Source of the DNA: Mobula hypostoma
Lineage: Eukaryota
Assembly (NCBI RefSeq): GCF_963921235.1
Contig: NC_086097.1
Span: forward strand, 52,578,001-52,642,000
Direction of reading: 5' to 3'
DNA length: 64,000 bases
Shown here: piece after piece, positions 1 to 64,000 of the stretch
How positions within the stretch are numbered: position 1 is the first letter of the stretch
Layout of the letters: each line of letters begins with the position of its first letter
The notes under the pieces: model-generated
Told to the model about the DNA's origin: nothing
The model's input: the letters and a program-made list of their open reading frames with translations, nothing else
Database searches by the model: none
Made by a program: the position numbers and the translations under genes

Positions 1-13
1 GTTGTTTTTAGTT

Positions 14-213
14 AGACAGCTGCATTGTCAGACTTCAGAAGAAGGCTCCCGAGTTCGAATCCAGCTAGCTCCCTTGAACGCTTTTCATCCGCGTTGGGTT
101 GAGTGTCAAGCTAGCAATTTGGCCTCTTAAAAATAAGAAAGCCTGCTAAAAAAACACCGTCATGACGGCATCCCAATGACTCCACTCGGAGCTAAGGGCT
201 TTCTTCTTCTTCT
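14..213 (+). mobile_element. tRNA-derived SINE, probably 5'-incomplete
   Basis: Pol III B-box-like GAGTTCGAATCC at ~51-62; head resembles the SINE at 3534; ends in a (CTT)n tail. Confidence 0.55.
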
Positions 214-214
214 T

Positions 215-928
215 AATATGACACACTAAATCATCACTGGAGAGGCCAGTTGGTTTTAGAAGTTACATAATTAATTAAATGGAGATCAGCGTATGCAGTC
301 AAGGTGTTTCAATTGATTGTAGTAAAAATACACCTGTATCTGTAAAGTCCAACTGCAGGTGAGTCAGTATGCTGGCAAAAACTACACTCTGAAGACAAAG
401 GAACACTCTAAGCAACTCTGCAAAAAATTTATTGAAAAACACAAGTCAGGAGATGGATACAAGAACATCTCCAAATTACTGAATATCCCTTGGAGTACAG
501 TTAAATCATTCATCAAAAAATAAAAAGAATATGGCACAGTTGTAAATCTGCCTAGAGCAGGCCATCCTCAAAAACTGAGTGACCGTGCAAGAAAGGGACT
601 AGTAAGGAAGGCCACCAAGAGACCTATGACAACTCTGGAGGAGTTACAAGCTCTGGTGACTGAAATGGGAGAGACTGAGCATATAACAACTATTGCCTGG
701 GTGCTTCACCAATCGCAACTTTATGGGAGAGTGGCAATGAGAAAGCCACTGTTGAAAAAATCCCACATGAGATCTTGGTTAGAGTTTGCTAGAAGGCATG
801 TGGATTCTGATGTCAGATGAAAGATGGTTCTATGGTCTGATTAAACCAAAATTGAGCTTTTTGGCCATCAGAATAAACGCTATTTTTGGCATAAGCCAAA
901 CACCACACATCATCAAAAATTCACCATC
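215..928 (+). mobile_element. Tc1-family transposon relic (transposase N-terminal half), truncated by an L1
   Basis: From ~390 the degenerate frame reads KTKEHS..KHKSGDGYKNISKLLNIPWSTVKS..NLPRAGHPQKLSDRARK..KRPMTTLEELQ, typical of the Tc1 paired/HTH domain; stops and frameshifts present. Confidence 0.85.
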
Positions 929-1070
929 CGAGGAGTCACGTGACGCAATGAAAGAGATGGCCACTTAGAACAGTGCTCCGCACCGGTGGTATATAATTAT
1001 GCTTTAAAAATTTGCTTTCACAGTCTATTTTATCACTGTTGCAGCTCTAAAGTGTTACCCTCCATGTAAG

Positions 1071-1915
1071 ATGCCAAAACAACTTAAAACAAAGGCTTCC
1101 GGAGATATTAGGAGGCATTTGAGGTTGCAGTGCTCTGGGCAGACGGCCTCTGATCAAAATGACGGAGGACCATTGTCTGAGGGAGACCAACATGAGGTGA
1201 GTCATGACTTGGCTGAATATATGTGGCTTTGAAAAAGATCTCGGATGACCTGGTAGGCCTTGAAGATATATGCCAATCTATATCATTAGTGGAGTCAAAG
1301 CTGTCATCACTGATAACCAGGCTTGCAGATGTCGAGAAGCGGGTTGACTATCTAGAAGCGGTGGATAAGGAACGAGGAGTCAACCCATTGGCTACCAAAG
1401 CGCATATTGACCAGCTAACAGATAAACTGGAGGACATGGAGAACCATAATCAGCGCAACAATTTCCGATTCATCGGCGTTCCAGAGGGAAAAGAGGGGCA
1501 GGATATCATCGCGTTCATGGATAAACTAGTTGTGGAGCTTGTCGGCGATCGGGAGAATAAGCTTGAAATAGAACGCGCACACAGAGCACTGGGCCCTAGA
1601 CCCAGTATCAGAGATAGGCCTCGGCCTGTCCTCGCAAGGTTCCTCAGGTCAAAGGATCGAGATTTTGTGCTGCAAGCGGCAAGGGTCAAGGGCAAGTTTT
1701 CCTGGGACAACAATCATGTTATGATCTTCCTGGACTTCTCCAGACCCATGCAAGTAAAATGAGGAAAGTTTAAAGAATGTAAGAAGGTGCTTTGGGGGTG
1801 GAATGTGAGCTTTGCGCTGCTTTACCCAGCCAAGCTAAGAATAGAGGCTAAGGACGGTTTCAAGTTTTTTGAGTGCCCATGTAAAGCAAGAAAATTTATT
1901 GAGGAGATGGGGGGT
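1071..1915 (+). pseudogene. L1 ORF1p (RNA-binding/chaperone), disrupted
   Basis: ATG at 1071; ORF-track fragments 1223-1762 and 1787-1981 carry L1 ORF1 RRM/CTD motifs. Confidence 0.8.
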
Positions 1916-3533
1916 TTAACTACGCTAGTTAAATTCAGCAAGATGTGGGTCAGGTTGTGTTTGTTATTTTTTAAAATCTGATGGGATGTGGTATTTCTAC
2001 AGGAAACACAATTATCAGCAGAGGAATCAGTAAAGCTACTGGGGGGGGGTTTCAGATCATGTTTTTTACAGTGCAGGGTCAACTATGAGCAGGGGTGTTA
2101 TAACACTTATCAATAGGCAGCTGCAGTTTAGATGTGAGAAACAGATCTAAGATGAAGCAGGGAGGATTCTTATTATTTTGGCAGAGGTACACAAGCAAAT
2201 ATTATTTTAGCAAACATATGTGCACCTAATACAGAAGATGCAGGATTTTTTATAGATCTTGAAGGAAAGTTACATTCTATTGGAACTTATGATATCATAC
2301 TTGGGGGAGATTTTAATTTAGTAATGGTTCCAAACATCAACCGTAGTAAGGTGTTGTCATATAGAACCTCAAAATTCACTGTGATGGTGCAAAAAATGTG
2401 TAAAGCCCTTGGGCTTGTGGATGTTTGGCACCTTATGGATCAACCTCCAACTCGAGTGAGGAAGAAATTGATAGCTTTCTGAGGCCGTTAGGGTTACCTA
2501 AGTTGACGAAAGAACAACAACAATACCTTGATTCCACTATAACATTGGAATAAATTATATCAGTGATTAAGACCTTACCTACTGGGAAAGCTCCTGGCCC
2601 AGATGGATTTACAGCAGAATTTTTTAAATGCTATGCGGAGGAGCTAGCACCACTACTGCTGAATGTGTACAATGAGTCTATAGAGCGGGGTAATTTACCC
2701 CCTACTTTATCACAAGCGCTAATTACATTGATTCTGAAAGAGGGTAAAGACCTCTGTGAATGTGAGAATTATAGTCAATTTCCCTAATCCCAACAGATGT
2801 GAAAATTTTATCAAAGATCCTTGCAAACCGTTTAGACACAGTAATTACACGGTTGATACATATCAGGGATTTATCAGGGGCCGCGGCTCATCTGATAACA
2901 TAAGGCGTCTTGTGAATATTATGTGGTCGGTGGCCGATAATCAGTCACCTATAGCAGCTATCTCACTTGATGCTGGAAAAGCATTTGATCGAGTGGAATG
3001 GGGCTATCTATTTAAGATTCTTCAATTTTTTTTGGATTTGGACCCATCTTTTTAAAATGGATTAGACAGTTATATAATAACCCTGAAGCAGCAGTTCAAA
3101 CTAGTGGTTACATTTCACCTTACTTCTCTCTCAGAAGGGGTAGCCGACAGGGTTCCCCACTTTCCCCAATTTTGTTCTGTCTCTCTCTGGAGCCCCTGGC
3201 TGCAGCTATCAGAGAATGAGAACTTTATAGGGATATCTGTGGGAGGCTCATAAACTAATGCTTTATGCGGATGATATTTTAATATTTGTGTCAGACCCTA
3301 GTCGATCGGTGCCATGTCTTTTTAACATTATAAAGTTTTACTCTAGATTCTCAGGTTATAAGGTTAACTGGACAAAATCGGAAGCACTACCATTGACTGC
3401 ATATTCCCCTGCATCTGCTTTTTACCCAGGCCAATTTCACTGGCCAAAGAAGGGTATATGATATTTAGGTATTAATTTTCTCCCTCAACTGAAGGACTTA
3501 ATAAAGGTAAATTTTGATCCATTATTGCAGAGA

Positions 3534-3784
3534 CCCAGCTGGTGGTGTAGTGGCATCAGTGTCAGACTTCAGGTCCCGAGTTCAAATCCAGCCGGCTCCC
3601 CTGCATGCATTCCATCCATACTGGGTTATGAGCTGGTGATCTCTTTGGAAACTCACCTGGCAGAAGGCAATGGCAAACCACTACTGTAACGTGCCTCGTA
3701 CACGGTTCCCCACTATGTCAGAGAGGCGTGGAGGGAAATCGTCCGCTAACCGGAGAAACTGCGGATGCGACGTGCCTTTCCTTC
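3534..3784 (+). mobile_element. tRNA-derived SINE with an RTE-like segment, inserted in L1 ORF2
   Basis: A-box TGGTGTAGTGG, B-box GAGTTCAAATCC, internal GAAGGCAATGGCAAACCACT; 10-bp TSD ATTGCAGAGA at 3524-3533 and 3785-3794. Confidence 0.85.
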
Positions 3785-5314
3785 ATTGCAGAGAATTTCA
3801 TGTGATGTAGACAGATGGTCATCATTGTATCTGTCAATGTTGGGAAAAGTAAATGCTTCCAAAAGTTAATTATCTGTTCCAGTTGTTACCAGTTCAAATC
3901 CCATTAACATATGTTAAGCAATTTGATAAAATAATTAAGTCTTTTATTTGGAATGGTAAACGCCCATGCTTAAACTTTAACAGATTACAATTGCCAGTTG
4001 AAAGGGTAGGTGGGGGCTTAGGTTTGCCAAAGTTAATATACTATTACTATGCCTTTACTCTTAAGCATTTAGCACATTGATCCCTCCCTCCGGAGAGAGC
4101 GCCTCCTTGGTATAGTATTGAGTGTTCTGCTCTTCCTCCCATCCCTCCATTACAATGTTTGTCCATCAAGTTACCTCCTGAGGCAAGGTCTCACCCAATC
4201 ATATCGCATATGCATTTGTTCTGGAATAAACTAGCCAGATTATTTAAACTTAATCCATTTTTGAATGAAGCCTCAAGTATCTGGATGAATCCAAAGTTGT
4301 GTATTGATAAGTCCCCTTTCTTCTGGAGGGAATGGCAAGGGAAAGGTATAATTAAATTGAGAGATCTTTGTAATGGTGATAGTTTAAAATCTTTTAATCA
4401 ATTAACCCAACAGTACGACATCTCTAGGTCACAATTTTGGAGATATCTTCAACTGCGTTATTTGCTACATACAGCTTTTGGTTCTACACAGCAACCTCCA
4501 CAAGTTGCTACGATACCGTCTACTGTATTGGCTGTATATGGTCAAAGTCACGAAGCCTCAACTTATAATTCAGCTTTAACACAAATCTCCGGGGACAAAT
4601 TTCTGTTTGGTTTTAAAAAAGCATGGGAAAAAGACTTGAGTGTGACTTTTGAGACAAGGGAGTGGGACAAAATTTGCAAAAATGTCAAAACAATGTCAAG
4701 AGACCTGAGGGTGCGCCTTATTCAGTTTAAGATTCTACATCGCTTTTATTGGACTCCAGCATGGTTACATAGATTAGGGTTGAAAAGTATCCCTGAATGC
4801 TGGTGCTCTGAGGCGGATAAAGGGGACTTAGTGCATGCTCTCTGGTCCTGTCTCAGAATTCAAGAATTTTGGATTATGATACGTAAGTATATTGGTGAAG
4901 TTTCAGGTATTTCCTTTCTGTCCTAGACTTTTTGTCTTGGGGGACACACTTGGGTTACTTGGGGATAAACACTCTCAAAATTGGATCCAGATAAGTGTAA
5001 TAGTAGGAAGACAAATTATACTTAGAGGATGGAGGGACTTGGGGGGACCATCATTTCAGGAGTGGGCCACAGAAATAGCCAAAGAATGCATGTCTTACAA
5101 ACAGTTTGATAGATTGGACATCTATACACAAAAAGGGGGCAAATATTTAGGTTTCCTGGGGGGAAATAGTGGTGAATGTGTGATGAAACATATTGCTGAG
5201 TGGCAGCCTTTTATGTTACTAGAGGTCTAAATAGACACACATGGTTATTAAGCAACATACATCAAAGTTGCTGGTGAACGCAGCAGGCCAAGCAGCATCT
5301 ATAGGAAGAGGCGC

Positions 5315-5350
5315 AGTCGACGTTTCAGGCCGAGACCCTTCGTCAGGACT
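5315..5350 (-). ncRNA. Minimal type I hammerhead ribozyme
   Basis: Minus strand reads AGUC-CUGACGA-AGG(GUCUCGG)CCU-GAAAC-GUC-GACU: intact CUGANGA/GAAA core, helix I AGUC/GACU, palindromic ACGU helix III. Confidence 0.85.
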
Positions 5351-5648
5351 AACTGAAGGAAGAGTGAGTAAGGGATTTGAAAGCTGGAGGGGGAGGGGGA
5401 GATGCAAAATGATAGGAGAAGACAGGAGGGGGAGGGATAGAGCCGAGAGCTGGACAGGTGATAGGCAAAAGGGGATACGAGAGGATCATGGGACAGGAGG
5501 TCCGGGAAGAAAGACGGGGGGGGGAGGGGGTGACCCAGAGGATGGGCAAGAGGTATATTCAGAGGGACAGAGGGAGAAAAAGGAGAGTGAGAGAAAGAAT
5601 GTGTGCATAAAAATGAGTCACAGCTGGGGTACGAGGGGGAGGTGGGGC

Positions 5649-6633
5649 CTAGCGGAAGTTAGAGAAGTCAATGTTCATGCCATCAGGTTGGAGGCTACCC
5701 AGACGGAATATAAGGTGTTGTTCCTCCAACCTGAGTGTGGCTTCATCTTTACAGTAGAGGAGGCCGTGGATAGACATGTCAGAATGGGAATGGGATGTGG
5801 AATTAAAATGTGTGGCCACTGGGAGATCCTGCTTTCTCTGGCGGACAGAGCGTAGATGTTCAGCAAAGCGGTCTCCCAGTCTGCGTCGGGTCTCACCAAT
5901 ATATAAAAGGCCACATCGGGAGCACCGGACGCAGTATATCACCCCAGTCGACTCACAGGTGAAGTGATGCCTCACCTGGAAGGACTGTTTGGGGCCCTGA
6001 ATGGTGGTAAGGGAGGAAGTGTAAGGGCATGTGTAGCACTTGTTCCGCTTACACGGATAAGTGCCAGGAGGGAGATCAGTGGGGAGGGATGGGGGGGACG
6101 AATGGACAAGGGAGTTGTGTAGGGAGCGATCCCTGCGGAATGCAGAGAGAGGGGGGGAGGGAAAGATGTGCTTAGTGGTGGGATCCCGTTGGAGGTGGCG
6201 GAAGTTACGGAGAATAATATGTTGGACCCGGAGGCTGGTGGGGTGGTAGGTGAGGACCAGGGGAACCCTATTCCTAGTGGGGTGGTGGGAGGATGGAGTG
6301 AGAGCAGATGTACGTGAAATGGGGGAGATGCGTTTAAGAGCAGAGTTGATAGTGGAGGAAGGGAAGCCCCTTTCTTTAAAAAATGAAGACAGCTCCCTCG
6401 TCCTAGAATGAAAAGCCTCATCCTGAGAGCAGATGCGGCGGAGACAGAGGAATTGCGAGAAGGGGATGGCGTTTTTGCAAGAGACAGGGTGAGAAGAGGA
6501 ATAGTCCAGATAGCTGTGAGAGTCAGTAGGCTTATAGTAGACATCAGTGGATAAGCTGTCTCCAGAGACAGAGACAGAAAGATCTAGAAAGGGGAGGGAG
6601 GTGTCGGAAATGGACCAGGTAAACTTGAGGGCA
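5649..6633 (-). pseudogene. 5'-truncated PLE ORF: RT thumb, Cys-rich linker and GIY-YIG endonuclease
   Basis: Open frame with LPFLDL, YYKPTDSHSYL, CKRNKCYTC and VIYCVRCSRCGLLYIGET; lacks the RT catalytic core. Confidence 0.9.
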
Positions 6634-7161
6634 TGGGAGACCGCTTTGCTGAACATCTACGCTCTGTCCGCCAGAGAAAGCAGGATCTCCCAGTGGCCAC
6701 ACATTTTAATTCCACATCCCATTCCCATTCTGACATGTCTATCCACGGCCTCCTCTACTGTAAAGATGAAGCCACACTCAGGTTGGAGGAACAACACCTT
6801 ATATTCCGTCTGGGTAGCCTCCAACCTGATGGCATGAACATTGACTTCTCTAACTTCCGCTAGGCCCCACCTCCCCCTCGTACCCCAGCTGTGACTCATT
6901 TTTATGCACACATTCTTTCTCTCACTCTCCTTTTTCTCCCTCTGTCCCTCTGAATATACCTCTTGCCCATCCTCTGGGTCACCCCCTCCCCCCCCCGTCT
7001 TTCTTCCCGGACCCCCTGTCCCATTATCCTCTCGTATCCCCTTTTGCCTATCACCTGTCCAGCTCTCGGCTCTATCCCTCCCCCTCCTGTCTTCTCCTAT
7101 CATTTTGCATCTCCCCCTCCCCCTGCAGCTTTCAAATCCCTTACTCACTCTTCCTTCAGTT

Positions 7162-7197
7162 AGTCCTGACGAAGGGTCTCGGCCTGAAACGTCGACT
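7162..7197 (+). ncRNA. Minimal type I hammerhead ribozyme
   Basis: AGTCCTGACGAAGGGTCTCGGCCTGAAACGTCGACT; predicted cleavage after GUC (C7193). Confidence 0.85.
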
Positions 7198-7260
7198 GCA
7201 CCTCTTCCTATAGATGCTGCTTGGCCTGCTGCGTTCACCAGCAACTTTGATGTATGTTGC

Positions 7261-7700
7261 TATACTTTCCTTTCTTCTGCCTCCTTCCCTTCTTAAAGAG
7301 TGGAGTGACATTTTCAGTTTTCCAGTTCTCCAGAACCATTCAATAATCTAGTAATTCTTGAAAGGTCAGATCTACCTGCATACTGAACTCCACCATGATT
7401 ATTGCAACTTTGCCCTTTTTAACATACTTTTTCTCTCTCCCATTTAATTTGTAGTCCACATCCTGGCTACTGTTCACAGGCCTGTATACAACTCCCATCA
7501 AGGTCTTCTTACCTTTGCAGTTCATTAACTCTATCCCCAAGGATTCTATATCCTCTGTTACCTCTTTCTAAGGATCTGAGTTCATTTTCTACCAACAGAG
7601 CCTTGCTACCCCTTTGTCTACCTGCCTGTCCTTTCAATGCAATGTGTATCCGTGGATTTTAAGCTTACAACTATGATTTTCTTTCAGCCACAACTCAGAG
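7261..7700 (-). mobile_element. Degenerate CR1 LINE fragment (endonuclease and start of RT, internally deleted)
   Basis: Minus-strand ELMNCKGKKTLMGVVYRP and WKTENVTPLFKKG. Confidence 0.75.
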
Positions 7701-8099
7701 ATGCCAAAAATGTCATACCTGTGCTACAAGATCCATATACTTATTCCGTATACTGTGTGCTTTCAAATATAACACCTTCAGTCCTAAATTCATCATCCTT
7801 TCTGATTTTGGCCCCCTGTTACACTTTAACTCATCCTATTTACTGCAATTCTGCCCTATCACCATGCCTGTCCCTCACAGATTTATAGAGCTGCTGCCTG
7901 ACAAAAAGTTCAGTCTTGACCTTGAGTGCTCTCTATGTGAAATTTTCATGTTTTCTCTGCAACTGTATGGATTTCCTCCAGGTGTTCTGATTCCTCCAGT
8001 GTAAATTGTCCCCAGTATGTATGTGACTGATGGAATCTTGGAGGGCGGGGGTGTTTGAGAGAATGTGGAGAGTGAAAACTAAGATTGATGTAAAATAGT

Positions 8100-8430
8100 T
8101 TTTCTTCTTTTCCAAAGTAAGTGATTCAGAGAATACAGTATAACATTATTACAATATTACAGTCTTCCATGATTCACACTATTTACAGTTTTAAACCATA
8201 ATACAGTCATCTTTATCCAGAACGCACGAGCACCTATGGCACCCATTGGTCCCTGAACTCTCCCATTGTACCTGTGTATATTCCATCTTCTTTCTCCAAG
8301 GGTGCACAGGCATGGACACAACCCTAGAAAAGAGGCAGGCAATCAGCTCAGGCGGAACCCTCGACTGCCTACCACCTAGACCCATGAACGGCCACCTTGG
8401 CAAAGCCCAAGAACAAGCCAAGCAAGAGAG
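8100..8430 (-). mobile_element. 3' fragment of a Tx1-like LINE within an older SINE relic (~7870-8510)
   Basis: T-rich tail at ~8098-8112; minus strand resembles a Tx1 ORF2 C-terminus (LLGLFLGFAKVAVH..DCLPLF..EKE..FRDQW). Confidence 0.5.
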
Positions 8431-8589
8431 GGATATAATGTAGCATTAGTATAAAAAGGTGTTTGACAGTCAGCATGGACCTGGTATCTTGGTGTCACTC
8501 TATGACAATACTATAGCTTAATGTGCTGTGATTTATGGCTTATTATTCTGGTGTCTTAAGGTTTTCTTTTTTAAGATAAATAATATTGT

Positions 8590-9148
8590 GTACAAGGGCC
8601 AGAGTCCCCTCTACTTCCTGAGGAGACTGAGATCGTTCGGAGCATGCAGGCCTCTCCTTCACATGTTCTACCGGTCTGTTGTCCCCGGTACAATCTTCCA
8701 TGCGGTGGTGTGCCAGGGCAATGGCATCAACACGGGTGATGCCAACAGACTCAATGAACTGATTAGAAAGAGTGGCTCTGTTATAGGAGTCAAACTGGAC
8801 AACCCAGAAGCTGTAGTAGAACAAAGGACCTTCTGGAAAATCCTGGCAATTCTGGACAAGGTTTCTTACCCTCCTTGGTTGAAGAGAGGAACACTTTTAG
8901 TAATAGATTAAGAAAACTGCACTCTTCAAAGAGCACTATATGAGGTCATTCTTATCCTCAGTCATTAGGCTCTGTAATGAGGTGACCTATAGCCAGGGGA
9001 ATTGATGACCCCCTCCTGTTAGACTATTTGAGGTAACTTTTTAAAAATTCTTTCTTGCTTCTCTTCCGATATTTATATATCTGTGCACTTGTAATGCTAC
9101 TGTGACACTGTAATTTCCTTTGGGATCAATAAAGCATCTATCTATTTA
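8590..9148 (+). mobile_element. Rex1/Babar-like LINE 3' fragment
   Basis: KGQSPLYFLRRLRSFG..LLHMFYRSVV motif; 3' end TGTAATTTCCTTTGGGATCAATAAAG followed by (CTAT)n. Confidence 0.75.
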
Positions 9149-9310
9149 TTATGTAATATAGATTTCCAGACAAACTGATTTTTAGTTCCTTATGAAATCC
9201 AAATATTTTAAGCCATTGTGATTATATACCAAAATGCAAATCAGCTTCACATCAATTTATCCATATAAAAAACAATTTATCCATATAAGAAAAACAATTT
9301 ATCCATATTA

Positions 9311-9916
9311 TGAGGGGTGATTGATAAGTTCATGGCCTAAGGTAGAAGGAGTCAATTTTAGAAAACCTAGCACATTTATTTTTCCTACATTTACACACTT
9401 AGTCCAGCGGTCGTGGAGCATACAGATCCCTTCTTTGTAGAAGTTGGCATCTTGGACCTCCAGAAGTGGTCCACAGCATGGGGTGATTGATATGTTCGTG
9501 CACTAAGGTAGAAGGTAGATGAGTTATTAACTTCAAACTTTCTGCATAATCACTCAAAGAGTTGAACTGCACATGCATGTAGAGCTGTATAACTCATCTC
9601 CTTCAACCGAAGGCCACGAACTTATCAATCACCCCTGCTGTGGACCACCTGGAGATCCAAGACGCTCTCATTACATGCATGTGCAGTTCAACTCTTTGAG
9701 TGATTATGCAAAAAGTTTGAAGTTAATAACTCATCAGTTAATAACGCATCAGGGGTGATGGATAAGTTTGTGGCCTAAGGTGGAAGGAGATGAGTTATTA
9801 ACTTCAAACTTACTAAGTGTGTAAATGTAGGAGGGGACTATGTTGAAAAATATGTGCTAGGTTTTCTAAAATTGACTCCTTCTACCTTAGGCCACAAACT
9901 TATCAATCACCCCTCA
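9311..9916. mobile_element. Mariner-derived palindromic MITE with internal TIR copies
   Basis: ~70-bp terminal inverted repeats (TIRs) starting TGAGGGGTGATTGATAAGTT..CCTAAGGTAGAAGGAGTCAATTTTAGAAAACCTAGCAC; TA on the left flank and TA 2 nt beyond the right end; non-coding. Confidence 0.85.
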
Positions 9917-9924
9917 CATATGAG

Positions 9925-11750
9925 TCAAGGAGCAAGAAATCAACAGATTGGAATGGATAAGACATGTATTTAATTAAAACATCATTGACTATATTGCGAA
10001 ACCACTGACTCATATTTGTAATCAGTCTTTGATTGCTGGAAAATTTCCCAACAGAATGACAATTTCCCGAGGTCATTCTAACATACAAAGCTCGAGATAA
10101 ACATGCATTTTCAAATTATAGACCGGTTTCTTTGCTCTCACAGTTTTCCAAAATATTGGAAAAAATATTTGTAAGAAGGTTAAGTAATTTCATAACAAAA
10201 CGTAATTTGCTCTGTGAACAGCAATATGGTTTCAGAAATAACAGAACCACTACAATAGCATTAATAGATTTTGTAGAAGAAATATTAAATGCTATAGAAA
10301 GAAATGAATACACAGTGGGAATATTCCTTGATCTAAAAAAAGCATTTGACACCATTGACCATAAATTATTATTAACAAAATTAGAAAGATATGGTATTAG
10401 AGGGGTGGCACATGACTGGTTAAGTAGTTGTTTGGAAGACAGGTGTCAGTATGTACATATAAACAACTTGAATTCAAAACTTTTGAGAGTAACTTGTGGG
10501 GTTCCACAAGGTTCAGTGCTTGGTCCATTGCTGTTCATTTTGTATATAAACGATGTATGTATAGTCTTTCAGACATTAAAATGTATATTATTTGCTGATG
10601 ATAAAACTATATTTTGTAGTGGGGAACATCTGAAACAACTTTTGGATACAGTGGAGAAAGAACTAAAAATTATAAAGAAATGGTTTGATACTAACAAATT
10701 ATCATTGAATCTAAGTAAAACTAAATTCATAATATTTGGAAACCTGGTGCCAAACTCATGTAGTAAACTTAGAATAAGTGATGTTGAAATTGATAAGGTA
10801 TCTGAAACAAAATTTTTAGGGGTGATAGATAATAATAAATAATAATAATAATAAATAGATAATAAATTAAGCTGGAAACCATGTATAAATTATGTCAAAG
10901 CAAAAATGTCAAAATCTATTGCAATACTGTACAAAGCGCAAGATTTCTTAAATCAGGAATCTTTGTATACATTATACTGTTCACTTATAGTCCCATACAT
11001 GACTTACTGTGTAGAGGTATGGGGAAATACATACAAAACAAATACACACTCAATTTTTCTACTCCAAAAGAAAGTCATACAAATTGTAAATAAGACAAGT
11101 TATTATGAGCCAACCAATCCACTATTTATTCAAGTAAACACTTTAAAATTCAAAGATTTCGTAGATTTTAAAATACTACAAATTATGTATAAAGTAAAAA
11201 ATGGACAGCTACCACAAAGTATCCAAAGGTTGTTTAAAATGAGAGAAAGTCAACATGATTTGAGAGGAACATGTATATTTCAAAACAAAGGATAAGAACA
11301 AATGCGAAAAATCATTGTATTTCAGTCAGAGGGGTGAATCTATGGAATAGTTGTAGTGAGAATTTAAAAACATGCACCACACTTAACAGGTTTAAAAAGT
11401 TATTTTAAAATAATTTAATGAACAAATACAAAATACATTATTTAAAATGAATGGGAGTAATGTAAATAAATGATACTTGGAAATGGATTTTGTGTTAAAA
11501 GATTATGAAATTTTTTGTTTTGATGTGATGATCGACACCAAATATGTTGTTGTATAAAAAAGAGGGGTAAGTGTAATAAGCTGTATCTTCAGCCTACACC
11601 CTTTCGGTCTGTTTTAAAGAATATCTATGTTTTTTTTTGTTGTAATTTTGTCCTATGAAATCATCGTTATGAAATCGTCTTTGAAAATTATACTTTTTGT
11701 TATGTTTGTACTGACCGAAATAAATTTCATTCATTCATTTATTCATTCAC
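9925..11750 (+). mobile_element. 5'-truncated L2-group (Crack/Daphne-like) LINE
   Basis: NYRPVSLLSQFSKILEK, QYGFR, FLDLKKAFDT, GVPQGSVLGPLLF, LFADD; an (AAT)n expansion at ~10828-10866 breaks the frame; (CATT)n tail at ~11728-11748. Confidence 0.85.
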
Positions 11751-12534
11751 TAAATTTTGAAATTGACCAGTTCACTCTTAGCTGTTGTGCATCAGACTGG
11801 CACCAAGATACAGAATGACTCTGGGACAGTATTGATACCAAAGAATACAGGCAATTTTTGAAGTGCTGTTTTTTTTTAATGTGTTTCAAATGGAATATAT
11901 GGCCTTCTACAAACTGAAGTCTTCAGAAATTAAGTTTTTTAAAGGAAGTTATGTATAGCTATTTGTTATGGTCAAGGATTATAAAATTGCCAGCAGTATA
12001 GATCTAACTTTGGCATTTTATACTAGACAGATTCTAAAAGATATTGGCTTGTTATTAGTTTGTCATACAGAGAATGATAAAACCAACACAAGGAAAAGTT
12101 TAGATTTTCATTAAAAGTTTCTGTGTAATTTTCACCCAAGGATTTCCACCTAACTAGTTGACTATACAGTAAGTAATTTCCTTACTGGTTTCCTAATCCA
12201 CTTAACTAATTTATTTCAAATCCAGAGTGAAAACAGATATAACCAATGCTCTCATGCTTCTTTTGAACTCCTTTCCATTACAGACTCAGAGAATTTTCAT
12301 TTATTATGCCTTTAAGAAGCATATGAGCCCTTAAATAAAATTCAGACCTTCTAATATTTAAATGGAAATAGTAGCTCCACATAGAAATGAAAAGTGTAAA
12401 ATAGATTCACTACTTATGCTTGCTTCTGGATAAAAGGAAAACCAGGAATTGCAAGTTCATTTACATAAAGTTTGAACACTGCCAACTTTGTCTAAATGAC
12501 GATCAGTTTTAAATTGGAAAATGATTTTACTGAA

Positions 12535-12927
12535 CATAGAAACATAGAAAACCTACAGCACAGTACAGGCCCTTTGGCCCACAAAGCTCTGCCAAACATG
12601 TCCTTAACTTAGAAATTACCTAGCGTTACCCGTAGCCCTCTATTTTTCTGAGCTCCATGTACCTGTCCAGGAGTCTCTTAAAAGACCCTATCGTATCTGC
12701 CTCCACCAGCGTTGCCAGCAGCCCATTCCATGCACTCACCACTCTCTACGTAAAAAACTTACCCCTGACATCTCATCTGTACCTGCTTCCAAGCACCTTA
12801 GAACTGTGTTCTCTAGTGTTAGCCATTTCAGCCCTGGGAAAAAGCCTCTGACTATCCACACGATCAATGCCTCTCATCATCTTATACACCTTTATCAGGT
12901 CACCTCTCATCCTCAAGGAAAAAAGGC
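12535..12927 (-). mobile_element. CR1 LINE 3' fragment
   Basis: (AACATAGA)n tail complement followed by CAGCACAGTACAGGCCCTTTGGCCC, the CR1 3' end seen repeatedly in this window. Confidence 0.8.
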
Positions 12928-13374
12928 ATGTGTGTATGATTTTTTAAAAATTTAATGAAGGAAATAATTATGTTAGCATTGAGAATATTTATGTTCATCA
13001 GGATCTAAGGATTCAATAAATGTACATTTCTGAAAGAATATTCTGATAAAGTGGGCAATCCATAGAGTCATACAGCATGGAAGCAGATCCTTCAGTAGAT
13101 CAAGTACCCATATACACAACCTCATTTTATTCTCCGATATTTCACAGATAAAATTCCATAATGCTGAATTTATGTATTCAGTTTCCTCTATCAGTTTTTT
13201 TTCTACAGCTACCAGATGAACATGGAAGTTTGTATTTACTTTTATTAAAACTCCTGGACATAAATCATTACTTATCAAGTATCAAAGTAAAAGCAGCTGT
13301 TTACTGCAACGTGGAACCGATACAATGCATACTATGTTCTGGGCTGTATCCAGACTCTGATTGAGAAATCATTA

Positions 13375-13568
13375 ACAACAGGAATTCTGCAGATGCTGGA
13401 AATTCAAGCAACACACATCAAAGTTGCTGGTGAACGCAGCAGGCCAAGCAGCATCTGTAGGAAGAGGTGCAGTCGACGTTCCCGACGAAGGGTCTCGGCC
13501 TGAAACGTCGACTGCACCTCTTCCTACAGATGCTGCTTGGCCTGCTGCGTTCACCAGCAACTTTGATG
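13375..13568. mobile_element. Miniature tail-out inverted PLE dimer (194 bp)
   Basis: Left arm 13375-13480 and right arm 13481-13568 are inverted PLE 3' ends; 13-bp TSD TGAGAAATCATTA at 13362-13374 and 13569-13581. Confidence 0.93.
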
Positions 13569-13748
13569 TGAGAAATCATTAGCTGCTTATTACATGATGT
13601 GGAATCTCTTCCACACAGAGAATATGGGGTTGAAGTCTGATTGTACCGAGGGACAGTAGCCATTCATTAACACCTGCTGCTACTCTTTTGCTGACAAATA
13701 TCATGTTTTACTTTGCTTATCTTTATGATAAGGTAAGTATAGATATCA

Positions 13749-15792
13749 TAGAAACATAGAAACATAGAAAATAGGTGCAGGAGTAGGCCATTCGGCCCTT
13801 CGAGCCTGCACCGCCATTTATTATGATCATGGCTGATCATCCAACTCAGAACCCAGCCTTCCCCCCATACCCCCTGACCCCTGTAGCCACAAGGGCCATA
13901 TCTAACTTCCTTTTAAACATAGCTAATGAACTGGCCTCAACAGTTTGCTGTGGCAGAGAATTCCACAGATTCACCACTCTCTGTGTGAAGAAGTTTTTCC
14001 TAACCTCGGTCCTAAAAGGCTTCCCCTCTATCCTCAAACTGTGACCCCTCGTTCTAGACCTCCCCAACATCGGGAACAATCTTCCCGCATCTAGCCTGTC
14101 CAATCCCTTTAGGATCTTATACGTTTCAATCAGATCCCCCCTCAATCTTCTAAATTCCAACGAGTACAAGCCCAGTTCATCCAGTCTTTCTTCATATGAA
14201 AGACCTGCCATCCCAGGAATCAATCTGGTGAACCTTCTTTGTACTCCCTCTATGGCAAAGATGTCTTTCCTCAGATTAGGGGACCAAAACTGCACACAAT
14301 ACTCCAGGTGTGGTCTCACCAAGGCCTTGTACAACTGCAGTAGTACCTCCCTGCTCCTGTACTCGAATCCTCTCGCTATAAATGCCAGCATACCGTTCGC
14401 CTTTTTCACCGCCTGCTGTACCTGCATGCCCACTTTCAATGACTGGTGTATAATGACACCCAGGTCTCGTTGCACCTCCCCTTTTCCTAATCGGCCACCA
14501 TTCAGATAATAATCTGTTTTCCTATTTTTGCCACCAAAGTGGATAACTTCACATTTATCCACATTAAATTGCATCTGCCATGAGTTTGCCCACTCACCCA
14601 ACCTATCCAAGTCACCCTGCATCCTCTTAGCATCCTCCTCACTGCTAACACTGCCACCCAGCTTTGTGTCATCCACAAACTTGGAGATACTGCATTTAAT
14701 TCCCTCATCCAAGTCATTAATATATATTGTAAACAACTGGGGTCCCAGCACTGAGCCTTGCGGTACCCCACTAGTCACCGCCTGCCATTCTGAAAAGGTC
14801 CCGTTTATTCCCACTCTTTGCTTCCTGTCTGCTAACCAATTCTCCACCCACACCAATACCTTACCCCCAATACCGTGTGCTTTAAGTTTGCACACTAATC
14901 TCCTGTGTGGGACCTTGTCAAAAGCCTTTTGAAAATCCAAATATACCACATCCACTGGTTCTCCCCTATCCACTCTACTAGTTACATCCTCAAAAAATTC
15001 TATGAGATTCGTCAGACATGATTTTCCTTTCACAAATCCATGCTGACTTTGTCTGATCATTTCACCGCTTTCCAAATGTGCTGTTATCACATCCTTGATA
15101 ACTGACTCCAGCAGTTTCCCCACCACCGACGTTAGGCTAACCGGCCTATAATTCCCTGGTTTCTCTCTCCCTCCTTTTTTAAAAAGTGGGGTTACATTAG
15201 CCACCCTCCAATCCTCAGGAACTAGTCCAGAATCTAACGAGTTTTGAAAAATTATCACTAATGCATCCACTATTTCTTGGGCCACTTCCTTAAGCACTCT
15301 GGGATGCAGACCATCTGGCCCTGGGGATTTATCTGCCTTCAATCCCTTCAATTTACCTAACACCACTTCCCTACTAACATGTATTTCGCTCAGTTCCTCC
15401 ATCTCACTGGACCCTCTGTCCCTTACTATTTCTGGAAGATTATTTATGTCCTCCTTAGTGAAGAGAGAACCAAAGTAATTATTCAATTGGTCTGCCATGT
15501 CCTTGCTCCCCATAATCAATTCACCTGTTTCTGTTTGCAGGGGACCTACATTTGTCTTTATCAGTCTTTTCCTTTTTACATATCTATAAAAGCTTTTACA
15601 GTCCATTTTTATGTTCTCTGCCAGTTTTCTCTCATAATCTTTTTTCCCCTTCCTAATTAAGCCCTTTGTCCTCCTCTGCTGAACTCTGAATTTCTCCCAG
15701 TCCTCAGGTGAGCCACTTTCTCTGGCTAATTTGTATGCTACTTCTTTGGAATTGATACTATCCCTAATTTCTCTTGTCAGCCACGGGTGCAC
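13749..15792 (-). mobile_element. Young 5'-truncated CR1 LINE
   Basis: (AGAAACAT)n tail complement; candidate TSD GATATCA at 13742-13748 and 15797-15803; uninterrupted RT frame. Confidence 0.95.
13846..15792 (-). pseudogene. CR1 ORF2 reverse transcriptase region, open ~650 codons, no endonuclease
   Basis: KSPGPDG, NYRPVSLTS, YLDFQKAFDKVPH, GVPQGSVLGP, FVDD (FADD in other copies). Confidence 0.9.
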
Positions 15793-16794
15793 AATTGATA
15801 TCACTATCAATTGTACATGAATTCCTTGTCAGAGCTCAGCAGGGATCTGAATTACTAATTAAGCAGAGTACAGAGTCAAGATGTGAGCCTAACTGTCCTT
15901 TATTTTAACCTGTATATAATGCAGGTGGTAGTAAAGATCTCTGAGAAGAAATTTGTGAAGTTGGTTCACCCAGGCTGCCTTGTAATGATAAATAGGGAAA
16001 CACACTAAACTGCCATGTGATAGTCAATATGATCACCATTTTACCTTTGACTCCCTTTCCCTTCCAGGAATAATTGCTTTTATCTTATATGTGCACTTGC
16101 CAGATGCACAAAGATTGGAAACTAGTTCAAAACCATCTGAGTGAGTTATCAGGTAATTAAATTTTGAATGTGGTCAAGTTGGGGGTTGGGTGGGACTTTT
16201 CGAATTGAAAAAGTCAACAATTGATATCCTCAGTGTTAGCAAATGATTTTTAATATGTTTCATTATGCATTCACACGTCATGACCATTGGTGCCAGGGTA
16301 TCTTTGGGCTTCTCTTTCTCTATGCTTCTGAAAGGAACTAACATTTAATTTTTATGTTACATTCAACTTTTCAAACCAGCAGAATGTGTGATCTGAAAAA
16401 AAAAATTCAGAGGTGTGCTTTACAGTCAGGTAGTTATTTTTAAAAGAGTAATAACTATTATCAAGGTGAAGATTAGCTGGTCTCTATTTAAATTTCAAAG
16501 TTCTTCAAGGCATTTATCATGTTCACTGTGTAACTAAACGCCTTTGTTTTCTAAAGCATTTATTTTCCTTGAAGGTATAATACCCAAATTGAATATAATA
16601 CTTCAGCCAAAGTAAAAAAAAATCGTAATTAACAGAACACGTTGGACTATTATGCTCCCATTTATAAGGCCTGGGATCTCACATGCATTAATGTCTGCTC
16701 GAGGAGCTGAGGGCAATTAACATAACAGCTTCAGAGATGTGTTCAGCAATGCTCCCAGATCTTTCTTCTTGCAGATGTATTAGATATTGTAACC

Positions 16795-17290
16795 CTTGGT
16801 ATGGGAGAATACACAGGTATGATCAGTAAATTTGCAGATGGCATGAAAATTGCTGTTGATTTGGATAGTGAGAAAGGTTTTCTAAGGTTGCAGAGGATAT
16901 AAATCATTCAGTAAGTTGGATGGAGCATTGGCAGATGGTTAATTGTGACATGAGTGTGGTGGTGTATTTTAGGACACCAACCAGCCGTACGGCATGTACA
17001 ACAAATAGTGGAGTGCTGTGGAATATTGATGAACACAGAAACCTAGGGGTCCAAATCCATTGTTCCCTTAAAATGGAAGGGGAGGTTAAATAAGTGTGTT
17101 GAGGAATGAATATGGTCAGGGCATAGAATACAGAGTATAATATGATGTTGCAACTTAACGAAACACTTATTAAACTGCACTTGGGCTACTCTGTACAGAG
17201 GTGGTCAACTCAATGTGTGAAGGATTTCATTACACTGGAGGGAGTCACAAGGAGGTTCACCAGGATGTTGCCCGGATAGAAAGACTTTAA
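16795..17290 (+). mobile_element. Old CR1 RT fragment
   Basis: Degenerate ISKFADGMKI..LQ, KTLIKLHLGYSVQ and RRFTRMLPG. Confidence 0.7.
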
Positions 17291-18184
17291 TTATGTGCTA
17301 TGCACGAGTGTATATTTGCACAAGTGCAATGAAAAGCATACTTGCAATAACATCACAGACACAGCAGTACAAACAGCAAGCAGTATTTACAAATCAAGCA
17401 TTATTTAAACATAAATTATACATGTCTATAAGAAAGAACACAATTTTAGTGCAAAGTGATCATCGTGTTGCTCAACTGTAGTGATTAGGGTTTTGTAGGT
17501 TGCTTCAAGAAATGAACAATAGAAGGGAAGTAGCTATTCTTGAACCTGTTGCTGTGGGATTTCAGGCCTCTGTACTGCTTGCCCAATGACGACTGCAAGA
17601 TGATGGCTCGTCCCGGATGGTGGGGATCCTTGACGATAGGTGTTGCTTTCTTGAGACAGCACCTCCTGTAGATACTGCCGCTGGAGAGGACGGATTTGCC
17701 TGTGAGGTACTGGGCAGAGCCCTCCACCCTCTATTGCTTCTTACATTCCTGTGCATTCAAGTTACTAGTCCAGATCACCTTGAAACCAGTCAGGATACTT
17801 CAGCCGCGCATCTGTAGAAGTTTGTGAGTTGAAACTCCTTAACTTCCTCAGAAAATAAGGACTCTACTGCACTTGCCCTGTGATTGCATCTTTGTGCTGG
17901 GCCCAGGACAGGTCATCTGGTATTTTAACACACAGGAATTTAAAGCTACTGACTCTTTCCACTGCTGATCTGATCCTCCCCCCATACAGACTGTTCAAGT
18001 TCAAGTTTATTGTCATTCAACCGCACCATTATATACCGCAAAATGAAACAATGTTCCTCTGGACGAAAGTGCATAAAACTCACACACAACTTCAGTAATA
18101 TAACCACACATAAATTAATAAATAACAAGGTTCATTTATGGCACAAGTTAAAGAGTAAATAGTGAACATTACTGGCACTTCATT

Positions 18185-18493
18185 AAGGCATCCGTTAGTC
18201 TTGCGAGACCATGGATCTGCGCCTGGAAAGTCTTCACTCTCCAGGGCGTAGGCCTGGGCAAGGTTGTGTGGAAGACCAGCAGTTGCCCATGCTGCAAGTC
18301 TCCCCTCTCCACGACACCAATGCTGTCCAAGGGAAGGGCATTAGGACCCATACAGCTTGGCACCAGTGTCGTCGCAGAGCACTGTGTGATTAAGTGCCTT
18401 GCTCAAGGACACAACACGTTCCCTCAGCTGGGGCTCGAACTCACAACCTTCAGGTAGCTGGTCCAATGCCTTAACCACTTGGCCACATGCTCA
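18185..18493 (-). mobile_element. tRNA-derived SINE
   Basis: Minus-strand head GTGGCCAAGTGGTTAAGGCATTGGAC...GAGTTCGAGCCCC (A and B boxes), then GTGTTGTGTCCTTGAGCAAGGCACTTAA. Confidence 0.8.
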
Positions 18494-20026
18494 CATCATG
18501 CGTGATGAGATTAGTGTGGTGGTAGGGAGCTCAGTAGTCTCACGGGCTTCTCCTCATCCTAACAGTAACATATCCTGATGTGTCCACCTGAAGTCAACAA
18601 CCAGCTCTTTGGTTTCACGGAGGATGAGTGAGAGGCTATTGCTGCAACGCCGCCCAACCAGGTGTCCTACCTCTCTTCGAAAGGCTGACTCATTTCCACC
18701 TGCCATTCATCGACACAACGGGAGTGTTTTCGGTGAATTTGAAGCCTGGGGTGCTGTGCTCAGCCACAGAGTCGTGTGTATAGAGAGCAGAGCAGGGGAC
18801 TAAGCACACAGTCATGAGGTACATTGGTGGTGATGTTTAGTGAGAAGGTGATACAATCAGCCCTCACTGATTGAAGTCGGCCAATAAGGATGCTGCAGAG
18901 GGAGGCAGGAGGCACAGGTCTTGAAACTTGATGACAGATTTGAATGGGATGACTGTGTTGAGTGCAGAACTGTAGTCAATGAACAGTAGCCTGATGTATG
19001 AGTTCCTGTTGTCCAGAAGATCCAGAGCAGGGGGAAGGACCTGAGAGATCACACCTGCTATTGACCTGTTGTGGAGGTAGGCAAATCACAGCAGAACCAG
19101 ATAATCTCTGAGATAGGAGTTGATTTGTGCCATATCACGCTCTCAAAGAACTTCATTATGGTTGGTTGTTCTGCACAAATCTCTATTATTCAGCCAGGTA
19201 CACCATCTGGACCAGACGCCTTTCACGGATTCACACTCCTGTAGGATGTCCTGACCCTGATGTAAGCCTCAGAGACAGAAATTGCAGGCTCACCTGAAGA
19301 TATGGGGCTCATGTGGGCATGTTACATGGCAGTGTGCTCAGTCACAGTGGACTCTCCAGATCCAAACACAGATGTAATTTTCTGTCCTTTGCCTGTTTTT
19401 GTAATTGCAAGACACTGCTGGATACTGAGAACATCAAATGGTGCAGGACTGTCCCTCTGGTGAGCTGCCAATGGCTGTTGAGCTGGACTTGTTAAGTACC
19501 ATGTTGCTGCCGACTGCAGCCATCCAGGGAGGAGAGCGCCAGAGGCTGTGCACGGAGACGGCGCACTATCCAATAAACGGTGCAAAAGATCTTCTTGGAC
19601 ATTTTTCTTGTGGTTGCAAGATCCTATTCGACGTTGGCAATGGAGAATACTGCAAGCCCGGTTCACCATTTCATTGATGAGGCCGACAACAGATGGGGGG
19701 GGGGGGCGGGAAGTGGCTACATGGCCTCAGTTATTGCATGGATCAGGCCCGCGTGCCGCCAGGTCGACTACTGCATCTGCCCAGGGGAGGAGACGTCGCT
19801 GGTGGTGTGGGAGAGAGCTGGCTCCTCTCACTGGTGCTGCCCCCCAGTGTCTACTCAGTGGAAAATAAGCTGGATTGCATTCGTCTGCGACTGCACTGGC
19901 ATATGACGAGGACTGCTATGTGCATGTTCTTGTAGAAACGTTTCTCCAGGACAACATCTCATGCACCATCAGTCTACAGGCCATGACACTGATGGACCTA
20001 GGCTGTATTTTTTTATTTTGTGACTG

Positions 20027-20313
20027 TGTAGCGATGTGCTACACACAGAGCTAGAAATAATGACACACAGTCTGTAAGTTGCACTCGGGACTAGTTTAAT
20101 CAATCTTCACGGCGCTGGCTTTTACGCAGTTCCGTTCCTGCCCTCTCCGGGTGGAAATGACATCAGAGGTGCATTACAAAAGTCTCTTCCCGTGCGCAGG
20201 CTTTCTCCCCTTGCTGGTGAAGAAGGCCCAGCGCCATTTTGGGGCTGGCCTCTCTGCCGACACGTGCGCCATTTTGTGAGCTGGTTCGCCTGTGTAGAAA
20301 GTGGGTCACCACA
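20027..20313 (-). repeat. Gypsy 3' LTR
   Basis: 287-bp direct repeat of 24091-24378; preceded on the minus strand by a G-rich PPT-like tract (~20317-20330). Confidence 0.95.
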
Positions 20314-23300
20314 TAACACCCCCCAGAACCGGCGATACACCTCCCAATGTCCACAGTCTGGATTGGTCTCTGTTTGGGCGGTCTGCCTCTGCGCCGCGGT
20401 GCCTGAACCTCGACCGGCTGCACCAAGTCCACATGTGCCAGTTTGAGTCGGTCCGCTGTGAAAACCTCCTCTCTCCCCCCAGTGCCCAGAACGTACGTGG
20501 ACCCATTGTTCCCGATCACCTTGAACGGCCCCTCGTACAGCCGCTGTAGCGGTGCCCACTCTGCACCCCTTCACACAAATACAAACTTACATTTCTTCAG
20601 GTCTTTGGGTACGCAGGTCGGGCTCTGTCCATGCTGTGAAGTAGGTACGGGGGCCAGGTTGCCGAGCCTCTCACGTAGTCTGTCCAGGACTGCTGCGGGT
20701 TCTTCCTCTTGCCCCCTTGGGGCTAGTATGAACTCTCCTGGGACAACCAGGGGTGCGCCGTACACCAGCTCGGCCGACGAGGTGTGCAGGTCCTCTTTGG
20801 GCGCTGTGCGGATTCCAAGCAGGACCCAGGGAAGCTCGTCCACCCAGTTAGGCCCTTTCAGGCGGGCCATGAGAATTGACTTCAGGTGACGGTGGAAGCG
20901 TTCCACTAGTCCGTTCGACTGTGGGTGGTAGGCAGTTGTGTGGCGTAGCTGCGTTCCCAACAGGCTGGCCACAGCCGACCACAGGCTGGAGGTGAACTGG
21001 GCGCCTCTGTCAGAGGTAATGTGGGCCGATACCCCGAAGCGGGCTACGCAGGTTGCAATCAGTGCTCGGGCACAGGACTTGGCGGTGGTGTCGGTGAGTG
21101 GGACCGCCTCTGGCCATCTCGTGAACCAGTCTACCATAGTTAGGAGGTACCACGCTCCTCGCGACACTGGCAGGGGACCCACGATATCCACATGAATGTG
21201 GTCGAACCTCCAGCAGGGCTTTGGTGTGCCGCTGCACCTTGGCTGTTTGGCACTGCGTGCACGTTTTGGCCCATTTGCTGACCTGTTTGCGAAGTCTGTG
21301 CCACACGAACTTGCTGGAGACCATCTGGACGGTTGTCCTGATAGATGGGTGCGCCAAGCCGTGTATGGAGTTGAAAACTCGCCGCCGCCAGGCTGCCGGG
21401 ACGATGGGGCGAGGTTGGCCGGTAGCCATGTCACACAGGAGGGTCCTCTCACCTGGGCCTGCGAGGAAGTCTTGCAGCTACAAACCCGAGACTGCGGTCC
21501 TGTAGCTGGGCATCTCATCGTCTGCCTGCTGCATCTCCGCCAGTGCTGCATAGTCCACCCCCGGGACAGGGCCTGGACAGCTGGTCTGGAGAGTGCGTCC
21601 GCCACAACACTGTCCTTTCCCGAGACATGCTGGATGCCCGTCGTGTACTTGGAGATGTAGGACACATGTCGCAGCTGGTGGGCCAACCAGGGATCAGACA
21701 CCTTCGTGAACGTGAAGGTCAACAGTTTGTGGTCCGTGAATGCGGTGAATGGCCTGCCTTCTAAGAAATACCTGAAATGCCGGATTGCCAGATATAGTGC
21801 CAACAGCTCCCGGTTGAAGGCACTGTACTTGAGTTCGGGTGACCGTAGGTGCCTGCTGAAGAACGCCAGGAGTTGCCAGCGCCCCTTGATGAGTTGCTCC
21901 AGCACCCCACTGACTGCTGTGTTGGATGCGTCCAATGTGAGGGCGGTTGGAACGTCTGTTCTGGGGTGCACTAGCATCGCGGCATCTGCCAAGGCTTCCT
22001 TGGCTTTAACGAAAGCGGCCGTGGCCTCTTCGTCCCAGGTAATGTCCTTGCCTTTACCCGACATCAGAGTGAACAAAGGGCACATGATATGGGCTGCTGA
22101 GGGGAGGAAGTGGTGGTAGAAGTTCACCATACCAACAAACTCCTGCAGGCCTTTGACTGTGTTGGACTGGGCAAAGTGGCAGATCGCGTCTACCTTGGCG
22201 GGCAGAGGTGTTGCCCCGTCTTTGGTAATCCTGTGGCCCAGGAAGTCGATGGTGTCGATTCCAAACTGTCATTTGGCCGGGTTGATCGTGAGGCTGAAAT
22301 CACTCAGGCGGGAGTAGAGCTGACGGAGGTGGGACAGATGCTCCTGATGACTACTGCTGGCTATGAGGATGTCGTCCAAATAGATGAACGCAAAGTCCAG
22401 ATCGCGTCCCACCACATTCATTAGCCGCTGGAACATCTGTGCGGCATTCTCCAGGCCGAACGGCATTCGGAGGAATTCGAACAGGCCGAACGGGGTGATG
22501 AGTGCGGTTTTGGGGATGTCTTCAGGGTGTACCGGGATTTGATGGTATCCCCGGACGAGGTCTATTTTGGAAAAGACACTTGCCCCGTGCAGGTTTACTG
22601 CAAAGTCCTGTATCTGCGGCACGGAGTAGCAGTCTGGAGTTGTATCCTCGTTCAGTCTGCGGTAGTCGCTGCATGGTCTCCAGCCCCTGGCTGCTTTGGT
22701 CACCATGTGCAGGGGGGAGGCCCATGGGCTGTCCGACCGCCGTAAGATCCCCAATTCCTCCATCCTCTTGAACTCCTCCTTCGCCAGGCAGAGCTCGTCC
22801 GGGGGGAGCCTTTGTGCACGGGCGTGGAGGGGTGGTCCCTGGGTCGGAATGTGGTGCTGTACTCCGTGTCTGGGCATGGCTGCTGTGAACTGCGGTGCCA
22901 GAACCGATGGAAAGTCCGCCAGGATTCTGGTGAATTCTTTGTCAGACAGCGTGATGGAGTCCAGGTGTGGGGCCGGCAACTTGGCTTCACCCAGAGAGAA
23001 CATCTGGAAAGTCTTGGCATGGACCAGTCTTTTCCCTTGCAAGTCGACCAGCAGGCTGTGAGCTCACAAGAAGTCCGCCTCCAGGAGTGGATGGGCCACG
23101 GCGGCCAGTGTGAAGTCCCATGTGAACCGGCTGGCGCCGAACTGCAGCTGCACTGTGCGGGTGCCGTAGGTCTGTATCGTACTGCCATTTGCGGCCCTCA
23201 GGGTGGGTCCCAGCTCCCTGTTGTGGGTGTCGTACCCCATCAGGGGTAAGACACTGATTTCCGCTCCGGTGTTGACCAAGAAGCGGCGTCCCGACTGTTT

Positions 23301-24075
23301 GTCCCAGATGTACAAGAGGCTGTCCTGGTGGCCAGCTGCCGTAGCCATTAGCGGCGGCTGGCCCTGGCGTTTTCTGGGAACTTGCAGGGCGGGCGACAAC
23401 GGCGGGCTTCTGTGCCCCACCGCTGGTGGTAGGAACACCACTGTTCATTGGCCTCCTCACTCCTGCCTCTGGGTTGTGTGCGGTCCATTGCCGGGCCTGG
23501 TCTGGCCTGCTGTTAGGCGCGTGGCTTGGTAATCTGTCCAATGGACACCCTGCTCTCCCTCTTGGCTTTCCACAGCACGTCTGCCCAGGCCGCCACCTTC
23601 CGGGGGTCACTGAAATCTGCGTCGGCCAGCAGCTGATGTATGTCCTCGGGCAGTTGCTCTAGGAAAGCCTGTTCAAACATGAAGCAGGGCTTGTGTCCTT
23701 CAGCCAGAGCCAGCATCTCGTTCATTAATGCTGACGGCGGCCTGTCTCCCAAACTGTCCAGGTGCAGCAAGTGGGCACCTCACTCACGCCGTGAGAGGCT
23801 AAAGGTCCCTATGGGCAGCGCTTTGAATGCCGCATATTTGCCTTCGGTGGGGGTGACTGTATGAAATCCTCAACCTGGGCGGTTGTCTCCCGGTCAAGGG
23901 AGCTCACCACATAATAGTAACGCATGGAATCAGAAGATATCTGCCAAATCTGGAACTGGGCATCTGCTTGGTCAAACCACACGCGTGGTTGCTGCGTCCA
24001 GAAAGTTGGCAGTTTTAGTGAAACTGCGTGAACAGATGAAGAGTCGATCATCTTTGGTCCAAATCCCGTTTGGAC

Positions 24076-24089
24076 CGTCGGGGTCACCA
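24076..24089 (-). promoter_or_regulatory. Primer-binding site, tRNA-Trp type
   Basis: Minus strand TGGTGACCCCGACG lies 1 nt from the 5' LTR and matches the known tRNA-Trp PBS (TGGTGACCCCGACGTGAT) over 14 nt. Confidence 0.85.
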
Positions 24090-24090
24090 A

Positions 24091-24378
24091 TGTAGCGATG
24101 TGCTACACACAGAGCTAGAAATAACGACACGCAGTCTGTAAGTTGCACTCGAGACTAGTTTATTCAAACTTCGCGGCACTGGCTTTTACGTAGTTCCCTT
24201 CCCGCCCTCTCCGGGCGGAAATGACGTCAGAGGTGCATTACAAAAGTCTCTTCCCGCGCGCGGGCTTTCTTCCCCTTGCTGGTGAAGAAGGCCCAGTGCC
24301 ATTTTGGGGCTGGTCTCTCTGCCGACACGTGCGCCATTTTGTGAGCCGGTTAGCCTGTGTAGAAAGTGGGTCACCACA
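24091..24378 (-). repeat. Gypsy 5' LTR
   Basis: 288-bp direct repeat; about 18 substitutions and 1 indel versus the other LTR by eye, many at CpG. Confidence 0.95.
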
Positions 24379-24999
24379 CCTGTATATTTTCCTGCTATCA
24401 TAACTGTATGTGCTGTGTGAAATGTATGATTGCTGGTACTGTGTTTTGCACCTTGGCCCTGGAGAAACACTGTCACATTTGGCTGTATTCATGTGTATGG
24501 TTGAATGACAATTACACTTGAACTTGATAATTCTCCTTATCTAAGGCGTTGAGCTCATCTGAGAGTGATGGGTCATTGTCATTTCGGCTACCCAATCTCA
24601 CCCTGTAGGAAGTCATATTGTGCAAACCCTGCCACAGCTGCTGATCATTCATCTGCCATTCCAGTTTAGTCCAGTTTTGCTTCCTTGTGCTCACAGTGGT
24701 CTTCCAGAGGTTATACCTGGACTACTTTTATGATTCTGGGTCGCCAACCCTAAAAGCCCAGATTTAGCCCTCAGCAGATTCTGAATCTCCTTGTTCATCC
24801 AAAGCTTCTGGTAGGGCAAGACTCAGAATGTTTTTGAAGGCACACATTCATCCATGTATTTTCACCGTGGCTGACGGCTAATGCATATTTAGCATGGAGT
24901 GAGAGTGGATAGGCTGGGCTTGTTTTACCTGAAGCAAAGGAGAAGACTGAAAAGAGACCTGATGATTAAGTTTAGGAGAGACATAGATAGGGTCTAAGG

Positions 25000-25380
25000 G
25001 TGGCAGGATGGAGATACATCTCTACCAAAAGAGGTCTAAGGTGCTCCTTGCCTTGCTAGCCTGCAGGTCACCCTTGGGCAAGGGGTAGCTCCTGCTTAGC
25101 CTGCCCGACCAGGGTTACATGAAGCCATGTGAGCAGGTGGTGAATGGTCACATGAGCAGCTAATGCATAAAAAAAAGTCCTCATTATGTGATCACTGACG
25201 TCAGGCAGGAAATCTCTGAAGAGTATTGGTAATGACTGGCATCACCTGTTTTGTAAAGACACTGCCCAGAAGAAGGCAATGGCAAACCACTTCTGTAGAG
25301 AAAATTACTAAGAACAATCATGGCCATGAGACCATGATCGCCTACATCATATGACATGGCTCATAATGATGAGGATGATA
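25000..25380 (+). mobile_element. SINE or non-autonomous element with an RTE-like 3' end, inside an old CR1 3' fragment (~24890-25680)
   Basis: GAAGAAGGCAATGGCAAACCACTTCTG motif and (GAT)n-like tail; CR1 sequence GAGACATAGATAGGGT resumes after it. Confidence 0.55.
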
Positions 25381-26110
25381 AGATAGGGTATATACTGTAG
25401 TCAAACTCCTTCCCCCATGGTAGGGGTTATAACAAGCTGAAGATTCAAGATGAGAGAAAGCAGATATGAATGGGATCTGAGGGGGAAGTTTTTGCAATTC
25501 AGAAATTAGTTGATATGTGGAATGAAACCAAAGGATGTGAAGTATGCAGATGCAATAACTCCACTTAGGGGACACCTAGACAGACACTTAAAAAGGCATA
25601 GAAAGTCCTGATCTAATGCAGGCAAATGGGATGAGCATAAGTGTTGGCAAGGACATGGTGGGCCATTTCTGTAATGTACAATTTGAAACAGGTCATGGAG
25701 TTTTAAAATTAATGATTTGAGAGGATGGAAGCAATAGATGGATAACATTGAACAACACTGAGAAAGTTGGACCTTGGGACAATGAAGGAAAACTATATAT
25801 AAAATATTACAAGAAATATTTAGCAAACCATCTGTTAAGTAAGGGAGCTCAACTCAAGATCAACTCATCAAAGCTGGATTTGAAATAACAGTGGCGAGAT
25901 CTATAGATAGAAAAGCAGTTTCTCAGAGCATTGACAAGAGCCACAAATGGTAGCTTTAATTTACTAATATTGTAATGTTAGAAAAAAAACATAGAAGATC
26001 CTGATTAAACGCAAACAACAGGAATTCTGCAGATGCTGGAAATTCAAGCAACATACATCAAAGTTGCTGGTGAACGCAGCAGGCCAAGCAGCATCTATAG
26101 GAAGAGGCGC

Positions 26111-26146
26111 AGTCGACGTTACAGGCCGAGACCCTTCGTCAGGACT
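26111..26146 (-). ncRNA. Hammerhead ribozyme with a core mutation (GAAA to GUAA), probably inactive
   Basis: Same motif as the other copies, but plus-strand A at 26121 replaces T. Confidence 0.7.
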
Positions 26147-26443
26147 AACTGAAGGAAGAGTGAGTAAGGGATTTGAAAGCTGGAGGGGGAGGGGGAGATG
26201 CAAAATGATAGGAGAAGACAGGAGGGGGAGGGATAGAGCCGAGAGCTGGACAGGTGATAGGCAAAAGGGGATACGAGAGGATCATGGGACAGGAGGTCCG
26301 GGAAGAAAGACGGGGGGGTGTGGGGTGACCCAGAGGATGGGCAAGAGGTATATTCAGAGGGACAGAGGGAGAAAAAGGAGAGTGAGAGAAAGAATGTGTG
26401 CATAAAAATGAGTAACAGCTGGGGTACGAGGGGGAGGTGGGGC

Positions 26444-27346
26444 CTAGCGGAAGTTAGAGAAGTCAATATTCATGCCATCAGGTTGGAGGCTACCCAGACG
26501 GAATATAAGGTGTTGTTCCTCCAACCTGAGTGTGGCTTCATCTTTACAGTAGAGGAGGCCGTGGATAGACATGTCAGAATGGGAATGGGATGTGGAATTA
26601 AAATGTGTGGCCACTGGGAGATCCTGCTTTCTCTGGCGGACAGAGCGTAGATGTTCAGCAAAGCGGTCTCCCAGTCTGCGTTGGGTCTCACCAATATATA
26701 AAAGGCCGCATCGGGAGCACCGGACGCAGTATATCACCCCAGTCGACTCACAGGTGAAGTGATGCCTCACCTGGAAGGACTGTTTGGGGCCCTGAATGGT
26801 GGTAAGGGAGGAAGTGTAAGGGCATGTGTAGCACTTGTTCCGCTTACACGGATAAGTGCCAGGAGGGAGATCAGTGGGGAGGGATGGGGGGGACGAATGG
26901 ACAAGGGAGTTGTGTAGGGAGCGATCCCTGCGGAATGCAGAGAGAGGGGGGGAGGGAAAGATGTGCTTAGTGGTGGGATCCCGTTGGAGGTGGCGGAAGT
27001 TACGGAGAATAATATGCTGGACCCGGAGGCTGGTGGGGTGGTAGGTGAGGACCAGGGGAACCCTATTCCTAGTGGGGTGGTGGGAGGATGGAGTGAGAGC
27101 AGATGTACGTGAAATGGAGGAGATGCGTTTAAGAGCAGAGTTGATAGTGGAGGAAGGGAAGCCCCTTTCTTTAAAAAATGAAGACATCTCCCTCGTCCTA
27201 GAATGAAAAGCCTCATCCTGAGAGCAGATGCGGCGGAGACGGAGGAATTGCGAGAAGGGGATGGTGTTTTTGCAAGAGACAGGGTGAGAAGAGGAATAGT
27301 CCAGATAGCTGTGAGAGTCAGTAGGCTTATAGTAGACATCAGTGGA
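26444..27346 (-). pseudogene. 5'-truncated PLE ORF (RT thumb and GIY-YIG)
   Basis: Open frame from STDVYYKPTDSH to MNIDFSNFR. Confidence 0.9.
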
Positions 27347-29077
27347 CAACTCGCGGATACCTCCTCTTATTTACCCCTCGATCGTGACCCCACCAAGGAG
27401 CACCAGGCCATTGTCTCCCACACTATCAACGACTTTATCCGCTCAGGGGATCTCCCATCCACTGCTACCAACCTTATAGTTCCCACACCCCGCACTTCCC
27501 GTTTCTACCTCCTACCCAAGATCCACAAACCTGCCTGTCCTGGCCGACCTATTGTCTCAGCTTGCTCCTGCCCCACCGAACTCGTTTCTGCATACCTCGA
27601 CACTGTTTTATCACCCCTTGTTCAATCCCTTCCGACCTATGTTCGTGACACTTCTCACGCTCTTAAACTTTTCGATGATTTTAAGTTCCCTGGCCCCCAC
27701 CGCTTTATTTTCACCATGGATGTCCAGTCCTTATATACTTCCATCCCCCATCAGGAAGGTCTCAAAGCTCTACGCTTCTTTTTGGATTCCAGACCTAATC
27801 AGTTCCCCTCTACCACCACTCTGCTCCGTCTAGCGGAATTAGTCCTTACTCTTAATAATTTCTCCTTTTGCTCCTCCCATTTCCTCCAAACTAAAGGTGT
27901 AGCTATGGGCACCCGTATGGGTCCTAGCTATGCCTGCCTTTTTGTTGGGTTTGTGGAACAATCTATGTTCCGTGCCTATTCTGGTATCTGTCCCCCACTT
28001 TTCCTTCGCTATATCGACGACTGCATTGGCGCTGCTTCCTGCACGCATGCAGAACTCGTTGACTTTATTAACTTTGCCTCCAACTTTCACCCTGCCCTCA
28101 AATTTACCTGGTCTATTTCCGACACCTCCCTCCCCTTTCTAGATCTTTCTGTCTCTGTCTCTGGAGACAGCTTATCCACTGATGTCTACTATAAGCCTAC
28201 TGACTCTCACAGCTATCTGGACTATTCTTCTTCTCACCCTGTCTCTTGCAAAAACGCCATCCCCTTCTCGCAATTCCTCCGTCTCCACCGCATCTGCTCT
28301 CAGGATGAGGCTTTTCATTCTAGGACGAGGGAGATGTCTTCATTTTTTAAAGAAAGGGGCTTCCCTTCCTCCACTATCAACTCTGCTCTTAAACGCATCT
28401 CCTCCATTTCACGTACATCTGCTCTCACTCCATCCTCCCACCACCCCACTAGGAATAGGGTTCCCCTGGTCCTCACCTACCACCCCACCAGCCTCCGGGT
28501 CCAACATATTATTCTCCGTAACTTCCGCCACCTCCAACGGGATCCCACCACTAAGCACATCTTTCCCTCCCCCCCTCTCTCTGCATTCCGCAGGGATCGC
28601 TCCCTACACAACTCCCTTGTCCATTCGTCCCCCCCATCCCTCCCCACTGATCTCCCTCCTGGCACTTATCCGTGTAAGCGGAACAAGTGCTACACATGCC
28701 CTTACACTTCCTCCCTTACCACCATTCAGGGCCCCAAACAGTCCTTCCAGGTGAGGCAACACTTCACCTGTGAGTCGGCTGGGGTGATATACTGCGTCCG
28801 GTGCTCCCGATGTGGCCTTTTATATATTGGTGAGACCCGACGCAGACTGGGAGACCGCTTTGCTGAACATCTACGCTCTGTCCGCCAGAGAAAGCAGGAT
28901 CTCCCAGTGGCCACACATTTTAATTCCACATCCCATTCCCATTCTGACATGTCTATCCACGGCCTCCTCTACTGTAAAGATGAAGCCACACTCAGGTTGG
29001 AGGAACAACACCTTATATTCCGTCTGGGTAGCCTCCAACCTGATGGCATGAACATTGACTTCTCTAACTTCCGCTAG
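27203..29077 (+). CDS. PLE reverse transcriptase plus GIY-YIG endonuclease ORF (first 48 codons come from the antisense of the left arm)
   Basis: No stops. Motifs FYLLPKIHK, GRPIVS, TMDVQSLYTSI, QTKGVAMGTRMGPSYA, RYIDD, LPFLD, CKRNKCYTC and VIYCVRCSRCGLLYIGET; native N-terminus missing. Confidence 0.85.
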   Translation: MKSLILRADAAETEELREGDGVFARDRVRRGIVQIAVRVSRLIVDISGQLADTSSYLPLDRDPTKEHQAIVSHTINDFIRSGDLPSTATNLIVPTPRTSRFYLLPKIHKPACPGRPIVSACSCPTELVSAYLDTVLSPLVQSLPTYVRDTSHALKLFDDFKFPGPHRFIFTMDVQSLYTSIPHQEGLKALRFFLDSRPNQFPSTTTLLRLAELVLTLNNFSFCSSHFLQTKGVAMGTRMGPSYACLFVGFVEQSMFRAYSGICPPLFLRYIDDCIGAASCTHAELVDFINFASNFHPALKFTWSISDTSLPFLDLSVSVSGDSLSTDVYYKPTDSHSYLDYSSSHPVSCKNAIPFSQFLRLHRICSQDEAFHSRTREMSSFFKERGFPSSTINSALKRISSISRTSALTPSSHHPTRNRVPLVLTYHPTSLRVQHIILRNFRHLQRDPTTKHIFPSPPLSAFRRDRSLHNSLVHSSPPSLPTDLPPGTYPCKRNKCYTCPYTSSLTTIQGPKQSFQVRQHFTCESAGVIYCVRCSRCGLLYIGETRRRLGDRFAEHLRSVRQRKQDLPVATHFNSTSHSHSDMSIHGLLYCKDEATLRLEEQHLIFRLGSLQPDGMNIDFSNFR

Positions 29078-29370
29078 GCCCCACCTCCCCCTCGTACCCC
29101 AGCTGTGACTCATTTTTATGCACACATTCTTTCTCTCACTCTCCTTTTTCTCCCTCTGTCCCTCTGAATATACCTCTTGCCCATCCTTTGGGTCACCCCC
29201 CCCCCGTCTTTCTTCCCGGACCTCCTGTCCCATGATCCTCTCGTATCCCCTTTTGCCTATCACCTGTCCAGCTCTCGGCTCTATCCCTCCCCCTCCTGTC
29301 TTCTCCTATCATTTTGCATCTCCCCCTCCCCCTCCAGCTTTCAAATCCCTTACTCACTCTTCCTTCAGTT

Positions 29371-29406
29371 AGTCCTGACGAAGGGTCTCGGCCTGAAACG
29401 TCGACT
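29371..29406 (+). ncRNA. Minimal type I hammerhead ribozyme
   Basis: AGTCCTGACGAAGGGTCTCGGCCTGAAACGTCGACT; predicted cleavage after C29402. Confidence 0.85.
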
Positions 29407-29709
29407 GCGCCTCTTCCTATAGATGCTGCTTGGCCTGCTGCGTTCACCAGCAACTTTGATGTATGTTGCTTGAAGATCCTGATTAACATTGGTCTATACT
29501 AGAAATATGGACTAGGAAAACTGAGCACCCATAGCTGCTTCCCCATTGTTGGGGTAGAAAGTAAAGAAAGAATTTGTTGCATGGAGAAGCCTCTTTTAAC
29601 CCTACTAAAGGTATGGGGACGTACAGCAGGCTGAAGTAAATTTTATGCCAGTTTTAAAAAGGAATGCTCAGAAGTGTGCAAACTACATTTCACCTCAGCT
29701 TTGGTTGCA

Positions 29710-30110
29710 TTAGAACATGAATAGTACAGCACAGTACAGGGCATTTACCCACAATGTTGCACCATCCTTTCAACCTTCTCTAAGATCAATCTAACCCCCT
29801 TGAACCTGTCTAAAAGTCTCTTAAATGTCCTTAATGCAGGGGTTGGGAACCCCTGCCCTAATGTATCAGCATCCACCGCCAGCCCAGGTAGTACACTCCA
29901 GACAGACACCAATCTGTGTGAAAAAAAACTTCCTCTGACATTCTCCCAATACCAATCAACTTAATATTATCCCCTCCCATAGTTGCTATTGCGCTCCCCC
30001 CGCCCCGTAAAAGACGCTTGCTGTCCACTCTGTCTATATCTCTTATCATGTTATACACCTCTTATGCTCCTAGCTCACTCGGCCTTTCCTCATAAGACAT
30101 CCTCTATAAT
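29710..30110 (-). mobile_element. Old CR1 3' fragment
   Basis: AGTACAGCACAGTACAGG 3'-end motif; minus strand MYNMIRDIDRVDS. Confidence 0.7.
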
Positions 30111-31039
30111 CCACGATTGTTTCAAAAGAGTTTCAGCTAAAAGAAAAAAATAATAATCATACAAGATTACAGTTTAAGATTTTAAAGAAATGGTGTCAAG
30201 TCCACATTAGCAACTCATCACCATTTCCAACAGATGGAGCACTATCTGCCAAACATACTCTAATGCTGTTCACGCTGCACGTTAATTCAGAACATAATTT
30301 GTAGTCTCATTCGGATACCAGCAGAAACAACACTGCTAACTAGATAATGGTCACTACTGGACAGTTATGCTTACATTTTTAAGTTATAATATATGTTCTG
30401 GTGAATAACTTTTTTAGCTTTAAGTGGTTTCTAGTTAAGTATTTTTAGATCTCTTTTTAAACTCTTTCACATCTGAATGCAGTTCTAAAAATGTTGAAAT
30501 AGGTATAACACCAGTAGGAAGAGGGGATTGAACGGCTTGTGTCTGCTGGCCCTAGCACACTGCTTGACTTTCTAATCTCACATAGAATGATAAAGCTGTT
30601 CGGCCCACCAAGTCTGTGCCAACCATACTATTCTCCCCTCATTCCCACCATTCAGTTTCCCCAATCTCTTACACAATTGAGAGCATTCAGAGTGGGCAAT
30701 TATCCTAAAAATCTGCACGTCTCTGGGACATAGGAGGAAATGATGGTGGCTGGAGAAAACCCGCATTATCACAGGGAAGATAAACAAACTCCTACAAATG
30801 GCACCACAGGTCAAGATTGAATCCCAGTTTCTGGAGCCACGAGACGGCAGTTCTAATATTTACTCTACTATCATCTTTTGTTGACTTTCAGCGACTTTTG
30901 CACAAGTACGTCTAGACCTTTTTAAACTCATACTCTCAACATTTTTTTTTAGTGCGCATGCACCGGTCGTGCATGCAGCCTGGTACAGCCAATCCGATCT
31001 ATTCTTACTTTTTTCTTCATACCTTTTAATTTACATTAC

Positions 31040-31770
31040 TTTTTTGTATTTTTTTTCTCACGGTAACACGTTGAAGCTGCACCCTCTCTAACATGCTGGT
31101 AGAGAGAGTTTTATTTGGGTTTTCTTTAGCGCTGGAAATGGTTACATCCCGACACGCGGGACAGAAACAGGTCGCATTGTATATTCCACGGACCAGCAAA
31201 GACCGGCTGGCTTAGCGAACAGAGCGGTGGACACCCCTGCTGAAATCCGGAGGAAAGCACACAGAGGGGGATCACAAAGCCGAGGAACGAGGACTGGATC
31301 GAGACAACAGAGACTTTTGGAGAAGAGGAGTTCGGTGGGTAATACCGTTCGGGCTGACCGGAAGTGCACTGAGAGCGGTAAGTGTGAAGGAATTGGGTGC
31401 TTACTGTTCTGGCTAACAACGGATGGTGCAATCCGGGGTATATTACGATCGAGGAACATGTTTGCAGACTGGATATTGAACTTTTTACTATTGGACTTCG
31501 GCCACATTCCACCGTGATACAACACTTGGCGGCACGGGAGGTCGTTCCTGCCTGTGGCCATCGAACGTGCAGGTCCTCCCGTGGAGGGTCAGACACCCTG
31601 AGCCAATAGACTGGTCCTGGACTTATTTTCCATCTGGCATAGTTTGTATTTTGGTGTTTGATTGCTGGGGTTTTTTGTATTGCTATATTTACGCTCTATT
31701 CGTGGTTGGTGCGGCTGTAACGAAACCAAATTTCCCTCGGGATTAATAATGTATATCTATCTATCTATCT
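31040..31770 (+). mobile_element. Internally deleted Rex1/Babar-like element
   Basis: APE fragments RADRKCTESGK and VLANNGWCN..VCRLDIELFTIGLRP joined to a 3' end AATTTCCCTCGGGATTAATAA plus (CTAT)n; no RT. Confidence 0.6.
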
Positions 31771-32714
31771 TTAAAAAAACCTTTCATTCCTTCCCTTTTC
31801 CATGTGTCAAAGACATAGATAATCTTTGGTAAGCAGTTAAAGCACTAGGAAGATACCATCAGAAATGTCTCCCTAGAATTTCCAAACTTACTGGCAAGAT
31901 CGTAAACCAATGTCAATTTCCTCTCCCAAACTAACATTGGGAACACTTTTCCTAAATCTTCCTCACCAGATTTCCAAAGCAGGCACTTGATTCAGAGCTA
32001 AAAGCCAGTCCCTGTGCTGTTCTCTTCTATGTTCTATATGTCATGGAACTAGAAAAGCACCAAGCCACGAGAGTTTCAAAAGGTTCCCCTGTTCGAAGGT
32101 TCACAGTCATTTATTATCAAAGCATGTATCCCTATACAACTCTGAGATTTGTCTTCTCCAGATAGCCCCAAAACAAAGAAAGTTGAAGGTTGTTTAGAGA
32201 GAAACATCAAACTCACACCACCCTCTGTACAAAAGAGAATGGCATCCTGAACATCAAATCCCCCAAAGCCCCCCTCCCCTTATACAAAATGGAACAGAAA
32301 CATAAACATCAACACCCCCCCCCCAAAAAATCCCTCCCCACACAAAAAACTAACAGAACATCAGGTGTTCAGACAGGAACACCTAGCAGCCATGAGCAAG
32401 AAACGGAGGAATCTTCCTTTAACTCAGTCAGCTCTCTCACCTGCCCCCATGAAGCTCCATTTAGTCCAACCGTGGTGGAAAATCACCTCAGATCCTACAG
32501 AACTGTAGTGAAAACCCCAATGGGCTAACTAATGAAGTGGCTGTATATGAAACCCACGAGTACTTTTTGACTAGTTCTCCTCTAGTTCGATCAGTTTACT
32601 TGCCGCACTGTCATGTTCTTTTGCCTTATACCACCATCTCTTGTATTGAATGTCATGATTTCTCACCTATTGAAGAATTTTTTGAACTCCCCATTATCTA
32701 AAGTCCCTTTACCC

Positions 32715-33190
32715 TGAGTTTTTTGATGAGGTGGGTGAGGTAGAGTTGCAGATGTTGTACACAAGGATTTTAGTAAGGCTAGGGTCCCTCATGGGAGACT
32801 TTTCCAGAAGATTAAGATGCATGAGATCCATGGACATTTGGATACAGAACTGGCTTGCCCATAGAAGACGAAGGGTAGTGGTCTAAGCTGGATATCTGAG
32901 ATTAGTGCTGTTCTGCAGGGATCTGTGCTGGGACCTCTGCTTTTTGTGAAATATGTATAAATGACCTGGATAAAATGTAGATGGACGGATTAGTAAGTCT
33001 GCAGATGATATGAAGATTGGTGGTGTTTGGATGACACTAAAGACTGGGAAAGAATACAAGTGGATATAGATCAGTTGCAGATGTGCACAGAGAAATGGTC
33101 AAAAATGAAGTGTTGCACCTTGGTAGGTCAAATGCAACGAGGGCAAGATCCTTTACAGTGTTGGTGAACAGAGGGATCTTAGAGTCTAAA
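32715..33190 (+). mobile_element. Old CR1 RT fragment, followed by a Rex1-like 3' fragment (~33300-33730)
   Basis: Degenerate QGSVLGPLLF and SKSADDMKIGG; then SIIKDP..PGHALFSPLPSGRRYRS. Confidence 0.65.
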
Positions 33191-34796
33191 TTCCACAACA
33201 AAATAGTGCCTATGAACCATGGCAAAATGTTGTGGGGTGCTTATAAATCTTCTAAATATACCTCTTCTGAATTACTCTCACTGAAGTTTTCAGTCTGTAA
33301 TATCCCTTCGAGTGCTGTCGCAAGAAAGCAGCATCCATCATCAAGGACCCCCACCAGCCAGGCCATGCTCTCTTCTCACCGCTGCCATCAGGAAGAAGGT
33401 ACAGGAGTCTCTAGTCCCACACTCTGGAACAGTTACAAACCCGCAACCATCAGGTTTTTGAACCAATGGGGATAACTCCTCTCAACTTCACTCACCCCAT
33501 CACTGAACTGCTCCCACAACCTATGGACTCATTTCGAGGACTCTTTATTTCATGTTCTTGTTATTTATTGCACATATATTTATTACTACTATTTCTTTTT
33601 TTCTTTTGTATTTGCAGTTTGTTGTCTTTTGCACACTGGTTATTTATACATCCTGTTAGGGGCGGTCTTTCATTGATTCTATTATATACCTTAGATTAGA
33701 TGTGTATGCCCACAAGAAAAAGAATCTCATTATTGTACAGTTCTGTGCAAAAGTCTTATGCACTCTAGATTTTTATATAAATTTTGTTTTAGATGTGTAT
33801 GTTTTGTCATCTGCATTAGTGTGTCAGGAGAAAGAACAAATTTTAGATTTCCATGCAATCATTTTCCAAAAAAATTGCAGATTACAGAGAAATATTTGTA
33901 TTTAGTTAAAGTAAGTAACATATTAAGTTTCGTCGGCCATTATCCTCTGTCTTCTATGGGCAAGCCAGTTCTGAATCCAAACAGCTAATTCACTACGGAT
34001 CCTATGCAGCTTAATCTTCTGGATTAGCCTCCCACGAGGGACCTTGTCAAATGCTTTACTAAAATCCATGCAGACAATATCCACAGCTCTACCTTTATCC
34101 ACCACCCTCAGCAACTTGCCAGAAAGCTCAATCAAGTAAGTGAGACATGACCTGCCCAACACAAAACCATGCTGGACTACCCAGGCCATGTCCTGTTCTC
34201 ATCAGGGAAGGAGGTACAGAAGCCTGAAGGCACACATTTAATGATTCAGGAACAGCTTCTTTCCCTCTGCCATCCCATTCCTGAATGGACGTTAAAACCA
34301 CAGACACTACCTTATTACATTTTATTTCTGTTTTGTTTAATTTAACTGTTTGATACACATACAGTGTATTTGATATACATACTGTAATTCACAGATTTTT
34401 CTATATTATTATGCATTGCATTGTACTGCAGCCACAAAGTTAACAAATTTCATTACATGTGCCGGTGATATTAAACCTGATTCTACTTCTGGCTATCTCT
34501 AATTAGGCCATGGTTTTCCAAAAGCTCATAAATCTTACCTCTAAGAATTCTCTCCAGTAACTTCCCTATCGCTGATGTGAATCTCACCAGTCTATAATTT
34601 TCAGTATTATCCCTGGTTCCCTTCTTGAGTAATGGGAAAATATTAACTACTCACTTGTCCTCCAGGACCTCACCCATGGCTAAAAAGGACATGAAGATGT
34701 TGGCCAAGGACCCAGCAATCTCTTCTCTTGCTTCTCTCAATAACCTGGAGTATAATCCATCAGGCCCTGGGTACTTCTGCACCTACTGTTCTTTAA

Positions 34797-37700
34797 GATT
34801 TGCAGGGGGATGGGAACCAGAGTGCCAGAGCTGACAGTGTGGCTGGGGTGAAAATAAATGATGTTAGAAGTTCTAGCAAATCCGCTAATAGAAAGGTTGT
34901 GAGTGGTGGTAAAAATCTTCTGAGGTGTATATATTTCAATGCTAGGAGTATTGCGGGGAAGGCAGGTGAGTTGAGGGCGTGGATTGACACGTGGAATTAT
35001 GACGTTATAGCAACTAGTGAAACTTGGCTACAGGAGGGGCAGGACTGGCAGCTTAATAATCCAGGGTTCCGATGTTTCAGATGTGATCGAGGCAGAGGAA
35101 TGAAAGGTGGGGGAGTAGCATTGCTTGTCAGAGAAAATGTTACAGCAGTGCTCAGGCAGGACAGATTAGAGGGCTTGTCTACTGAGTCCTTACGGGTGGA
35201 GCTGAGAAACAGGAAAGGTATGGCCACATTAGTGGGATTGTATTACAGACCACCCAATAGTCAACGAGAATTGGAAGAGCAAATCTGCAGAGAGATAGCA
35301 GGCAACTGCAGGAAACATAAAGTTGTGGTGGTAGGGGATTTTAATTTTCCATATATTGATTGGGACTCCCATACTGTTAGGGGTCTAGATGGTTTAGAGT
35401 TTGTAAAATGTGTTCAGGAAAGTTTTCTAAATCAATATATAGAGACCAACTAGAGGGGATGCAATATTGGATTTCCTGTTAGGAAATGAGTTAGGACAAG
35501 AGACGGAAGTCTGTGTAGGGGAGCACTTTGGTTCCAGTGATCATAACACCATTAGTTTCAACTTGATCATGGAAAAGGATAGATCTGGTCCTCGGGTTGA
35601 GGTACTGAACTGGAAGAAGGCCAAATTTGAAGAAATGGGAAAGGATCTAAAAAGCATGAATTGGGACAGGTTGTTCTCTGGCAAAGATGAGATCGGTAGG
35701 TGGGAAGCCTTCAAAGGAGAAATTTTGAGAGTGCAGAGTTTGTATGTTCCTGTCAGGATTAAAAGCAAAGTGAATAGGAATAAGGAACCTTGGTTCTCAA
35801 GGGATATTGCAACTCTGATAAAGAAGAAGAGGGAGTTGTATGACATGTATAGGAAACAGGGAGTAAATAAGGTGCTTGAGGAGTATAAGAAGTGCAAGAA
35901 AATACTTAAGAAAGAAATCAGGAGGGCTAAAAGAAGACATGAGGTTACCTTGGCAGTCAATGTGAAGGATAATCCAAAGAGCTTTTACAGGTGTATTAAG
36001 AGCAAAAGGATTGTAAGGGATAAAATTGGTCCTCTTGAAGATCAGAGTGGTCGGCTATGTGCGGAACCAAAGGAAATGGGGGAGATCTTAAATAGGTTTT
36101 TTGCGTCTGTATTTACTAAGGAAACTGGCATGAAGTCTATGGAATTAAGGGAAACAAGTAGTGAAATCATGGAAACTGTACAGATTGAAAAGGAGGAGGT
36201 GCTTGCTGTCTTGAGGAAAATTAAAGTGGATAAATCCCCGGGACCTGACAGGGTGTTCCCTCGGACCTTGAAGGAGACTAGTGTTGAAATTGCAGGGGCC
36301 CTGGAAGAAATATTTAAAATGTCGCTGTCTACAGGTGAGGTGCCGGAGGATTGGAGAGTGGCTCATGTTGTTCCGTTGTTTAAGAAAGGATCAAAAAGTA
36401 ATCTGGGAAATTATAGGCCGGTAAGTTTAACGTCGGTAGTAGGTAAGTTATTGGAGGGAGTACTAAGAGACAGAATCTACAAGCATTTGGATAGACAGGG
36501 ACTTATTAGGGACAGTCAACATGGCTTTGTGCGTGGTAGGTCATGTTTGACCAATCTATTGGAGTTTTTTGAGGAGGTTACCAGCAAAGTGGATGAAGGG
36601 AAGGCAGTGGATATTGTTTACATGGACTTCAGTAAGGCCTTTGACAAGGTCCCGCATGGGAGGTTAGTTAGGAAAATTCAGTCGCTAGGTATACATGGAG
36701 AGGTGGTAAATTGGATTAGACATTGGCTCAATGGAAGAAGCCAAAGAGTGGTAGTAGAGAATTGCTTCTCTGAGTGGAGGCCTGTGACTAGTGGTGTGCC
36801 ACAGAGATCAGTGCTGGGTCCATTGTTATTTGTCATCTATATCAATGATCTGGATGATAATGTGGTAAATTGGATCAGCAAATTTGCTGATGATACAAAG
36901 ATTGGAGGTGTAGTAGACAGTGAGGAAGGTTTTCAAAGCCTGCAGAGGGACTTGAACCAGCTGGAAAAATGGGCTGAAAAATGGCAGATGGAGTTTAATA
37001 CAGACAAGTGTGAGGTATTGCACATTGGAAGGACAAACCAAGATAGAACATACAGGATTAATGGTAAAGCACTGAGGAGTGCAGTAGGACAGAGGGATCT
37101 GGGAATACAGATACAAAATTCCATAAAAGTGGCGTCACAGGTAGATAGGGTCGTAAAGAGAGCTTTTGGTACATTGGCCTTTATTAATCAAAGTATTGAG
37201 TATAAGAGCTGGAATGTTATGATGAGGTTGTATAAGGCATTGGTGAGGCCGAATCTGGAGTATTGTGTTCAGTTTTGGTCACCAAATTACAGGAAGGATA
37301 TAAATAAGGTTGAAAGAGTGCAGAGAAGGTTTACAAGGATGTTGCCGGGACTTCAAAAACTCAGTTACAGAGAAAGGTTGAATAGGTGAGGACTTTATTC
37401 CCTGGAGCATAGAAGAATGAGGGGAGATTTGATAGAGGTATATAAAATTATGATGGGTATAGACAGAGTGAATGCAAGCAGGCTTTTTCCACTGAGGCAA
37501 GGGGAGAAAAAAACCAGAGGACATGGGTTAAGGGTGAGGGGGAAAAAGTTTAAAGGGAACATGGGGGGGCTTCTTCACACAGAGAGTGGTGGGAGTATGG
37601 AATGAGCTGCCAGACGAGGTGGCAAATGCGGGTTCTTTTTTAACATTTAAGAATAAATTGGACAGATACATGGATGGGAGGTGTATGGAGGGATATGGTC

Positions 37701-37799
37701 CGTGTGCAGGTCAGTGGGACTAGGCAGAAAATGGTTCGGCACAGCCAAGAAGAGCCAAAAGGGCTGTTTCTGTGCTGTAGTTTTTCTATGGTTTCTATG
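34797..37799 (+). mobile_element. Young CR1 LINE, ORF2 nearly complete (APE plus RT; one frameshift at ~35450, stop at 37389)
   Basis: CIYFNARSI, SETWL, VGDFN, SDHN, YMDFSKAFDKVPH, FADD; (TTTCTATG)n tail. Confidence 0.95.
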
Positions 37800-37984
37800 A
37801 TTTCTAAGAGACCAAGTCCAAATACTACTTCCTCCTTTGCTTCAAAATCCCCTTGCATATTAATACCACTGACACTGATTTCCCAGCCTTCACATTTTTT
37901 CCCTTGGTAAATACTGACGTAAAGATTCATTAAGGACCTCAGCACATCCTCCATACCTAAGCAAATATTCCCCCCTTTATTTCT

Positions 37985-40213
37985 TTCTTTTTCAATCTTT
38001 TTATTAATTTCAAAATACAGAAACAAAACATAGCAATAATACAAATAATAGGAGATACATTGTTACACTTAAAAAAGTAATTGCAAAACCAAGTAGTGTA
38101 AATTAACAAAGCTCCCAAACATGTAGAACTAACCACGGATAATACAAAGCAAAAAAAAACTGGAAAAAAAACATGAAAAAGAAAAAAAAACAAAACAGGA
38201 AAAAACCCCATCCCCAAAGAAAAACAAAATTAATCAAGTAAACTAAAAGACTTGGGCAAAACTAACAACTTAAAAGTGGAAAAGAAGAAAACCTTAGTGT
38301 CGACGACTCCATTCCCCTCCAACAACAGTACAGAGAGATAAAACAAGTTTGGAGATGATCAAATTACATCAAATGAAAATGCTGAATGAATGGCCTCCAA
38401 GTTTTTTCAAACTTAATGGAAGGGTCATAAACTGCACTTCTAATTTTCTCCAAATTCAAACACACCATAGTTTGTGAAAACCAATGAAATACAGTAGGAG
38501 GATTAATCTCTTTCCAATTCAACAAAATGGACCTTCTAGCTATTAAAGTAAGAAATGCAATCATCCTTCGTGATGAAGAGGTTAAATTATTTAAGTCTAT
38601 CATTGGTAGTCCAAAGATAGCAGTAATTGGATGAGGTTGTAAGTCTATATTTAGGACCGTTGAAATAATATCAAAAATATCTTTCCAATATTTCTCCAAC
38701 AAGGGACGTGACCAAAACATGTGAGTTAAAGAAGCTATCTCGAAATGACATCTGTCACATATTGGATTAATATAAGAGTAATAACAAGATAGTTTATCTT
38801 TGGACATATAAGCCCTGTGCACTACTTTAAACTGTATCAACCTATGCTTAGCACATACAGAGGATGAATTCACCAACTGAAGAATTTTTTCCCATTTTTC
38901 AGTCGGTATATTAATCTCAAGTTCTCTTTCCCAGTCAGCTTTAATTTTATTAGAAGCATCAGGACATAGATTCATAATTATATTATATATAATTGCTACT
39001 ACACTTTTCTGAGAGATTTAAATCTAAGATTTTTTCCAAAGTGTCCATTGGATATGGGTGTGGAAAATTAGGGGAGACAGTAATTAAAAAGTTTCTAATC
39101 TGTAGATACCTAAAAAAGTGAGATCTGGGTAAGTTATATTTATTAGAGAGTTGATCAAAAGACATAAAACAGTTATCCAAGAATAAATCGCGAAAAAATA
39201 TTATACCTTTGGTTTTCCAATCAAAGTGAGCTTGATCCATCGTGGAAGGTTGAAAAAGAAAATTTGATATAATGGGACTTGCTAGAATAAATTGATTAAA
39301 CCCAAAAATTCTTCGGAATTGAAACCATATACGTAAAGTATGCTTAACTATTGGGTTGTTCATTTGTTTATATGATTTAAAAGAAGTAAAAGGAAGTAAA
39401 GTTCCTAAAACCGAACCCAAGGAAAACCCTTGTAATGAATTAGATTCAAGATTTACCCAATGAGGGTTTAAAGATGCGTCCAAATCTTGTAACCAAAATT
39501 TTAAATATCGAATATTAATTGCCCAATAATAGAATCTAAAATTCGGGAGGGCGAGCCCCCCCCCCTCCTTTTTAGATTTCTGTAGATACCTTTTACCTAA
39601 CCTAGGATTTTTATTCTGCCAAATATATGAGGAAATTTTTGAATCTACGTTATCAAAAAAAGATTTTGGGATAAAAATTGGAACCGATTGGAATATATAC
39701 AAAAATTTGGGCAAAATGATCATCTTAATAGCATTAATCCGACCATTCAAAGACAAAGAGATTGGGGACCATTTGGTAAATAAAAGTTTAATCTGATCAA
39801 TTAAAGGTAAAAAATTAGCTTTAAATAAATCTTTGTATTTTTTCGTAATTGTTATCCCTAAATATATAAATGAATCAGTAACCAATTTAAATGGTAAACG
39901 TCCATAAATAGGTACATGCTTATTTAAAGGGAATAATTCACTCTTACTAAGATTCAATTTGTAACCAGAGAAGTTACTAAATTGAGCTAACAGATCTAGG
40001 ATAGCAGGAATTGACTTCTCCGGGTTAGAGATGTATAACGACAAATCATCTGCATATAATGATAATTTATGTATTTCGTTTCCACGGGTAATACCAACAA
40101 TATTTGGCGAGTCACGAATAGCAATTGCTGAAGGTTCAAGAGCAATATTAAATAGTAAAGGACTAAGAGGGCAACCTTGCCTAGTACCACGAAAAAGACG
40201 AAAAAAAGATCTA
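37985..40213 (-). mobile_element. 5'-truncated L1-clade LINE (3' part of ORF2 and 3' UTR)
   Basis: RGTRQGCPLSPLLF, LYADD, GRINAIKM, CDRC..HMFW; T-rich tail complement at the left; TSD TTTATTTCT at 37976-37984 and 40252-40260. Confidence 0.9.
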
Positions 40214-41639
40214 TATTTCTGAGTGGCGCCACACCCTCCCTAGTTTATTTCTTTATTTCTGAGTGGCGCCACACCCTCCCTAGTTACCCTCTTGCTCTTG
40301 GTGTAAGTACAGAATGCCTTAGAGCTCTCTCTTTAATCCTACTTACCAAGGGCTTTTCACGGCCCCTCCTGGCTTTCCTAATTCTCTTTTTAAGTTCTTT
40401 TCTGGCTTGTTTATAATCCTCGGGCGCTCAAATTCAGCAGGTTGCTTCCTGGACAGGAGGCGTTTAATCGCAGGGGAGAAATTGGATAGTGCGGACTTGT
40501 TTTCCGCAGAGCAAAGGAAGCTCAGGAGTGGCCTGATAGAAGCATGTAAGATTGTGCATTATAAGCCATATGGCCAAAATCAAATTCAGGAGAGCATAGA
40601 CTTATGGGTTTTAAACGAGAGCTTAGAGGCTACATATTTTTACATGAAGGGTGGCTGATAACCAGATTGCATTGCCAGAGGAGAGAATGGAAACAGACAA
40701 ATTCATGATGTTTAAGAGATATTTAGATTAAAACAAGCAAGGCATAGAAGGATACAATTCTAATGTAGCAAATGGGTTTATTGTAGATGTCAGCATGGTC
40801 CTGGCGGGTAGAAAGGCCCGTGACTCGCCCTGTTTTTTAGCGTCTCCAATATTTTGTCTGTTTTGGTGGAGGCGTGGAAGTGCAACTTCACTTTTGCAAC
40901 AGGTCTGGGTTCGTTTTCATTCTGTGCATACCAGGGGAGTGTTTACGCAGTTGCTGATGAAATTGGTCCTGCTGGGTGGGTCACACTTTTTGTCATATTT
41001 TGCATTGCCAGGTTTTATGCTGATGTTGAGTGCACAACCTCGCTGGACAGCTAAACATGAATACATTTTAAAAGTTCACACAGTCAGTTCTGATCCCTTG
41101 GTATCTTGAAGGTTAACTTTGAAATATGCATGGATTTGCTTCTGATCGCCGTTTTTTTATCAATCATGAACATACAGCATTCTGAGAGTCAGCCTTAAAT
41201 TCATTTTGTTCCCCTTCCTAACGAACAACAAATAGTAACGGAGAAGTTTCACAAGTGGTTAACAAAGCATATTTCATGTTATGGTTAGCTTATAACTATT
41301 TTGAAATGTAGTAATAATTTTGTAACCAAATGATTTGAAATTGTTTACATTCGGACCGTTATTATAAATATTTTCCTACGTACCAAAGTTCAGTTATTTG
41401 GAAGTTATGGACTTTTATGCTTAAGGTAGATCCCGATAGCCTCCTTGGTGCGCGATACGTAATCTTGAGAAATCAAAAAACTGCACAGGTTGAACATCCG
41501 AAACAAAATCAAAATAAAAATGCTGGAAAGGCTCAAGGGGTCAAGACGCATCCGTGAAAAGTGCGGGGAGTATTTCAGGAAGGCTTGAAGTCTTCATTCT
41601 CTTTCTCTGTCCATAGATGCTACTGATCGGCTGAGTGTT

Positions 41640-42040
41640 TTCAAGTTCAAGTTTATTATCATTCAACCATATCGCCTCCGGACCAAGGTGCACAACGCTG
41701 TACGTATAACTCACACACAACACAAAGGTAATACTACTACAAACAACTTAACTCGTAACAGAGATCCATTTTTGTTACAACTTGAAGAGTAAACAATATA
41801 AAGCTCCTGGCACTTCATGTGTGTTGAGACCTCGGTAATAGCAAGGATTTCAGTTGTTTCGCGGCCTGGGTTGCGGACAAAGAAGCTGTTTCCCGCCCTG
41901 ACAATGCTTGCTCGAATGCTACGGCACTTTCTGCCTGATGGTAGGAGTTCAAAGTGGTTGTTAAAGAGGCAGAGATCGTTGACATCGCTAAGGGACATAC
42001 GTACGCAGCGCTCCCGACAAATAGCATTTTCATGTTAGCT
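41640..42040 (-). mobile_element. Rex1-like LINE 3' fragment
   Basis: (TTCAAG)n tail complement; minus strand FELLPSGRKCRSIRA..NSFF. Confidence 0.6.
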
Positions 42041-42399
42041 TCAAATGCGCTCCTATGCTTAGGAATACTAACGTTTCAGTGCGGACAGTAATTAAATATA
42101 GGAGATAATTTTGTAAAATGGGCGAGGCAGTGCAATTTGGGATAGTACAATGCCCGGGTCATCTATAGCTTGAAATGTAACGAATGCGGATGTGGAAATC
42201 GTCTAATTTTAAAGCATGAGATTCTTGGAACAAACAATGAACCAATCAAATGGATGAACTGATATCTCACGAATGTCCCACTGCGCAAGGTCTGGTTTAA
42301 AGGTGGGTACTCCTGCACTTCATCCGGCAGCTGGGGCAGATTACCAAAGTGAAGCAGTATACAAGTGAGTTCATTCGCTCCAGTAAGTATGAGGAATGC

Positions 42400-43600
42400 A
42401 TTCACAGGAATCAGAGCACTCTGGCTTTAGAAAGCAACGTCCCAGAGCATTCTGCTGGTGTTAATTTTGGCTACGAAACAGCATTGCAGTTTTAAACTGT
42501 CGGGGAGCGATTGTCTGTTCCCACAGCGGAGGCGCTTACGTCTGGAAGCAAAGTTGGACTCCGGAGCAGCTGTGGCTGGGCAGAGCTGCGCTCACTGCGT
42601 TTCCGAGGTACCGGTCAGCGGCTGCAGCTCGAGTCGGACTTCGGTGGCATTGGCCCCTAATTTCCTGGGCGTAAGCATCACCGGACAGCTAGGAAGTCGG
42701 TGTGAAGGATGTCGTCTTGTGGTAACTTCAGCAGCGTGCAGAAAGGTAGCAGCGTAAAGAGCAGCCTTCTACTGTTCACCGCAGGGCTGATCGGCAACAT
42801 CATCGCGCTGATGATACTCTGGAAGCACAAGAGGGAGAGCAAGGGGCAAGTGTCCGTCTTCTACATTCTCGTCACTGAGCTGGTGGTGACAGATCTACTA
42901 GGAAAGTGCCTGATTAGCCCAATAGTGTTCGTGTCCTACGCTACCAACCGTACATTGACAGCCCTGGCAGAACACAACAGCCTGTGTCTCTACTTCTCTG
43001 TCGTCATGTCCTTCTTCGGCTTGGCCTCGATGTTCTTCTTGTTTGCCATGGCAGTGGAGTGCTGGCTCTCTATAAGTCACCCTTTCTTGTATCAGAAGTA
43101 CTTCACCAAGCGCCGAGTGGTTATCGTTTTCCCCGCCGTGTACTTCTGCTGTCTGTTCATTTGTTTAATGCCCTTGCTGGGACTAGGCAGCATCAAACAG
43201 TACTGCCCGGGGACCTGGTGCTTCTTTGACATGACCAATAACAACAACAAGTCCTTGTTCTTCTCCGTGCTTTACGCGACTCTCATGGCGATCCTCATCG
43301 CCGCCGTGCTAGTGTGCAATAGTTCCGTGGCAATAACTTTAACCAAAATGTACCGAAGGCACAAGGAAATGGGCAGCAGCCGCGTGAAGCACTTCGAACG
43401 GCACCAGGAGCTGGACAACCTCGTCCTGTTGGTTCTCATGAACGTTATTTTCCTCATCTGTTCTCTGCCTCTCACGGTAAGTTGCCCCTTCCAGTCACAC
43501 TTCTCTCCCGCCCTATCCCCACCAGCCCACCGTTCCCCTTCGCCTCTCACCGCCCTCTCCTAGTTTAAAAAACGTGGATCAACCGAAAGTAATACATTTA
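42400..43600. promoter_or_regulatory. CpG-rich region over the promoter and first exon of the PTGDR-like gene
   Basis: Visibly more CpG and GC than the surrounding CpG-depleted DNA, and free of recognisable repeats; not quantified. Confidence 0.55.
42709..43476 (+). CDS. PTGDR: Prostaglandin D2 receptor (DP1)-like GPCR, coding exon 1 (TM1-TM6, 256 codons)
   Basis: DP1-type residues: C.N.SSV.KG N-terminus, SVFY, TDLLGKCL.SP (Lys in TM2), MSFFGL, ECWLS..HPF in place of ERY/ERC, QYCPGTWCF; ends ICSLPLT|GTAAGT, the conserved prostanoid-receptor intron at the end of TM6. Confidence 0.9.
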
Positions 43601-45499
43601 ATACAAGCAAGCTCGTGTTTCTTCAGTAGCAGTTCTGCCGTTTGCAGAAGATCCCTTGACTTTTCTGTGGCGGATACATTTAGTATAGCCTCATGTTAAT
43701 AGATGGAATAGGCTTAACTGCAATATTTGACCGGCCTCCAAGCTTGCAAATGTAGCAAGAAGTAGGAAGACTTGAGAATGACGCAAACTGGCGAAATGAG
43801 CTGCGTGAATTTAACCAAAGTGGTGCATTTTGGCGCGTAAAGAAAGGCAGCTTCAGCTAAATGCCGAAATGTTGAAAAGGTGCGCAGGTCACTCTTTGCA
43901 AGTGACAGGACAAGTTGAAATACGTCAAATGGGTACTCTGCTTGTTTCGTATAAGTGGAGGTTAAAACGTCTATATTAAAACATTGGTTACAGCTAAGCT
44001 GAAGTATATTGAAGTATTTGAAATACTTTGTTAAAGGTGTCAAGGAAGGTAGATATTTACTAGCAATGAAAATTAAATTATCCTAAGACCCCAGAGAAAT
44101 GAAAATTGTCCTTATTTGAACGGAATTAAATGAAGATTGAATGATGAATTTCAACAGGTTCTGAAGGGGTAAACAAGAGGAAACCCTTTCCAGTAACTAA
44201 AAAGTAAATAAGAGTAACCAACGCAGACAGATTTAAGATAAGTAGACAAAATCTAAAGCACTTAAGGCATAGTTTGATATGTTCTGGTTCGCTTTGTTTG
44301 AAAAGATTAAAAACACATTCCATTTGGACGAAGATTTAAAGGACGAAATTCGCAGTTAAATGAGTATCACCTGCCAACTTTATTAACACTAAGTGTCATA
44401 ACCTTCAGATTTTCCTTGTATATGCTTAAAATGTAAATGACTTCAAGCTAATCCATTAACCAAACATTATAAGGCAAGTGAAACCTTCTCCCATAACGGA
44501 GATTAGCACGAGTGACTAATACAATCAAAATTTATTTTCTGGGCTTCAATATTTGTACAAAATCTCCAAATGCACTTTAGCCATCACTTTGCTGGCGCCG
44601 TGTAATGAACTGATTGAAAATTTCTGTTCTTAACCTTTGAAAAATAATGCACGGTATAAACGAAAGATCTCGTTTTCCGCTCATTTGGAATTTGTCGCAA
44701 ACATTTTTTGATAGAAAGAATTTGCTTAATGCGTTAGAACCAAATATTCCAAAGTCAAACTTAGCGTTTGCACATAGGAATTAAAATTTCTAGAGACTCG
44801 ACCCTAAATGTCGACAATTCCTTTCGTCCATGGTGCTCGGACCGCTGAGTTCCTCCGGCAGTTTGTTTCCACCCCCAGAATCCTGCATCTGCAGTCACTT
44901 TTGTCTCCAAAATCTCCTAATAAAGGTGTTGGAACCATTGGAATAAAACTTGGGGTTAAAGTACTGAAGAATTGACTTGATTTCTGACTGGGGAATGATG
45001 TATCGGCAGTTTGTACCTAACTCCAAATTCAATAGCAGATTTTCTTATTCGTAGAACAGAAACGTTAACTAATTATTCCAGAATTATATATTATTTTCAT
45101 CAGTGAAAGTATAGCTGCGAAATCGACGCACTTTAATACCATCATAACTACGATTTGGAAATCAGAAACAAAAATCAACCCACACCACAATGACACATTT
45201 TGACTCGAATATCCAGACAGTTAACTCTGACATTTAAAAAATAGGCTCAAAACGCCCTGAACCAATTCAGTGAAAACAAATCTGGCACATTCCTCTCTAG
45301 CCAAGTATGAATACCTCTTGCTACATCGCAGGGTCAATCAAAGCAAGGAATCTAACCATTGTTACTGCATTGAATCTGCACACACCTTTGACGCAAGCGA
45401 CAACTGTATCGGTGTTTGGGATTGATTAGCAAGAGCAAATTAAAGGAAGGAAGGGGAAAGGGGTTAAGGAACCAGTGCAGCCACCCATATATCATCCAT

Positions 45500-48400
45500 A
45501 TATCAGTTTGGATATGATGATCTAACAGAGCAAAGTCACAGTGGTCGGGTCTCTGGCACTGAGACTGGTTCTCTGATCAGAAGGGAAGAGGCACGCTGTG
45601 GTGATAGGGGATTCGTTAGTTAGGGGAACAGGCAGGAGGTTCTGTGGGCGAGAACGAGATTCCCGGATGGCATTTTGCCTCCCGGGAGCCAGGGTCCGGG
45701 ATATCTCGGATTCTTACGGGTGAGGGTGAGCAGCCAGAAGTCATGGTCCGTGTATATACTAATGACATGGGTAGGACTAGTGACGAGGTTCTGCATAGGG
45801 AGTTCAGGGAATTAGGTGCTAAATTAAAGGGCAGGACCTCCAGGGTTGTGATCTCAGGATTGCGAGGCCTACCACGAGCTAGTTGGGCCAGAACTAGGAA
45901 GATCATACAGTTTAATACGTGGCTAAGGAATTGGTGTAGGAGAGAGGCCATAAGATTGTTGGATCATTGGACTGTCTTCCAGGGAAGGTGGGACCTGTAC
46001 AGAAGGGATGGTTTGCACCTGAACTGGAGGGGGACTAATAACCTAGCGGGAAGGTTTGTTAATGCTGCATGGTGGGGTTTAAACTAGAGTTGCAGGGGAA
46101 TGGGAGCCAGAATGCCAGAACAGATAGTGGACAGTTTGTGGAGACAGCTGTCAGTAAGACCTTAGAATTAGGAATCAAAAGGTTGAGCATGGTGTGACTA
46201 GTGCCCTGAGCTGTATATATTTCTTTCTTTTCCAATCTTTTTATTTATATCAAAATGTTAAACATAACATACAAAGCTATTGGGATTACATTGTTAATAA
46301 TTAGCATATATAAATATAAACTCGGTTAACACACAGATATTAAACCTCCCAAAATCTTACAAAATACTAATATAATATAAAAAATGCAGAAGTAGCATGA
46401 AAAAAGAAAAAAAACAAAATACCCCAAAAAGAAAATCAATCTAAACAATACTAATCAACTAAACTAAAGCAAAGAAAAAGAAGACACAGCTGCTGTGTTA
46501 CGTCAAATAGGACCATTAGTGTCATTAACTCTGCTCCTCCCACCATATAGTTGAAAGTAATAGAATAGGTTTGGAAAAGGTCAAATTACATCATATGGAA
46601 GTGTTGAACAAATGGCCTCCAAGTCTTTTCAAATTTAATGAAAGGATCATAAATGACACTTTTAATTTTTTCCAAGTTTAAACACAGCATTGTTTGAGAG
46701 AACCAATGAAATGTAGTGGGAGGATTAATCTCTTTCCAATTCAGCAAAATGGATCTTCTAGACATTAATGTAACAAATGCAATCATCCAACGAGCTGAAG
46801 AGGTTAAATGATTTGGTTCTATCATTAGTAAGCCAAAAATTGCAGTAATAGAGTGAGGTTGTAAATCAATACTCAAAACAGTTAAAATGATATCAAAGAT
46901 ATTTTTCCAGTAATTTTTCAAAAAAGGACATGACCAAAACATATGAGTTAAAGAAGCTATCTCAGAGTGACACCTATCACATACAGGATTTATATGAGAG
47001 TAATAATGAGCTAATTTATCCTTAGACATATGGGCCCTATGTACTACTTTAAACAGTATCAGCCCATGCTTAGCACATATAGAGGAAGAATTAACTAATT
47101 GAAGATTTTTTTCCCATTTTTCAATAGGTAAAGTATATATTTCAATGCAAGAAGTATCGCAGGAAAGGCAGATGATAAATTAAACATGAGGTAGCTGGTT
47201 TAAAACAATGTGTACTGAGAAGAGGTTGTCGATAGGGCAAAATTGCAGTCAACAGGTTAATGTGCAACGTAAAAGGTGGACAAAATTGAAATGGATGAAT
47301 ATAGAACTGTATTATTTTATTATTATTATTAAACTGTGTTAATTTTGAATACAGGTGCAGTATATGGAATGAGGTAGATGCACTTTTAGTACAGTTGCAG
47401 ATTGGCAGGTATGATGTTGTAGGCATCACAGAATCATGGTTGAAAGAAGACTATAGCCAGAAGCTTAATGTCCAAGGCTACACATTGTATCAAAAGAACA
47501 GGCAGGAAAGCAGAGGGGATGGCATTGCTCTGTTGGTAAAAATTGAAATCAAATTATTAGATAGTGCTAAGGAACTGCAAGGGTAAAACAACCCTGATGG
47601 GAGTTATATACAGACCCTCAAACAATAGTAAGGATGTGGCCTACAAATTACAATGGGAGATAGAAAATGCATCCCAAAAGGGCAATGTTACAATAGTCAT
47701 AAGGGCCTTCAATATGCAGGTAGTTCGGAAAAGCAGGTTGGTGCTGTATTCCAAAAGGGGGAATTTCTAGAATGCCCACAAGATGACTTTTTAGAGCAGC
47801 TTGTGGTTGAGCCCACTAGGGGATCGTCTATTCTGGATTCGATTGCAATGAGCCAGAATTGGTTAGAAAGCTTAAGGTAAAAGAACCCTTAGGGTAAGTG
47901 ATCATTATATAATCAAATTCACCCTGCAATTTGAGAAGGAGAAGTTAAAGTCAGATGTATCAACATTATAGTGGAGTAAAGGGAATTACAGAGCTATGAG
48001 AGAGGAGTTGGCCTGAATTGATCGGAAAAGAACATTGGCAGGGATAACGGCAGAGCAGCAATGGCTGGAATTCAGAAAGATCAGGATATATACATGCCAA
48101 ATTGGAGGAAGTATTCTAAAAGAAAGATGACATGAACGTGGCTAATAGGATAAGTCAAAGCCAATATTAAAGAGTGCATATAACAGTGCAAAAATTAGTG
48201 GGAAGTTAGAGGAAATGGGAAGCTTTTAAAAACCAACAGAAGGGAACTAAAAAAGTCCTTAAGAAGGTGAAGATGGAGTACAAAAGTAAGCTAGCCAATA
48301 ATATTAAAGAACATACCAAAAGTTTCTTCAGATACATAAAATGTAAAAAAGTGTAGAAATCAAACTGCTGGAAAATGATGCTGGAGAACAAAATGGCAGA

Positions 48401-50115
48401 TGAACTGAATAATTATTTTGCACCAGTCTTCACTGTGGAAGAAACTAGCAGAATGGTGGAAGTTCCAGTTGTCAGGGAGTATGAAGAGTGTGAAGTTACC
48501 ATAACTAGAGAGAAGGTTCTTAGGAAATTGAGATGTCTCGAGGTAAATAAGTCATTTGGACCACATGGTGTACACCCCAGGGTTCTGAAAGAGGTGGCTG
48601 AAGAGATCGTGGAGGCATTAGAAATGATCTTTCACAAGATTCTGCAATGATTCCGGAAAACTGGAAAATTACAAATGTCACTCCACTCTTCAAGAAGGGA
48701 GAGAAGCAAAAGAAAGGAAATCATAGGCCAGCTGGTCTGACCTCAATTGTTGGTAAGATGTTGAAGTCGATTATTAAGGATGAGGTCTCAGGGTACTTGG
48801 AGACACATGATAAGATAGGCTGTAGTCAGCATGGTTTCCTCAAGGGAAAATCTTGCCTGATCAATCTGTTGGAATTTTTTGAAGAAATAGCAAGCAGGAT
48901 TGACAAAGGAGAATCGGTTGATAATGTATGCTTGGATGTTTAGAAGGCCTTTGACAAGATGCCACACATGAGGCTGCTTAGCAAGCTACGAACCCATGGT
49001 ATTAGTGGAAAGATTCTAACAAGGACAAAGTAGTGGTTGATAGGCAGGAGGCAAAGAGTGGAAATAAAGGGAACCTTTTCAGGTTGGCTCCTGGTGACTA
49101 GTGGTGTTCCACAGGGGTCTGTGTTGGGACAAATTCTTTTTGCATTACATATCAGTGATTTGGATGATGGAATTGATGGTTTTGCTGCAAAGTTTGCAGA
49201 TGCAATGAAGATAGGTGCAGGGGCATGTAGTTTCGAGGAAATAGAGAGGTTAGTAAGGCCTTAGACAGATTAGGAGAATGAGCAAAGAAGTGGAAGGTGG
49301 AATACAGTGTTGGGAAATGTATGGTTATGCACTTTGGTAGAAGAAATGAAAGGGTTGACTATTTTCTAAATGGAGTGAAAATACAAAAATAACGGAGGCA
49401 CAAAGGGACTTGGGAGTCCTTGTGCAGGATTCTCTAAAGGTTAATTTGCAGGTTGAGTCTGTGGTGAGGAAAGTAAATGCAATATTAGTATTCCTTTCAA
49501 GAGGACTAGAATATAAAAGCAAGGATATAATGTGAGTCTTTATAAAGCACTGGCGAGGCCTCACTTGGAGCATTGTGAGCAGTTTTGGCCCCCTTATTTT
49601 AGAAAGAATGTGCTGAAACTGGAGGTGGTTCAAAGGATATTCTCGAAAATGTTTCCAGGATTGATTGGCTTGTCATATGAAGATCAATTGATGGCTGTGG
49701 GCTTGTAGTCATTAGAATTCAGACGAATGAGGGGTGACCTCACTGAAACTAATTGAATGGTGAATGGCATTGATAGAGTGGATTTGGAGAGGATGTTTCC
49801 TACGGTGGGAGAGTCTAAGACCAGAGGACTCGGCCTCAGAATAGAGGGCATCCTGTTAGAATGGAGATGAGGAGGAATTTCTTCAGCCAGAGAGTGGTGA
49901 ATCTGTGGAATTTGTTGCCACAGGCAGCTGTGGAGGCCAAGTCTTTATGTATATTTAAGGCAAAGGATAATAGATTCTTGATTGGTCGGGACATGAAGGG
50001 ATATGAGGAGAAGGCAGGAGATTGGGGCTGAGAGGAAAATTGGATCAGCCATGATGAAATGGTGGTGCAGACTTGATGGGCCAAATGGCCTAATTCTGCT
50101 CCTATGTTCTTTAGG
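45500..50115 (+). mobile_element. Degenerate near full-length CR1 (ORF1 SGNH esterase plus ORF2), interrupted by an L1
   Basis: VVIGDSLVRG..TNDMGR..DGLHLN esterase motifs; YDVVGITESW, NVTPLFKKG, GVPQGSVLG; 3' end GGGCCAAATGGCCTAATTCTGCTCCT. Confidence 0.85.
46224..47132 (-). mobile_element. 5'-truncated L1, same family as 37985-40213
   Basis: MSKDKL..CDRCHSEIASLTHMFWSC..EKTWRPF; 11-bp TSD GTATATATTTC at 46213-46223 and 47133-47143. Confidence 0.9.
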
Positions 50116-50424
50116 TCTTATCTTGCTCCTGTATATCTTCTCGTCACCATCAAAATTCTGCCAACAATAGTTGCATCCTCAACAAATTTATAGATTGCAT
50201 TTGAGCTGTGCCTGACCACACAGTCATGGGTGTAGAGAGGGCTGAGCACTGAGCTAAGCACACATCGCTGAGCTGTGCCAGTGTTGATTGTTGGCGAGGT
50301 GGAGGTGTTATTTATGATCCACACAGATTGTGGTCTTCCGATTAGAAAGGCAAGGATCCAGTTGCAGATGGAGGTACAGAACCTCAGGTTCTGGAGCTTT
50401 ACAATCAGAACTGTAGGAGTAATT

Positions 50425-50473
50425 TACACACAGACACGCACACACACTCATACGCACACACTCACATGTGCGT

Positions 50474-50513
<40 letters not shown>

Positions 50514-50560
50514 ACATGCGCACACACTCACACAAACACACACACACATACACACACTCA
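50425..50560. repeat. (CA)n microsatellite within an old Rex1-like fragment (~50115-50680, minus strand)
   Basis: Imperfect CA run; flank translates as TINTGTAQRCVLSSVLSPLYTHDCV. Confidence 0.9.
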
Positions 50561-50924
50561 CCTTCCCTCTAACACTGAGTTGTAGGCAATAAATAGCATC
50601 ATGTCATAGGTATTTGTATTGCCTGAGTAATCCAAGACCAAGTGAAGAGCCAATAAGATCGCATCCACCATAGACTTATTGTGGTGATAACCACAATGTT
50701 AATCATGCGGTAACAATACAATGCAATGCATTTTTTATAAAACTATACATTACAATAAGCAATATAATATGGAAAGCCAGCAAAAAATAGCGAGGTAGCG
50801 TTCATGGCTTGGTTCATTGTCCGTTCAGAAATGTGGAAGTCTGATGGTGGAGGGGAAGAAGCTGTCCCTAAAACACTAAATATATGTCATCAGGCTCCTG
50901 TACCTCCCCGATGATAGCAATGAG

Positions 50925-51872
50925 AAGAGTGCAAGTCTGACATCGATAGTTCGAAAGTTATTGGAGTCGATCCTCGAAGTGCATGACAAGATAGGCCCAA
51001 GCCAGCATGGTTTCATGAAGGGAAGATCCTGCCTCACCAACTTATTGGAATTTTTTGAGGTAATCTCAAATAAGATTGATAAGAGAGAGGCTGTGGATGT
51101 TGTGTATTTGGATTTTCAAAAGGCCTTCGATAAGGTGCCGCATAAGAGGCGGCTTAATAAGATGAGAGCCTATGGAATTACAGGAAAGATATTGAAATGG
51201 GTGGAGCATTGGCTGATAGGCAGAAAACAAAGGGTGGGAATAAAGGGATCCTATTCTGATTGGTTGCCGGTTACTAGTGGTGTTCCGCAGGGGTTGGTGT
51301 TGGGGCCGCTTCTTTTTACAATGTATATCGATGATTTAGATTATGGATTAAATAGTTTTGTGGCTACGTTTGCGGATGACACCAAGATAGGTGGAGGAGC
51401 AGGAAGTGTCGAAGAAATGGAAAGGTTGCAGAGAGACTTGGTCAGTTTAGGAGAGTGGGCAAAGAAATGGCAGATGAGATACAACTTTGACAAATGTACG
51501 GTTGTACATTTCAGAAGAAGAAATAATCGGGCAGATTATTATTTAGATGGGGAGAAAATTCAAAAATCGGAAGAGCAAAGGGACTTGGGGGTCCTCGTGC
51601 AGGATACCCTAAAGGTTAACCACCAAGTTGGATCGGTGGTAAGGAAAGCGAATGCTGTGTTAGCATTCATTTCAAGAGGAATAGTGTATGGGAGTAAGGA
51701 GGTGTTGATGAGGCTCTATGGGGCATTGGTGAGACCTCATTTGGAATACTGTGTGCAGTTTTGGCGAAATTGGAACTAGATGGGAGAATAGTTTAGCTCA
51801 TGGTGGAGTGGCAGAGCAGACTTGATGGGCCGAATGGCCTACTTCTGCTCCTTTGTCTTGTGATCTTGTGAT
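50925..51872 (+). mobile_element. CR1 RT fragment with an internal deletion near 51765
   Basis: SQHGFMKGRSCLTNL, YLDFQKAFDKVPH, FADD, LEYCVQFW, then a direct jump to the 3' UTR and (TCTTGTGA)n tail. Confidence 0.85.
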
Positions 51873-53104
51873 GTCCTAGATGAAGGATGTCCTTAATTAT
51901 GGGTGCCGCCGTTTTGAGGTTTCACCTTTTGAAGATGATCTTGATGCTGATGAGACGAGTGCTCATGATGGAGCTGGCAAAGTTTGCAACCCTCGGCAGT
52001 TTTTTTCAGATCTTGTGCAACGATCCCTCCATACCAGTTGATGATGCAATCAGTCGGAATGTTCTCCACGATATATCTCCAGAAATTTGCCAGAAAAATG
52101 TATCAATATCTTCTGCCCTTCTACGCCCTATAAACACAAGACTTTGCACTCCATTTTTCCCCATTATCTCCAAAGGAACTCCTTCTCAGTGCAGATCCTT
52201 TCCCCCATTCTCCATACCTATTTGCCGATGTACGTGCGTTTCAAAATCTCTGCGCAGTGTGAGCCACTCCCCCAGGAGGGCAACAGCCAAGGTACAAGTT
52301 GGAAGGTACTGCTCCCAGCGGTAGTATGTATGAAAGCCACTCAGGGACCACATTCACTTGATAAAGGGCAAGAGGTCAAAAAGGTAGCACCTCAGTGATC
52401 CCTGAGATCTACCCACCTTGTGGCCAAAAAGCAAAGTTTCGCAGGATTGGACCATCAGCCCATTGTGTCAACTGATGTCCAACAGGTAAATTATAAATGC
52501 AGAATTTTTTATTATGCCTCATGAATATTCAAATCCTTCACAGGCACTGTATCACCTTTCACATTTTATTGTCATTTTTTTCTAAAACGCCTCAAAGGCT
52601 TTAGGTTAATTATTAACATCCTTCTGTGACTGTGGAATAAGCAACCCACTTAAAATTAAGAAATTTAAATTTACTTCCAAGCAAATTCAATTCCTGTAGT
52701 TTAATGAAGTATGAGAAAAACAGCAAACAGCAGTTATTTCCGGATGTTGTCAGAAATAACTGTATGATTAATATGTTCTACATCTGTGTTGACATAATCA
52801 TAACCTTTGGATGTGTCAGAAGTTTGCTAACTCACTCAGAGCAATTTGTCGGCATAAAACCCATGCATGTGTTACTTCTCAAAAGCAGGTGTTAAAATCA
52901 TTAATATAATTCACAATAATAAAATAAAATACTAATCTTCTTTGCATGTCCCACCCAACTGTCAATACATTTAACATGAAATATGTTGTTGATGTTAAGC
53001 AACAACTTTGTTAAGTTCACATGTCATGATCAGTATTCATGTTGGCTCAGTCCTTTATTTTCATTAACGTCATTATGAAAACACATCTTTGTGTAAGTTG
53101 GCTA

Positions 53105-55355
53105 GATAGTTGTCCACTCTTCAAGAAGGGAGAGAGGCAGAAGAAAAGAAACTATTGGCTAGTTACTCTGACCTCAGTGGTTGGGAAAATGTTGAAGTTG
53201 ATTATTAAGGTTGAGGTCTCAGGATTCTTGGGGGCACATGATAAAACAAGTCGTATTCAGCATAGTTTCCCCAAGGGAGAATCTTGCCTGAAAAATCGTT
53301 GAAAATCTTTGAAGAAATAACAAGCAGGATAGACAAGGGAGAATCGGTTGATGTTCTGCACTTGGATTTTCAGAAAGCCTTTAATAAGGTGCCACACAAG
53401 AGGCTGCTTAACAGGCTGGGAGCCCATGGTATTGATTCCAGCATGGATAAAGCAGTGGCTGACTGGCAGGAGGCAAAGTGTGGGAACAAAAGGAGCCTTT
53501 TCTGGTTGGCTGCTGGTGAGAAGTGGTGCTGGGACCGATTCTATTTGGGTTATACAGTGGCATGCAAATGTTTGGGCACCCCTGGTCAAAACTTCCGTTA
53601 CTGTGAATAGCTAAGCGAGTAAAAGATGAACTGATTTCCAAAAGGTATAAAGTTAAAGATGACACATTTCTTTAATATTTTAAGCAAGAAAACTTTTTTA
53701 TTTCCATCTTTCACAGTTTCAAAATAACAAAAAATGAAAAGAGCGTGAAGCAAAAGTTTAGGCACCCTGCATGGCAGTACTTAGTAACACCCCCTTTGGC
53801 AAGTATCACAGCTTGTAAATGCTTTCTGTAGCCAGCTAAGAGTCTTTCAATTCTTTAGGGGGATTTTCACCTGTTCTTCCTTGCAAAAGGCCAAAAAGTT
53901 CTATTTATCTTCATCAGTCCACAGGACTTGTTTCCAAAATGCATCAGGTTTATTTAGATGTTCTTTTGCAAACTTCTGATGCTGAATTTTGTGGTGAGGA
54001 CGCAGGAAAAGTTTTCTTCTGTTGACTCTTCCATGAAGGTCATATTTGTGCAGGTGTTGCTGCACCGTAGAACAGTGCACCACCACTCCAGAGTCTGTTA
54101 AATCTTCCCAAAGGTCCTTTGCAGTCATACGGGGGTTTTGATTTGCCTTTCTAGCAATCCTACGAACAGTTCTCTCAAAGTGCACAACATCAACCGATTC
54201 TCCCTTGTCTATCCTGCTTGTTATTTCTTCAAAGATTTTCAACCGATTTTTCAGCCAAGATTCTCCCTTGGGGAAACTATGCTGAATACGACTTGTTTTA
54301 TCATGTGCCCCAAGTATCCTGAGACCTCAACCTTAATAATCAACTTCAACATTTTCCCAACCACTGAGGTCAGAGTAACTAGCCAACAGTTTCTTTTCTT
54401 CTGCCTCTCTCCCTTCTTGAAGAGTGGACAACTATCTAGCCAACTTACACAAAGATGTGTTTTCATAATGACGTTAATGAAAATAAAGGACTGAGCCAAA
54501 ATGAATGCTTGCTTAGCTATTCACAGTAACAGAAATTTTGACCAGGGGTGCCCAAACTTTTGCATGCCACTGAATATCAATGATTTGAATGATGGAATTG
54601 ATGACTTCATTGCAAAGTTTGCAGATGATATGAAGCTAGGTGGAGGGAGGGGCTGGTGGTTTGAGGAAGTAGAGAGGCTACAGAAGGCCTTAGACAGATT
54701 AGGAGAAAGGGCAAAGAAATGGCAGATAGAACGTAGTGCTGGGAAATGTATGGTCATGCACCTTGGTAGAAGAAATGAAATGGTTGACTATTTTCTTAAT
54801 GGAGAGAAAATTCAAAAATCTGAGGTGCACAAGGGCACCCAGGAGACCTTGTTCAGGGTTCTCTAAAGGTTAATTTGCAGTTTGAGTCTGTGGTGAGGAA
54901 GGCAAAGGTGGGCATTCATTTCAAGAGGATTAGAATATAAAAGCAAAGATTTAACGTTGAGGCTTTATAAAGCACTGGCGAGGCCTCACTTGGAGTATTG
55001 TGAACAGTTTTGGGCCTCTGTCTAAGAAAGGATGTGATGATATTGGTGAGGGTACAATGGAAGTTTATGAAAATGATTTTGGAATTGAAAAACTTACCAT
55101 CAGAGACCTGTTCTCACTGGAATTCTGAAGAATGAAGAATGACCTCATTGAAACCAATCAAATGTTGAAAGGCCTTGATAGAGTGGATGTGCAGAGGATG
55201 CTTTCTGTGGTGGGAGAACCTAAGACCAGAGCATCTCCTCAGCATAGAGAAGCTTCCTTTTAGAACGGAGATGACAGGTAATTTCTTTAGCCACAGAGTG
55301 GTGAATGTGTGGGATTTGTAGCCACAGGCTGCTGTGGAGGCCAAGTCGTTGAGCA
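53105..55355 (+). mobile_element. Degenerate CR1 RT region interrupted by a Tc1 element
   Basis: PLFKKGERQKK, LDFQKAFNKVPH; frame resumes after 54572 as NINDLNDGIDDFIAKFADD. Confidence 0.85.
53555..54572 (-). mobile_element. Internally rearranged Tc1-family transposon with both TIRs
   Basis: TA|CAGTGGCATGCAAATGTTTGGGCACCCCTGGTCAAAA and its inverse TTTTGACCAGGGGTGCCCAAACTTTTGCATGCCACTG; transposase remnant NPRMTAKDL..HGRV..FWKQVLWTDE at 53901-54177. Confidence 0.9.
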
Positions 55356-55359
55356 TACT

Positions 55360-55880
55360 TAATCTATAGAAGCCCTTGAGATTCTCCTTCACTTTGTCTA
55401 CTGGAACAACCACATCTTTTTTTTTAAAAGTCCTCCTGAATTTCTTCCTAAGTGTTGTCTTGCATTTCTTGCATTCCTCAAGTACCTCATTTGCTCCTTC
55501 CTGTCTATACCTGCTATGCACCTCCTTCTTCTACTTAACCAGGCCACTATATCTCTCAAAAACCAAGATTCCCTAAATCTGTTGTCCTTGCCTTTTAATT
55601 CTGACAGGAACATACAGACGCTATACTCTCAAAATTAAGTCATCCCGCATGCCAAGTATACCTTTGCCAGAAAACGACCAGCCTCAATCCACACTTGTCA
55701 GATCCTTTCTGATACCATTTCAATGAACCTTCCTCGAATCTAGGTTCTCAATCCGAGGGCCAGACCTATCCTTCTCCATAATTGCCTTGTAACTAATGGC
55801 AAAGATCTCTAGATGCAAAATTTTCCCCTACACAAACTTCTGTCACCTGCTCTGTCTCATTCCCTAATAGAAGATCTAGT
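55360..55880 (-). mobile_element. Old CR1 fragment (EN-RT linker)
   Basis: Minus strand EVLEECKKCK..KVKENLKGFYR. Confidence 0.7.
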
Positions 55881-57008
55881 GTATCTGATTAGATGCATTA
55901 CAAACACATTTCAATCTATCCGAAACAGTTGCTGTTTTATAAGCACGTAGGAGCAAGGAGGATCCTTTGATTTAATGATATTGGAACTACACTACACAGA
56001 GGATTATTACAGTTTATTGACTTTTTCAACTTCCTCATCAGAGGTGAGATTATCTGTGCATTTAGTCAGTTCATTCTGAAGAAATTAGTGGCATATGCAT
56101 CAGGTACACAGCTGTTCAAAGCTGGACTAGAAAAGCTAGATGGCCAGCAGATGGAAAATCATGTGATGAAGTGTAAAGCAGAAGATGGAATTTACAATTA
56201 AGTTGGCTCAGTTACTGTAAATATCATTGGCAGCAATAAAAGTTGCTGGAGTAGATTTGAGATCCTGTAAACCTATTTTAAAGAGTTTGGAAATAAGTTT
56301 TTTAAAACAAGACCCCAAAAGTAGTCTTTTCCGGATTATTCATGGTGTCACACACCAGGGAGGTTATAGGAACGGGAGAATAGACCAATTGAATACATGT
56401 CAGACAGACTTTGCAAGGGGGAGGGGTATATATTTCTGGGACACTGGAACCAGTTCTGATGAAGGTGGTATCTGTACGAGAGCAAGCAGCTTTCCCCGGG
56501 AAGAACCCAGATTAATGCCCCAGGAACAGTGTTGTCTGGGCTTTCTGGAAAGGGTTGAAACAGAAGCATCTGGGGTCAGGGAAGCAGTACAGAAGGAAAG
56601 TCAAAAGGGGAACTAGGATCGAAACAAAGGACAGGAAGGGCGAAACAAAACTACAAGATAGAGAAATTGAGACAATCTGTTGTATGTAAGCAGACCAAAG
56701 AGCTCAAAGGATGTCAGCTGGCTCTCTAAACCGTTTCAGTCATAAAATGTTTCAAAATACTGATGATCTGAAAAAATGAACAAGGAGATACTGAGACAAT
56801 TAATCATTCTGGTCCATTTGAGAATCCAGTCCCAAAATGATATAGACAACTCTCAACTGGATTAGTAACCTATTCAGATCAATAGGGGTGGTTAATATAC
56901 ATCAGAATTTTGAGCCGTGTCCACAATCCAAGAATAAGTAAAATAGCAACACGCATAAAAGTTGCTGGTGAACGCAGCAGGCCAGGCAGCACCTCTAGGA
57001 AGAGGTAC

Positions 57009-57044
57009 AGTCGACGCTTCGGGCCGAGACCCTTCGTCAGGACT
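57009..57044 (-). ncRNA. Hammerhead ribozyme variant (GAAA to GAAG), probably impaired
   Basis: Minus strand AGUC-CUGACGA-AGGGUCUCGGCCC-GAAGC-GUC-GACU. Confidence 0.65.
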
Positions 57045-58217
57045 AACTGAAAGAAGAAATAGTGAGAGATTTGAAAGTGGGAAAGGGAGGGGGAGAACTG
57101 AAATGATAGGAGAAGACAGGAGAGGGAAGGAATGAAGCTAAGAGCTGGGAAGTTGATTGGCAAAAGGGATATGAGAGGATATGGGACGCCTAGGGAGAAA
57201 AAGGGGGAGGGGGGAAGCCCAAATGATGGGCAAGGAGTATAGTGAGAAGGACAGAAGGAGAAAAAGGAGAGAGAGAAAAATATATATAATAATAAAAGAT
57301 AACTAAATAACGGATGGGGTACGAAGGGGAGGTGGGGCATTAACAGAAGTTAGAGAAGACAATGTTCATGCCATCAGGTTGGAGGCTACTCAGATGGAAT
57401 ATAAAGTGTTGTTCCTCCAACCTGAGTGTGGCTTCATCTTGACAGTAGGGGATAGACATATCAGAATGGGAATGGGACGTGGGATTAAAATGTGTGGCCA
57501 CTGGGATACCCTGCTTTCTCTGGCGGACAGAGCATAGGTGTTCAGTGAAATGGTCTCCCAGCCTGCGTCAGGTCTCGCCAATATATAGAAGGCCGCATTG
57601 GGAGCACCGGACGCAGTATATCACCCCAGCCAATTCACAGGCGAAGTGTTGCCTCACCCGGAAGGACTGTCTGGGGCCCTGAATGGTGATGAGGGAGGAA
57701 GTGTAAGGGCATGTGTAGTACTTGTTCCGCTTACAAGGATAAGTGCCGGGAGGGAGATCGGTGGGGAGGGATGGGGTTATGAATGGACAAGGGAGTCGTG
57801 TGGGGAGCGATCCCTGCGGCTTTCTGCAGAGGGGGCTAAGGGAAAGATGTGTTTAGTGGTGGGATCCTGTTGGAGGTGGCAAAAGTTATGGAGAATTATA
57901 TGTTGGACCCGGAGGCTGGTGGGATGGTAGGTGAAGACAAGGGGAACCCTATTCCTAGTAGGGTGGCGGGAGGATGGAGTGAGAGCAGATGTACGTGAAA
58001 TGGGGGAGATGCGTTTGAGAGCAGAGTTGATAGTGGAGGAAGGGAAGCCCCTTTCTTTAAAAAAAGAGGACATCTCCCTCGTCCTGGATTGAAAAGCCTC
58101 ATCCTGAGAGCAGATGCAGCGGAGCCGAAGGAATTGCGAGAAGGGGGTGGCGTTCTTGCAAGAGACAGGGCGAGAAGAGGAATAGTCCAGGTAGCTGTGA
58201 GAGTCTGTAGGCTTATA

Positions 58218-61200
58218 AACATAGAACATAAAATAGTACAGCACAGTACAGGCCCTTTGGCCCACAATGTTGTGCTGACCCTCAAACCCTGCCTCCCATA
58301 TAAGCCCCCACCTTAAATTCCTCCATGTACCTGTCTAGTAGTCTCTTAATCTTAACTAGTGTATCTGCCTCCACCACTGACTCAGGCAGTGCATTCCACG
58401 CACCAACCACTCTCTGAGTGAAAAAGCTTCCTCTAATATCCCCCTTGAACTTCCCACCCCCTACCTTAAAGCCATGTCCTCTTGTATTGAGCAGTGGTGC
58501 CCTGGGGAAGAGGCACTGGCTATCCACTCTATCTATTCCTCTTATTATCTTGTACACCTCTATCATGTCTCCTCTCATCCTCCTTCTCTCCAAAGAGTAA
58601 AGCCCTAGCTCCCCTAATCTCTGATCATAATGCATACTCTCCAAACCAGGCAGCATCCTGGTAATTCTCCTCTGTACCCTTTCCAATGCTTCCACATCCT
58701 TCCTACAGTGAGGTGACCAGAACTGGACACAGTACTCCAAGTGTAGCCTAACCAGAGTTTTATAGAGCTGCATCATTACATCGCGACTCTTAAACTCTAT
58801 CCCTCGACTTATGAAAGCTAACATCCCATAAGCTTTCCTAACTACCCTATCCACCTGTGAGGCAACTGTCAGGGATCTGTGGACATGTACCCCCAGATCC
58901 CTCTGCTCCTCCACACTACCAAGTATCCTGCCATTTACTTTGTACTCTGCCTTGGAGTTTGTCCTTCCAAAGTGTACCACCTCACACTTTTCTGGGTTGA
59001 ACTCCATCTGCCACTTCTCAGCCCACTTCTGCATCCTATAAATCTCTCTCTGCAATCTTTGACAATCCTCTACACTATCTACAACACCACCAACCTTTGT
59101 GTCATCTGCAAACTTGCCAACCCACCCTTCTACCCCCACATCCAGTCCGTTAATAAAAATCACGAAAAGTAGAGGTCCCAGAACAGATCTGTATGGGACA
59201 CCACTAGTCACAATCCTCCAATCTGAATGTACTCCCTCTACCACGACCCTCTGCCTTCTGCAGGCAAGCCAATTCTGAATCTACCTGTCCAAACTTCCCT
59301 GGATCCCATGCCTTCTGACTTTCTGAATAAGCCTACCGTGTGCAACCTTGTCAAATGCCTTACTAAAATCCATGTAGATCACATCCACTGCACTACCCTC
59401 ATCTATATGCCTGGTCACCTCCTCAAAGAACCCTATCAGGCTTGTTAGACACAATCTGCCCTTCACAAAGCCATGCTGTCTGTCCCTGATCAGACCATGA
59501 TTCTCTAAATGCCAAGAGATCCTACCTCTAAGAATTTTTTTCCAACAGCTTTCCCACCACAGACGTAAGGCTCACTGGTCTATAATTACCCGGACTATCC
59601 CTACTACCTTTTTTGAACAAGGGGACAACATTCGCCTCCCTCCAATCCTCCCGTACCATTCCCGTGGACAACGAGGACATAAAGACCCTAGCCGGAGGGT
59701 CAGCAATCTCTTCCCTCACCTCGTGCAGCAGCCTGGGGAATATTCCGTCAGGCCCCGAGGACTTATCCGTCCTAATGTATTTTAACAACTCCAATACCTC
59801 CTCTCCCTCAATATCAACATGCTCCAGAACATCAATCTCACTCATATTGTCCTCCCCATCATCAAGTTCCCTCTCATTGGTGAATACCGAAGAGAAGTAT
59901 TCATTGAGGACCTCGCTCACTTCCACAGCCTCCAGGCACATCTTCCCACCTTTATCTCTAATCAGTCCTACCTTCACTCCTGTCATCCTTTTGTTCTTCA
60001 CATAATTGAAGAATGCCTTGGGGTTTTCCTTTACCCTACTCGCCAAGGCCTTCTCATGCCCCCTTCTTGCTCTTCTCAGCCCCTTCTTAAGCCCCTTTCT
60101 TGCTTCCCTATATTCCTCAATAGACGCATCTGATCCTTGCTTCCTAAACCTCATGTATGCTGCCTTCTTCCATCTGACTAGATTTTCCACCTCATTTGTC
60201 ACCCATGGTTCCTTCACCCTACCATTCTTTATCTTCCTCACTGGGACAAATTTATCCCTAACATCCCGCAAGAGATCTCTAAACATTGACCACATGTGCA
60301 AGTTCTAGCCTTATAGCCTCATAATTTGCTCTTCCCCCAAATAAAAATTTTCCTGTCCTCTCTAATTCTATCCTTCTCCATGATAATGCTAAAGGCCAGG
60401 GAGCGGTGGTCACTGTCCCCCAGATGCTCACCTACTGAGAGCTCTGTGACCTGACCCGGTTCATTACCTAATACTAGATCTAGTATGGCATTCCCCCTAG
60501 TCGGCCTGTCAACATACTGTGACAGGAATCCATCATGGACACACTTAACAAACTCTGCCCCATCTGAACCCTTGGAACTAATCAGGTGCCAATCAATATT
60601 AGGGAAGTTAAAGTCACCCATGATAACAACCCTGTTATTTCTGCACCTTTCCAAAATCTGCCTCCCAATCTGCTCCTCTGTATCTCTGCTGCTACCAGGG
60701 AGCCTATAGAATACCCCCAATAGAGTAACTGCTCCCTTCCTGTTCCTGACTTCCACCCATACTGACTCAAAAGAGGATCCTGCTACATTACCCACCCTTT
60801 CTGTAGTTGTAATGGTATCCCTGACCAGTAATGCCACCCCTCCTCCCCTTTTTCCACCTTCTCTATCCCTTTTAAGCACTGAAATCCAGGAATGTTGAGA
60901 ATCCATTCCTGCCCTGGTGCCAGCCAAGTCTCTGTAATGGCCACTACATCATAATTCCATGTATGTCTCCAAGCTCTCAGTTCATTACCTTTGTTCCTGA
61001 TGCTTCTTGCATTGAGGTACACACATTTCAGCCCTTCTACCTTGCTGTCTTTACACCGTTTATTCTGCTTCTCTTTCCTCAAAGCCTCCCTATATGTTAG
61101 ATCTGGCTTTACTCCATGCATTTCTTTCACTGCTCTATCACTCTGGGTCCCATCCCCCTTGCAAATTAGTTTAAACCCTCCCGAACCATGCCAGCGAACC

Positions 61201-61600
61201 TACCTGCAAGGATATTGCTCCCCCTCGAGTTCAGGTGCAACCCATCCAATCTGTACAGGTCCCACCTTCCCCAGAAGAGATCCCAATGATCCAAAAATCT
61301 AAAACCCTGCTCCATGCACCAACTCCTCAGCCACGCATTCAACTGCCATCTCCTCCAATTCTTACCATCACTGTCATGTAGCACTGGCAGCAATCCTGAG
61401 AACACCACCCTTGAGGTCCTGTTCTTCAGCCTTCTGCCTAGTTCCCGAAACTCACACTTCAGGACCTTATCCCTCTTCCTGCCTATGTCATTGGTCCCAA
61501 CATGTATCACAACTTCCGGTTGCTTTCCCTCTCGTACCAGGATGTTGTGCACCTGGTCAGAGACATCCCGGACCCTGGCACCCAGGAGGCAACAAACCAT
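58218..61600 (-). mobile_element. CR1 LINE (partial ORF1 esterase plus ORF2 APE-RT), several frameshifts
   Basis: HVGTNDIG..DGLHLN; CVYLNARSI, ITETW, MGDFN, SDH; YMDFSKAFDK, FADD; (AACATAG)n tail complement at 58218. Confidence 0.95.
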
Positions 61601-63434
61601 GTCTACTGATGTAGACATCAGTAGGTAATAAGTAAAATAGGACCTTTTTAATTGGTACTATCTCAAGACTTTAAATAGACTTTAATGCTTAATCCAATAA
61701 GGGCATATATGGCAATGAGTGAATTATCTATTTTTGTGAGAATGTGTATCCATGTAAAATGTTTATTAAGTAACCTGTCTATTTATGCTGTGAAGTTTGA
61801 GTTTAGTTCAACTGGAACGAATAGTTGAAAACAAACCAACAATAAGAAATTGCATTATTATTAGGCATTAGTTAGAGACAGAAGTGGCCAGTGGATATAA
61901 AGTACTTTCTTTGCGATTGTGTTGAAGAAATTTAACACAGAGACTATCATCCAGGAACTGGAGGAGAATGATAGCAGAGTTTCCTCAATAGGTGTCAGTT
62001 CCACCCTAACACATTGCTGATTATACTCTGCCGCTGAGAAATGTTTCCATATCATTTGAATAAAAATCACTATTTTGAAACATACAAAGTCCACTTATGC
62101 TCTATCTAAAGCTTGGAGGAAATAGCATCTTGACAAACTAATCCAAGGGAGGAGGGGTATATAAATATTTGGTGTAATAGAAGAGAATTCTCAGACAGAA
62201 CAAATCAGTACTTTGAAAAAAAACTATAGTCAAATACTAACTGTTGACCACTGCAGCTCATCTGGAAGGAACTTTAAAGTTTCATTGGAGCTATTCAGGG
62301 TGTGTTTACAACGACAATACAGATAATCTAATTGAGCATTTGTAATTGGAATGGGACAGCTCTACTCACTTTATACTTACGACTGTGAGGCTAAGTTCAG
62401 CTCCAATGCCATATTTAAGTTATCTGACAACACCTCTGTTGTTGGCTGAATCGAAGGTGGTGACAAATCAGATTATGGGTGGGAGAATGAAAGTCTGGCT
62501 GAAGGTACCAGAACAACAACCTCCCACTCACTGCCAGCAAAACCAAAGAGCTGATATTGACTCAGTTTGTCCAGCAGTTTTTTTTGCTCTAAACTTCAAT
62601 ATCTACTGTCTCTTGTGACTTTATTTTTCTCATACCTCTCTCAATTATTGTTATAGGAGAAGTGGATGTTTTCAGGATTTTTCCTTTTATTAGTGGGCGA
62701 ATGGAAATTCAAGGGAATTGGGCTGAAGAGGTCTTCCCATGAATCCTCATCTTTAAATATAACTATCAACAAATTTCACTGCCCACCTGATGCATATAAA
62801 TATCATCTGACTTGTCATGTTTTTTCCCTGAAGAAATTGGAACACATATACTGTTTGGGTGTGACCAGGATATATAATCATTTTAGACACATTGCTGTTC
62901 CAGTTAAAATATTGTGGTGATCCAATTCTTATGTCAGAATTGAAAAGGAATGAGTAATTTTATATGAATCAAAAATACAAAAGCAATATGGAGAACAGCA
63001 ATATCATGAGCCAATGATGTGCTTAGTTCTCATTTTAAATGTACATTGTACCGGCAATATTGCAAGTTTACACATCACTGTGCAACCTCCTTGACTGAGG
63101 TCACATCAGGATTCAGTTATGTGCAGTCCAGAGCCTAGAGAATAATTCTGTGCTGAACTAGAATAGAGAAAGGTGCAGGGACGTTCAGCAAAAAATCTTC
63201 AAAGTACGGAGGAGGTTCAATGAAATAATTTGCTGTCATTGTTGCTAGCTTGAACAAAGCAAAATTTTTTGGACCAATGCCATTTTACTTGAATTCACTT
63301 CTCCCAGAATTGTCACCTTTCATGAAAACTTTGTTTGCTACAGTTACAATGTAATATCACTTCATTGAACATATTGTAATAGCAGACTTTCTCGTGTTTC
63401 AGCTTTATATAAACTACTGTTCAGACTTAGGCAT

Positions 63435-63842
63435 AGAAGGATGTAGAACAGTACAGCACAGTACAGGCGATTTATGTGCAAACCTATGTCAACCTACTCC
63501 ATGGTCAATCTAACCATTTGCTCCTACCCTGCCCATAGCCCTCCATTTTTTCTTATGGCTATGTCTCTCTAATGTATCAGCCTCTACCACCACCCCTGGC
63601 AGTGCAATCCAGGCACTGTGCACTTGCTGTGTAAAAAAAACAAAACTTTGACATCCCCCCTAAACTTTCCTCCACTCACCTTAAACAGATCTTCTCTGGT
63701 AATCACCATTGTCATCCAGAGACCAAGGTGCTGGCTGGCCACTCTATCTACGGTTCTCATAAACTTATACACCTCTACTAAGATGCCTCTTATCCTCTGT
63801 CGCTCCAAAGAAAACAGCTCGAGTTCACTCAACCTTTCCTTA
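63435..63842 (-). mobile_element. Old CR1 3' fragment
   Basis: CAGTACAGCACAGTACAGG end motif; minus strand ELELFSLERQRIRG. Confidence 0.7.
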
Positions 63843-64000
63843 AGTCTTTCCTATCTATGTGTCATTCATTGTAGGTTTAATTCTTACTTTCCTAAGTTAC
63901 TGTGTGTTATGTATGTGTAATGTTTACTTCTGTGCTTTACACCTAAGGACCAGAGAAACATTGTCTTGTTTGGTGGTACACATATATGTAGTTAAATGAC

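Follow-up and report, generated by a model that had tools for sequence, protein, structure and literature searches.

This locus raises the question of how two partial copies of one Penelope-like element (PLE) came to lie head-to-head inside a single TSD. The window, meaning the whole 64,000-nucleotide stretch that was analyzed, carries the pair at 26009-29471 as an insert of 3,463 bp. Both copies are 5'-truncated and have their 3' ends outward. The arms form inverted repeats between 26307-27349 and 28172-29214 (1043 nt, 98% complementarity) and between 26038-26318 and 29199-29479 (281 nt, 99% complementarity). A sequence-only reading had described a 1.3-kb minus copy and a 2.1-kb plus copy, both truncated, with 3' ends outward and one exact 15-bp TSD; the inverted repeats, the BLAST alignments, and the flanking repeat bear this out. 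Neither a direct pLTR nor a full-length unit was seen at 26009-29471, where both arms are truncated, and family copies elsewhere extend upstream past 27345 (loose contig ends "before 27345" in all four runs). The insert probably represents one integration event of a canonical PLE in head-to-head, inverted, 5'-truncated form, produced by two-strand priming. Features are listed in Table 1, in which q denotes element positions along the plus copy 27350-29471 (q1-2122), used as the BLAST query.

Table 1. Positions of the insert, its parts, and the other copies of the family in the window.
Feature	Position	Strand	Basis
Left TSD copy, GAAGATCCTGATTAA, 15 bp	25994..26008	.	Exact direct repeat; single copy at organism B empty site
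Tail, 37 nt, extra 3'-terminal bases, minus arm only	26009..26045	-	Plus arm ends without these bases
Short arm, 5'-truncated PLE copy, q823-2122	26046..27349	-	BLAST, 98.7% identity to plus arm over 1304 bp; inverted repeats
Head-to-head junction, GACAA assignable to either arm (short arm fits 4 of 5 bases)	27345..27349	.	Sequence comparison
Long arm, 5'-truncated PLE copy, q1-2122, without tail	27350..29471	+	BLAST; 3' end ...GTTGCTT abuts right TSD
Open frame, C-terminal 575 aa of RT / GIY-YIG polyprotein, no start codon	27350..29077	+	ORF list, Pfam, homologues
Candidate hammerhead-like core CTGACGA ... GAAAC GTC, about 70 nt from 3' end	29376..29402	+	Read by eye
Right TSD copy, GAAGATCCTGATTAA	29472..29486	.	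Exact direct repeat
Second tail-out dimer, minus arm 5250-6636 (q741-2122), plus arm 6634-7261 (q1499-2121), 3-nt overlap	5250..7261	.	BLAST
Third tail-out dimer, minus arm 13374-13480 (31-nt tail and q2048-2122), plus arm 13480-13569 (q2024-2113), TSD TGAGAAATCATTA	13362..13581	.	Sequence comparison
Older monomer, q841-2121, 87% identity, without tail	56945..58217	-	BLAST; no TSD found

Judged by its sequence, the element is a canonical endonuclease-bearing (EN+) PLE, with an RT followed by a C-terminal GIY-YIG domain. RVT_1 is matched in the frame 27350-29074 with an E value of 2e-5 and 24.9 bits, below the Pfam curated cut-off of 29.6. GIY-YIG is matched at residues 478-552 of 575, C-terminal of the RT, with an E value of 4.6e-4 and 20.9 bits, below the cut-off of 22.6. 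Of 8000 candidates scored against the 575-aa frame, 2147 are homologues with E ≤ 0.001, and PF00078 is present in many of the 120 homologues listed. Homologues of about 800 aa that were scanned contain RVT_1 and then a C-terminal GIY-YIG; one of them, P0020 (806 aa), has an RVT_1 spanning 291-479 and a GIY-YIG at 708-751 that exceeds the cut-off with 25.0 bits. The stop-to-stop frame 27182-29077 crosses the head-to-head junction. In each arm a candidate CTGANGA ... GAAA ... GTC core, a possible likeness to the PLE hammerhead motif, lies some 70 nt inside the 3' end. Rfam gave no match to a hammerhead or any other family in the whole window at the gathering score, and no hammerhead in 29050-29500 at E ≤ 10. 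The lone Rfam hit, a lncRNA at E 3.2, was set aside as chance.

The flanks indicate how many events were involved. In organism B, a related organism, a single contig in each of two runs from one sample (X5, 999 nt; X6, 990 nt) connects 25700-25988 with 29473-29795 across 5 letters. These contigs are the empty site with one TSD copy, the allele that had been proposed as a check, and the dimer therefore arrived as one event. A false palindrome created during assembly is very improbable. An identical junction was assembled at a second locus, where the flanks are different, and the 12 dimers found in 364 kb obey the same rules. The source-organism contigs are also identical at both flank-element borders, although on either side they extend no more than 22-23 nt into the element and fail to bridge these borders under a 31-letter rule. 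On the other side, none of the source-organism contigs or reads listed spans the palindrome, which counts against the two-strand proposal as well, and PLE inverted structures are reported to trouble assemblies in the available text of PMC8557442 and PMC3846280.

Copies of the family were surveyed in 364 kb, composed of the window and 300 kb of surrounding genome. The survey contains 31 insertions that keep the 3' end, sorted into 12 dimers and 19 monomers; at 85% identity or more, dimers make up 11 of 22. Measured against the ORF of about 800 aa, all 31 are 5'-truncated. An exact TSD of 10-15 nt surrounds nine of the 12 dimers, while an exact repeat of at least 9 nt was found in 13 of 3000 random position pairs, the background of the TSD search. 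Inverted and/or tandem partial copies (pLTRs) inside one TSD of variable length, together with frequent 5' truncation, are features by which PLEs are recognized, as is a one-sided tail, which here takes up 37 nt in the first dimer (26009-26045) and 31 nt in the third (13374-13404). The stretch that forms the tail of 26009-26045 also terminates 14 of the 19 monomers and exactly one arm in 11 of the 12 dimers; no dimer has two tails.

The sequence-only reading had placed tail-out pairs at 13375-13568, inside a TSD, and at 5251-7260, and had counted three of the four well-preserved insertions as dimeric. Both pairs were recovered, and the count is right for the window, where the fourth copy is the monomer at 56945-58217. 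No TSD and no tail were found for the dimer at 5250-7261, which counts against the two-strand proposal; the 40-mer across its junction occurs nowhere else in the genome. The tabulation of copies that had been suggested, run here in 364 kb, showed that pairs sharing one TSD are common. Dimers account for about half of insertions or less, and their description as the main insertion mode was overstated.

Minus-then-plus pairs within 200 bp number 12, and the only plus-then-minus pair, with its copies 98 bp apart, resembles two events differing in age. That pair, and the ability of PLE protein to nick its own sequence (PMC11167929), would suit an origin of the dimers by two independent abutting insertions or by rearrangement following a monomer insertion. 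Such an origin is extremely improbable at 26009-29471, where one exact TSD surrounds the pair, both copies are missing from the empty site of organism B, and the two arms show about the same divergence from other young copies; the excess of tail-out over tail-in pairs (12 against 1) is a further argument against it.

The ends of the dimers differ in kind. Every outer end, tailed or tailless, is the usual 3' terminus of the family. The inner junctions are unrelated truncation points, with a 0-5 nt overlap in seven dimers and filler in five. The 5' ends of the two arms are 24 to more than 1200 nt apart in 10 of the 12 dimers, and no motif is common to the 5' truncation points except the pentamer ACAGC, which precedes both arm ends of the 26009-29471 dimer. 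Junctions formed anew at each insertion are expected to give unique junction words, and in six of the nine dimers tested the word has a single place in the 3.48-Gb genome. Of the 11 one-tailed dimers, five carry the tail on the shorter arm, four on the longer arm, and two on one of two arms of equal reach.

Two-ended priming on a staggered cut fits this anatomy, namely one TSD around nine of 12 dimers, usual 3' termini, and unrelated inner truncations. In the proposed sequence of events, the RT-EN protein, probably as a dimer, would nick both target strands 9-15 nt apart. Each freed 3'-OH would then prime cDNA synthesis within the element RNA, starting from either of two neighboring sites, the proximal site (about q2108-2122) giving a tailless end and the distal site, 31-37 nt further 3', giving a tailed end. 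The two cDNAs would extend toward each other and halt at unrelated points. Their 3' ends would be joined through a few bases of microhomology or through filler, after which each could template the second strand of the other, and fill-in of the stagger would leave a single TSD. The structure of the insert, its empty site, and the survey counts were observed here; from them we infer that two cDNAs were joined into an inverted dimer and that this occurred at 26009-29471. The biochemical part has a precedent in vitro. The protein of Poseidon from Anolis carolinensis (PAc) cleaves and extends both target strands, and reverse transcription begins from two adjacent internal start sites whose spacing corresponds to the tail, with both strands using both sites alike (Frangieh et al. 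2024, PMC11167929). The main text of that paper does not link two-strand extension to inverted genomic copies, and no explicit two-strand-priming model for PLE inverted copies was found in the literature searched. The earlier proposal that both ends of a staggered cut prime reverse transcription and that the cDNAs are joined is partly supported, by the anatomy and by this biochemistry. Its further claim of symmetry fails, given that 11 of 12 dimers carry the tail on exactly one arm.

Palindromic junctions led the authors of PMC3846280, in the available text, to prefer self-priming on an antisense template, a preference that counts against two-strand priming. Under such a snap-back, one cDNA folds and copies itself into an inverted arm. 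The near-equal reach of the arms in two dimers (q1740/q1743 and q2024/q2024) would agree with this, and a short fold-back present in 41 copies resembles a hairpin with a 15-19-nt loop. Nevertheless, snap-back appears improbable as the source of the dimers. A copy of the first cDNA cannot gain a tail that the first cDNA lacks, and the shorter arm is the tailed one in five of the 11 one-tailed dimers, including 26009-29471. The wide separation of arm 5' ends in most dimers also speaks against a self-copy, and a self-copy should continue into the target as an inverted duplication, not a direct one.

The proposal of two-strand priming must also account for the single tail. With two independent primings at the monomer tail rate of 14/19, the probability of at least 11 one-tailed dimers among 12 is 2.3e-4, an excess that counts against the proposal in its simplest form. 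A tentative extension, which we regard as possible but doubtful, is that a dimeric RT-EN particle copies both cDNAs from a single RNA molecule, each start site being used once, one per target strand. This would explain the single tail per event, the abutting arms in some small dimers, and the recurrence of short fold-backs. An example of abutting arms is the small dimer L010, in which the tail and q2112-2122 stand against q2025-2113 and whose junction is found at three places in the genome. Short fold-backs recurring at 41 places would, if one RNA is used, reflect a fixed gap of 15-19 nt before the RNA 5' end. Arm divergence bears on this point. The arms of dimer 5250-7261 differ by 0.64%, and its minus arm differs from the plus arm of 26009-29471 by only 0.16%. 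No signal was seen that arms of one dimer are mutual nearest relatives, and the young copies form a star; sequence therefore cannot show one RNA for both arms. If the one-RNA reading is true, the genome holds an in vivo record of coordinated two-strand TPRT, a matter unresolved by in vitro work.

The junction of the 26009-29471 dimer itself is shared. Its 38-mer occurs at exactly two places in 3.48 Gb, with 38 of 38 bases identical and 0 mismatches. The second place is a dimer 67 kb away (92430-95888 on the scale of the window) with its own TSD, AAAATTTAAT, and the tail on the long arm. An alignment of window 26040-29474 with 92463-95894 in reverse complement covers 3436 bp at 98.5% and passes straight through the junction, and the flanks are unrelated. 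The only distinction between the two loci is the direction in which the central 822 bp face with respect to the tailed end. A second insertion with the same junction and a different TSD means that the junction at 26009-29471 may be inherited or template-determined and not made on site. At most one of the two junctions could arise by chance joining of random truncations unless the template sets both end points, and this counts against two-strand priming as the source of both.

Accordingly, a rival for this locus is that the dimer was copied as a unit from an earlier dimer (the 67-kb copy or a lost master) or that both loci derive from one RNA species with fixed ends. We hold this to be possible but less probable; it is limited to 26009-29471 and leaves room for two-strand priming as the mechanism in general. 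Besides the shared 38-mer and the alignment with its unrelated flanks and different TSD, recombination between the 1.3-kb inverted arms could flip the central 822 bp. The ACAGC before both arm 5' ends (q818-822; consensus before 27345) would suit fixed ends, and short fold-backs do show recurrent junctions, one type at 41 places (that of dimer 13362-13581) and another at 3. However, those short junctions vary by several bases where these two are identical, and other 5' truncation points have no common motif. Copying as a unit would require later arm-to-arm gene conversion to account for how bases are shared: against the 5250-6554 arm as outgroup, four derived bases are common to the arms at the second locus and one to the arms at 26009-29471. 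Grouping of the arms by type across the two loci is seen at a single site, which lies 3 bases from the junction. In addition, an RNA extending about 55 nt past the distal start site is needed in vitro (PMC11167929), a stretch that an inserted copy does not have. Two other sources were considered for the pair of loci. Interlocus gene conversion as the origin of the shared junction was not favored, the differences between the loci being evenly spread with seven in the central 832 aligned columns. An inversion with staggered breaks behind the two inverted copies was rejected; the TSDs match at each copy, and the flanks of 26009-29471 are contiguous in organism B.

The dimer at 26009-29471 is a textbook form of PLE insertion and leaves existing knowledge unchanged. 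It is a clean natural example of PLE integration, a pathway that has been called undefined in print beyond first-strand synthesis. The family is very abundant and recently active, and it provides numerous dated footprints of insertion, the present one accompanied by an empty site in a relative. Footprint counts constrain models: one tail per dimer, a tail independent of arm length, and junctions that are mostly unique. Such palindromes confuse repeat annotation and assembly, and their recognition as single PLE events avoids the description of false new fold-back elements.

L1 twin priming, said to have been described by Ostertag and Kazazian in 2001, is a near comparison. There, the second target 3' end reportedly also primes on element RNA and yields an inverted segment inside one TSD, a likeness to the dimers described here. 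The two L1 segments are said to be non-overlapping parts of one RNA, with the 3' end in only one of them. The present dimer differs in that the 3' end is found in each of its arms, which have 1.3 kb in common (q823-2122), although the small dimer L010 does have abutting arms.

Compared with PAc (PMC11167929), the genomic dimers are alike in target, PAc targets being AT-rich and several TSDs here containing ATT. They differ in that genomic arms are almost always one tailed and one tailless, whereas the strands in vitro are equal in start-site use. The closest match is with the EN+ PLE insertions published by Arkhipova et al. (2013, PMC3846280) and Craig et al. (2021, PMC8557442). In the available text, a 5'-truncated copy lies next to these insertions in inverted orientation (inverted pLTR), a single TSD is present, and just one of the ends bears a tail, of 30-40 bp. 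The head-to-head copy, the single short TSD around the unit, and the one-sided tail (31-37 nt here) are standard PLE features that were already known, and the architecture is not new; heavy 5' truncation and an RT followed by a C-terminal GIY-YIG are likewise in common. The present insert differs from the published form in that both arms are truncated, with no full-length unit or direct pLTR, and in the frequency of dimers, which form about half of the young insertions in 364 kb.

The reported dimer was delimited by a repeat search of the window, and its parts are listed with the related copies in the table. A head-to-head pair of Penelope-like element (PLE) copies inside one exact target-site duplication (TSD) had been described from the sequence alone, and this is borne out by the inverted arms and by GAAGATCCTGATTAA on both sides. 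Element numbering follows the plus copy, with q1 at 27350 and q2122 at 29471. The minus arm corresponds to q823-2122 and is 98.7% identical to the plus arm. Its outer end carries 37 additional bases (26009-26045), a tail that the plus arm lacks. The pentamer ACAGC directly precedes both arm 5' ends (28167-28171, and upstream of 27345). A pyrimidine-rich, splice-acceptor-like stretch also lies before each arm 5' end and may be a coincidence.

Coordinates of the dimers and related copies (window positions; window-scale positions extend past the window ends)
Feature	Position	Strand	Remarks
Reported dimer	26009-29471	- / +	near-palindrome, 3,463 bp
Inverted arms	26307-27349 / 28172-29214		1043 nt, 98%
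Inverted arms	26038-26318 / 29199-29479		281 nt, 99%
TSD GAAGATCCTGATTAA	25994-26008 and 29472-29486		exact direct repeat flanking the reported dimer
Small dimer, 196 bp	13374-13480 / 13480-13569	- / +	inside TSD TGAGAAATCATTA; 31-nt tail on minus arm
Second dimer in window	5250-6636 / 6634-7261	- / +	3-nt overlap; without tail
Older monomer	56945-58217
Second dimer with identical junction	L023:8430 to L024:1888; window-scale 92430-95888; G000:C1:52670430-52673888
Small dimer left of window	L010:2348-2483; window-scale -107652 to -107517		in 15-bp TSD

The last 575 aa of the plus-arm open frame match RVT_1 (E 2e-5) and GIY-YIG (E 4.6e-4), both below the Pfam curated cut-offs. Of 8000 scored candidates, 2147 are homologues of the frame at E<=0.001, and the closest named ones among the matches listed are ray and shark proteins. 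Homologues some 800 aa long contain RVT_1 and then a C-terminal GIY-YIG, and in homologue P0020 the GIY-YIG score exceeds the cut-off. Because of the two domain matches and the domain order in the ~800-aa homologues, the dimer is classed from its predicted protein as two 5'-truncated copies of a canonical endonuclease-bearing PLE, in agreement with the Penelope-like identity first given to it.

Contigs of four public sequencing runs were aligned to 25700-29800. For the related organism B, a single sample sequenced in runs X5 and X6, each run yields one contig in which 25700-25988 is followed, after five letters, by 29473-29795. Compared with the window, 4 of the 289 letters of the left flank and 8 of the 323 letters of the right flank are different, and there is also a 13-base insertion. 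These contigs carry the empty allele with one TSD copy, for which a search had been proposed; the pair therefore arrived in one event, is absent from a close relative, and lies within a true TSD. Contigs of the likely source organism (X1, X2) agree without difference at both borders and extend no more than 22-23 bases into the element, too short to count as bridging. None of the X1 and X2 contigs crosses the palindrome, which is itself taken from the assembly.

The sequence-only reading counted the dimer form in three of four insertions, which holds within the window. It also gave the other two sites the same architecture; both are dimers and 13374-13569 has a TSD, but a search around 5250-7261 found none. 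The stretch 20001-24000 of the window is GC-rich, at 0.58 compared with about 0.42 nearby.

A contiguous 364 kb (the window, 200 kb to its left, and 100 kb to its right) was surveyed using the two natural arms as queries. The 36 match groups comprise 12 tail-out dimers (minus copy, then plus copy), 19 monomers, and 5 internal fragments that lack a 3' end. At identity of at least 85%, dimers and monomers number 11 each. On these counts, calling the dimer the main mode of insertion was an overstatement. Only one plus-then-minus pair no more than 200 bp apart occurs in the 364 kb, and its copies differ in age and stem from separate events. Nine of the 12 dimers are surrounded by an exact TSD of 10-15 nt; for a tenth, inspection by eye shows a 9/10 match, and the remaining two lack one; a TSD of 9-14 nt was present at 8 of the 12 monomers examined. 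As background, 13 of 3000 random position pairs gave a repeat of at least 9 nt in this search. At the inner junction, the arms of 7 dimers overlap by 0-5 nt and those of the other 5 are separated by 9-181 nt of filler, which in one case consists of 50 nt of the element itself. Window-scale stretches 71006-71354 (L021, with monomer 71006-71319) and 79404-79749 (L022, plus arm of dimer 78288-79714) have in common the truncation region and right flank (atttct.cagagaataag...). This monomer may be a local segmental duplicate of the dimer, at a spacing of ~8 kb, or an insertion into repeated host sequence.

Outer ends in the survey fall into two classes, near q2108-2122 (without tail) or 31-37 nt beyond (with tail). 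The tail is present in 14 of 19 monomers. Exactly one tail is found in 11 of 12 dimers, none in one, and two in 0 of 12. Under independent arm choice at the monomer tail rate, at least 11 one-tailed dimers of 12 has P = 2.3e-4. Of the two arms, the tailed one reaches less far 5' in 5 dimers, among them the reported one, and farther in 4; in 2 the arms are equal. Snap-back or simple self-priming, in which the first cDNA copies itself to give the inverted arm, offers no way to gain a tail missing from the template, and it fails for at least five dimers because the tail sits on the shorter arm. Two-strand priming from RNA fits the dimers, yet not as a symmetric process. The two dimer ends nearly always use different start sites, which would be neighbouring internal RT start points separated by the length of the tail. 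Priming from both ends of the cut, as first proposed, is a reasonable reading to which published biochemistry already points, but "symmetric" overstates it given the one-tailed dimers.

Nine dimer junctions were searched as 38-40-mers in the 3.48-Gb genome with up to 3 mismatches. Six of the nine are unique, as would be expected if each insertion makes its own junction. That of the reported dimer is present at exactly two places in the genome, 67 kb apart. In the second copy, which is 98.5% identical over 3436 bp, through the junction, the long arm bears the tail; the flanks are unrelated and the TSD (AAAATTTAAT) is a separate one. Viewed from the tailed end, the two copies differ only in which way round the central 822 bp lies. 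This segment differs between the copies at 7 of 832 aligned columns. Arms differ at 12-13 of 1299 positions within a locus and at 16-19 between loci. With the 5250-6554 arm as outgroup, derived bases common to both arms number 4 at the second copy and 1 at the reported dimer. Only one site groups arms by type, 3 bases from the junction, because of a 5-base junction ambiguity. One possibility is that the reported dimer was copied as a unit and its arms exchanged sequence afterwards; the other is that a single RNA species with fixed ends gave rise to each locus independently. With either route possible, it cannot be assumed that the inner junction of 26009-29471 arose by chance joining at this site.

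The junction type of the small dimer at 13480 (window 13461-13499) is present at 41 places, spread over many contigs, and its junction bases vary slightly. In this fold-back the minus arm ends near q2044-2049 and the plus arm begins at q2024-2029. It resembles a hairpin with a 15-19-nt loop over a hammerhead-like core. The 41 places may reflect repeated formation, or they may derive from an amplifying unit. The junction of the L010 dimer is found at 3 genome places; on the RNA, one arm of this dimer (tail plus q2112-2122) lies directly next to the other (q2025-2113). Many short copies (L009, L018, L022, and L023) start at q2021-2027 (window 29370-29376), just upstream of the hammerhead-like CTGACGA core. 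Such a shared start points to a favoured RNA 5' end, which could be a site of transcription initiation in the terminal repeat, and fixed RNA ends may explain the recurring short junctions.

The dimer architecture is already published. The text of Arkhipova et al. 2013 (PMC3846280) describes an inverted pLTR adjacent to, and completing, the PLE unit, with head-to-head as the most frequent arrangement. That of Craig et al. (PMC8557442) reports a 30-40-bp tail, often at one end only, and places the origin of such structures in "still undefined features" of the transposition cycle. With purified Anolis Poseidon protein, Frangieh et al. 2024 (PMC11167929) showed cutting and extension of both target strands in vitro; they predicted the protein to dimerise and identified the genomic tail as the stretch between two RT start sites. 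In the main text of PMC11167929, extension of both strands is not connected with the inverted copies found in genomes, and no paper making this connection was found in the open literature searched. The counts in 364 kb provide modest in vivo constraints on PLE insertion. In vitro, Anolis Poseidon uses both start sites alike on both strands (PMC11167929), whereas the ends of the dimers described here nearly always differ.

Follow-up and report, generated by a model that had tools for sequence, protein, structure and literature searches.

The question raised by this locus is what a hammerhead ribozyme motif is doing near the 3' ends of truncated Penelope-like element (PLE) copies in the genome of Mobula hypostoma, and whether it contributes to the insertion of the element or to the inverted pairs in which most of these copies are found. 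The PLE family described here is a convenient test case for the in vivo role of PLE hammerheads (PMC8557442), as it is young, very abundant, and includes natural core mutants. Within the window, by which is meant the whole 64,000-nucleotide stretch of DNA that was analyzed, an intact minimal type I hammerhead lies at 29371-29406 on the plus strand, in the right arm of an inverted pair referred to here as dimer C. Helix I is formed by AGUC and GACU (29371-74/29403-06), with a possible additional U-G pair, and is followed by the core CUGACGA (29375-81), a bulged A (29382), and a 4-bp helix II closed by a CUCG loop (GGGU/CUCG/GCCU, 29383-86/29391-94). The GAA of G12 to A14 (29395-97), an ACGU palindrome (29398-29401), and C17 (29402) complete the motif, all on the plus strand, with the predicted cut between 29402 and 29403. 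A helix II had also been recognized in an earlier reading made from the sequence alone, but in a 3-bp AGG/CCU register; the register of 4 bp after a bulged A is preferred, both because it is more stable (-7.0 versus -5.6 kcal/mol) and because a common variant, U11.1>C, preserves it while breaking the A-U closing pair of the 3-bp alternative. Judged by its sequence, the motif is a PLE minimal type I hammerhead in which the ACGU palindrome stands in place of helix III. The sequence-only reading had identified it in the same terms, correctly, and hammerheads of this kind in PLEs have already been published (PMC4209133).

Self-comparison of the window places 36-nt hammerhead stretches at five sites, three of them identical and intact. 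In addition to the copy in dimer C, intact copies are found at 5315-5350 on the minus strand and 7162-7197 on the plus strand, in the left and right arms of dimer A, respectively. The two core-mutated copies are at 26111-26146 on the minus strand, in the left arm of dimer C, where A13 is replaced by U (GUAA), and at 57009-57044 on the minus strand, in arm D, which carries A15.1G as well as C rather than U at position 11.1. The core C3U4G5A6N7G8A9...G12A13A14A15.1...U16.1H17 is exact in three of the five long arms, and all five sites and their states agree with what had been listed from the sequence alone. A generic descriptor of minimal hammerheads finds three sites in the window, exactly the three intact ones, and the same descriptor applied to dinucleotide-preserving shuffles of the window gives any match in only 1 of 60 (mean 0.03). 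As the three intact sites are copies of one repeat, they represent a single independent occurrence. A comparison with Rfam, proposed earlier as a check, was negative: at thresholds of E <= 1 for the whole window and E <= 10 for 29340-29440, no hammerhead model matched; the motif is without a helix III.

Contigs from two organisms provide a view of the family beyond the window. The family majority has the core exactly, and, among the 40 rows listed of 86, differences within the motif, apart from those at A13 and 11.1, amount to CpG-type decay of 8-14% per base, which hits both middle bases of ACGU. The A13U change at 26111-26146 is private to the window copy, with A in 99% of the depth in contigs. 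U11.1>C is the sole common non-CpG variant in the family; arm D carries it, as does 20% and 32% of the depth in the contigs of the two organisms, and it turns the G10.1-U11.1 wobble of the young subfamily into the G10.1-C11.1 pair that is typical of PLE minimal hammerheads (PMC4209133). Covariation across copies had been put forward as a further indication of a functional fold, and the outcome is mixed: helix II is paired in all five distinct aligned rows, by way of two one-sided changes, but these five rows hold no two-sided covariation within the family, helix I included. For the monomer RNA, the predicted fold is an inactive hairpin in which the core is paired to the cut-site strand, and its stability is no better than that of shuffles (z 0.10). 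A second palindrome, GUCGAC (29399-29404), overlaps ACGU and spans the cut site, with a calculated duplex stability of -7.5 versus -1.7 kcal/mol; modeled in this way, pairing through GUCGAC would favor an inactive dimer.

The family hammerhead pattern had no matches in viral contigs and a single match in metagenome contigs (L001:5-45, minus strand), which is an unrelated hammerhead whose helix I is GCGG/CCGC, whose helix II is capped by UUCG, and whose helix III is an 8-nt palindrome. The 2.5 kb of L001 contain nothing that matches a PLE protein, which gives no link between this locus and PLEs, and since most of helix II was already specified by the search pattern, independent information comes from helix I and the palindrome only. 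When L001 is included in the pair count, covariation is no higher than in shuffles (344/500), and its helix I is out of register, with 4 extra bases, which makes the helix I rows of that count uninformative.

The hammerhead lies approximately 300 nt after the stop codon of a 575-aa open frame (27350-29077, plus strand) with matches to reverse transcriptase (RT; RVT_1, E 2.4e-5) and, at its C terminus, to GIY-YIG (E 5.3e-4), both under the Pfam curated cut-offs. The frame also carries CCHH and, between the two domains, a CxxxxCxxC linker, CKRNKCYTC. There are 2147 homologues of this protein, the best of which is 96% identical and from Mobula hypostoma, followed by those from Hypanus and sharks, and of the 100 listed homologues with the YIGET motif, 97 carry a CX2-5CxxC linker. 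A zinc-finger-like linker of this form between RT and endonuclease (EN) is reported to mark the Neptune and Nematis clades (PMC8557442), and the element, an EN+ PLE, would by its linker be of Neptune/Nematis type. The family is young, with about 1% divergence between long arms, and it is abundant: 114,437 and 87,812 contig pieces from the two organisms aligned to the 450-nt element end. Runs tentatively classed as RNA, but possibly DNA, contain fractions of 0.25-0.79 of the words and are given no weight as a sign of expression. The open frame of the right arm of dimer C also continues 56 codons upstream into left-arm antisense sequence, giving a 631-aa stop-to-stop frame (27182-29077), and fragments like it are annotated as host "uncharacterized" proteins or as kinase or chitinase isoforms in ray genomes.

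Self-comparison of the window resolves seven PLE arms in four insertions, and wherever arms are paired, they are head-to-head with their 3' ends outward. The 5' part of the element is absent from the window; the arms are 5'-truncated, and there is no full-length copy. Dimer C consists of a 5'-truncated left arm (26009-27349, minus strand), which has a tail of about 35 nt and ends 106-108 nt past the cut, and a right arm (27350-29474, plus strand), also 5'-truncated, with the RT and GIY-YIG frame and with its short end at 69-72 nt beyond the cut; a 15-bp target-site duplication (25994-26008 and 29472-29486) surrounds the pair. Dimer A (left arm 5250-6633, minus strand; right arm 6634-7261, plus strand) has short ends on both sides, 69 and 68 nt past the cut, respectively, with neither a tail nor a clear target-site duplication. 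Dimer B, which the sequence-only reading did not report, is far smaller (107 + 90 nt), and its junction falls inside the hammerhead. The left arm of dimer B (13374-13480, minus strand) starts at core A14, 6 nt before the cut, and is tailed, ending 101 nt past the cut, while the right arm (13480-13569, plus strand) starts at the U of the helix I 5' strand, carries a U4C core change, and ends about 60 nt past the cut; a 13-bp target-site duplication is present at 13362-13374 and 13569-13581. Over 66 nt, no difference separates the two arms, and both carry minority alleles that are absent from dimers A and C. Two other accounts of dimer B were considered and rejected: an Rfam match to mir-3926 (13436-13548) is the pair of inverted arms itself, which form a near-perfect hairpin, and splicing as the source of the junction is contradicted by the join, which retains a GT that a donor would remove.

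The remaining insertion, arm D (56945-58217, minus strand), has a short end 68 nt past the cut, is older, with 12-16% divergence from A and C, and has no partner arm in the window. It is interrupted at 58218 by a LINE-like repeat. Numerous decayed LINE-type RT fragments are found on both strands of the window (13846-15828, 34797-37614, 38364-40239, 48558-55876, and 58218-60948), as are a 97%-identical inverted pair at 53032-53366 and 54175-54509 and what is left of an LTR-retrotransposon pol, matching RNase H and integrase (20571-23658, minus strand), which is adjoined by a 288-nt direct repeat (20027-20313 and 24091-24378) that may represent its LTRs. Considering all PLE arms together, the ends fall at two distances past the cut, about 60-72 nt and about 101-108 nt. 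It had been noted earlier that every long arm has the motif near its 3' end and keeps sequence downstream of the cut site, and both statements are correct, although the range is 68-108 nt rather than the 65-105 nt given.

All seven arms, including the short left arm of dimer B, are continuous across the cut site, indicating that their templates were uncleaved there, as the sequence-only reading had concluded for the long arms and as has already been published for another PLE (PMC11167929). The absence of cut copies says little about how often cleavage occurs, because cleavage would limit the resulting copy to a short 3' piece at best, and long copies are expected to be uncut by selection, whatever the cleavage rate. 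In the contigs, tail ends cluster at 26007, 26012, and 26013 with A-rich flanks (219, 222, and 244 contigs and 159, 206, and 196 contigs for the two organisms), and among the 12 rows listed of 916 for the contigs of both, there was no loose end at the cut site. Two raw-read runs yielded no sequence of the element-end stretch. In the anole element PAc, unprocessed RNA is described as the main insertion substrate in vitro, with reverse transcription starting at two internal sites past the hammerhead and thereby defining the tail; hammerhead mutants leave insertion unchanged, implying that unprocessed RNA is the main template; cleavage requires the protein and is abolished by core mutants; and no RNA reads end at the cut site (PMC11167929). 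For PLE minimal hammerheads more generally, no activity has been reported for monomers and low activity for dimers (PMC4209133), and the inactive hairpin predicted here for the monomer accords with low or protein-assisted activity (PMC4209133 and PMC11167929).

Given these data, we consider it likely that the motif is the minimal hammerhead of a PLE terminal repeat, that it probably cleaves weakly, either as a dimer or with the help of the protein, and that it probably has no required role in insertion. By analogy with the anole element, the protein would bind uncleaved read-through or tandem RNA and nick both strands of an AT-rich target, and reverse transcription primed at two internal sites past the hammerhead would then give rise to the short and the tailed ends. 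An inverted dimer could be produced if two such events, on either side of one break, stopped early and were joined by repair, with the protein, probably as a dimer, rather than the ACGU palindrome, holding both templates. For PAc, cleavage and extension of both target strands by the protein are reported, along with a predicted dimeric state (PMC11167929), and, by this analogy, it is more likely that the inverted dimers are made by the protein of the element than by the hammerhead pairing two RNAs. The truncated open frame in the window lacks the part of the protein from which the predicted PAc dimer is built. The mechanism is, however, borrowed from a Poseidon-clade element for one that, by its linker, would be of Neptune/Nematis type. 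It also leaves unexplained the junction of dimer B within the motif and the repeated occurrence of copy starts at the 5' boundary of helix I. Also counting against this account are the negative Rfam comparison, the lack of two-sided covariation within the family, and dimer A, with neither a tail nor a clear duplication. For head-to-head junctions, self-priming on an antisense template has been described as a different route (PMC3846280).

An alternative that we regard as unlikely is that the motif is a vestige or passenger in this PLE family, having the form of a hammerhead but not cleaving in vivo. The inactive predicted fold of the monomer fits such a role, as does the G-U found in the young subfamily where G10.1-C11.1 is usual (C in the 20% and 32% of depth given above), and it has been suggested that hammerheads may simply parasitize PLEs (PMC8557442). 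That every arm is uncut would also be consistent with a passenger, but uncut copies are expected by selection at any level of activity, and against a motif free of function stands a core that is exact in the family majority and in which, beyond A13 and 11.1, the differences in the 40 rows listed of 86 are the 8-14% attributable to CpG-type decay. The anole hammerhead, moreover, cleaves when its protein is present and loses this ability upon mutation of the core (PMC11167929).

A second alternative, also improbable in our estimation, concerns expression of the element rather than insertion: a transcription start or an intron end at the helix I 5' edge would place the hammerhead at the beginning of the message, where slow cleavage could trim or decap the mRNA and tune expression. 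This edge, 29371-29373 in the right arm of dimer C, is equivalent to 26144-26146 in the left arm and to 13480, where the right arm of dimer B starts. In one run (X5), 41 contigs break away from the element at 26144 and continue into diverse flanks that are long (median 183 nt, agreement 0.4), and of the 12 rows listed of 916, no other "behind" row has loose parts of such length. With 12 of 916 rows listed, however, there is no baseline for such a pile-up, the row is listed for X5 only, and one amplified short subfamily would produce the same pattern. Each of the two runs also has 2 contigs with an opposite-strand joint at 26145, and a joint at 26146 bears one extra C, which chance alone would give one time in four. 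A pyrimidine tract ending in TTAG lies just before helix I (29347-29372, plus strand), and its sequence resembles a 3' splice acceptor as well as an initiator-like element. In Drosophila virilis, an intron is reported to end at the helix I 5' end (PMC4209133), 46+75 nt after the start site (PMC2377424), whereas the anole element shows no RNA reads ending at the cut site (PMC11167929). The message of the element may begin with, or be spliced onto, the hammerhead.

The weakest alternative is the one originally advanced from the sequence, that ACGU-mediated pairing of two RNAs causes the inverted dimers. In its full form, the hammerhead would be a symmetric RNA dimerization module, with a strand-swapped helix I and a 4-bp helix III made of ACGU, bringing a pair of templates together at a single break. 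The palindrome does recur across PLE minimal hammerheads (PMC4209133), the sole outside locus found, L001, has a palindrome of 8 nt, and a nested double-hammerhead structure can be drawn. However, the requirement for cleavage as a dimer accounts for the palindrome without any such role, and the calculated energies are unfavorable: the ACGU duplex contributes -1.7 kcal/mol (nearest-neighbor estimate, tertiary contacts omitted), and the active double hammerhead reaches -11.5 kcal/mol compared to -22.0 kcal/mol for two inactive monomers and -30.3 kcal/mol for the best inactive dimer (tertiary contacts again omitted). The identity of the dimer B arms over 66 nt, with shared alleles absent from A and C, fits one template source, but same-source templates fit a protein dimer or a single tandem RNA equally well. 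Furthermore, a PLE protein alone processes both target strands (PMC11167929), and Naiad and Chlamys PLEs are described as forming tandem or inverted insertions without a canonical hammerhead, a point softened by the retention of core motifs in some Naiads (PMC8557442). The original proposal is therefore not borne out by the inverted insertions of Naiad and Chlamys, the -1.7 kcal/mol of ACGU, or the handling of both strands by the protein, and we regard template pairing through the hammerhead as very unlikely. A broader version, in which two RNAs of the element exchange helix I strands and pair through ACGU or the stronger GUCGAC in the manner of a retroviral dimer-initiation site, both templates thereby arrive at a single double-strand cut, copying proceeds outward from two internal starts, and cleavage is left as a slow, subordinate switch that may sit at the extreme 5' end of the message, seems to us highly doubtful as well. 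In the titles and abstract openings searched, with most subscription journals outside the coverage, there was nothing on hammerhead-mediated template pairing or on the motif in rays. If pairing were true, two-ended integration of a retrotransposon would be linked to the fold of a ribozyme, but the evidence leans against it.

Returning to the favored interpretation, a weakly active terminal-repeat hammerhead that is dispensable for insertion, the motif and its surroundings correspond closely to known systems. Minimal hammerheads have been described in the pLTRs of metazoan PLEs, including fish Xena, Poseidon, and Neptune, by Cervera and De la Pena in 2014 (PMC4209133); cartilaginous fish are not named in the portion of its main text covered here. 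The motif shares with these the type I layout, a helix I of 4-5 bp, the CUGANGA and GAAA core, an unpaired base before helix II, the pair formed by G10.1, a palindrome at 15.2-16.2 with no helix III, a position at the element end, and a very high copy number of truncated copies. It differs in that the young subfamily has G10.1-U11.1, and its 4-bp helix II is shorter than the 7-8 bp of the Schistosoma motifs (PMC4209133). The non-LTR retrozymes described in a 2026 bioRxiv preprint, which are non-coding head-to-tail tandem units with a hammerhead in each, were rejected as a counterpart, as the arms in the window are head-to-head and contain open frame sequence. With PAc, a Poseidon element of Anolis carolinensis (Frangieh et al. 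2024, PMC11167929), the family shares the uncleaved template, two end classes that define the tail, and AT-rich targets. Reverse transcription of PAc starts 111-118 nt into the open frame, which, with the cut at +26, corresponds to 85-92 nt past the cut, compared to ends at 60-72 and 101-108 nt in the window, and the window protein differs from that of PAc in having the Neptune/Nematis CX2-5CxxC linker.

The arrangement of the insertions, in turn, resembles the units reported for EN+ PLEs such as Pen2a_Av (Arkhipova et al. 2013, PMC3846280; Craig et al. 2021, PMC8557442). A head-to-head inverted, 5'-truncated copy, a tail of 30-40 bp at one end only, and a duplication around the whole unit are common to both. 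Dimers B and C combine 5' truncation, an inverted copy, a one-sided tail, and a target-site duplication, while dimer A has only the first two of these. The duplications in the window are 13 and 15 bp, compared to 8-10 bp in the rotifer cases, and the units here consist of just two truncated arms with no full-length copy, unlike those of the Pen2a_Av type (PMC3846280 and PMC8557442). Set against these systems, the hammerhead motif at this locus is real, was rightly recognized, and is ordinary, and the family that carries it is one more PLE family with the published motif and insertion layout.
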